Shown in pieces: positions 1 to 64,000 of a stretch of DNA of 64,000 nucleotides (its first letter is position 1; every line of letters starts with the position of its first letter). The notes beneath the pieces are model-generated. The model was not told the origin of the DNA. It saw only the letters and a program-made list of their open reading frames with translations, and did no database searches. The DNA lies in assembly GCA_040954595.2 (NCBI GenBank), contig CM082581.2, positions 10,353,099-10,417,098 of the forward strand, written 5' to 3'. Origin of the DNA: Balanoglossus misakiensis (taxonomy: Eukaryota > Animalia > Hemichordata). A program made the position numbers and the translations under genes.

Positions 1-1270
1 AAGATGGTATCAATTTGTTATTGATGAAGACATAAACTCAAGCAGAGAATTCACAGCATTTGGTTCAGTCTGTAGTGATTGCATCGACTGTGAGCCTAGA
101 AATCTGCTGTTTCTAAATATTCATACAATTTGCAACTCATGATGAAAAGAGGGAACACCATCTAGCTCGTAAAACAGACATATGATGCCTGATTACATTA
201 TTCTACTGGTATACGGTTGCCACTCTTCAGATCAGTTGCAGTGTAGAACTACAGCTGAAATTTACTGAGTAAATGTAAAAATTTGTCCAACTGGATTGTT
301 TATGGCTGATGACAAATGTCAAAAAATTCCATAGTTGACAGTAACTGTAGATTTATCTGGGTGCAAGCCTGCAACATGGACTCCATACAAGGGGTTGCAT
401 TGTAAAATTCTGATGAGGTCAGGAGTCAAATCTAAGTACAATAAATCCTGCTATAAGTGTGAAGCCCATCTCTGGGATACACAAAAAAATGGTTTTGCCA
501 TCATCAAACTTGGTTTAATTACCAAGGTGACTTAATACTCAAGTTCTGGGTGACAAGAAAAACTTTAAGTCAAGTTTTTGTTGAGTATTGACTTTAATAC
601 AGCAAATTTCTGCAGTCAGAAAACTGACCATTCAGACCATTCCATTGTCATAGCAACTGTGTCTGGCTTGAATTCACATCACTCAGCTAATGGCTTAATC
701 GAAACGAGCATACCACGGCAGAGCTTAGCAAAGTCCCTGCACACAACTCTACATATCATGTCAACTTTTATATCTCCAGTTAAACAATATATATAACCTT
801 ACTCAAGGGTTCATTTTGCTCTGTCAGCCCAGTGGTAAGCCAAGTCCATCTCTCGGTTTCTACTACGAACCAACGACGACACCCAACTCCGAGAATTTTA
901 AGGTCGTTTGACTTCTGATGTTTCTGACCACAGAATTATTTCAAAACTCAGAAGTTGGAAAGTTTGAGGTTGGGTCACTCTGTATGTGGTGGCCTTTAAT
1001 CATGTACTTTAAAGAAAGACTTATGGTGTAGATAATGACAGTATTACAAGTGACATATGTCTTCTACATTGGTCTAATGTAACAGTCTGGTTTTACTAGG
1101 CGCACTGTATCAAGTTTAATTTGACGCAGGCATGTATCCAATATAAATGTTCTTCATGTGGTCTACAAGTGTTTTGACACTGACAGAATGCAATATAATG
1201 TAATGTAGTCGAACCTGGGGCTGACAGGGCTCATCTCAAAAGTGTCCTGGGGTCACGGACTTATAATTTG

Positions 1271-1353
1271 CTACTTCGCACGTAAACATGTGTCAGACAT
1301 CTGAAAATTCACTACTTTGCACGTAAACGTATTATGTCAGACATCAGAAAATT
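1271..1353. repeat. imperfect ~41-bp tandem duplication
   Basis: ctacttcgcacgtaaacatgtgtcagacatctgaaaatt is followed by ctactttgcacgtaaacgtattatgtcagacatcagaaaatt. Confidence 0.75.
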
Positions 1354-4300
1354 AACCAATGCTAGAAACATTATTTTATAAATGTCAGTGTCACTTTCTA
1401 TTTGTAGTGAGTAATTCAAGTGGTGAAGTATTAATTTTGAGCATGTTTTGTTCATATATATGGTTCTCATACGTTTGCATTCAGGGATCAGATTCACAAA
1501 ATTGGCTTATTTTAGCTATTGAGATCACCCCTAAGTCTTCTGAGGCACACCCTAGAGTTTCCAAAAAAACAGATCCCTTAGATACTAGCACTAATGTCCC
1601 TAACAAGGACATCCATCCTGGTACATATGTTGAGAATCTGAAAAGGCCCCCATTTAAATTCCATAGAACAATGGCTTGAAAGTTTGGTCTAAGAGTGGTC
1701 GGGTCTGAAGCGGGCAAACAAGCTTTGACTGCTATGTGGGGATTTCAGGGGAATTATTTATCACTTTGGTGGCAGAGTTGTCCTCCTCTCTCCTGTCATC
1801 CCCTCACGGCTGGTAACCCCCGCTGAGGTTGTTGAGCCACACTTCACAACAGGGTAACAAAATGTCCAATACAAACACCGGTATGTCCAAGCGAACCACT
1901 CCACAATTCACTTGAAATTTTAAGTGCCAAACCCCTGAAGATGAGGAACGCACCTTAAGGAGTCCAAACTGAAAATCAACTCTGTCTGTCCACGCCAAGA
2001 AAACAACTTTCAAGACAGAAAGGGAAAAAATGTGAACTATTTCACTTTTTGTGCACTCTACAAACCTGTCAATCCAACAGCTCCAGATATATCCAATCTA
2101 TTATGCAAATTACTTGTCTTTAATCTAAACTGACCACATCATCTCGTACCCAGGTGTGTAAACTTTACACTTTGAATGTGTGCCTTACAAAGAAAATTTT
2201 CCTTCTTGAGATTTGTTGTCTTAACCATTAAGCAAAGTAACCAGACCTTCTCCGCCAATATTGCCCTGTTTAGTAATTCACTGTAAAGATCAATTGCTAA
2301 GGCAGTTTCACACTTTTTTATTGACTTTCACGCTTATCATCCATTTGCCTATTCAGTTACTGTATACAGTTAGTTGAATATTCCAATTTATACTGTCTAC
2401 TCCTATTTCGCACCGTTACATCTCAGTAACTAGACACAACTTTTCGAAGAAGCTTCCTGAAGTTAACAGGAGACTTCTTTGATAACGTTTAAACCTCCTA
2501 GTCTCTGTAGTCTTAGTTCTAAATCTTCGTTTATATGTACATAACCTTCAAAATGTCCTTGCATAGCATCTTACTTTAGATATTGAGTGCAGATTTTCAT
2601 TACTCTGTTATGTGCCGAACAAGATTCTGGGTGTAATATTCCTTTTTGTTTGTTGCATTGTTTGTTTTTGTTGCCACGAACATTCTTTTTCAACTTTCTC
2701 AGGAGATTTAATGGCTGGAAAATCAAACATCCTTTTAATGTAAAATTGGCAGCAATTTATAATCATGATTAACCATGTCTTGAAAATTGTTCAGAGACAA
2801 AAGTTGACACTGCAACAACCAGCCATCATTACAGAAACAGCTCACCTATCATTTAAGCTCGCACACCAAGCTATCAGAGTAAATTGATTCTGGAAAAAAG
2901 AGCCAAGTAAATTGATTGAGTTCATGGCCTCGGGACAGAAACCAATAAACAGATATCAGTGATGTAATTCCCACCCTCCCCCACCTGTTTTTCTGATTGC
3001 CACAGCTAGAAGAATCCACACCACTGTCTTGCAGATGCGACTCAGTTCTCCCATTCACGTTGCCTGCATTTGCTTTTTTTTCTTTAGAAGGGGAAATTGG
3101 AATGAAGTGAAGTGACATTTGTGGACAAGTGCACTTATAATTCCCCTCCTTTATTATGATCCCACAATCAATTTCCAAAGGAACTGTGGCAGGTTTTAGA
3201 AAAGTCTGATTCTTGACTTCCGGCAATTAGGAGTGCCATCATACAGCCATCCCCAAAAGATTACTCAAGTGTACAGTTGAGGGAAACGGCACTAAAAGTA
3301 GAAATCAGCTTTGATGAGGTTATTCGCTTAAGTGCACTTTTGGCACTAAAATGAAAAGAAAACTGTCTTGACATGGTTATAACAGTCACTGTGTGCAAGA
3401 TATCATTCTGATTTCTAAGCAAATTGAAGAAAACACCACCAAAGCAAAGTAATGAAATAGTAAACAAAGTCCATGATTAAACATAAAAATGATGTCTCCT
3501 CCAAGCTTGTCATACATTTACAAATGCTAATTTATTCACAGCTATGTGGGCATGCATGCACGCATGTGCACACACACACATGGGCATCAACATGGAATTG
3601 AGGAATTTGGTGCAATTCTATGCTGAATGTAGAGAGGGCATAAAAAGAAAAAATAGCATTCTAAAATAGGATACCTTTGCCAAAGGCAAAAGGAAATTAG
3701 TTTGCACTCCGCTGGTATGTAGGCTGAGGTTGCACAGAAAGCAGGACACACATTACAAACACGAAAGCAAACCTTCTAAATTGCATTTCAATCAAGAAGA
3801 AATTATTCTTAAATTTATTATTTGCTTTATAGCATTTTTGCAATCCAGGGAAAAGAATACATGGCTTAAATGTCGTGGTTTCAGAAATGAATTTGGAGTG
3901 CTTTTCATCTAATCACAGGTACTAGCTGGTACACCACTGTTTAAGAAACATATATTTGGCTCACTTTCAACTTGTTGTTTTTCTAGGTGCTCTTATGTCT
4001 TTGCGACAGAGAGAATCGAAACGGCGGCACTCAAGCTGAACATAATGGTCACCTCATGAGGCCAAATGGACTGTTCTCCTCTTGTGTTTCGGTAATGAAC
4101 TCGAACTGGAACATATTTTTCAACAATATACCACGGAGCCGTCATTTACACTCCTGGTTTTCCTGGGCACCTGTGTTTGCAAGGTGGCGGTACAGTCGGT
4201 GTAGGCCGGCAAATATTTGACCAGTTCTGCTTCACCCAGAATGGCCACAGTGCATTGGTGACAGAAGTGCGGGGTGATGTCACCCACCCCAGCAGTTGAA

Positions 4301-7300
4301 AGACTTTGGCCAGCCATCTGCGAATCTGCACTGAACACTCGAGGATTTACTTTATCGGGGGAGCGTCAGCGTATTGAATTTGTTTGGATTCTAATTTTCT
4401 TTTGTTAGTCATCTGCTTTTCATTTCAAAGACATCAAACCATGCTGAACTTAACACACCGACTCAAGTGGAAAATACCGGGACAGAAAACGAATACTCCT
4501 TTTTTCAGCGGAATGAAGGGAAGTGAAATGTGAGTATATACTGCTGACCTGGAGAATTCGCTCCTACTCTGCTTCAGTTGTTGAAATAAAAAGCAGAAAC
4601 AAGCTACTGTTCCTGTGTGCATTATCAGCGAACTTGAACAGCCGGGTTTAAACCCATCCAGTGAACTTTATTTCAATGTTTTTATCCAGGGTGAGCGAAT
4701 AAACGTATCTGTAAGCAGGAACCGTCTGGCTCGGTGTGCCTTAGAAGAAATCAGTATCTGGGCTGTTTTCTGTCAGCCTCTCCCGACAAGAGAGCGGTAT
4801 GGCACGCTATAAAGTAACAAATTGCGCAGGGGGAGTCAGCGTGTCTCCAAACTTTGACTGGGGACATTGGCAGGGCGTGTGCCGATCGAGCAGTCATGAA
4901 AGAGTCTCTTTTCCATCGCCTCATTCCTTTCCTGCCTGCATGCTTCTAGAACCAAAAGTCAACATAGGGTGGTAACTGTTAGTTTATTTGTGTGCACTTT
5001 GAAAAACCCACCCTGATTCTTTCCCCATCCCCGATAAGCACTCAAACAGATTAAAAAAAAAAAACTGCGATCCACGCAGAGCGTATCTTTCATCGGGGCG
5101 ACTTTTAAGCTCGTTTTTCTGTTTGTTTGTGGCAGTCCCAGAGCTGTGACTTGCATTCCCTTAATCAATTCAAAGTAATACATTGTGTGAAGACGATGCT
5201 ATGTTAAGGAGGCTGGCTGCTGACATATCTTATGCACACAATCATGGAAACTTGCCATCATTTCTGAATGCAGACCAACCATTGGCCTTCCATAGGTCAT
5301 TCGCCTATCGTTCCAAGTCAAGTGCTCAACTTATTACCATGGAATCTCAACTTTTTCTATTTATGGTGAACACATTTATCCGAAAAGTATATTCCTTTTT
5401 AGGAAGTTTATCACAGAGGACATGTGTATTTTCAAAGTTTGATATTTTTTGGTCCATCTGGCATGTCCAAACAGGGAAAAGGTCCTGTCAGATATGGTTG
5501 ACTGAGAAAGTCTTGATTGGTAGACTAACTTGCCGCTCATTTTTTTTTCTTGAGAATTGACCTTCTGATATGCATGATAAAACAACCTCAATTGACCCCT
5601 GAGGAACTTCTGAAGTGCAGTGATGCTGATGACAGAATTTTGCCACACAAACTTCAATCCCATCAGCGCTTTGCTATACTTTCACTCCAAAATGGGTTTT
5701 ATGCAGATTAATTCATTTCTCTTCCTGTAGGTTTGATCAAATACATGTATTTGCTTAGTGATTTTTGTTTCTTCACTTAAAATTAGCTGTTTTACCATTT
5801 TTTATGTGTTTCATATATTTTATGTAATTAACTGAAAATTCCTCAAAAGAAAAACGCACTTTCCTCTATGGTTGTATCAGCTTTTCCTGAACAAAGCAAA
5901 TGTAACCATTCTCAAAGATCGGTTGTAAGATCGTATTGCCTTTGAGTAAAGCCGGTACCGCCAACCCACTTTGTACACAGCGTGTCGTTCGCTTGTCGCA
6001 CTGGTATTTTAGAACAGTAGCCAGGGTTAAAGGTCAACCAGAAACCACCGCTGAGTCAGGCCTGGGCATAGTAACTTCCCAAACCCAAATAAATAAAACA
6101 ACTGTATCTTTAATACTTTGATTTCATTTCTGTAAAAGAATCGTAGCGGCCCACACACATACAGATACGGGAGAGCTTTAAAATAAAGACCGTCAACACA
6201 GGTAATGGATGCAAACACTGTATTTAATGACATGGCATTGAATAAGATACTGTTTTGGTCACAAAGTGCAAGCCTGCAAATATTCAGGTTTTTCTTTTCA
6301 CGTGCACGATTCATCTCGATTAAAGGAGGTCACATGAAAGCGATAATGACCGGAAATTTCATAGTGTCCTGAAAATTAGGGACAATGACAGATGAGTGTA
6401 GTGAATTGGCCGCTAAAACAAGCAAATATATGGATGCTGTTTATGAAACGAGAGCAATCCTACGAAAATTTGATGCTGGCATGACTGTATGAAATCAAGA
6501 ACCGGAAAAGTGACAGTCCAGCACAGGTGACACCCCTCCCCCCCCCCCCCACAGTGTTGACATATAGTTGTCACATACCTCAATGCCTGTTTACATGTTT
6601 TATCATCAATTGTACGGTCACTGTCAATATTTGAAACGCTGTGGTGTTTTCCACTGGTATTGCGGACTAAACTTTCTTTACGTGTAACGCATAATTACGA
6701 CGTGATGACAAAAGTGAGAAATGGTGATTTCAATTTGAAGAGACTGAAAAATGGTGATCCTGACAAAACGTCTAAACAACTGCGACGTGAATAATCGGTC
6801 TTCAGAATCATCTACAGTCGTGTGGTGCTTAAAATAAAGCGAAAACAGCTATTGCCTTCTTCAATTTCAAACATACCCAAACAGAGAATAATTCAGTGTG
6901 CACAGTTAAGTAAACTTGGGTGAATATGCTTCACTTCGTCTTTGTGGAGCAATGTATGAGAATAACTCTTTCTTTCATCTTTCTGACAGCGCGTGGGTTT
7001 GCAGTCGCCGGCTATCTGTCACCAGTCGGATGCCTGAATCAGCGGCAGGGATCGTACACAGGTAGGCGTACTCTTGCATCGCTATTGTCATGCAAATTGA
7101 ACCATGAAAAGGCCATTGCAGTGTGCATTACTTAAATAAATTCAATGCATTCTCCTGCACTATTTACGTGCCCGAGCTTTTTAACCGAAAAAAAATGAAC
7201 CTTGCAAAAAAGAGAAGAAGAAAACAACATTTTAAATTAGCCAGCGTTTTCAAGGCACTCTTCGTTCTACATATAATTGCCTTTCAAAGCTGCAGGATCA

Positions 7301-10300
7301 CCGACTAAAGAATCTTTTCTCTCTCTTCTCTTTGGCCAGACTGCCGGTATCATGTTTTGGTGAGAATGGGAAGTTGACTGCGCCCAAAAGTTAGATCCGG
7401 CCACACAATGATAAAGGTTAGCTTTTTTTGTCACGGCGATTACCTTGAGTAGGTGAAGGCACCTTGTCAAACCACATCAAACCACAAAATGACAAAGAAT
7501 AGTTATCTCATAGAAGTCCACCCGGACAACACCTTTCTCTCAAACATACCCACTTAATTCGTCTTTTTACGGCTTTCATACCATTTTATTGATCTTACTG
7601 TGTAATTCACCATTGATATCATTTTATATTGGCACATTTTACACTGATCCATTTCCTTTGTAACATTTCACTAACTTTATGAACTTGCCACAACACAGCA
7701 GCTCTAAACTATATAAGAGACTCACACACAAGTCCGAGGAATGCTAACATCAATAAAAGTTACCACAATAAAAGTTTATGACCTTGTGCAATTTATTCAA
7801 TTATTCTCTTTTTTCTTTCCAAGTCAACAGGTCAGACCATCAAAACCAAAGCCGTAAGTGATCTTCTCTTTTATATTTATAAAATCTCCATTTTGATCTC
7901 CTTTCTATTCCCATAAGTGACATCAATCAAATTATTGAAAAGGTTTTTAATGTTTTTTCCTTTCTCCATAGCAAACATAAATCCTCTTATCATTTCTCTG
8001 GTTGTGAAGTCCTTTCGTGAGCCTTGCCAGATTTTTATACTTAAGTACATTTTATAGGCCTGCATGATACAACTTTTCCATTAGTGACTCTTGTTTGTCC
8101 TAGAATGAGTTGACATTTCTGACATAAAAAACAAACTTCTGAACACCAAACAAGTTTTTGGTCAAATTTTCCATGGAATTGAACCACCTGTCCAGAAAAC
8201 CAATTCTGTTCAGTCGCTGAAGATAATTATACCTTACTCGAGCCTATGGTTCCTTAGAGAGGTTATGCACCCATCCCCAACAGAGACAACCCTGTCCATC
8301 CTTGCTACACTGTGAGCAACATCCTTGACCCCTTCCCTATCTCCAACCAGATATACTTGTACCACACACTGCATGGTTTTCATCCCATAGACTCCCTGCA
8401 CTCACAAAGGAATACCACCCCACCCCCCACCCCAAACAAAGAAGATGCCATCCCACATCCCTCCACACATCACTCACAGTCCCGTCTCTTAAAAAAACTT
8501 AAAATCCTTATCATACGCCAGCCTTGACATCTGAAAAATCTCATTCCCTTAATGCAGTGCAATGCCGTCCCTTAGTGCCATGAAATCTCATCCCTTGACA
8601 CTTAACAGCCCCCTCACGATAAAGACATTCCAGAGACTACACTCCCATCAGTGACTAATGCATGATCTCTAAGGCTGTCCTCAGCGGTCCAAGCAGACAG
8701 GTCAGAGTGCAGGAAGCAGCTTAATTCCCCCACAATCATCCATCATATTTCGATAGAAACATAACACCACTAAAAGTATTAAGATTTATCGCGATCACAG
8801 CGATTTTCCATCAAGTATAATTTTTATAAAGCATTTCAGATCAGAGGTCAGTTTATAATCCTCTCTTGATATAAACCACTGAGAGCTGAGCATGTTATAA
8901 AAAATACAGTCGCAATATGATAAATGATTTGTCATGTCTCATCATTATTCTTAACTGTATTTTGAAACATTGCTTCTTAGAAACCTCAGCAGTATCTATT
9001 CTAGCTGATTTGATACAAATCATATTTGACAGATAGTGCCTGTGAAACAGAATGTGGCTAACAACTTGTATCCTTTATTGGGCAAACCACTGTTACAAAT
9101 ACAAGAACGTCAATGAACTTGGCAGCAGACAGGGGTGACCCGTGACATCCTTGAAATAACTGCATCTGGTAACGCTCTGAAATTTCCTTCACCACCACCT
9201 ACACACTATTCAGGCAATTACACAATGTAAACATGTACTCCAGGGATGACTGGCTATAATATGCGAATTTACACCCCAATTTGGTAATGAATATCAGGGA
9301 GATGAATTTCAGACTTAGGGGGTCTTTATCATTTGTGTCTACTGTGTATGATGCTGTCTGTCCCAGTGAATCTTTCAAGTCAACCCACATGAGTTTACTG
9401 TTACTGTCACTGATTCACCAAAGTTTAATGAGGCCAGGCGTATCAGTTTCCTCTGTAACATTCCAATTTCATAAAGAAAACGATACTGATCCTTGCGCTG
9501 ATCATCTTATCTATAGCAAGACAGAAATGTTAAATGTGTGAGGGAAAGTGATAGGGACTTGATCATCAATGTTCTATTGCTCTTGTATCTTATTGCTCCC
9601 ATATCTTGCATCACCTGTTATAATTCTAATTCAAATCTATAACCACACTGTACAATGTGACCAGTAAACGAAACATATTTGGGTTCCAGCAGGGAAAAGG
9701 GTTGCATTGGCTGGATTGGATCAACTATATGGCCACTTGACAAACTTGTCTTTCCGGTATGACAATGCAGTTATTTTATCTGGTTTAAGTTCAACTTTTT
9801 ATTATGTTTGCTCAGCAAAATTTACAGTTGGTTGTGATTAAATAGAGATGAGTGTCTGACAAGCAGTAGCTGTTGTAAAAATGGAGATGATCTTTATCAG
9901 TTTTATATTCAGTGAAGTATAAGCAAGTTTCAAATTTCTCTGTTTCCACTGGTTTACAGCTGCAACCTCTTATAGTGAGTGGAATATTGTCTGACTGGAA
10001 AATTAAACACTGAGTAACTGCAGATTTGGACCGTTTAAATTGCACAAACAAGGTTTCTTTGAAACAGGGTTTATCTGTTAGCAATCGCAAGTCTCGTCGT
10101 TCATTTATTCCTGAGATATCCATGGTGATGCCGCGAACTTATTATGTCAGAATTTAAGATAGCCTTTCTTGTTTTTCCCAAATCCACAAATAATGCGTGC
10201 CAGATTGCTATTAAAGAACCGAGAATTCTCAGCGTCTGTGTGGCCAGTCTGAGATCGTGTTGGCGCAGACAGGCTGAGTTATGTGGACCCAGCCTCTGTT

Positions 10301-13300
10301 TTTCTGCGGTTGAATTCCCATCAGGGAGGACATGGGCATGCCAGTGGAGGCTCCCAGAGCTTACACAGGTGTGCAATGCAAATTACCGGGCACATGATCC
10401 CTATTAACGAAATCAACAATGTGGTCGTCGCCGTAGAAACAGCTGAGCAGGTGGCCTTGTCTGGATGATAGTCTTGTTGCCAGACTGCTTGACAGAGCAA
10501 ACCAACCAATATATATATACACAGTCTAGTCTGCGCCAGGCTACTTTAGTTCTTGTAGACCTCCCTGCTGTTGTTGACAATGAATTCACTGGGGTTAATT
10601 CCACCGCCAATTTGCATCAAAGGCCTTGTTTCAAGCAGTTTTTCCCCCCAAGGATAAATAAACAGCATGGAGAAAGAAAAAGGACTGGGGCTATTGAATG
10701 CAAGTTGCTATCAGTCTGGTGGTGTAATCAGAGTTTCCACAGCAGTTGTGAAGTCTGGCCTCTACTTGCAATATCTGCGTCTCTATTTACAATTAGATGG
10801 GTTCTTATCTGTTCTTGCAAGTAAATACTTTTTGCCAATAATGTGGCTATCACCTGTATCAAGATAATAGTTTCTTATCTTCAGTTTAGTCCACAGGTGA
10901 GGAGCTTTGGATGAAATCAATGAAATGCCCTGAACACCACAGACACACACTGAACTGTAGACTCCAGTCGTTTGGTAACAGATCCTCTATGTGAGATGAG
11001 CTTCTCACAGACAGCAAGGAGCTAATTTTAAAACCTCAAAAAATAAATTATCTGTACCTCACTCTTCTTGATTGGTCAAATTCCTTGTATAGAAATTTCA
11101 AAAAATATGACAACAATTTGAACAATGGCATTTCAGCAAACATTTCAGACCACAGATTATATTGTTACTAGGAAGTTCTGGCAGCCACACGTGGACCCAA
11201 CACCTTCTACCCACTGCAGGTGTCAGAGATTGACCATGAAACTTGTACCTGTACAAACTCAACGGTGTCAATACGTCAATTAAGGCAGATTATAAGCTTA
11301 TTGTGTGTCCTAAGATGTTTTACCGCTAGGTTTGGCCCGTTCCGCTGTTTGAAATTTTTGAGGTTTTATCAAAGTGCCGGGTTCAGTGATGGTGAGCATT
11401 TTCACCACACCTGCTGGTGGCAACTCAGCTTTCACACGGGAGAATTTCATATTTCCGTGTCTGGGGGGAAATCACTTTTATGGCTTCTGTGGTCTGGAAT
11501 GAAATATTGGTGATCCCAACACTGAACTGTCAGGAGAGAATATCAGATGTGAATTCTGCAGGTACTTGGAAATTGACTGATGTAATGTCACGTTGATTTT
11601 ATTAGGTGTCAGGTGGCCGGTAGGAAAAAGGTATAGCTCTCTCATGGCTTGTAAAATAATGATAGAGTTACAGGTAGAGTAACAAGGAGCAAGGTCCCCC
11701 CCTGTACTGCGCTCTAGTGTTTGTATAAGTCTGCTTGCTGCACTGTGTGTTTGTGTGTTCAGGTGTCTTCATTTCCATGCAGCCACAAACTCAAATCTCC
11801 GTAGACCCCCGAAACGAACGATCGACAGCTACCCACTGGACGCGAAACCGACCCCCACACCGATGCACCCCCTGACCTCCACATTGTGCCACGGTGTGAT
11901 ACCTTCCCCCAGGGGGCACACTCACAACACAGTGTGCTTTGCCTAACCGTTTTTCTTTCCCATAGCTCCCCGCACACTTTGATCCATCAAGGATATAGTA
12001 CATGTACACAGATTTCAGGGTGAGGTTTGCTGAGCTCCAGTGCTTAAGTATTCATTTAACTACAATGAATTTGGTCAGCGCTGGTATGAGTGTAGGCTGG
12101 CTATAATAGCTGAAACCCATTACATCCTCACAAGTGTTCCCTAATTGCCCTTGTCCCAGCAGCTTTAATGGCAGCTACTTTGTCTGTGCTCACAAACACT
12201 ACTTTTTCCCCTCCAGTCGTTGGCCCGTTCAGCTAAATTCTCTTTCACAAGCATCCTGCAGTCGTTTGGCATATCTGAATTCTAAAGTCGGCACAAAATG
12301 CAGCGTATGTCGCATGAAAACATGGAAAGAATTTACCAGCCCTTTGGTTGTTTATCAACAATGCCTGGTGTATGATGGCCCATGTGTGCTACTGTACTGT
12401 CAATTTGCGGGAAAAGACACTGCCCCACAAATAAATAGCATTTTTCAAAGTCAATGAAAAGCATTTAAAAGGATTTCCTAACTATTTCTTTTCTGCGTTC
12501 AAGAAGAATAACATCCGGCAAGAGCTACCGACCACAGTAACAATGGAGACCTTAAGTTCTTCAACGCCAGATCAACTCTTTGCATTGTGGAACTAAACTG
12601 TGCACAAACACAAGTCCAAAAACCAAATGAAAACACCCTGAAAAGCAACCACACACTAAAACTAATCCTTGCTTTGTCATTTATGCTTGGTCACATGAGT
12701 CACCCCGCTTTTTTGTCAATTTTTATTGACAAACACTTCTCAAAGTTTTAATCACTTCCTTGGTTATTCACCCCTTGGACTATCCTCCTGCGCTTCCACT
12801 TTGACTGAACTGAAGAAGCGAATTTGACTGAAGTGCATGGCCTTCTGTCAAACAAACTCTGAAATGGTCATGGATATAGAAAATGATCACCTTGTCTCTG
12901 TCAGTGACCTTTGACCTTGTTCCTACAAGTAGACTACAAATATTGTTTTTGGTGATGTCACTCAACAACAGTTATCTTGTGTTTACTTGCCACTTACAGA
13001 CAGTCTAACATGGCCAGAAGACAGAGAGAACAGAATTAACTTTGTGCGAGATAATTATTTTGTCAAAGCAGAAGAGTGGTGATTTTTTGGGTGTGATTCC
13101 CTTGTTTCGGTGGGTATACCAGTGACAACTTAACTGGTTGTGTCAACAGACATATTAGTTGCAGCCTGGTGGCTGCTTCTGGGCAACAAGTCCGGGCAGA
13201 GCCAGTTAATTTTGTTTAGATTAGCCCCCAGAAATCTACAAACACCCACACAAACCGGGAGTCTGCATTTCCACCATTAGGAAATGATATCGGCCACTGC

Positions 13301-13895
13301 TATTAGCAATATCACAACATGAGTCATGTCCACCAGGGCTGGGTCTCCAGACTATCCAACTACTACACTAGTTGTCCCGTTTCTTGTCTGTCATTAATAA
13401 AGCAGTGAGATATGATGTCTTTAAAACAACAATCGCCAACAAAACTTCAATTATGGCACTGTATTGTTTTGTTGACTTAACTAATTTGATTAAATTGTGC
13501 TTCATCAAGCCTTCACAAAACAACTTTTCCAGACTCTTAGGAACCCCTCAGTGGCTTTTGTTTGGAATCTATTACTTCCAGTTCAGTGTACTCGTCCCCT
13601 GGAAAGACTGAATGTGTAAGAATAGAACTGGGCCTTTAGATTATGCACTGTTACATTAATTAATAATATCACTGGTTACCAAACCCAGTAACCCCCCCCC
13701 CCCCCCACGGTCGAGTACCCACACAGTACAATATTCCTATTGTCTTGTGTGGTCAGGTGGGCTGCGCACCACATTGCAGAGAGGTGGCAAAGGTTAAGCG
13801 CATGGTGTGGAGACCCTCGTTCATTCTAAGTTCGGCTTAGTGGCAAATCCCACCTTGTTACAGAATACACAGTAACTCTATGAGTGTTAAATCTG

Positions 13896-14002
13896 TCATT
13901 CTCACTACCTTAAATAGATGTTTGCTACCTAGGTGATTGGTAAAAATCTCATTCTCACTACCTTAAATAGGTGTTTGCTCCCTAGGTGATTGGTAAAAAT
14001 CT
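13896..14002. repeat. 53-bp tandem duplication (2 copies)
   Basis: tcattctcactaccttaaatag(a/g)tgtttgct(a/c)cctaggtgattggtaaaaatc occurs at 13896 and 13949, with 2 mismatches. Confidence 0.9.
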
Positions 14003-15717
14003 AGTGGTCAACCCTAGTCTCACCAATGCTACGCTGAGACCAAAGCTGTTGAAATCAATGCTTTGCATCCCTGAGCATGTATTTGTAGGAGACTGCACAG
14101 AGAGAGAAAAAATCATCTATCTTGTAAAATTCCTTTCATTTACACTGCCTTGTCACAAAACCTAACAATGCGTTTGCTGTATAACAATTGAAAAGCAAAT
14201 GTTGACCACTTGAATCGAGCAGACCACCGGAGAGTTAATTGTTTCAGTGTCGTATAAAACATTGACATTATCACATGAATGCACAGATTATACAAGAAGG
14301 CTTTCAAATGTAATGGAAATCGGCAGTTCAAGTTTAAATGTTTATGTGTAGTTTGCAGTCACTCGACCACCAACCTTTCAAGACCTTTGTGAAGATGTCA
14401 AACATATAAGTTTATTGGTATGGCCAAATCGGCAGGTGTTTTCTGTGACAGTGCCCCATGTTTTGAAAACCATGTGGAAAATTATATTCAGTGATAGTGC
14501 ATATGGTTCAGAAATGCAAAATAGGTCTGGAAATGTGGAAAAAAAATCAACTTAAATTTTTTTTTGTTTCGTTTTTTACTTTGGGAAGTATTCACAAATG
14601 TAATACTGTACTGTCCAATTTCTTCTAGTTCAATTCTGTAACTTGCCAGTGCTATTAAGGTGATCCTCTCATTGAAACTTTCAGAGGCATTTGGATATAA
14701 ACGCCGCGATCTTTCTTCACAGTTAGGGCAGATGTCAATCAACGCAGGCCAGGGGGGAAAAATAAACATTTAGAACTTTCGACGAATATCTTGATAATTC
14801 CATGTGTTTCCTATCCAATCCGCAGGACTCGTCACCCAGTCTAGTACGTGAGATATCCTTAATCAGCCCAGGACTACACCCAGCCATGAAAGGAGAAATT
14901 TACCTATGCAAGCATGCGGTCACCATGGTAACGGTTAGAAGACAAAGTGGTGGGCCTGACAGTCTGCACTCACATAAAGATAAGTGCTGAACTCTGGGGT
15001 CAGACAACCCATGCTGAAATTATTGGTTTTGCTGAAATAAACCGCTCATTGACTTTGCCTAGTGATAGATCTGCCAAGTTAAGTTTTCTGCTAGATTTTG
15101 CACGCCTTGGCGGTAGATTCCCACACTGCTACGCGATTAGTCACCAGGGAAACCAATCACGGCCCTGCCCAATTTGGTTCTGTTTTAAACGGCCATCTGC
15201 TTGTATCCCGAGGAAAAAGAAGTCCCTCGGGGGAAAAGGAACCGTATTCGTACTCGTAGCTAGATGCGAAACTGCATCTAATTAATCGATCATGATGGGA
15301 ATAAATTAACCACAAATAGCCATTAACCATTCTAATAGGCGCGCTTTACCGCAATCTTCTGATACAAAGTAACAATTTTGTAACATTATAGCCAAGATTG
15401 TTTTTTATTCAAGAGGGTAAGTACGTAGTGACATCAGATCGGGACATTTTATTGATGTCGATTAGTGATACTTCGTTTATAATGAATGGGCAGAACCAAA
15501 TATAGCCGGCATCGGATTTATTTCGCATCAGAACAACGATGTTCTCCCTGGTAACCCGCTTTTAAAAACAGTTTATGTGTGAAAGAGTTGTTGGTGCATT
15601 CAGACAAAACTGGGGAAAATGGTACAGGGGGGTTAGCCAGGAAAAGTCTAAATGCCCGTCATAGGCTACCATTGAATGGGGTTATAGAACGAAGCACGTT
15701 CGGTAAATTAAACTTAC

Positions 15718-17541
15718 AGTCTGTATAACTGCGGCGTATTAGCGAACAGCAGCTCTGGTAGGATCTGTAGCTTGTTGTTGTTCAGACGGCTGTAAAAAGT
15801 AAAGGGGGAAAAACACGCGTGTTAAAAATTTTGCCAAAATTAACCCGAGATCTTAGGTTACATGAAAATCTGACCAAACCCCTAAATAGATCAAAATTCC
15901 TATAGGCAGCGCTACGACAAGCGCTGAACACGTGTTTCTTTTTATTAGTCGCAGTTCATTGCGTTGCTTTATGTTCAGCTCTGCCCTCTCTCGCATTCGA
16001 CAGACGCCCCATACAGAATTAAAACCATCGCCCAGGGGTTGGAGCGTCTATTATGAAAGGATTTTACCCCTGTTGTTTTCAGACAAGCATGGAAATGTAA
16101 TTATAATTACCGGGGCTGTAATTAAATTGCGCTCGCATATGAAAAGGTGGAAGTGGCGAATTTCACACCTTTTTGGGCGTGCGGTGGGGTACATGTCAGT
16201 CCGAATCTAATGAAGTCGGCTGTGGTCACGGTGACAGACGCCATGTCAAGCCCACTGAGAGTTGCCGATTTTTATGCTTCATTAGCCACGCATAACAGCG
16301 AGGATGTCTGAACGCCCTAATTTGCACCAGTACTAATGAAGGTATACCGATTTGGAGAATGCTGCGTTGAGCAAATACAAAATTTGTAGGGCTCTCTAGA
16401 AAAGTCCACACTCTGAGGGTCGTCTGCTAGCTATCGTGCTGGGCATCGTTAGGCAAACATGCTTGCAGCATCACCTAGTATCCATCTTCGATATCGCGGA
16501 GAATAAATTCAAGATGCACCCGCAGTAAGTCTCCGTAATCTTGGATGGAATTTTAATGCACTTGTGTAAACGTTCGAATGTGGAGCCTTGTGTACTCGTA
16601 AAAAAACGGTCGTGCAAATGATGGCGGGCGTGGGGTGATGGCCTAGGAATTTACTGGGTACTTACAGTCGCTCCAGAGACACGAGGTCGTTGAAGGAGCC
16701 TCTCTCAATCGCTTCCAGTTGGTTGTTCATCAACTGCCTGTGTTGTGGCGCCCGGTTATTTGCAGGGAATCGCACAGAAATGAAAGCAAACGAAAAGAAA
16801 CACGAGTTAGGAATGCCTGGTTAATGTTTCATTTCGAAAAGTATGCAAACTTTATATTTTAAAAAGTTCGATAACAGATAAACGCAACACGACTTTTTAA
16901 ACACTGAAGGAAATGTCATTTGTACATTAAAAAAAAAAAAATACTTACAAAACTCGGAGCCCCCTCAATCCACTCAGGTCGCGTCGCAAAATCTTTGTCA
17001 AGTTGTTTCCTTGGAGATCGCTAATTGAAAGAAAGTAGAAAAAAAACATATATGTGAAATTCCGAATCCTGTCATTTTCCATCAAGACGCGGCTAATATT
17101 TGTTTTTGTTGCCCGGAATACGCGAATACCTGTCGTGTTTTAGAAAGAACCGTATTGCAGTGTTGAGAGAGTGGGCATTATGGTGAGCGGTTGTTTTATA
17201 AATCTTGACTTTCGCGAAAAGTACTGCATTTGTATATAAAAAAAATATACGCGCGTGTCTACCAGTAATGGGAATAAGCTTACATTGCAACGTTTCGTTT
17301 TCGGTGTCGATTAGAGTTTGTAGGCGAAAAAAATCCTCGTCGTATGAAAAATGCAATGTTTGGATCGTACTTACATTCTCTCCGTTGTCTTGGGTATGTT
17401 GCCGGGTACAAAATTCAATCCCCGTCGACTACAGTCCACAGTACTCCCATAGCAAGTACACACATCTGGACAACCAGCGGTGAGCTCAATGCCGACAAGC
17501 AAGATATAAATCACAATCGCGTTGGACTTGAACAAAGTCAT
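15718..17541 (-). CDS. SLIT: Slit (secreted LRR axon-guidance ligand), 5' partial: coding exons 1-4
   Basis: Not in the ORF track; found by reading the minus strand. Exon 1 17541-17375 (MTLFKSNAIVIYILLVGIELTAG|CPDVCTCYGSTVDCSRRGLNFVPGNIPKTTER = signal peptide + LRRNT). Three 72-bp phase-2 LRR exons with GT-AG ends follow: 17020-16949 (IDLQGNNLTKILRRDLSGLRGLRVL), 16737-16666 (QLMNNQLEAIERGSFNDLVSLERL), 15789-15718 (RLNNNKLQILPELLFANTPQLYRL). These closely parallel the vertebrate SLIT N-terminal LRR domain. Confidence 0.95.
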
Positions 17542-20500
17542 CGTCAGTTGAAAAAAAAAAGTACGTTCGAGTTTGCTATATTTGTCAAATAAAGCAAGTT
17601 TCCTGTCCGTGTTCGACGGCTAAAAAAAGAAATCCGAAGTCTTATACAAGACGTTCCTTTGGCGCGCAGTACACAATGTTGACAAGCGACGAGTGTGTAT
17701 GTCAAGCCTCTCTCGGTTTCAAAAGTTTTGACTGTGTGAGCGCAGTCAACGGTAAACGCTACCGGTAGTGTGGTCAGTCAACTTTTGATAAAAATCCGTC
17801 CAGCCTCCTGAAAATAAACACAAATTAAACGAAACCGGTAAAAAAATCCTCGTTACATGGTCCTGCGTCGGAGAAACGAAGAATACAGAGCGTAGCCCCA
17901 CTGTTGATAACTGTGTTACAACTCTCGTGTGTAGAAGCAACTGTGTGTGCAACGGCGGCTACGCAGCAAGTGGTCCAAACTCGGCTATTGACTGAAACGT
18001 ACTCAAGTACACGGGGGGTTTTGTCCTTTGCTCCAAATGGCGTGCGCTGTCACAAACCCGGCCTATCAATCAGTCAGTCAGTCAGCAAAATAAACCGCCC
18101 CCAAATTTGCAGATGCTATCAGCAGCGAAAGCGGACCAATGTTATCAGACTTTTATCTTAGTTTACATAAAGCGTCATAACGGGGCATAGGAGGATTTCC
18201 TTGACGACCTTATTAACTATGGAAATCCGAATCGAATTAAAATGACGTCACGTCAGCGAGGAATTTGCTTCAAAGTCCCGTTGCAGGAATATTCCGGTCG
18301 CATCGTCATGTCCGTTTAATGTCTTCTAATTGGGGGGTTAATGATGAGCCCCCGTAAAAAAAGTGGATGGGCGATTTACAAAAGCTCCCAAATTAATGTA
18401 ATAGCGTGAAGATATCTTTGTGAGAAAAGCTTACGTCTTGCTTTTAAGATGCGTTGAAGATGCATTGCCAAGTCATCTATACAGCATACGTGCCTTATTT
18501 TAAAGCTCCAGCATTTAACTGCAATATCGTCAATGGCTCGTTCACAACAACAATAATCACATCAAGTTTATTCTTCTTTTGGCCTGCCTTTGGATTTGGT
18601 TTTCTTCAACTTTTCAAATATTTGGACCATCTCAGCAATAAATACCGGGAATCTATGATTTGAAATTACCGAGTAAGTAAAGCTAATTAGCCCGGTCACA
18701 ACTACCTCATTAGAGACACAAAGCATCTTTCAAAGGTGTTTAGAGACAAGCAGGTTGGGGGCCAGCCTTCAATCTCACACAGAATGGCAGGGGATTAAAA
18801 TTTTACTTCTGCCACTTTTCATTGGTTTGTCTGCAAAAAGCCGGACCCCCCTTTCCCCCAAAGTCTCGGCGAGTCGAGCCGACCGCAGTAATAATTGCAC
18901 CCATCTATACCTTACGCGCCTACCTATAGCCGTCCAACAAAAGGGGCCGGGATAATTTCTGGCGACCGGCGATGGTCCACAATGGAGGAAGCCATGAATA
19001 CCGGCGCCAGACCTACCCTATTAACGCTGATGCATCCCCTATGCAACCTATCCAACCAGATCCCATCATTACATCGTTCGTCTTTGACTTTCTCGGCGTT
19101 AATGACTCGTCGGGTTGGTCCGCACAATGCCCAACCTCGCAAAGTCAATTTTCCAATGGCAGGTATAAAATGCCGATAGTCCCCCCCCCCCATATGTACA
19201 AGCAAAGGGTACAGTGGATTCACCCTTCATCGCAACACATTAAAGGAGAGGGGGGCTTCGGTGGAACAAACAACCGATGGATTGAGATAAACAGATAAGA
19301 AGAGTAGATCTGATGGCCTGGGAAATTGAAGCAAATGACCAAAAGAGAGAAAATTACTCTAAAAGACATGTCTTTGAAATTCTTTCCAGGCGCGTTGACT
19401 CTCCTATAATCCTATGATTACTTCGGCTGCTTTCTGATGATCAGACGTCTCCAGTCCGGTATTATATTGATTTGTTTTCACGTCAGAGAGAAGGGTTTTG
19501 GTAATTAGGGGATTTTCTCTGGCCCCTCACTTCTTTCGTGACTTGCACGTTGTTCCAAAGATGAAAAAGGCCGACATGTAGTGAAGTGAAGTATAGCATA
19601 TTCCAGCACTAGAAGGCTGGTATATACTACAAGTTTGAAATCACTGAAAATGAAGTTTAATGAATTTAATATCAACTGGCTGGTTTGTGTCTCGAATGAT
19701 CTTCGTTAAACCATTTTCCACTTTAAAGTAGAAGATCGCAGCTGTTCGCGTTATCAATTATTTTAAATATTCCGTTTAAGACAGAAGATGACCGCGTATG
19801 TACAGTACACCTGGTTTGTCGCTTCGTACGCTGGATCGTCGGGTGATCCAATGCGTTTCTGTCAAGGCCAACGGAATATGACAGGATGCACCGTGCTATG
19901 ATCAATCTGTGAAAAAATCTAAAATTTTGACAAATGTCATGCTCAAATTGTGGCATGGTGATCTTGAGATAACTGTCTTGTTTGCGCAATGCCGTGACGA
20001 ATAATTGGTGTACGGAATCGATTTGCCATTTTGCGTCCCATTTGCTTGGCATTTCTGAATACAAAACCGATATCTATCCACTTAAATGGGCCGTCAGAGT
20101 CTGAACACAGAGCGAGTTCGCACCTCCCACACTACAACAACAAATTTCATTAAAAATTCATCCGTTTAGTAATAAGTATGAAGTATTGGACAAAAGATGG
20201 TCATTATCACCAGTATTGACCGGCAGAAACTGTGGCACAAAACAGTGTATCGATCATGGTGACGGGGCCATTTAGGTATTGCTTTGTTGTTGCACGGTTT
20301 CACAAATAAGAATATTTACAAGATCTAATTAGTTTGTGGGAATGTTTCATTACTACCCCCTGTCGTTTTGGCATACAGATTAGCCTTGCAAATGCATATT
20401 ACGGTCCCGCAAACGCTATCACACGGGGGCGCTATATAGCTCTCCGTTTATTTTTCTACCGGGATGAACTTTTCTGAATCTGGCAAACTGAAACTGCTTT

Positions 20501-20735
20501 GCACATTGAAACAACTGTATGTATTTTGGTTTTCCACGACTAATTGAATGCAAAATGTACAAGACTTGAACAATTTTTGTCACTTTTGTGTCAAACTCAA
20601 AAATCATTTACGTGCTAAAAATCTCTGTGCAAACATGCAATGTTTCCTCATTGTATAATTGTATAATTATAATATTCCTCAAATACGAACTTGGGTTCAA
20701 CAAACACGACAGTGATGATCTCGCACAAGTGTGAC

Positions 20736-20834
20736 TGGCCAATCGGGACCAAGTGTAATACAGTAGTTGATCCAGTAAAGCGCCCTCAGTCGCTCGCCGT
20801 GGCGGGAGTTTTCAATTTGTGACCAAAATGGCGT
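20736..20834 (+). promoter_or_regulatory. HAUS8 proximal promoter: CCAAT box, E2F-like GGCGGGA, YY1-like start context
   Basis: ggccaatc at ~20737, GGCGGGAG at 20801-20808, and caaaATGGCG around the start codon. This combination is typical of cell-cycle gene promoters (inference). Confidence 0.45.
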
Positions 20835-23800
20835 CGAAGAGGTCACTGTACAAGCCTGCTCCGGTGGAAAATGTCGGTGAAAGGCAGGCCAGGTAAGTAT
20901 TATAAGAAATACAAAGGATGTCAGTTAATGATAAAGATGCGGTTAGACACATGCGATGAAATTACCGCCAAAAGCTCGTCAAAACGAAACTTTGTTGAAA
21001 AGTTTTCAAATGTTGACGTGCTTTCTGGGTTCGTGTTTTGACATGTGTCACTCCGTGTGCATTGCAGTTCACCAACTTACAACAGCAGAGCTTGTTAATT
21101 TCTTTTCAAAACATCAATATTTAAATTCTCTCCTTGTTCTTAATACCTTCAAGGAACAGGATTTTTATTGCTGCCAGGTTATTAAAAACAAAATGACTTC
21201 TGTATACAGTGCCTTCCTGTAAGGTTGTGTTGCTATGCATATAATGCAGGGTCATATACATGTACACAATGTACAATAATACATGTATGCCATTGAGGAT
21301 ATTTGGGTGACATTTCAGTTTACATGCATGATCAGATGATGTAGTATAACTTCCCCAGATAACATATGTATAGACTACATCACTTAATAAGCACCATCTT
21401 TTTAAAATAACACTAACACTATACTGCAATACATTGCCAGTGAAGATATAACATGTTTACTTATTTACACGTTTTCAATAGGAGACCACTGTCGCAAGGG
21501 AAACTGACCACCAAGCCAACCTTACCTGACACACTCACTGTGTATGCATCACCTACATTTCTTGCACGATCTGCCTCAAATGGAGGTATGTGCCATATGG
21601 GGACATTCACTTGTTTCCACATATTTACCAAAACAGTAGATATTGAGAATACCACACTAGTTGGTTTGGCAGGGTTATCCAGAATTTACTGCGGAAGTGA
21701 GTATTGCTAGTATTGAAAAAACTGACCTTGTATACTATGTACAAATAATTTTTATTTATACCATTACTGTAGCAGGGGATGTAAATGTGACGATATCTCA
21801 TGGTCCAGTTGATGAGCTGTCTTTCTCGCCAAGACAAAGTCTGGGTGGACGGAGCAAAGCCAGAGCTGGATGGTCAGAAGACCCAGCAGCAAGTCCACGT
21901 TCCAAGTAAGTATACAGAAAACTAAGACCAAAATGCCAAATTTGATGGCTTTTCCCAGTACCCTATAATTTCATACATTTTGTACATTTAATGGATTTCC
22001 TGGGCAGAATTTGAAAACCACAATTGTGATAAGTATACACGTACATGTCTTACAGAATACCTGCCACAAGTTATATAGATCCAACATGTGTAGACGATAT
22101 GATACGATCCCCATCACGACCACAACCAGAGAAAGCCCTAGAGTTATCAGATTCTGATGAGGAAATGACTCTGAGGAGACGGGTGCGTATTCAGAGAGTT
22201 AACCCTTTCACCACCATTGTTCAGTCCAAACCCATTGTTTTATGAACTATAAGGTGGCTTCCGCAAATAATGCAAAATGTTCCACCTCTTTCCTTACCCA
22301 AACGTTGCACGTCGTTGTCAATGTCATACTTGCATCTAAATCATGGATTGATTTTGTTCTGACCACACAGTCCCCAGTGAAACATGTGAGCTACGACAGC
22401 CCAGCGTCAGTGCAGCTCATAGATGCCAGTGGCGGAAGGAGAGACTTAAACACATCAGAGGTTCAAATCAAGACGGACATGATTGAGAGTCCAGCTAAAG
22501 TGGTCTGTCATTCACTAGCTGTTGTGGAAAGTGATCTTAGGTATAATGCTATTCTCCATTAGAAATGGTGTGAGTTGTATTGCAACCACAGCAGCTGATA
22601 ATATACAAGCACCTCTGTTAATGTTTCTGTGCGCATGGATATACTGTAGTATGTGCCGGTAGATTTCAGTAATGTATGAGTGTAATAATACCAGCTTTAA
22701 AAGAACTTACCTAGCCTTATGTCTGATTACCAAAAGCACATTGAAGAATTTTTATCATTGTCTCTTCTCTGTCTCCACACAGAAATACCGGCTACACTCA
22801 GCAAAGTGCCAAGGTCAAGATGGACACACCGCAGTCTTTCAGTCTCCTTGGTGACGAGGATTTCACGGAAGCGACGCAGAAGGAGGTCAGGAAAGAGAAA
22901 CCTGCACTGGTTGTCAGAGAAAAAGGTGTTTCAGGTACAGTCGGTCTGCCAACTTTTGGCTGCGAATCCGTGCGAGTTTTCTTCAGTAGCATGCGAGTCG
23001 AGCACAAGCCAGTCAGTGCTTTTGCCCAAGTAATTATTGACGTGTAACATTCTCCGTTCATATGGATAACACTGCAGCTCTCACACTAATTACTGTCCAT
23101 CTTTCGTTCGTCAAGTTGCAAAAGCTGACACCAGCAGAAAACCTGTCCTAAGAGAAACCAACAGCCAGGCACTAACAATGGAAGGAATATCACAGTTACC
23201 AGACGACCTCTTGGATGATCTGCTCAGCAATAAAGATGAAAATGTACCAGAGTCTGCTAATTCAACGTTATCAAGGTAAAAACTGGAGCCTGTATGTCTG
23301 ATTTGCATTTGTGTGTTGTTAAGTGAATGAATTTCATTTCTAAGACATTTAATTGTGATAATGATTACTAGGTAGTCCAAGTTTTATCTAATTAGAGATG
23401 TAATTGCACTGATTACATGCTAAATTTGATTTTGGTAGATTTGAGTTTTTCTGAAAATATGGCCTTGAGCTGGCCTCCATTTACATCATTACATTCTCAA
23501 TATCTGCCAGTTATTGATTTTTTGAGCGATGTCCCTTTCATTCATGGTTTCAATGTTTGTAGTATCAGAGACAATACTGGGGATAGCAAAGAGGTGGTTA
23601 AGAAGAAGAAAAAGTCTAAAGGTGAGTGGAATTTCTGGTTGTATTTGCAAAAGTCTTCTTTTCCTTCAAAAGACTGAAACCTCAATGTCAGGACAAATTA
23701 AATAAAACCCCAGGTTTACAGATGCTTAATGTGGGTTATTTATCAAATCGAATAATCAGTATTTCAATTTCCTCTCAGGACGAGTGGTGCAATCACGGTA

Positions 23801-26279
23801 CATGCAGAGTTTACAGAGCGCATTACCATCTAAGCATAATGTCACGATGGCAGGAAGAAGTCTCGATACCACAATTTATAGCAAGGTACTGGTATATATC
23901 TGTGATACAGCAAGCCTGAATGCCTTCAATATTTTTCAATCTTTTAATTATAATAAATAAATATTCACTGTTGTAACATCCAAGGTCAAGTAAACTGAAA
24001 TCTTTATTATTCATGAATTTTCATCACTTTATCACGACTTCAGAATTATACTGAGGAAAGCTGCATGGAAGTTAATTTTGAACACCTTAATATTTCAGTC
24101 CAACACAACACTGAAAGCCCCCAGAACATCACAGAAAAGGAGTGGCGGGCCTCGACTACACGGACATAGGGGAACACCCTCAGATATAATAACACCAGTG
24201 ACCAGTCACTACGGAACAAAGTCTGCTCAACAAAAACGAATTATCACTACATCAACACCTGCAGGTTCATTTACCTCAGCGCATACACCGGCTATGCCAA
24301 GATTTACCATGGGTAAGTGTGTTTCTGTATTTAAGGTAGGGGACTACCTTACCCAGATGCAGTACATGGTCATCATATTATAATATCTGTAGAATAAATT
24401 TTAAGTAAATAATAAAGTAAATCCCTAGAAACTATTGGTACACCCAATACGTGGAAGAAGTAGACAGTGTTAACTGTACTCAATCTCTGTTCTGGTTTGT
24501 AGGAAATGAATCTTCAATAGCAGCGACGTCTGCTGTCAAAGCAAACAGAAGTACCGGTAGAACCAAACCAAAAACAGGTACGAACAAAGATAATTTTCAT
24601 TATGGCTTCAATTTCTGATGCTCTATTTTCTAGAGCATTGTGTTGTAATTACCATCATCCACATCAGACTGAATATCTTCTGTCATTGTTATTTACCACA
24701 GGGGGTTCAAGACCAGTGTCTGCACTACCAACACCTGATCTGCCCCAAATCTCAGAAACAGCTTTAGCAGAAATGACTGCAGCTCTAGACGTAGAGGTAA
24801 GCACAGTGTGATCATGTTCAATGCAACGACGTTGACAGAACTCCATCTCTGTTAATACAACCGAGTGACCTGTTACTGTCTTCTTTTGCGTTTAGGTACC
24901 TGATGACGAGATCACACAAGACTGGCTGGATGTCTTATATGCCAGATATATACAGTGGGTTTTCGTGGCATCTAAGGTAATGACCTCTGACCTTAATTTA
25001 CATAAAATAAGACTACTATACAATGGAATAAGTCTTCTCAGGGGATGGGGGTGTTGCTTTTTGCTTTCTTCTGTATGGCCACAACTTTTACATAATTATT
25101 TTTGTCTTATTTCCAGATGAAAAAAGTGAGACAAGATCAGGAAAAAGAGGCTTCAGTAAGACCAATGTTTAACTTTAAAATGTCATGATCAAGAACAACT
25201 TTTCTCTATAATGAAAATATTGATCCCAAAATAATAATTACAGAGTAGTGATCGATTGACCTGATTGTACATCTTAAATAATATTTTGTTTTGTTTTGCA
25301 GTCACAGATGTACTGGTTATGGAATGAGAATGATAAATTACGTCAGAGGAAAGCTGAATTAGAATTGGAGTGTGCACAGCTTGAGCATTCCAATAATTTG
25401 GATCAACAGTTAGAATTACAGGTAAACCAAATCATTTTCCCCTATAAGAAGTTTAAAATTGCCATACTCTCAATTTTCAAATGAGTAGTTTCCCAAAGTC
25501 AAACTAGTTCATTCATAATTTGCAATTTTCAAAATTGCAAATCATGATAAGGGATTGGATCTTCCTGCAGGATTTATACCAATAAAAAAAACGATGCTTT
25601 ACTCTTCTTTTCTTTAAATTTAGAAATACGGTCTAGGCCCAGTGGTGGCTGGCTTGGAACAACTAAAACAAGAACACAACACATTGGCACAGGCAGTCGA
25701 CACCACTAGACACCATGTACCCATGCAGGGCATTCATATACCACCAAATGAGAGAGATTATTTAGGTAAGCATCAGTTTGTATCCAAATGAATTTCCTCT
25801 TTGATTTTGTTTGATTTTCATTTTATGTCCTCATGCACTGCATTTTTCTTTTCCAGAACAAATGAGATCTGCTTTGCAAGAAACAGAGCAGTTACTGGGA
25901 GAGATAAGCGTACTAACCAGAGAAAAACAACCTAAAGCAACTGAACTGGCAAAATCCATGCAGATCTTGAGTAATGCCACGGAGAATGAATGTTTGGAAC
26001 TTGATAAGTAAGTTCTGAGACCAGTGTGTTTTCACCACTTCTTTGTATGTGTGTATTCAGACAGTCCAATCACTGTCTTCAAGAAGTCGTCTTTTTAATA
26101 CCATATACACTATTATCAACAATGATTAGACTGCATTCATTATGTATGACTTTCTATATCTCCACAGGTTGAATGAAGTCCTAGGAGCTGTGAAATCCCT
26201 GACTACTCAGGAAACATCTCTTAAGATACAACAGATAAACAGGAGTGACCAGCTGATGGAACCAACTCCTGAATTGTAA
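20828..26279 (+). CDS. HAUS8: HAUS augmin-like complex subunit 8 (Hice1/QWRF family), 18 exons, ~700 aa
   Basis: Frame-consistent GT-AG exons: 20828-20892, 21482-21585, 21776-21905, 22056-22182, 22371-22540, 22783-22934, 23116-23275, 23563-23621, 23779-23885, 24099-24312, 24503-24577, 24702-24796, 24896-24976, 25117-25155, 25302-25421, 25624-25765, 25857-26007, 26168-26279. Motifs KKKKKSKGRVVQSRYMQ (cf. HAUS8 GRVIESRYLQ) and the coiled-coil segment LAQAVDTTRHHVPMQGIHI (cf. HAUS8 FATALDTTRHELPVRSIHL). Confidence 0.85.
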
Positions 26280-27145
26280 AATAACCTTGATGCGGCCCAT
26301 CAGAGACCTGGCTGTTGTCTTCAACACATCCTTACAGTAGTTGCATATATGGGCCGGAGTATTGTAAATGGACTTGGCTTGAAACCTCTGAGAATACCAG
26401 CTGAAGAATCCAGCTTCTGTATTATAGCTATATTACATATATATGACTAAGAAACTGACTGCCTCTATCAAATGTTTTGATAACAATTCTGTTTTCTACA
26501 AGATATTTTTGATACAGTTGTCCTTTGAAATTTATTTCCAGATTCAAGTTCAGAAAAGCACAACTGATCTTTATCAGTTTAGCTTGCCTCTTTGTCTTCC
26601 AGTTTAAATTGTTTGGTGTTTAAATGATTTAGAGTATTAAAGTATGAATTGAACTTCAATATCTTCATCTTACCACTGTGAATACAAAGGTGGAAGTACA
26701 TCGTACATATATGTTCACCAGTGCATGACATGAGCTTTGAGGGCGTTATTTACAGACATCATCACTCAACATCTGTTCCAAGGAAAATGGTGTATGCAGC
26801 TGATCATGAAAACATTAGAAGGATCTATGAAAAACTAGAGAAGAAAACTACAAGCTGTGATGGTATGTTTTCTTTATTTATTTTGCCACTGCTCACGGTA
26901 ATAACTTGCATCTCTAAACAACATCACAATCATAACAATGCTGGAAATTCGAAATACATTATTTTACAAAATGGAAATTCTTTCATCATTCACACATACA
27001 CAGGTTCTGGCATGTTTCCTGTGCTTTTCTATTCAAGTGTAAAAATCTAGACATGAAAATCCAGAAACCCTGCTATACCTAAATTGTTCATGGCATATGT
27101 TCACTTGGTGACAAAAATATGGGAGACTATAGTATCAATAGGATA

Positions 27146-27275
27146 CAGTCGAACATGTGTTTAAGTGACCACCTTGTTACAGTCTCTATGCAATTAACAT
27201 GTGCATTAGTTGACCTGTCTATAAGGGCCAGTTTAGGAAAGTCCCTTGACTGGCCACTATAGACAGGTTTGACTG
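27146..27275. mobile_element. 130-bp Tc1/mariner (pogo/Tigger-like) MITE
   Basis: TA|CAGTCGAACATGTGTTTAAGTGACCA ... TGGCCACTATAGACAGGTTTGACTG|TA: imperfect ~25-bp TIRs starting CAGTC and a TA target-site duplication. Confidence 0.8.
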
Positions 27276-27616
27276 TACTTTGTTTTGTGACCAGTAATGT
27301 ATTTACGGTATGATGTGTGTGATATTAAGTTTTTAAAGTTGACGTGATAATGATATGAAGTGTGCGACCGATTATGGGGAAATGCCCTTGTTTAACTTTT
27401 TCAAAATGTATACAAATACAGATTGAGCCAAAAGTAAGAGCTGGTGGACATTTGAAAACAAGTCAGAACTGCAGCATAAAAATGGATTACATATCAGTAA
27501 AACTTAATATCTGTATTTGTTCGTAGAATGGAATTGTAGAAAATGTTGATATGAAATGGATGTGAATTCAGTGTTTTAGAGTCATAAATGTCTGCTTATT
27601 ACATACTGATAGGCAT

Positions 27617-27720
27617 GTGTTCATCATGTGATGACATCATGAAGGTTTGTGTTCATCATTTGATGACATCATGAAAGTTTGTGTTCATGTGCTGACATCA
27701 TGAAAGATTTAGTTCACATG
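27617..27720. repeat. ~32-bp minisatellite, ~3 copies
   Basis: gtgttcatcat(g/t)tgatgacatcatgaa(g/a)gttt repeated, third copy degenerate; lies between the converging HAUS8 and NHLRC2 3' ends. Confidence 0.85.
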
Positions 27721-28921
27721 GAAAGTAAATTATGTTAAAGTTTTGATTGGCAAATCGTGATAAGTTTACATGTTCAAATCTTCTCTTTAAGAGAAACAGA
27801 TGACCATACAATGATAAGAGACTATGAAGTCAAACTTTAAGATATCAGTCACTGGTACCAACTCAAAACAGCCTACATACATCTTTCATTCCATCAACAA
27901 TACTTGCCACAAGCACGCCAATCAGCCACACTTACACACCTACAATGAATGACAAGTCTTTATGGCAGAGAAGTTGGCATCAGAGAAGAAATATGTCTGG
28001 CAGGAAACTTACTGACTAAAAATTGTATTGCATAAAAAGTACTTAAAAGGACCATACATACATTGACCACTTAAACCCAACACTTCCAAATATATACGAC
28101 ATAACACTATCTTTCACACACTATTAATCTCAAATATATGCCACTTGGATAAAAACCATATTATCAATAAAATCCAAAATATTTTCATTATATTTCCCAT
28201 TAATAAATATGTTGCTTTTGAAGACAATACAATAAATAATTTTATCTTGCATAAATGAATATTTAAATTTGTGTGACCAGTCCCACAATTTAAAACACTC
28301 AAATTTTTGTTTTGTTCAGGTGCATTTGGTAAAATGTCTAATGCATACTATGCAGTAGTGAATTGTTACATGAAGATATCCTATGGATTCCAGCAGTGTG
28401 ACATCATAGGACTGGTGGTGGTTGCATAATATGAACAACATGTGAGTATTACATGTTAGAAGAAACAATATAAAACTTAGCAGCAGAGAAGTATTCAACT
28501 TGACATTTCAAAACTATACCCTTTTGGGAAAATAAAAGAGTATGAGTTTACTCTTCAGTGTGTGAGGAGTGTGAGTCTGCGTGTGTGTGTGTGTGTAAAA
28601 TGATATGTACAGTACTTAGGAGTACATACCTAGGTGTATAAGAATGCCATTTTCTTTTATGTACAAGACGGCAAAGATGTTATTTTTGTGGACGATTTCT
28701 TGTTTCTTGGCTCAGGAAAGAATGGATGCTTTCACCCCCATTTTCCAGTATACAGGTCCACAAATTCCATGTCAAGAAACTGGGTGGAACCACTGGTTGG
28801 AGGTGAAAGGTATCACCCAATTAAAAGCCACTAAATTCACATGATAAAATCTGGACTAAAGAAGTGACGTTAATTCACTGAAGAGAGGGTAAAGTTTTAA
28901 AAGTACAATTTTAAGTTTTCT

Positions 28922-31900
28922 TTATCTATGCTCGGTTGATAACGTAATTTCTTTGTGCAGTTTGACATTCAGCGATGGTGGTTTGTCGTCGGTCTTCTCG
29001 CCGATGCTGATGGGAAGTTCGAAAATGACACCTCTGATGTGACAGTTGCCTGTCTTCTCACAGAAGTACAGCATACACTCCACTTTGACGCACGTCTCCA
29101 CGCCAGACAGCACTTCAGGCACTTGTAAGTTGATCTTTGGCTGTTGGTTGAGTTTGGTGATCTTTCCTCGTAGTCTCTGAGACTCGTTCACCAAGGCACT
29201 AGCTTCATCACCTTCGGAGGAAAATGAGGGTAAATTATTCTGATAGAGAAATTGAGAATTGTTTCTGTCTGTCAAGCCATCTGCCTACGTGTTCACTCAC
29301 TCACTTACTTGCCCATTCAAACAACCCCTTACTTACTTTCCAGCAATATCTGCCATCCAGTCGGAGCCCCAGGTGTCAAGGCCAAGCCGACTGACAACTC
29401 AATGTCAAGTTCAACTTCAATGGTGGTTGCTGGAGACACATGCAATGCATCTTGTTTAGTGACCGGTGTACTGACAGGCGTCAAGCGTTTCTTCTTCTTA
29501 CTTCCACTGGCGTCCACTTCCGTCTCTGGTGATTCCATGGGAATCACGATTTTTAACTGTGAGTTTAAAAACATACAGCAAGTGTTAGAAAGTGGCACTG
29601 TCATTTTTAGAAACACAATTTTGTTTTCCTTATTTTTTCCACGTCATTGACTTCTAGATCATGACAGGAGTGATAGTAAATAGTCCTATCTGTATGAAAC
29701 CCTGATTATAAGTGAACTAGACAGGTTGCACAACTTACTTGCTTGACTTGTTTACTTTCCAAGTCCATTGTCCTGATTTGGTTATTGTTGGTATCAGATA
29801 TGTATAAAGTCTTTCCATCTGGGCTCAGACACAGACCACCTGGTTCGTTGAACTCTACGCCATCAGGTTCAGATCCGTCTCTCAGACCCGCCTGGCCAGT
29901 CCCTGCTAATGTGGTACAGATTTTCAGGAATGGATCTACAACTTTGATCTGCGAAGAAAAATAAAGTAACATTGTGTTGTTTGTCATTTGCAAACAGTTC
30001 TTCAAAATTGCAAGAACAGTGTTCAAATGCATCAAACTGTTCAACATATACAGACATGTACATAAAAGTACAGACTAGTGTGCAAGAAAAGAACAAAGTC
30101 CAGTCATGTCTCTTACCTTGTGATTGTAAGAGTCAGCTATGTAGAGCTTTTCATCGTGTTTATTCCACGACACAGCCAGGGGGTGCTGCAACTTGGCATC
30201 CCAGCCTTTACCATCCACGTCTCCGAATGCAAATAAGTCCTTCAGAAACAAAGAACATGAGCTAGTATAAGTTACCCCCGGTACAGTGACAAAACACTGA
30301 TGTACTTCTGTGCACACCATAACTCAGTATCACAGTTCCAGAGTCCCTCCCAATTACAGCCCTGATATAACACCACTACACCCACCATAGGATCCATAGC
30401 CCCTCCAACCACTGCCTTGGTTGCGCCATCCTTCATGGACACCGTCCGTATGCTGCTGCTTTCACTGTCAGCGACAAACAAACAGTTGAGTTTTTCCTCA
30501 GTGGCCACGGTCAGCCCGGACGGTTGCGCGAACGATGCTTTGTGGGGATAACTGTTGTTCCGATTCTCTTCGTTTCCACTTCCAGCAAATCTCACACAGC
30601 TGCCTTTCTTGTAGTGGCTGCAAGGAAGACAAGTCAAGTTGAAGACTACTTTCTATTCACATTTTTACCAGTTTATTTTAGCAAACATTTGAAAATTTTC
30701 CTGCGATTTCACATTCATTACCTAGACTTTACCTAACTAGGTATAAAGTTCCGAAAAATGAAATATTTTGTCCCACAATAAGGGGTTAAGCGATAGTGTG
30801 AAAATAATTAGCATGTTTAAATAAGCCATTCCCCAGTACAATGGTGCATGTGTATAGTAATCCATTATACTTGGCAGACACACAAGAAATGTACACTGTA
30901 TACTTTAGTCGAATGCTATTGAGGTCACCTCAAGAGGTCACCGCCATTGTGAGATAGAGGTTGCTTATTTGAATAGAATGCCAACAGGGCCTTGCATCAT
31001 TCACCATACTTATACATTCCATTCCATTCAAGTGTCAGTTTACCTGTACATGAACGATCAACGGCAGCTACTGAACAAAACCATGCAGGTCACTTCGAGA
31101 CCTGGTCATGTTGTTGGTTCAAGATAAGAAGCAGGCATATGCCAAGTAATTCATTTAGACTGGTGTTTGGCGTTGATCATATAAATGCACTTTTTACTAT
31201 ATCAGAAGGCATTTTATCAGTAGTACTGGTTGATAACCAGTGGTTAGTGTGTCTAAGAAACCAATGATTGAAAGTTTCATTTACATACATGTATGTATGT
31301 ATACAGACTGTTTAGCTGAGTGAGTGAAATTTCTGAGGTAGTCTAATAAACTATGGATTACAATCTTCAAGGAAAAAAACCCTCACCTTCCTTTAAGCCA
31401 GCTGGCATCATCCATGAAATAAACCCATATCTGATGAGTTCCAGCCATTGCAATGTACAGGATATCCACGTGGTCACTTCCAGGAGAGCTGCCAAGAACC
31501 AGATCCCAGGGTGAACTGATCGGCTGCAGTCGGCCGATGGCGCCGCCTTCCTTGTCATTTCCTATCACCCCTGTTCCAACCAGTGTGGTCACTTCCCGGT
31601 TGTTCAAATCAATCTGTAAAGTAGGAAAACATTTATGAAGGAAATCATGATGTGAAATCGTGATGTGAATCAGATTTCTGTTTCAGTTGGCGGAAAACAG
31701 CTCTTCCATCTTGGCTGTACTTGGCTAACATGTCAGAATCTACATTGTGTATTAACCCCCCCCCCCCCCCTTCCCTATGTGATCAGTGACCAATCCAATG
31801 CAAGTGTTCACTGTGCACAGTGAATTCAAATTTCAAAGCATACCATACCTGTCTTATGGCATGGTTATCTGTATCAGCTACATAGATGCAATCTTCGTGG

Positions 31901-34488
31901 CACACCACTCCTTGAGGAGAATGGAACCTGGCCTCTTCAAAACTGCCATCGTTGAATCCACTGCTGCAACCGCCAATGCATTCTTTGACCACTCCTCCCA
32001 TGGACGTGATGAGGATCCGATGGTGCCCGCTGTCAGAAATCACCAGGTTCTCCCCGGACGAATCCAGGCTGATCTTGCCGGGGAAGGACAACGGCGTGGG
32101 AGGGAGGGAATCCTTGATGGGCGCGATCGGAATACTGTGGTTGCTCAGCATGCCCTTGGCCTTGTAGCAGTCCACGGCTATCCTGATGAAGTCCATCAAC
32201 TTCTCCCGGTTGCCCTCTCCGGCGATCGTCAGCAGGACGTCTCCTTCGGGGCTGAGGACCACGAACGTCGGCCAACACTGGATCTGCAGAGTCTGCCAGA
32301 GCGCCGCATCGTGGTCGTTGACAACAGCGTGGGAGATATCGTATCTCAAGACGGCGGACAGAATGTTGGCTGACAGCTTCTCGTTGGGGAACTTGGCCGA
32401 GTGTACTCCGATGACAACCACACCATCTTCAATGCTGTACTGCTCCTCGATGGCTTCCAGATCAGGTAGGACATGCATGCAGTTGATACAACAGTACGTG
32501 AAGAAATCCAAGATGACGATTTTGCCACGGAGTTCATTGTGTAGTGATAAGGGCTGTGTTGTGTTCAACCATTCTAAACCTGAAAGTGGAAAACAACTAT
32601 TGTCAAGAAATTACTTCTATTTTGCTGAAACTTGTCTGTACCTGTCACCTGTTTCCAACCTACGTATGCATTGGCCTAAAAGGTCATTTGCCTCATAATT
32701 CATTCACAACCAAGCAAGCAGGTAAACTGTTGCAATCGCTTTCTTTGTGTTGCCGTATTGTGCCATCACGAAGAGTTGTCTTTGGACATTGCGCATCAAT
32801 TGAAACTCAGTGTGCCGTGAACATATGGGAGATCAGAATTCAACGGGACAAAAAGCAACAACGATCAAAGGTCTCTGCCCAGCCATATTTTTGTCAGTCA
32901 GATGTCAAAAGTTACTCTTCAACTAAGATTCTATGAAGCAACACAGAAGCAAGTGATGAAATACACATGTATATTTTTCTCACCACTAACTACTGTCCTT
33001 TTCAATGTGGAGCTTTCAGAAAGAATAAACCCCAGAACTTGTTGTGTTGTTACATGTTCATGTACTTTATATTTATGACACGACCTTGAACACATTGTTT
33101 TTACAACACTTTATCTAAATGCCGGATGCAATCCTGTCAATTCAGTGGCAGACTCTGAACTGTTGATTACCATAATACACAGACCTGAACAGAGTAGACA
33201 GATGGGTATATGCACGCCTAGCTCACGCCACATATTTTTTACTGATAAGCACATAATGAGCTTGTCATTTGTTCACATACCATCTTTAAACTGATCCAGT
33301 GAGCTAACTAACACACCTGACTAAATTTGAAAGCAAATATAAAAGAGCTTTCCAGGGAATATGCATATTATATATTCATGTCATGAGCATGCATCAATGA
33401 CTGACGTAATGTCTTGTACTACATGAGAAAAATGCATTGTTGTATTTTTTATATATATTTTATTTTTAATAGACTGGCGTTCCTTTGATCAATTTCAGTC
33501 TTTAACAAATATGATGGTGACATTGGAACTTCTATTAGCACAGGTGGCAGATTACTGGCCATTCCACCTTGAAAAAATTAGTTTCCCTTTTTTATCACTT
33601 AACCCACTGTAGTTGACATAATTTAATTATTTCAATGGATAAACATTATGGTGCCCTGGGGGAAATGATAGCAATTGCAATTGTATAGACCATGGTAAAC
33701 AATCCATGCTGAATTGCTATGGTTACCTTTCCTGGGACATCAATGTCAACATGAACAATGATGATGAATCAAAATAGCACTTGCATTCTTTGAATGATAA
33801 TGTATAAACAAAATACTAAAATGTTGACTTTCGTTAAAACTGTGGGAAATAAGTTCTATTTATGTTACTTGCGTCAATTTTCTGATAGTTATGATAAGAG
33901 GAACCAGCGTTGTATTTATGATAATGTACACAACCGGGAGTGTCATTTCCCAAGGGTCGATCGTTGCCAACATCTAATCGCGGATCTGAGCAATACCTAC
34001 AATATGACCATATAAGGACATGCCGAACACAACCACAGCGATACATCATATCGCCCTTCTGCTACATTGTTCAGCTGTGGCTTCGAAGAATGGTAGAATT
34101 TAGCTCAGAAAATACACATTAAAAACTCGATTTCACCTAAATTGGAGACACGTACTGAATTTTCATTACAACTAGTAAATCTCGCTTCGTGACGCCGCAA
34201 CTGTCGTGCGATCTGTTGCGTTCAGCTTGCGATGTTGACATTTCGGAATTTCAAACTCAGCGCTGTAGCGCGTAGCACAGTACAAACTCCGGCGTACTGA
34301 GAGAAACATTTTACAAACAACATACCTTGCTTGAAATCAGGCACGAATACTTTATCTTGGCTGTTGGCTATCTTGTCGATGTACTCATATATAACGGCAT
34401 CGCGTTGTTCCTGCGTCGTGGCGTCGATTAAACTAGCTTCCAGTTTGTTTCCCGCTGATATTACTTTCGACGTATCCACCGTCGCCAT
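28922..34488 (-). CDS. NHLRC2: NHL repeat-containing protein 2 (thioredoxin-like + NHL beta-propeller), 8 exons, ~731 aa
   Basis: Exons 34488-34326 (MATVDTSK...PDFKQ), 32579-31849 (GLEWLN...[25 protein letters not shown]...[13 protein letters not shown]), 31613-31387, 30617-30386 ([26 protein letters not shown]), 30239-30117 ([10 protein letters not shown]...KLQHPL), 29948-29739, 29556-29337, 29211-28922. The YCCINC motif and NHL repeats are characteristic of NHLRC2. Confidence 0.96.
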
Positions 34489-35379
34489 TTTCGCCGTTTG
34501 TTTGTGCGTGGTTTCGCAACACCACAACAACTCAAGTTTGGGGCGTAACACCGGTAGCATATTGCGTGCGGGTGACCTGATAGGGACAGGTCACGCTCGC
34601 TAAGTCAAAATAACTGTATCTTCTGTCGCTTCTTATCTGCTTGAAGATTAGCGGAAAACCAGCAAGAGTGCAAGGAAAAGCCTATCACCTCCCGGATGAT
34701 AGGCAAACAAGTGAAACTACCCACTCCGACGGTCTGTCTGTGAAAGTGCGCGCGCGCCCCATGATCTTGTCATGCATGTTGTGCAGAATATAAAGTAGCG
34801 CATTGTGCGTGCAGTATGATTTAGACACGATTATCACAGTTTATAACGTACGCTTAAGTAAAACACGGGAAAGATTCCTTTACTTCCTGTCATTTTCAAG
34901 TAAAAGGTGTGGAAAAAACTTCTTCAGCGTAAACTTCTTGTGATAACAAGTTTGATAAGTTCCTGAAAACTTAGTTCACTAGTCCAGCCAGAATGCCTTT
35001 TAATTGCATTCAGGTTAAGCGCAACGTTTAAAAGATGATGTAAAAAAATCTCAGAGCATCCCAAGTATGTACATTTAGAGAAAAAGAGATACCCTTTGAA
35101 ATAGACTGTCACCCAGTCACCAGTGTCTATCCGTGTAATGTGGTCACGTTGAATGATTATCTTTGAAGTAAAGTTGCCCTATACATGATATGCCGCGCGC
35201 GGCCCAATTCTAGTGCAAACCGTTTTTTATTCACCAGAGTTTTCTTTTTTTCCCGATATTTAGAGATTGATAGAACATCTAGTATTTGTCCTTTAAATTC
35301 GTGAAATGAAATGAAACTCCATGAAATGGTGTGCGCCATCTACCGGTGGCATTCGCGTCACTGACGTAAATCTCACCTG

Positions 35380-35554
35380 GGGCGCATTCGATTTGCACGA
35401 TCATGATTGTGATTGGCCAATCGTGATCGTGATTACGCGTTCGAATACGCCCAATCATAATCATGATTGACAATCACAACAATCATGCCTCCGAGCGTGA
35501 TTGTTGTGATTAAACACACAAAAATGGCGGACGACGCAGCAGCCGGTACCGCCC
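35380..35554. mobile_element. candidate internally deleted PIF/Harbinger-like element with palindromic left end
   Basis: Begins GGGCGCATTCGA and ends CGCCC, flanked by CTG on both sides (35377-35379, 35555-35557), consistent with a 3-bp CWG TSD. It has an internal inverted repeat (GGGCGCATTCGA / TTCGAATACGCCC ending 35452) and repeated ATCATGAT/GATTGTGATT motifs. The terminal match is only 5 bp. Confidence 0.45.
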
Positions 35555-38500
35555 CTGATTCCATGTCATTAGTATCTCACTATGTCATGTGCGAATCTAT
35601 CTGGCAATGTACGCGCTTGGTGTCTATACTGGTGAAAAATTTGTTTTATTAATTTAGTCTGTTAGAGATGATTTTATTTAGACTGGAATTAAATTTACTA
35701 GTATCTCGGATTAGTACATTGGCAAATCCCACAGTCCTTTGCGCAAATCAAAATGGCGGCGCCCAATGTAAAAGTTTCTAACATTCCAACACTTGGTGGC
35801 GACATTTACGATTCCAACTGGTTCATGTCGTTAGTATCTCACTATGTCATGTGCGAATCTATCTGGCAATGTACGCGCTTGGTGTCTATACTGGTGAAAA
35901 ATTTGTTTTATTAATTTAGTCTGTTAGAGATGATTTTATTTAGACTGGAATTAAATTTACTAGTATCTCGGATTAGTACATTGGCAAATCCCACAGTCCT
36001 TTGCGCAAATCAAAATGGCGGCGCCCAATGTAAAAGTTTCTAACATTCCAACACTTGGTGGCGACATTTACGATTCCAACTGGTTCATGTCGTTAGTATC
36101 TCACTATGTCATGTGCGAATCTATCTGGCAATGTACGCGCTTGGTGTCTATACTGGTGAAAAATTTGTTTTATTAATTTAGTCTGTTAGAGATGATTTTA
36201 TTTAGACTGGAATTAAATTTACTAGTATCTCGGATTTGTACATTGGCAAATCCCACAGTCCTTTGCGCAAATCAAAATGGCGGCGCCCAATGTAAAAGTT
36301 TCTAACATTCCAACACTTGGTGGCGACATTTACGATTCCAACTGGTTCATGTCGTTAGTATCTCACTATGTCATGTGCGAATCTATCTGGCAATGTACGC
36401 GCTTGGTGTCTATACTGGTGAAAAATTTGTTTTATTAATTTAGTCTGTTAGAGATGATTTTATTTAGACTGGAATTAAATTTACTAGTATCTCGGATTAA
36501 TACATTGGCAAATCCCACAGTCCTTTGCGCAAATCAAAATGGCGGCGCCTGTATATGTACGTCCTCGCCTCGCATAAAGTTAAAAAAGTGTCCGTTTAAC
36601 AAGTTGTGAGACGTTTTGTGGCGATTCTTTGTCCCGTATGAATGAATTGTGAATGATAACGGCGATCGGTGCACGAATTTTGGTCCACAGATGGAAATTT
36701 CTTGTCGAAACCACTGCGTTATAAATATCACTCGCGCACTGCATTGGATGACGTCACGAAAGTTTCTAACATTCTAACCCTTGGTGGCGACATTTACGAT
36801 TCCAACTGGTTCATGTCGTTAGTATCTCACTATGTCATGTGCGAATCTATCTGGCAATGTACGCGCTTGGTGTCTATACTGGTGAAAAATTTGTTTTATT
36901 AATTTAGTCTGTTAGAGATGATTTTATTTAGACTGGAATTAAATTTACTAGTATCTCGGATTAGTACATTGGCAAATCCCACAGTCCTTTGCGCAAATCA
37001 AAATGGCGGCGCCCAATGTAAAAGTTTCTAACATTCCAACACTTGGTGGCGACATTTACGATTCCAACTGGTTCATGTCGTTAGTATCTCACTATGTCAT
37101 GTGCGAATCTATCTGGCAATGTACGCGCTTGGTGTCTATACTGGTGAAAAATTTGTTTTATTAATTTAGTCTGTTAGAGATGATTTTATTTAGACTGGAA
37201 TTAAATTTACTAGTATCTCGGATTAGTACATTGGCAAATCCCACAGTCCTTTGCGCAAATCAAAATGGCGGCGCCCAATGTAAAAGTTTCTAACATTCCA
37301 ACACTTGGTGGCGACATTTACGATTCCAACTGGTTCATGTCGTTAGTATCTCACTATGTCATGTGCGAATCTATCTGGCAATGTACGCGCTTGGTGTCTA
37401 TACTGGTGAAAAATTTGTTTTATTAATTTAGTCTGTTAGAGATGATTTTATTTAGACTGGAATTAAATTTACTAGTATCTCGGATTAATACATTGGCAAA
37501 TCCCACAGTCCTTTGCGCAAATCAAAATGGCGGCGCCTGTATATGTACGTCCTCGCCTCGCATAAAGTTAAAAAAGTGTCCGTTTAACAAGTTGTGAGAC
37601 GTTTTGTGGCGATTCTTTGTCCCGTATGAATGAATTGTGAATGATAACGGCGATCGGTGCACGAATTTTGGTCCACAGATGGAAATTTCTTGTCGAAACC
37701 ACTGCGTTATAAATATCACTCGCGCACTGCATTGGATGACGTCACGAAAGTTTCTAACATTCTAACCCTTGGTGGCGACATTTACGATTCCAACTGGTTC
37801 ATGTCGTTAGTATCTCACTATGTCATGTGCGAATCTATCTGGCAATGTACGCGCTTGGTGTCTATACTGGTGAAAAATTTGTTTTATTAATTTAGTCTGT
37901 TAGAGATGATTTTATTTAGACTGGAATTAAATTTACTAGTATCTCGGATTAGTACATTGGCAAATCCCACAGTCCTTTGCGCAAATCAAAATGGCGGCGC
38001 CCAATGTAAAAGTTTCTAACATTCCAACACTTGGTGGCGACATTTACGATTCCAACTGGTTCATGTCGTTAGTATCTCACTATGTCATGTGCGAATCTAT
38101 CTGGCAATGTACGCGCTTGGTGTCTATACTGGTGAAAAATTTGTTTTATTAATTTAGTCTGTTAGAGATGATTTTATTTAGACTGGAATTAAATTTACTA
38201 GTATCTCGGATTAGTACATTGGCAAATCCCACAGTCCTTTGCGCAAATCAAAATGGCGGCGCCCAATGTAAAAGTTTCTAACATTCCAACACTTGGTGGC
38301 GACATTTACGATTCCAACTGGTTCATGTCGTTAGTATCTCACTATGTCATGTGCGAATCTATCTGGCAATGTACGCGCTTGGTGTCTATACTGGTGAAAA
38401 ATTTGTTTTATTAATTTAGTCTGTTAGAGATGATTTTATTTAGACTGGAATTAAATTTACTAGTATCTCGGATTAATACATTGGCAAATCCCACAGTCCT

Positions 38501-41500
38501 TTGCGCAAATCAAAATGGCGGCGCCTGTATATGTACGTCCTCGCCTCGCATAAAGTTAAAAAAGTGTCCGTTTAACAAGTTGTGAGACGTTTTGTGGCGA
38601 TTCTTTGTCCCGTATGAATGAATTGTGAATGATAACGGCGATCGGTGCACGAATTTTGGTCCACAGATGGAAATTTCTTGTCGAAACCACTGCGTTATAA
38701 ATATCACTCGCGCACTGCATTGGATGACGTCACGAAAGTTTCTAACATTCTAACCCTTGGTGGCGACATTTACGATTCCAACTGGTTCATGTCGTTAGTA
38801 TCTCACTATGTCATGTGCGAATCTATCTGGCAATGTACGCGCTTGGTGTCTATACTGGTGAAAAATTTGTTTTATTAATTTAGTCTGTTAGAGATGATTT
38901 TATTTAGACTGGAATTAAATTTACTAGTATCTCGGATTAGTACATTGGCAAATCCCACAGTCCTTTGCGCAAATCAAAATGGCGGCGCCCAATGTAAAAG
39001 TTTCTAACATTCCAACACTTGGTGGCGACATTTACGATTCCAACTGGTTCATGTCGTTAGTATCTCACTATGTCATGTGCGAATCTATCTGGCAATGTAC
39101 GCGCTTGGTGTCTATACTGGTGAAAAATTTGTTTTATTAATTTAGTCTGTTAGAGATGATTTTATTTAGACTGGAATTAAATTTACTAGTATCTCGGATT
39201 AGTACATTGGCAAATCCCACAGTCCTTTGCGCAAATCAAAATGGCGGCGCCCAATGTAAAAGTTTCTAACATTCCAACACTTGGTGGCGACATTTACGAT
39301 TCCAACTGGTTCATGTCGTTAGTATCTCACTATGTCATGTGCGAATCTATCTGGCAATGTACGCGCTTGGTGTCTATACTGGTGAAAAATTTGTTTTATT
39401 AATTTAGTCTGTTAGAGATGATTTTATTTAGACTGGAATTAAATTTACTAGTATCTCGGATTAATACATTGGCAAATCCCACAGTCCTTTGCGCAAATCA
39501 AAATGGCGGCGCCTGTATATGTACGTCCTCGCCTCGCATAAAGTTAAAAAAGTGTCCGTTTAACAAGTTGTGAGACGTTTTGTGGCGATTCTTTGTCCCG
39601 TATGAATGAATTGTGAATGATAACGGCGATCGGTGCACGAATTTTGGTCCACAGATGGAAATTTCTTGTCGAAACCACTGCGTTATAAATATCACTCGCG
39701 CACTGCATTGGATGACGTCACGAAAGTTTCTAACATTCTAACCCTTGGTGGCGACATTTACGATTCCAACTGGTTCATGTCGTTAGTATCTCACTATGTC
39801 ATGTGCGAATCTATCTGGCAATGTACGCGCTTGGTGTCTATACTGGTGAAAAATTTGTTTTATTAATTTAGTCTGTTAGAGATGATTTTATTTAGACTGG
39901 AATTAAATTTACTAGTATCTCGGATTAGTACATTGGCAAATCCCACAGTCCTTTGCGCAAATCAAAATGGCGGCGCCCAATGTAAAAGTTTCTAACATTC
40001 CAACACTTGGTGGCGACATTTACGATTCCAACTGGTTCATGTCGTTAGTATCTCACTATGTCATGTGCGAATCTATCTGGCAATGTACGCGCTTGGTGTC
40101 TATACTGGTGAAAAATTTGTTTTATTAATTTAGTCTGTTAGAGATGATTTTATTTAGACTGGAATTAAATTTACTAGTATCTCGGATTAGTACATTGGCA
40201 AATCCCACAGTCCTTTGCGCAAATCAAAATGGCGGCGCCCAATGTAAAAGTTTCTAACATTCCAACACTTGGTGGCGACATTTACGATTCCAACTGGTTC
40301 ATGTCGTTAGTATCTCACTATGTCATGTGCGAATCTATCTGGCAATGTACGCGCTTGGTGTCTATACTGGTGAAAAATTTGTTTTATTAATTTAGTCTGT
40401 TAGAGATGATTTTATTTAGACTGGAATTAAATTTACTAGTATCTCGGATTAATACATTGGCAAATCCCACAGTCCTTTGCGCAAATCAAAATGGCGGCGC
40501 CTGTATATGTACGTCCTCGCCTCGCATAAAGTTAAAAAAGTGTCCGTTTAACAAGTTGTGAGACGTTTTGTGGCGATTCTTTGTCCCGTATGAATGAATT
40601 GTGAATGATAACGGCGATCGGTGCACGAATTTTGGTCCACAGATGGAAATTTCTTGTCGAAACCACTGCGTTATAAATATCACTCGCGCACTGCATTGGA
40701 TGACGTCACGAAAGTTTCTAACATTCTAACCCTTGGTGGCGACATTTACGATTCCAACTGGTTCATGTCGTTAGTATCTCACTATGTCATGTGCGAATCT
40801 ATCTGGCAATGTACGCGCTTGGTGTCTATACTGGTGAAAAATTTGTTTTATTAATTTAGTCTGTTAGAGATGATTTTATTTAGACTGGAATTAAATTTAC
40901 TAGTATCTCGGATTAGTACATTGGCAAATCCCACAGTCCTTTGCGCAAATCAAAATGGCGGCGCCCAATGTAAAAGTTTCTAACATTCCAACACTTGGTG
41001 GCGACATTTACGATTCCAACTGGTTCATGTCGTTAGTATCTCACTATGTCATGTGCGAATCTATCTGGCAATGTACGCGCTTGGTGTCTATACTGGTGAA
41101 AAATTTGTTTTATTAATTTAGTCTGTTAGAGATGATTTTATTTAGACTGGAATTAAATTTACTAGTATCTCGGATTAGTACATTGGCAAATCCCACAGTC
41201 CTTTGCGCAAATCAAAATGGCGGCGCCCAATGTAAAAGTTTCTAACATTCCAACACTTGGTGGCGACATTTACGATTCCAACTGGTTCATGTCGTTAGTA
41301 TCTCACTATGTCATGTGCGAATCTATCTGGCAATGTACGCGCTTGGTGTCTATACTGGTGAAAAATTTGTTTTATTAATTTAGTCTGTTAGAGATGATTT
41401 TATTTAGACTGGAATTAAATTTACTAGTATCTCGGATTAATACATTGGCAAATCCCACAGTCCTTTGCGCAAATCAAAATGGCGGCGCCTGTATATGTAC

Positions 41501-42765
41501 GTCCTCGCCTCGCATAAAGTTAAAAAAGTGTCCGTTTAACAAGTTGTGAGACGTTTTGTGGCGATTCTTTGTCCCGTATGAATGAATTGTGAATGATAAC
41601 GGCGATCGGTGCACGAATTTTGGTCCACAGATGGAAATTTCTTGTCGAAACCACTGCGTTATAAATATCACTCGCGCACTGCATTGGATGACGTCACGAA
41701 AGTTTCTAACATTCTAACCCTTGGTGGCGACATTTACGATTCCAACTGGTTCATGTCGTTAGTATCTCACTATGTCATGTGCGAATCTATCTGGCAATGT
41801 ACGCGCTTGGTGTCTATACTGGTGAAAAATTTGTTTTATTAATTTAGTCTGTTAGAGATGATTTTATTTAGACTGGAATTAAATTTACTAGTATCTCGGA
41901 TTAGTACATTGGCAAATCCCACAGTCCTTTGCGCAAATCAAAATGGCGGCGCCCAATGTAAAAGTTTCTAACATTCCAACACTTGGTGGCGACATTTACG
42001 ATTCCAACTGGTTCATGTCGTTAGTATCTCACTATGTCATGTGCGAATCTATCTGGCAATGTACGCGCTTGGTGTCTATACTGGTGAAAAATTTGTTTTA
42101 TTAATTTAGTCTGTTAGAGATGATTTTATTTAGACTGGAATTAAATTTACTAGTATCTCGGATTAGTACATTGGCAAATCCCACAGTCCTTTGCGCAAAT
42201 CAAAATGGCGGCGCCCAATGTAAAAGTTTCTAACATTCCAACACTTGGTGGCGACATTTACGATTCCAACTGGTTCATGTCGTTAGTATCTCACTATGTC
42301 ATGTGCGAATCTATCTGGCAATGTACGCGCTTGGTGTCTATACTGGTGAAAAATTTGTTTTATTAATTTAGTCTGTTAGAGATGATTTTATTTAGACTGG
42401 AATTAAATTTACTAGTATCTCGGATTAATACATTGGCAAATCCCACAGCCCTTTGCGCAAATCAAAATGGCGGCGCCTGTATATGTACGTCCTCGCCTCG
42501 CATAAAGTTAAAAAAGTGTCCGTTTAACAAGTTGTGAGACGTTTTGTGGCGATTCTTTGTCCCGTATGAATGAATTGTGAATGATAACGGCGATCGGTGC
42601 ACGAATTTTGGTCCACAGATGGAAATTTCTTGTCGAAACCACTGCGTTATAAATATCACTCGCGCACTGCATTGGATGACGTCACGAAAGTTTCTAACAT
42701 TCTAACGCTTGGTGGCGACATTTACAATTCCAAAACAGACCTGATTCCATGACGTAAATCTCACC
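35555..42765. repeat. higher-order tandem array: 22 x 262-bp monomers organised as 988-bp units (3 monomers + ~202 bp extra segment, 7 copies of the segment)
   Basis: The ATGGCGGCGCC landmark recurs at 35753, 36015, 36277, 36539 | 37003, 37265, 37527 | ... | 41943, 42205, 42467 (steps of 262, 262, 464). Identical ORFs recur every 988 bp in the ORF track. Copies are almost invariant. Confidence 0.98.
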
Positions 42766-42777
42766 TGACCTAAGTGA

Positions 42778-42787
42778 TCACATGACT
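42778..42787 (-). promoter_or_regulatory. M-box/CLEAR-like MiT/TFE site 23 bp upstream of the V-ATPase B start codon
   Basis: TCACATGACT (reverse complement AGTCATGTGA). V-ATPase subunit genes are established MITF/TFEB targets. A second GTCACATGAC lies at 49251-49260, just after the stop codon. Confidence 0.6.
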
Positions 42788-42809
42788 TATCTCAATTACT
42801 CGCAGCAAG

Positions 42810-49216
<6,407 letters not shown>

Positions 49217-51431
49217 TAAACCCTGAACCAATCACAGAAGCGAGCACTCAGTCACATGACCATCTTCAAATAACTAGTCATATAATTTGCAGCGCAAAGA
49301 TGCAACTTCATATTGTGATGCAAATCTGTATGACACTAAGGTTTTGCAATTACTTTGATACCCACATTTTTTTCACACAGAGTATGGTCGACTTCAGAAA
49401 TTTGTCTGCTTTTTTCTTGTATATTGTTCCTTAGTTTTTTTCATTACAAAAACATGAATGTATTGATCTAATGATAGGATGTTATATGATTGCTTTGCTG
49501 ACGCCAGTATTGTTTGTGTACCCATTATAATTTTAGTAAAATATTCAATGGAATGTCAATGTATGACATGGTGAATTTGATTCAGAAGGGGATAATATGC
49601 TAATAACCACAAAACCACACTTTCGTGTCCGGTGTGTACCAAATACAGATGTCCTAATTTACAAAAACACTTTGAACAGATGTTTCCATGTTACCATGAC
49701 TATGACTTTATTTTATGAAATGCATTCCTCTCTTTCCTAGGAGACAATCTGTGTGTATGTACGATAACATGTGAAAGAAGTACACTTCACAGCAATAGAG
49801 AAAATATGTATTATAGTATCGAAATGTATATTGAAAAAAAAGGGAGAACTTGACTGTTGTCAGGACGTAAAATGTAGACGTTGTAGATAGCATTATAGAG
49901 CTACATTCAAATTGTTGGAATTCCCAGAGCTCAGATACTCCTGACTGCGAATCTTAAAGTGTGTGAAACATATGTGTGTTGTTATGGTGATGACCTTTGA
50001 CTAGCCAATGGTATACGTTTTCCATCTGCATATAGCCAATCAAGGGATACAGAGATCTGTTCTGTGGTGATTCAAGGTGAGTTCTGGAAATAAATCGAAC
50101 TCTGAGATGGAAAATGTAGCCTGCGAGAATCAAATGTAGTGATGTGGTGCAGTTGCTGTATTTTTCCAAAAATCTTTCTCAGTGATCGCGGTGTCCATGT
50201 AACCTGACCGTATTATGTCTGTGGTTTTGATGTGAGAGACCAAGCAATTGTAACTCAGTGGAACTGTAGGCCACCAGTTAATTTATTAAAGTTTAAATGT
50301 AAATTGTGTCAACTGAATTGTCAAGGAGGGGAAATATGTATTTGGACAAACTGATGATAGTTGCCATAATGGTTAAAGTGATGAACATGCTTGTTATTAG
50401 TCTAGTGTATATATCAAACTAGATGTACAGATAAAAACTACCACCATGGTTGTTTTATTAATGTCCGTGGCCTCCAACATCTATGATGTGAAAATCTAAT
50501 CAATGATGTTGTCACGGTTTTCTAGTACTGACAGTCATGCCAAGAAAGGTAGTTGAAGTTGATGTGTAGTATATGAAGGCCAATCTGTGATTGGCTAGAT
50601 CTTGACTTTCCATAGAAACTGGCTGTATTTTCAGTCTGTACACCTTTAAGCTTTTTGTAGTTGTAAACTTCTCTGTTATAGATCACCACCAAACATTGGT
50701 TGAACCCCCCCCCCCCCCCGACATATTGATTTGAAAATTGGTGGGCGTGTCTCCCCAGCTTCCGATTAATGACGTCACGACATGATCAGGGTAAAGAAAA
50801 ACATCTTTAATAACTCATAGACCTTGATTATGACTTTTGTAAGGTCAAAATTAGCGGAAGGAAACGCCTTTCTAACTTAAGTTACTCAAATTAGCAGTCG
50901 ACGCAATGAATCGCCTCGTAAAGGAGACGAAAATGATGGACAAAAACTACATGAACATGATGAAGGTCGACTGAGAGGCGCCCTCTGTCGTTCACGAATG
51001 CATCAGTGTGCACCTCACTGTGTTTGCTATTATTTGTCCCTTGGCAAAATACCAAGCACTCATCTCATTAGGGCCATTGTTTTGGACAGTCATTATGTCC
51101 ACAATCCTTTTTACATTATCGATCTATTCGGCTATACAAGTAAGATGCATGGGTTTCTGAATTGCTATAGTTGATATCCCAATTTTAGACTGCGGTTTTC
51201 AGAAATCCTGGGCCCAGTCTTTTTAAACATCACGGTCGCGCACGTACTAGCAGGCTGGATAACCAGAAAGCAAGATAGAAAAATGAATAAATAAAAAACT
51301 GAAAATGTCGGGGAATTTTTCAAAATGTAAATCAACTTTCTTATTAGTGAAAAACACCACATTTCTGTTTCAATAAGCTTATAACTGGTTATTTAGATTC
51401 AAAGAATGGCTAATTTCATTTGTCAAATTAA

Positions 51432-53219
51432 TCAGCCGAAATGTAAATTACTAAGTTCTTCGTTGCTCGGAGCACGTAAATATCTGATAGATTTGATATT
51501 TTCTAAATCTTCATAAGTAACATTAGAAGTGGCGGGCCTGGTGAAGTCTCGCCTGGTAGGTTTGTGCGTCGTTTGGGCGTAGATCGGCGGTAACTGAGTT
51601 GGAGAACTGTGTTCTTCAACTTTTGCCGCGGTCGGACTTTGAAGATCTAGAGCTTGAATGAAGAAGTGTGCTGGTCCGAGACTTTTCTTTCGTGTGGCAC
51701 TGGTGTGTTTCTTGTGCATCGGTACTTTCGCCCGTTTCTCGGCCGTGTTTTCCACAACGATTCTCGGATTGCCTGTCGACGTAGCCCAGGAGTGCGATCG
51801 GATTCGTGACGTCGACGACGACGCGTCTGAGTCGAGCGATACCTCCGAGCCACACCTCCGTTCGATTTTCGGTGATGACGAGGGGGTGTGTCGCGGTGTG
51901 CTGGTCTGAAGTTCGAGAGATCTCTCGAGAGAGCCCGACCTGCTCAGATTTAGAGATGCCGTTGACACGGCAGGCGATAACGTGGACGGTGTCAGCGATG
52001 GTGGGGTAACTGTTGAAATGCTCCTCCTGATGGGTTGAGTTGATTCTGGGATGCTGTTCAGGACTTCCAAAGAGCGAGATCTCAGACGATGCTGCGCATT
52101 CAAGTGTGGGAACGCCTCTAATGATGATAAAGTCAGAGTCTCGTTGGGGAGTCTTTGTTGAGATTCTTGCAGGATTTTCCGGCGGTGCATTGGACTGGGC
52201 GTTAATTGTCTCCGTGGACTCCCCGACACCGACGGGGGTGTCACCTTCCTCGACAACATCGGTGACGCTGACTCATCGCTCGTATCGAGGTATAAGGGCG
52301 ATACCGTCGTTCCATAACGACGTTGCCTTGGCGACTCCGATCCGTCCGGAGCCTTCAACGGAGGCTCGCTGTCAGATCTTGGCCGAGGCGAAGGTGATGG
52401 CGACCGAGACTCACTCGACCTGTCACGAGGTATGGCCAAGAATGACAAGGGTGATGGAGACGGAGAACGGGACGAGGTCGGGGATGATCCGTTTTCTCCG
52501 TGACCAGGTACCGTTAAAGAAGTACTTCTAACAGGAGGACTATCTGATTTTAATCCCGCAACTCGCCTGATGTCTAAAGATGGGTTCAGAGACTTCATCT
52601 TGCGAACGTCTCGTCGGGAGAGTCTTGGTGAATTTGGCAACGAATGTGAAGTAGGCCTAGGCCTAGACATTGTGCTGGCTACCTCTTTGTCAAGTCCGGA
52701 GTCTTCGAGCGACTTTCTCAGTCGATCGATATAGTTGATAGTCGGATCTGTTTGTTTTTCATCGCCTGCTCTCTGCTCGCTTTCGTCCGAATGTTTGCGT
52801 TTCGTTGACACCTGTTGATTGAGAACGATGTCACTGCTACCGCCGGTCTGTCGACTCGAGTCAGCCGGACCATTTGCCAGATCAATCTGTGGACCGTTTT
52901 CTTGCGAACGTTTCCTCAAATTGATCGCGATGTGTCGTGCGACACTATAACTGAGGCCGGAGTTCTTCGAAGTGTTTCCGTCGATACTGGATACACTCGA
53001 CGAGCGATCTCCTGAACCAGGCGGATTGAAGTCCCGAGCGCTTTCCCTTTCCAGGCGCTCTAATCTGTCCAACATTTTTTGCTCCTCCTTTTTGTGAACT
53101 CTCTTCCATTTCAAATGTTCGTTTTCAATATGAGAACAGACTTTTTCGGCGTGTCTCTTCACCAGAACATTGGTCTTCAGTATCGTTTCTTTACTGGCCT
53201 TGCTCACCTCATCCGCCAT
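51432..53219 (-). CDS. uncharacterised 595-aa S/R/P-rich protein, N-terminal coiled coil and C-terminal LPPI...RYLR motif (possibly CCDC190-like); cluster gene A
   Basis: 1788-bp uninterrupted ORF with start context aacATGGCG. A splice acceptor (ttttcag) lies 16 nt upstream of the ATG and a GTAAGT donor at 53485-53480, suggesting a non-coding first exon. Confidence 0.8.
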   Translation of the reverse strand: MADEVSKASKETILKTNVLVKRHAEKVCSHIENEHLKWKRVHKKEEQKMLDRLERLERESARDFNPPGSGDRSSSVSSIDGNTSKNSGLSYSVARHIAINLRKRSQENGPQIDLANGPADSSRQTGGSSDIVLNQQVSTKRKHSDESEQRAGDEKQTDPTINYIDRLRKSLEDSGLDKEVASTMSRPRPTSHSLPNSPRLSRRDVRKMKSLNPSLDIRRVAGLKSDSPPVRSTSLTVPGHGENGSSPTSSRSPSPSPLSFLAIPRDRSSESRSPSPSPRPRSDSEPPLKAPDGSESPRQRRYGTTVSPLYLDTSDESASPMLSRKVTPPSVSGSPRRQLTPSPMHRRKILQESQQRLPNETLTLSSLEAFPHLNAQHRLRSRSLEVLNSIPESTQPIRRSISTVTPPSLTPSTLSPAVSTASLNLSRSGSLERSLELQTSTPRHTPSSSPKIERRCGSEVSLDSDASSSTSRIRSHSWATSTGNPRIVVENTAEKRAKVPMHKKHTSATRKKSLGPAHFFIQALDLQSPTAAKVEEHSSPTQLPPIYAQTTHKPTRRDFTRPATSNVTYEDLENIKSIRYLRAPSNEELSNLHFG

Positions 53220-53939
53220 GTTGTCATCCAGGCCGCTGAAAATGCCGCAATTATTCGTACTTTCGGCGATGGAAGTGCTCTCGGGGCCGTTTCCACAAAC
53301 GCAGACTCTTCTCGCGTAGCTCTGTTCACTGGTTACCGCGGTATACCCTGGACCTTTTATATCGCTTCGCTGTTAATCATTAAGTCACCAACTAAGGGCG
53401 CGTCACACTGTGGGGTCGGATCTCCGGTGAGAACATCGATTATGCAAATACTAAACATGACATGGGCACAAAACACATGACTTACAGAGATTCTCGCATG
53501 CTCTGTTAATTTATCAACTTTCGCGACAATCTCTAAATTGATTTTAAAAAAGGAAAATAATACTTCATATTGGCCATTCGATCTAACAATAGGAATCCGA
53601 GAAATTATCCAGTATGTCCAATTTTAGCCTTTTAATTGTTAAACACAAACGGCCTAAAGTGAACTGCGGACGTCATCGGTCACAGATCCGGCCAGTTTCT
53701 ATTTGTAATCAATATCCAGTGCTTTGAGCGCCAAAGAAACCTTATCCTCGCCTTCCTGAACGATTATATTAAATATCTGCCGATTCATCTCATGATCGAT
53801 CACTCCGACAGGACAGGAAGTGGTTTATTTTGACTACGAATCCAAAGTTTTGGTGAGGTCACTGGCCTGTCGATATGTGATTAAAATAAGTGGGTTATGC
53901 TGAGACCGTGACTGTACTTCATGGGGAGGACAACGGTTG

Positions 53940-54030
53940 TATATTATATTATATTATAAAATTACATCATATTATATTATGCATGTATTATGTTACATCG
54001 TATTACATGTATATTTCAGATTACGTATTT
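53940..54030. repeat. degenerate (ATATT)n AT-rich simple repeat
   Basis: atattatattatattataaaattacatcatattatattatgcatgtattatgttac... Confidence 0.7.
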
Positions 54031-56276
54031 AATGATAGAAACAGAAAATTAGTTATTTCACTGTAATAATAACGATTGTACGAAAGCGATGTATAGTATT
54101 TTCAAAACCGTTTGTTTGTCTTTACGGTGTGAGCTTCAATGTCAAAGATGTAAAATCAATTCGGACGATTTGCGGTCTTTTGACATCTTGGGTCGAAAAT
54201 TACACCCCGTCACGGAGTCACCCGCATGTTGTTGTTTTTGATCACATGTCTACAAGCCAATGACGTCACTACCAAGCCATACCCTTTGTAGGTGGCGGTA
54301 ATGATCGATCGATGGCGGTGACCACTTTACAAAATATACCGAGGCATGAATAGTTAATGCTCAACTTGATGATGGATAATTGGTTACCTGAGTGGTCTGT
54401 ATCCGTTACACATTATGGCGTTAGCATCCAGGTTCCTGACGATATCTTTCAGTGATTATTGTCCACGTGGAATCGGAAAAAGAATACCGCAAATATCAAA
54501 TGTCACAGACTCAAAAAACTGTGCGTTCACAATGTTAACACCTTAGGAAGCGTGAGAATCAGAAATCTGTTTCTTCCAGTTTTGCCATATACCCCCACCC
54601 ACCTCTGTTTTCACGTGTTCACCAATTTGCTACAGAAAATTATAAAGAAAGAGGACAATTTCACAAATGAAAGAAAAATCAGGCAACTTCAAGACAGAAA
54701 CGGAGAAACAAGCTTGTTGAAGAGAAAGTTTGACCCGCACGAATCTGGGATAGTGCCAGTGACCCCACACTGGACAACTACCGATCGGGCAAATGCCTTA
54801 AACCCCTGTCATATCGACAACTTGAATACTCTCTGCCTACTTGATACATGAAAACTCAAATAACCGTGCAGAGTGCGTCAGATTAAAACTACTTCTATTC
54901 GACTCGGAAAGATTTGTAACAGATGCGTAGGTTGGCTTTGTCGCTCACGATCAACCATGACATTTTAAGCTGACGTGGGTTACATCATTTACACGCGTCG
55001 TCCTGGCAACCGAATGGAAAATCAACAGGTGGTTGCTATGCCAATGAACCCCAAAATAGTGCTTTTGATGTCGTTCGTGTAAACGACGACAAATATTTTG
55101 TATGATCTGAAGCTTGATCTCAATAAACTGCCAAGCAGAAACAAAAGTAAACGTCATTTTGTAAAATCGACAAACATTATTGGAACAATTAAAAGTCATT
55201 AGTATATGCCTATACATATGTGGATCGTTTAGGACTTGTAACGCTTCACTCTGGGGTGAGTTATGACATCATATTTTTAAAAATATGAGTAGTTAAATAA
55301 ACCCAGTAGTTTTAAAGTGGTTTCCCTAGTAAAGTGCAAATAATCCACGGCCATTTAATAAAAATTGGTGACGCTACTGTAGCCTTTGCACGTCAATTTT
55401 TTATGGCATAATTGAGTCGAACACGTTGGAAACTCTGGTATGTTGCATTCGAAACAAAGAAATACAGACGTTATATAAAACACCGAGCGATAATTATACG
55501 AAAGTAAACTCCCGATATTTTCAAAACACAAGGTTTGATTTACGCGATATTCTGTCACTTGTTAGTGTGCGCCTGTGTATTTTTTATTCAAGTAGAGCTT
55601 CGTAATTTTGGGATAAGATTATTGTTTTACTGCATCTGCGATGAATGGTTGCAATCGCAAAGAGATTGTTAATGGCTGGACTTTACTGCGTCAAAGAGAG
55701 GGCGCTGTTAAGTTTGCAACCGAAGAAGATATATTACGTGGTATATGGTCAAAAATAAAATAATGTGACGCAATATACAACCAAACCTCACTGTAATAGT
55801 CACGGGTCGGTTTATTATTTTATTCTTTATTTAGCATGTTCATGTTGCCAAGATTTTGTTTGAAGCGCAATCTATGATTATAAGTTTCGCACCCAAACTT
55901 ACTCATACTAGTATATTTCTCATACCTCCGCGTCTAAAATCGTCCTTCATCTCCCCCACACCAAAGCAGCGCGGCGTGGGGTCGTGCTTCCACATAAATT
56001 GAGGAGATTACACTCCTGTCGTTTTTGTGTCAAGTTTGAACGATTTGTGACGAAAATCGATCAGAAAGACCTGTTTATGTTGGCGAATGTTTTCGCTTCT
56101 CAGTTGCGTTGTGTCAAAGTTTCGACATATCGGGACGAAGAAAGCTTGCAAACTATTTAAAGATGGTTCTATAGAAATACACACAAATATCCACCGAATT
56201 TTCCAACTGTACACAAAGTGACCAACCAGGGGTTAAGCAATTCACGTAGAATCATTATTTCATGGCGAGGGTCTGC

Positions 56277-57695
56277 TCACCTAGCTAACTTTCCTAACGG
56301 GCGACTTCGAGTGAAGCGCTTGTTCGCGTCCACCTCGCAAGGCATTTGGCGGTTGTTACCATGTAAAGGAGCCTGATAATACGAGGGTACGTCAAAGTTC
56401 GTTTGTGAAGTGGTCTCGTCGAGCGATAGCGATTTCCCGTCGATGTTCTCTCTCCCGGTCTTCGTTGCTTCAGATGCAGCCGTTGGCATGGAAACTGGTT
56501 GGGGAGAATCTACACTGACGGTTCTTGCCTCAGACGTGAAACTGGCGCTTCTTGGTCTGTGGTGGCGGCGTGGTGACCTGGGGGACGGGGAGAGAGATTC
56601 TTGCAGACCGTCTTGGTTTTCAATCCCCGGTGCTTTCCGAGGCAGCCTGGGTGAGGGTGTCGACGGAGGGCGCGGGGAGTGTCGCAGAGTCAAGCCATCG
56701 TCTTCACCTTTCGGCGGCTGTGGCATTGGAGATAACGAGCGACCACGTCTTCGTACAGTTTTTCTCTCAGTACACCTCTGTCTTTCATCTTGATTATTCT
56801 CTCTCGGCGAAAGTCGACTCGTCGGTTCAGAAGTGTGTTTGTCTTTGCTCATTTTATGAAATTCCCATCGTTCGTATTCACGATTTTTTGCGGCGTGCTT
56901 GTTTTCTGCTTCTACGTTGTCAGTTGGTCCATCCCCGCCACCATTACACCAACTCGAATTTTCTAGCGTTTCATCAACAGGTTTTTGTTTTTGTCCTGTC
57001 GGTACTGTAACGGCAACTAGACTTTTGGCTTGACCGGATTCACTATCACGTCTCTTCAAATGATAATTCGGCGCTGACTTTGGCCGGTCAGTGATTGACG
57101 GGAGAGGGACCGATTTCCTTCTGTCGCCCAATATATCTGTTCTTTGAATGCGAGGCAAAGCAAACTGTTCGCGGATAGGCGAACATGACGGCGATGTTGG
57201 TCGGGGCGTGCTTTTCCTGGTAGCAGACGCACGTTCAGTCAGGCCCAAGCAGCTTCGGTTTCCATCTTCGTCGATAATATTGATCATGGGAACGGGACTT
57301 GCAGTCTGTTTGCCGGCACTTCTCGGCGAAATATCGGGCGACGGCGATTTCATAGCGAGTCTTGGCGACTCCTGGTTTTTCTCTCGCGGAGATTCACTAC
57401 ACTCCCGGGACTTGGTCCGTCTCTGTTTCAATAAAGCACTCTGCTCACCTGTGGTACGTGTAGCCCTCTGCGGCGACTTCGCACCGTCACGAACCGCCGT
57501 CCTCGAGCCGTGCAAGTTCAATTTCACCAACTCCTTCGTCAGCTCTTCCTTGTAATGGTCATAATCGACACAGTTCTTCAGCTGATCGTTCTCTAGACCC
57601 ATACCGCCCGTATCCTCTCGTCGTTTGGCAGATCCGTTGTTAGCTGGCATGGTGTCTTGAGATCGCCCGTGAGAAGCAATGCCACCGCCGTCCAT
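56277..57695 (-). CDS. uncharacterised ~472-aa disordered S/R/P-rich protein; cluster gene B (3' end may be spliced)
   Basis: Long ORF. The ORF track starts at GTG 57731, but the first ATG is at 57695 (MDGGG). Acceptor ttctttcag ends at 57748. The TGA stop lies inside AG|GTGAGC, a possible donor site. Confidence 0.72.
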   Translation of the reverse strand: MDGGGIASHGRSQDTMPANNGSAKRREDTGGMGLENDQLKNCVDYDHYKEELTKELVKLNLHGSRTAVRDGAKSPQRATRTTGEQSALLKQRRTKSRECSESPREKNQESPRLAMKSPSPDISPRSAGKQTASPVPMINIIDEDGNRSCLGLTERASATRKSTPRPTSPSCSPIREQFALPRIQRTDILGDRRKSVPLPSITDRPKSAPNYHLKRRDSESGQAKSLVAVTVPTGQKQKPVDETLENSSWCNGGGDGPTDNVEAENKHAAKNREYERWEFHKMSKDKHTSEPTSRLSPRENNQDERQRCTERKTVRRRGRSLSPMPQPPKGEDDGLTLRHSPRPPSTPSPRLPRKAPGIENQDGLQESLSPSPRSPRRHHRPRSASFTSEARTVSVDSPQPVSMPTAASEATKTGRENIDGKSLSLDETTSQTNFDVPSYYQAPLHGNNRQMPCEVDANKRFTRSRPLGKLAR

Positions 57696-58858
57696 ATTTA
57701 CCGACTTTCCGGCAGCCGGTGTACTACGCACTTAGCTCAGACACAAACTGAAAGAAGTTTATTGGCAATAAGCCGCGCTAATAGCTCTGAATAAGTCGCA
57801 AACAAAAAGATCTATAGCATCCACACGTTATAGTTTCCGTTCTTTTTTCCCCCAAACATCAATTATTCACGCACGTCGATTGTTCTCGTCATTTCATAAA
57901 ACACGTATTAGATCACGTGACAATTGATTTTCATGTCGCAGTATTTTCGTCCTGGTAATGAAAGCGATAAATTCAAGTCTTTATTAAAGTGTATAATAAT
58001 ATGTACCACGTGATAACTAATGGCAATAACCATAGTGTGACGCAAGAAAAGGCAAGCCGAGGTCTCGTCTGGAAAAACGGAAGCTTTTTTTGTCTGGCAC
58101 GGAAATACTAGTATTCCAAGTATATACACAGCATCGATTTACATGATGAACTATTTTGCTTGAATGTACTCGTCCTAGTTACATATATTTTTATTTCCCC
58201 CGGTGTATATCCTAGACATCTTATTAATCAAATTTACATGGGGTAAGGCATTATCTGGACATTTTTTTTCTACATTAGAGAATTGAAAACTGTAAAACTA
58301 AAAAAAAGGAACGATTCGTTTTATAATATGTAGGCCTATGCCTAACATCAATAATGCAAATAAAACTACCCACATTAGTGCGAAATGTATAAACTATTCA
58401 GATGTTTCCTTAGGCCAGGGTGTCGCACAAAACCGTTACAGGAAGCGCGCAGTGCACTGTGGACTATGTACTTTGTCGACAACAGCAACCAGAGAATCAA
58501 TATAAGTATACCACTCAAAGTTTATTGCAAATTAATAATACATTCATTCAATATATTCTGAAATTAACTGCCACATTTTAAAGTTTGCAGAAGTTTGCAG
58601 AAGTAATTAAAACATTCGAGAATTAAATAAAACTCATCATATTCATCATCCATTAACATTGGCAACCACTTGGCATTTTAAAAATCATGACAATTGGTAA
58701 ATTTTAGATGATGCGTTTTGTCGTCTGACGTTGTGCATGTTTATGACTGTAGCACGGTTTCCTTTGGTTTTACAGACATATTTTTATCGAGTACAAGCCA
58801 CAGTTTGTGTGATTTTGATATCGAATTAGGAATGGCAAGAAAATGAAAAGAAGAGTTA

Positions 58859-60967
58859 TCAGGCATCAAGTGCTGGTATAGTGGTCGTCGCGTCACTGAC
58901 AGACTCGGGAGATGTGTCACGGACCGAGGGCGTGCTGCTGCAGGTTTCCAGTGCCGCCGGATCGTCACGAGCGAACACCGACGAAATATCTTCGCAGAAA
59001 GCCTCGTCAAATTCGTTGCCTCGCAGGTACCGTGTTGTCTTCAGCCTCTCAAATTGTTCAATTAACGTCGCGTCGTCCTGAAAAGTCGGAATTGGACTTG
59101 GTTGGCTCAGATCCCTCTCTGTCGGCTGGAAGACCACCTGTGAGTGAATGGGCGGCAGCAGCTGCGGTGGGCCGTACATCCGGATCTCCAAGGGAGGTAC
59201 TTCGATTTCCACCACCTCCGCCATCTGCCCGACCTCGTACGCCCTGCCCTGTCGAATTTTCCAGCTCTCTGTCTCCTGCATATAGCTGGGAACGTTCTTC
59301 GACGGTTTTGGAGGCTGTCCCGCTAGCGCGTCCTGCGACGACGTTGGCTTGGAAACGGGTTTACCTTGATCATGACCATTTGTTTGAACTCTGACGTGTA
59401 TTCGGGGGTTGGGACTAACACTTCTGGATCTTTTTCTCCGCATTACATTTAAATAAATTGTATTCGCATCATCGGGGCTGTAAGAAACGCTCCTGGTCCT
59501 TCTCGCAACAGGAAATTCCAGCGAATCGGGAGAAGACGATTTGTCCGAAGTTGATGACGTTTTGTCCGAAATTGATGACGTTTTGTTCGAAGTTGATGGC
59601 GTTTTGCCTGAGGTTGATGACGTGTGGTCCGAAGTTGGTGACGTTTTGCCTGGGGTTGATGACGTTTTACTCACAGACTGCAGCGCATCTGAGGAGCTCT
59701 CTTCGTTTTCGTTTGTGTCGGTGGCTTCTGCAGTGGCTGAATTAGGTCGCATTCCAACACGTCTCAGATCCTTGACACTGTAATTGCGAAGTTTGAGAAA
59801 AGACCGACTGGCGTCTACAAGACTTTTCCATGGTAACGGACTTCGCGCCAGTCTCCTTGCCGAAAACGGAGACGATGCTCGAAAGTCGTCGTTTTCTCCT
59901 CCAACCTTTGCGCTGTTGTCATTCACAGACGAAGAGGAGGAAGCTCCATCTCCGACACCCGGCCATTCGACTTCGGGAGACTTTGGCTGAATTATGATGG
60001 AGGGTGTTTTGTCTTCGTTGACAATTATTAATCTTTCTCCTGATTCCAGAGACTTGGTGTTTTGTTCTGTGGGTGACGCATTGTTGTCGGTTGATGTAAA
60101 CCGTTTGAATTTAGCAGTGGAATTGTTTGCATCTCCAATATTCATCGAATCTTTCACTTTCAGTTGGTCAACTTTCAGAGTTGGTAACATGGCATTTCTG
60201 GCCGTGGGATCAGTTGCAGTTTGCCAATAGGGAACGCGGTGGTGATTGCCGTTGGTCGTTGATCTGTTCAACGATGCTCCGACTTGTCCTCTCGCTAAGC
60301 CGTTCTCGTTCGCAGCTACATTTGGCCTGTGGGTTACATCCGCGGTTTGTCTACGAGTAGCAACAGCGGATTTCTGCGGAGTTGGGTTGATTTGGTCGTA
60401 CTGCTTCATCAAGGACGGCGACTTCGCTCTACTTTCGATTCCTTGGCCAAAAGTTGGTTTGGTCGTCAACAGAGCTGAACGAACAGCCTGCGTTACTGGC
60501 GTCGAATAGCGACGGGGGAGTTGTTGGCCGTCACCGTGACGTGGGTGACCATTTTCGCGGCGTGGTTCTGGAACATCCCCGGTGCTGAATTGCCGTCGTA
60601 CCGGCAACGCGGTTCTCCGCCCGGTCCCGGGGCTTCCCTTGAATTCAGAGTACCCGTTCCATCCGTACTTATTATGTAATCTGCCGCGTTTGTTAACATC
60701 GACCACCCCGGCTTGAAGTCCACCGGATTCACGTGTTTGAGTTGCGAGTGATTTGATGGTTGCCGTGTAGCTACTTACAATGTCTGCCGACTCCTCCTTC
60801 GCCCATTTCTTGATGGAGCTTCGCCTCCTTCCCAGAAGCGTTCGCCCGGGCAATTTGTCTGCACAGCCGTCGTCCAGGGTCACATCCCCGGGCATAAAAT
60901 CCGCACCTTCCCCAGAGTCGGTGATGGACCCCAGCGTGGTCGAGTTGCTTCTCTCTTTCTTTCCCAT
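58859..60967 (-). CDS. uncharacterised 702-aa disordered protein with PSYMxxTxS and LPPI...RYLR motifs; cluster gene C
   Basis: 2109-bp uninterrupted ORF. Branch-point-like CTCTAAC and acceptor ttcaattcag 13 nt upstream of the ATG; minus-strand AATAAA at ~58521-58526. Confidence 0.82.
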   Translation of the reverse strand: MGKKERSNSTTLGSITDSGEGADFMPGDVTLDDGCADKLPGRTLLGRRRSSIKKWAKEESADIVSSYTATIKSLATQTRESGGLQAGVVDVNKRGRLHNKYGWNGYSEFKGSPGTGRRTALPVRRQFSTGDVPEPRRENGHPRHGDGQQLPRRYSTPVTQAVRSALLTTKPTFGQGIESRAKSPSLMKQYDQINPTPQKSAVATRRQTADVTHRPNVAANENGLARGQVGASLNRSTTNGNHHRVPYWQTATDPTARNAMLPTLKVDQLKVKDSMNIGDANNSTAKFKRFTSTDNNASPTEQNTKSLESGERLIIVNEDKTPSIIIQPKSPEVEWPGVGDGASSSSSVNDNSAKVGGENDDFRASSPFSARRLARSPLPWKSLVDASRSFLKLRNYSVKDLRRVGMRPNSATAEATDTNENEESSSDALQSVSKTSSTPGKTSPTSDHTSSTSGKTPSTSNKTSSISDKTSSTSDKSSSPDSLEFPVARRTRSVSYSPDDANTIYLNVMRRKRSRSVSPNPRIHVRVQTNGHDQGKPVSKPTSSQDALAGQPPKPSKNVPSYMQETESWKIRQGRAYEVGQMAEVVEIEVPPLEIRMYGPPQLLPPIHSQVVFQPTERDLSQPSPIPTFQDDATLIEQFERLKTTRYLRGNEFDEAFCEDISSVFARDDPAALETCSSTPSVRDTSPESVSDATTTIPALDA
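59527..59672 (-). repeat. coding 21-bp minisatellite (7 x xKTSSTS-like heptads) in gene C
   Basis: SKTSSTP GKTSPTS DHTSSTS GKTPSTS NKTSSIS DKTSSTS DKSSSPD. Confidence 0.9.
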
Positions 60968-62046
60968 GGCAACAGACTGCCTGAATTGAATTGCTAGTTA
61001 GAGCAGGAAATGGTCGCCTGTGGAAATGACCAGTCTGGAGTCTTGACAGAATTGGTTCAGGTGCCAGAGAAGAAACTTCTAGAAACAGACTGCAAGAGTA
61101 TTGCGTTGCCACCGAATTGACCCTCTATGCAACACTTTGGTCTTGGTAACAGATAAAGATGCCGGTATCATTCACTAATATTCAGTGTGAAAGTATAGCA
61201 TCGGATAATTGTCATCACCTCATTCACACTCCATCTTGTCGGTCACAAAAGGACAAAACATAACAAAACAAAAAAGCTTCATAATGTATGCATGACTTTT
61301 TATTTCATTTGAAATTTAATTGGCTAGACTTGTCCAAGACATGAAATGCAGAGTACTTAGTTTCATCTCAAAAGCCAATGGGGGAAAAGAAAGACGGTTT
61401 AAGCATAATACCAGAGGTCACAATGTGCTCATATTCACCGATAATCTATATCCAACATGGCGTCTTAAACCGACTTTCTTGAAATGGTCACCGATATTTT
61501 GGCCCGATAATTACACTTGGAACATTATTGTTGGACAGTTTGAAGGACGTCAATTTTAAGAAAACACATTGTGGCCAAGAGGTGCGCAGTTCAAGGGTGT
61601 CTCGTGTCCATGACCGCATTTCCCCTGTAAGGTCGACCGGGTGTGTTGCAACACGCAGCAAATTACATTAGGCGATAACCAGAAAATATAAAGTGATCAT
61701 CCAGAAAAGTATGCGTCGCCATTGTTTAGCACGAAACGTCTATGCCTGGATGACGTTTTTTTTAAAGGACAACAGCAAAGAGAAATGTGTGAAGGAACTA
61801 ATGGAACGCCAGGATCGCGACATGTACGTGCTTTCGTCAGTATTGATATGTGAGGTGAGCATTGTCCCTCGTCAAGATTCGGCTAATGATGGCGAAGTTC
61901 CCCAAAGCAAAAACAAAAAACACCAAATTGGTTGAGTAGACCTGAAAGGGCGTTGACACTACACCTTGGTCATTGTCAGCTGCCGAGAAAAAGAGCCTTA
62001 TCTTGGAAAAGGGCACTGACATTGACATATGTCAGACTTAACTGGT

Positions 62047-62060
62047 GTATCCATGGAAAC
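62047..62060. promoter_or_regulatory. RFX X-box
   Basis: GTATCCATGGAAAC matches the X-box consensus GTNNCC-AT-GGNAAC. It lies between the 3' end of gene D and the start of gene C. Confidence 0.6.
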
Positions 62061-62209
62061 ACGAACCGCAGCTTGTGGCCTAAATGATTCAACAGCTAAA
62101 CTACTTGGTTTATTACCGAGTACTTGTTTTAAAATTAATGGCGACACCACATTAAATTCGACCCGTTTTGTCGATTGTCGCCGTGACCGAACCTTTGGCT
62201 GGTAAACTT

Positions 62210-63781
62210 TTAGAAGTCTCCCTGTCTTGAAGGCGTATCCCGTGGTTGCTTTTTCTGGTCAATTTCAGGATCTACAATTTCCGGCAGATACTTTCTGTGA
62301 AATCCCGGAGTTTTGATTTTGCGTCGTTCAGACGAGCGCGTGTCTCTCATATAAGTTGGTATGCTCTTGTCTTCGAATTTCCTTTGCTGAATCATAGAGG
62401 CCGACAGTTGACTCGTCACGTGAGGGAAGTATCTTGGCCCATAGCCATCGCGGTTGTTCATCCACCAGTCTATCCGGACGTATCGTTCGCTGATTTTTCG
62501 AATCCCCATTTCCGACGATCTGACCGGGAGTCCCAGTCGCTCAGCTGCTATGTATATTTTGTACACCGCCATCGGAGTCAGGGGCAACTTGATGATTGAA
62601 AATTTGCGCTTCTCGGGAGTTTGTGTGAATACGACGTGCGTTTTGCGCGGTATCAATCGATAACGATCGGACGAGTCTTCGCTTTCTGTTGAAGAGGAGC
62701 CTCCGGAGGCGGAGTCGTCACCTCGTTCCGTCAAGTTGTCAGCAACTGCCCTCTTCGAAGTTGACGCCGGCGTCTCCGTCTCCACGTCCCTTGGTGTCGG
62801 TTGCTCCTGGTCAACTCTCGGTTCCGTAGATGTTGTTGTTTCTTCAAGTCCGGCCTCGCTGACTCGCCCATCTTCATCTCCAGTCTCCCTGCCCAGGGGT
62901 CTTTGGTGCTCTATTCGCGCGACTTCTTCCTCGTCACTCGACGCGTCGCTCGGATGAGACGAAATATCCCGAGCGTTCTCGGACAGCGTAACATGCTGAC
63001 AAGACAACCCTTGGCTGATTTTGTCAATGTCTGTCAAGGAACTGCTCTTGTCTGAGTCGGGGTATGTCTTCGACTTCAATATTGCTTCAAAAATATCACT
63101 TTTTGCGCTGTTTGAATCATCGGTATCGCCGCCGCCGTCATCATCAACATCACCATCATACGATAAAGAAGAGTCACTTTCTCGGCCTTTCGAAATTTGA
63201 CCACATTTTTCTGGCCGTTCCCTTTTCTTGCCGACAAGCTTATATCTGCGTCTTTCCGATTTAAAGCCGCTGTTGTTTTCCCCTGGTCTACCCCCAAATG
63301 GCGTTGCTCTAGGAACAGGACACTTGTATTTCTTTCGTTGTAATGGCGTGGACACAGTCTTTAAATCTATACTGTCTCCTGGAGTCAGTCTTATCTCATT
63401 TCGGACTCTAGATTGAGAACGGAGACCTTTGGTCACGGGAAGCTTCGATTGTCTGATTTTAGGATCCCGCTCTTTGGTACCTTGAGTTTCATTAATGATC
63501 GGCGACTTATCTTGGCGGTGTACTTGTTCACGATCCTCTGTCGAACCCTTCAGACCACCCTTTCTTGTCGCTGGTCGCATCGGTACGGAAAGTCCAGCAG
63601 AATTCTTTGCTGCATATTTGTTTCTCTTGGTCGCACTGGCAATGTTCAGAGACGTAATGCTGAATATGTCTTCGTACTCGACAACTGCGTTTTTGGCGTC
63701 GTACAGCGAGTTCACCAACCAGCCTGGCCTTCTGCGCAACGTTCGGTCGTTCCGCTTTCGCAGGCGCGATCGGCCGTCCAT
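62210..63781 (-). CDS. uncharacterised 523-aa protein (basic N-terminus, acidic middle, C-terminal PTYMRDTRSS motif); cluster gene D
   Basis: 1572-bp ORF. 5'UTR intron 63996-63846 (GTGAGT donor, tactaat branch point, cacag acceptor); minus-strand AATAAA at 62109-62114. Confidence 0.8.
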   Translation of the reverse strand: MDGRSRLRKRNDRTLRRRPGWLVNSLYDAKNAVVEYEDIFSITSLNIASATKRNKYAAKNSAGLSVPMRPATRKGGLKGSTEDREQVHRQDKSPIINETQGTKERDPKIRQSKLPVTKGLRSQSRVRNEIRLTPGDSIDLKTVSTPLQRKKYKCPVPRATPFGGRPGENNSGFKSERRRYKLVGKKRERPEKCGQISKGRESDSSLSYDGDVDDDGGGDTDDSNSAKSDIFEAILKSKTYPDSDKSSSLTDIDKISQGLSCQHVTLSENARDISSHPSDASSDEEEVARIEHQRPLGRETGDEDGRVSEAGLEETTTSTEPRVDQEQPTPRDVETETPASTSKRAVADNLTERGDDSASGGSSSTESEDSSDRYRLIPRKTHVVFTQTPEKRKFSIIKLPLTPMAVYKIYIAAERLGLPVRSSEMGIRKISERYVRIDWWMNNRDGYGPRYFPHVTSQLSASMIQQRKFEDKSIPTYMRDTRSSERRKIKTPGFHRKYLPEIVDPEIDQKKQPRDTPSRQGDF

Positions 63782-64000
63782 AATTACTGTGTTCCCTGTG
63801 ATATGTACTGCGATATGTCAGCAGAAGTCATTGAAATCTGATCGCCTGTGATTACAGGTGTTACAGGTGTAGTGATTAGTACCTTTTGTCACGGCTGGAA
63901 GGGGATAATCATTTATCGGTGGCAGCCTCTCCCCACTAAACACTAGTTATACTTTTGACAACGACGACCTCGCATTCGGAGCGCGGCGTTACTCACCACA

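What the first reader, a model, noticed from the sequence alone, without database searches (positions are those of the whole stretch)
35555..42765. A 7.2-kb higher-order satellite apparently built from promoter DNA, inside the divergent NHLRC2 / V-ATPase B promoter
Seen: the array ends ~45 bp before the ATP6V1B ATG and starts ~1.07 kb from the NHLRC2 ATG, separating two head-to-head housekeeping genes. Each 262-bp monomer carries a canonical YY1 motif (CAAAATGGCGGC), just upstream a Staf/ZNF143-like site (ATCCCACAGTCCTTTGCG; a single T>C in the last copy), and an M-box core (GTCATGTGC). Complete monomers also carry a CTCF-like stretch (ACACTTGGTGGCG, or CCCTTGGTGGCG after each extra segment). 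Each of the 7 extra segments adds TATAAAT, an inverted CCAAT and a full CRE (TGACGTCA, first at 36749-36756). Established: YY1 and ZNF143 are enriched at bidirectional promoters, and MITF/TFEB drive V-ATPase genes through M-box/CLEAR sites. Inference: this is a tandemly amplified promoter module (22 YY1/ZNF143/M-box sets) that could act as a copy-number dial for V-ATPase B and NHLRC2 expression, a factor sink or a looping hub, rather than an inert satellite.
Basis: partly seen in the sequence, partly recalled or inferred. Interest (0 to 1): 0.85.

Follow-up and report, generated by a model that had tools for sequence, protein, structure and literature searches.

The report
Young repeat array splits shared promoter
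A 7.4-kb block of nearly identical repeats, flanked by an exact 18-base duplication, sits between two head-to-head housekeeping genes; it is likely a recent insertion of a repeat family also found elsewhere in this animal's genome rather than amplified local promoter DNA, both genes are still spliced into RNA, and any effect on their output is untested.

Summary
The array is in the assembly as described: 22 cores, 7 x 988-bp units, motifs at the stated places. Its origin reads differently. An exact 18-bp direct repeat (35362-35379; 42750-42767) brackets a 7,370-bp block; without it the start codons would lie 933 bp apart. Contigs of three runs of one sample show flank-level depth outside the repeats, far higher depth inside, many 82-95% alike relatives and other junction types: the unit belongs to a dispersed family. 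It shows no homology to the native promoter beyond chance. The 464-bp unit is likely ancestral, the 262-mer a deletion derivative. The YY1 match exceeds chance; TATA, CCAAT and CTCF do not; a perfect M-box and YY1 cores lie outside the insert. Both genes appear spliced in one run. Depth suggests about three times more units than assembled, so size is uncertain; no contig bridges the junctions. Best reading: a recent repair-type insertion that then expanded, tolerated as a passenger. A copy-number dial stays possible, untested. The scan's notes hold no look-alike.

The parts
34326..34488 (-). NHLRC2 first coding exon; start codon inside an AAAATGGCG (YY1-core/Kozak) context
   Evidence: ORF; spliced contig in run X3 joins it to 32561-32577; next exon matches NHLRC2
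34489..35361 (.). Native intergenic DNA, single-copy depth; CCAAT at 35204, CTCF-like match 35334-35346 (pattern recalled)
   Evidence: one contig, 0 differences, depth 46.5 in X1
35362..35379 (+). Left copy of exact 18-bp direct repeat (candidate target-site duplication)
   Evidence: longest shared word in 2000 shuffles 11, observed 18
35380..35553 (.). 174-bp hairpin-rich piece, repeated elsewhere and continuing differently there; 3 CCAAT and one YY1 core
   Evidence: fold z -6.8; contig depths 42-296 in X1, loose ends at 35417, 35551, 35552
35554..35565 (+). 12-bp word that opens the array and recurs at its end (42740-42751); elsewhere it is the head-to-tail join of a longer ~473-bp unit
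   Evidence: X1/X2 loose end at 42755; X2 records 13, 14 depth 1112-1168
35554..42751 (+). Higher-order array: 15 short (262-bp) and 7 long (464-bp type) units, 22 shared cores
35569..35830 (+). Example short unit: long unit with 209 bp replaced by a 7-bp filler (likely deletion derivative)
   Evidence: tables 5 and 5c; junction print
36355..36818 (+). Example long unit with YY1, Staf-like, M-box-like and CRE motifs; likely ancestral form
   Evidence: an 85%-alike relative runs through core into the extra segment, 42459-42646 (X1 record 4)
42283..42751 (+). Terminal long unit with its own alleles (42449, 42707, 42726) and the longer join
42750..42767 (+). Right copy of the 18-bp direct repeat
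   Evidence: X1 flank contig ends at 42750
42778..42785 (-). Native perfect M-box TCATGTGA, outside the insert
   Evidence: motif from PMC6355916
42810..42921 (+). V-ATPase B first coding exon; start codon inside AAGATGGCG (YY1 core)
   Evidence: X3 contig 42784-42921 spliced to 45304

Best explanation
A 7,370-bp block between two exact 18-bp repeats is likely a recent insertion of DNA from a dispersed repeat family into a compact shared promoter, likely expanded afterwards by unequal exchange or recopying into a near-identical higher-order array, and likely tolerated as a passenger because each gene keeps its own start-proximal motifs. Steps: (1, inferred) a break 43-60 bp upstream of the V-ATPase B start codon was repaired by copying in repeat DNA (a 174-bp piece plus a ~473-bp unit), duplicating 18 bp; (2, inferred) a 209-bp deletion with a 7-bp filler gave the 262-bp unit, here or in a donor array; (3, shown as structure, inferred as process) the triplet short-short-long was multiplied seven times with almost no divergence; (4, shown at contig level) both genes are still spliced in this sample; (5, inferred) V-ATPase B runs on the surviving M-box and YY1/start motif, possibly helped by the last unit's CRE and CCAAT.
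For: Exact 18-bp flanking repeat, chance maximum 11; 933 bp ATG to ATG without the block, within the <1 kb definition of bidirectional promoters (PMC3082894). X1 depth 46.5-46.8 outside the repeats, hundreds to thousands inside. 63 of 80 X1 contigs and 51 of 76 X2 contigs laid on the last unit plus right flank are under 95% alike; unit heads occur behind other unique flanks (loose ends at 35569, 35572, 35580); a longer head-to-tail join absent from inside this array has depth about 1100-1170 against 125-168 for flanks in X2. No homology to native flanks. No terminal or subterminal inverted repeat over 7 matches and no poly-A for the block. First and last part-units are in phase and together make one long unit, the pattern predicted for circle reintegration, and flanking duplications with microhomology are described for Rsp-like insertions (PMC7403614). 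YY1 and CRE cores reappear in loose-end consensus of diverged relatives, so they belong to the family. Native M-box and YY1 cores outside the insert; spliced contigs of both genes in X3.
Against: No empty allele was seen; all reads come from one sample, possibly the source of the assembly. No listed contig bridges either junction by 31 letters on both sides (left contigs reach 23-24 bp into the insert; 152 and 32 pieces were not shown). X1 depths give about 66:46:24 copies per flank against 22:15:7 assembled, so the array may be collapsed, longer on the other haplotype, or present elsewhere; a collapsed, locus-born array is not excluded for the short unit. The internal long-unit allele at 42707 is not listed in any contig. 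'Passenger' has no direct test, and which allele the RNA came from is unknown. The left piece alone has 5-bp inverted ends between CTG triplets, which hints at a separate transposition step.
Confidence: 0.6

Rival explanations
1. The array, whatever its origin, now acts as a copy-number-dependent activator or replacement upstream promoter for V-ATPase B (and perhaps NHLRC2) through 22 YY1 and Staf-like sites and 7 CREs.
For: Strict YY1 beyond chance; CRE, tighter Staf and M-box-like matches at 28-109 of 5000 shuffles; CpG o/e 1.26. The block displaces the native upstream region 7.4 kb from V-ATPase B, yet the gene is spliced. Precedent: SbMATE MITE repeats and TaALMT1 promoter repeats (review PMC6480313, passages).
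Against: Motifs belong to a family with many copies elsewhere; a better M-box and YY1 cores survive outside the insert; near-zero divergence points to a very young array; no binding, chromatin or expression data.
Confidence: 0.15
2. The block is one non-autonomous transposon carrying central tandem repeats (HINE/Helentron-like or tandem-repeat MITE) that jumped here as a unit.
For: Such elements carry satellite-like arrays in oyster (PMC7492417); earlier notes report many Helentron-type nests in this genome (unchecked); one other copy of the unit head follows a T-run.
Against: No subTIR pair, no TT flanks, and an 18-bp duplication, whereas HINEs make none (PMC4067079); the left piece continues differently elsewhere, so the two parts are not a fixed pair.
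Confidence: 0.12
3. The array's size or placement is an assembly error: a collapsed longer array, or repeat reads joined between the two genes.
For: About three times more units by depth than assembled; units nearly identical; no bridging contig listed.
Against: The short-unit join and its 7-bp filler exist in contigs of X1 and X3, and core:join:extra depths are about 3:2:1 as in the assembled triplet; left contigs of X1 and X2 run into the insert without a difference; the 18-bp duplication is a biological signature. Mis-sizing is compatible with the best explanation; only a false placement is a true rival.
Confidence: 0.08
4. The array arose by tandem amplification of this locus's own promoter DNA.
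For: Promoter-type motifs; a loose visual likeness between the unit head and the right flank.
Against: That likeness is chance-level (695 of 1000; 167 and 509 of 2000); diverged relatives lie elsewhere.
Confidence: 0.05

Closest known systems
Rsp-like euchromatic satellite insertions of Drosophila simulans (Sproul et al. 2020, PMC7403614; passages read)
   Same: Young array at a new euchromatic site, flanking duplication (32 bp there, 18 bp here), microhomology at joins, higher-order units, first and last part-units in phase as proposed for circle reintegration
   Different: Those insert into existing 1.688 arrays; this one lies in a bidirectional promoter, has a 464/262-bp unit and promoter-type motifs; circles were not tested here
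Tribolium Cast satellites in gene-rich regions (bioRxiv 10.1101/2023.04.24.538079; passages)
   Same: Satellite arrays spreading into gene-rich DNA, proposed via transposons or eccDNA; regulatory effect speculative
   Different: Far higher abundance; no case of a split bidirectional promoter in the passages read
SbMATE MITE-repeat and TaALMT1 promoter repeats (review PMC6480313; passages)
   Same: Tandem repeats upstream of a gene carrying factor-binding sites; model for a copy-number dial
   Different: There binding and expression-copy correlation are shown; here neither is, and the genes are housekeeping
Cg_HINE / DINE-1 non-autonomous Helentrons (PMC7492417 results part 1 of 2; PMC4067079 passages)
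   Same: Dispersed family with central tandem repeats of 100-500 bp
   Different: No subTIRs, no T flanks, and a target duplication is present
KolobokP solo LTDRs and multimers (PMC9587614; results parts 1-2 of 3)
   Same: Unit length near 450-480 bp; multimer formation by unequal crossover
   Different: No 11-18 bp terminal inverted repeats found, no internal coding region, duplication 18 bp rather than 3-5 bp
YY1-bound macrosatellites DXZ4 and D4Z4 (PMC3287207, PMC3002039; search listing and abstract starts only)
   Same: Tandem array with a YY1 site per unit
   Different: 3-kb units, old mammalian loci with shown binding; not inside a bidirectional promoter

Membership tests
Higher-order tandem (satellite-like) array | Head-to-tail units whose multi-unit period is more alike than the monomers | tested here: met
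   988-bp period with fixed 15:7 variant pattern
Dispersed euchromatic satellite insertion (Rsp-like type) | Family members at other loci | tested here: met
   diverged contigs, other flanks and other joins, (contig level, one sample)
Dispersed euchromatic satellite insertion (Rsp-like type) | Flanking duplication or microhomology at the joins | tested here: met
   18-bp exact repeat
Dispersed euchromatic satellite insertion (Rsp-like type) | Empty orthologous or allelic site | tested here: inconclusive
   none seen; X1 right contig ends at the first base of the repeat but the left contig shows no branch
Dispersed euchromatic satellite insertion (Rsp-like type) | Presence on extrachromosomal circles | not testable with these tools
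   needs circle-seq or 2D gels
HINE / non-autonomous Helentron | 12-15 bp subterminal inverted repeats | tested here: not met
   best terminal inverted match 5-7 for three boundary choices of block or array
HINE / non-autonomous Helentron | T-rich site, no target duplication | tested here: not met
   flanks CCTG / TGAC with an 18-bp duplication; definition
KolobokP LTDR | 11-18 bp terminal inverted repeats, 3-5 bp duplication | tested here: not met
   at the boundaries tried; true unit ends in other copies unknown
Non-LTR retrotransposon insertion | Long duplication plus poly-A or simple-repeat tail (recalled) | tested here: not met
   duplication present, no tail at either end
PIF/Harbinger-type MITE (left 175-bp piece only) | Terminal inverted repeats and 3-bp duplication (recalled) | tested here: inconclusive
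   5-bp inverted ends between CTG triplets, but other copies continue past the right end
Bidirectional promoter | Head-to-head starts under 1 kb apart (PMC3082894) | tested here: not met
   8,321 bp ATG to ATG now; 933 bp without the block; true start sites unknown
Promoter copy-number dial (SbMATE type) | Factor binding and expression that follows copy number | not testable with these tools
   one sample, contigs only

The most novel reading that the evidence does not exclude
A dispersed repeat that carries a ready-made promoter module (YY1, Staf-like, CRE) split an essential bidirectional promoter, replaced the upstream region of V-ATPase B, and its fast-changing copy number now sets V-ATPase B and NHLRC2 output among wild individuals.
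Probability: 0.15. Interest if true: 0.6.

Novelty: new member of a known kind. Interest (0 to 1): 0.3.

Why it matters
If the insertion reading holds, the locus is a clean, very young case of satellite birth: target duplication, ancestral unit, deletion derivative and higher-order unit are all still readable, and it shows that a housekeeping bidirectional promoter can be pulled 7 kb apart with both genes still spliced. That makes a simple natural test of how much upstream DNA such promoters need. If the array also tuned expression it would be an animal counterpart of plant promoter-repeat dials at an essential proton pump. As it stands, each element has precedent and the function is unshown.

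Tried and rejected
No whole genome is held, so the unit could not be mapped genome-wide. Homology of the unit to the native flanks, to the left piece, and of core to extra segment: all chance-level. I first read X1 record 8 as an empty allele; one search showed record coordinates run in the record's own direction, so the contig merely ends at 42750; rejected as proof. Rfam on 35200-36900: 3 weak hits, E 0.22-0.32, all below gathering scores. Metagenome scan with a 20-bp unit word: 5 of 5 loci match only 20-24 bp and are GC-rich (0.54-0.62), taken as chance. Other copies in the window: only a 24-bp 87% match at 27657. No RNA holder was listed; run X3 is labelled 'DNA?' and I infer RNA from its two spliced joins; its array pieces (depth 2-4) may be transcripts or DNA carry-over and are not used as evidence. 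X2 contigs break at GATC and are likely proximity-ligation data, so their breaks were not interpreted. Literature: no paper on this locus in a search for NHLRC2 + ATP6V1B + promoter (1 unrelated hit); searches for satellite arrays in bidirectional promoters, Helentron higher-order arrays and hemichordate repeats gave no direct precedent in the listings; subscription journals and supplements were not seen. The Harbinger search was seen as a listing only. Earlier-note look-ups by place, sequence and words gave no look-alike.

Full report
Observation. The window holds the array as described. Tandem Repeats Finder reports seven blocks of period 262. Splitting at a fixed anchor gives 22 units: 15 of 262 bp and 7 long ones (six of 464 bp and a terminal one), in the order short-short-short-long, then six times short-short-long. 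Only 4 of 198 core columns and 2 of 256 extra-segment columns vary, so the array is very young or freshly homogenised. The flanking genes are NHLRC2 and V-ATPase subunit B. The organism is an intron-rich animal with gene-body CpG depletion; an earlier unchecked note calls it a likely acorn worm, which I did not test.

An exact 18-bp word occurs twice in the window, at 35362 and 42750; shuffles give at most 11 shared letters (2000 trials). Between the copies lie 7,370 bp: a 174-bp hairpin-rich piece (z -6.8) and the array. Without the block and one repeat copy the start codons would be 933 bp apart instead of 8,321, the size range of bidirectional promoters (PMC3082894, passages). The array begins and ends with the same 12-bp word (35554, 42740), which is not found at its 21 inner joins.

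Reads. One search listed 3 runs of one sample and one study, possibly the source of the assembly, so they are not independent of it. All are contigs; the tool warns that depth is no copy number, and I use it only roughly. Right side: flank depth 46.8 (X1) and 125.4 (X2); core contig 3060 in X1, short-unit join 2125, extra segment 1094. That is about 66:46:24 per flank against 22:15:7 assembled: the 3:2:1 proportion agrees with the triplet, the amount is three times higher. Of 80 X1 contigs laid, 63 are under 95% alike; of 76 in X2, 51. One 85%-alike relative runs from the YY1 motif through the extra segment, and the short unit appears as a 209-bp skip with a 7-bp filler, so the long unit is likely ancestral. 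Loose ends show a longer head-to-tail join through the 12-bp word, with depth about 1100-1170 in X2, and diverged relatives that keep YY1-like and CRE-like cores in different surroundings. Left side: one contig without differences up to 35403 at depth 46.5; higher depth from 35374 on; the 174-bp piece continues differently elsewhere; the unit head occurs behind other unique flanks. Against my reading: no empty allele was seen, no listed contig bridges either junction by 31 letters each side (152 and 32 pieces not shown), and the allele that the six inner long units carry at the position of 42707 is not listed in any contig. X3 has contigs spliced in both genes (42921 to 45304; 34324 to 32577), so it is likely RNA and both genes are expressed in this sample, from an unknown allele.

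Origin. Alignments of the unit to the right flank (695 of 1000 shuffles as good; anchored 167 of 2000), to the left flank (34 and 153 of 300) and to the left piece (254 of 300) are chance-level. The array is therefore not an amplified copy of this promoter. The block has no terminal or subterminal inverted repeat beyond 7 matches, no T flanks and no poly-A, so it fails the HINE (PMC4067079; PMC7492417) and KolobokP (PMC9587614) tests at the boundaries tried. The nearest described process is the repair-mediated spread of Rsp-like satellites in Drosophila, with flanking duplications, microhomology and in-phase part-units at the ends (PMC7403614, passages); similar spread into gene-rich DNA is reported in Tribolium. 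The family itself may be transposon-derived; I could not classify it.

Motifs and function. In one long unit the strict YY1 12-mer is beyond chance (0 of 5000 shuffles, 0 of 120 window tiles); CRE (61), a tighter Staf pattern (28) and GTCATGTG (109) are modestly so, with patterns chosen after the fact and partly recalled; TATA, CCAAT and the published loose Staf rule (CCCR plus C at 12) are not, and my CTCF pattern misses the unit but hits the native left flank. Against the published SBS1 probe (PMC3627581) the site agrees at 10 of 18 positions by my count. The published M-box TCATGTGA (PMC6355916) occurs exactly at 42778-42785, outside the insert, and both start codons sit in YY1 cores. CpG o/e is 1.26 in the array, 1.06 in the native promoter and 0.44-0.48 in the gene bodies, so there is no sign of past methylation. 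The simplest account is that each gene runs on its own proximal elements and the array is a tolerated passenger (0.6). A dial as at SbMATE (review PMC6480313) is possible (0.15) but nothing here tests it.

Verdict. A real, well-described structure with a different origin from the one proposed: likely a recent insertion and expansion of a dispersed repeat family in a shared promoter. New member of a known kind; interest 0.3, rising to about 0.6 if copy number proves to set expression.

Noticed in passing
window 35521-35553 and 36536-36576: In both the left piece and the long unit the YY1 core doubles as an ATG in start-codon context, opening short frames (12 aa in the unit; loose ends of relatives suggest a similar short frame and, for the left piece, a splice-donor-like word). 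Both may derive from promoters or first exons of multi-copy elements.
   Followed up: partly
window 20730-20900: A third start-like site with CCAAT, AAAATGGCG and a splice donor; likely the first exon of another gene. All three apparent gene starts checked have a YY1 core over the ATG.
   Followed up: no
window 35374-35380: Several other copies of the left piece share the 6 bases before it (contig begins at 35374), suggesting a target preference or that these bases belong to the element.
   Followed up: partly
window 42940: X1 and X2 contigs both read T where the window has C: a heterozygous site or an assembly error; otherwise the flanks laid show no differences.
   Followed up: no
window 27611-27720: Short 29-32 bp tandem repeat with a 24-bp 87% likeness to the CRE end of the extra segment, inside the NHLRC2 region.
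   Followed up: partly
window 51432-63817: Four long single-exon-like frames on the minus strand (646, 484, 712, 535 aa) rich in Ser/Pro/Arg with similar C-terminal wording; possibly a tandem gene family.
   Followed up: no
window 42459-42742 (X1 record 4): A 1,198-bp contig holds two parts of the unit on opposite strands, hinting at a foldback-type relative.
   Followed up: no
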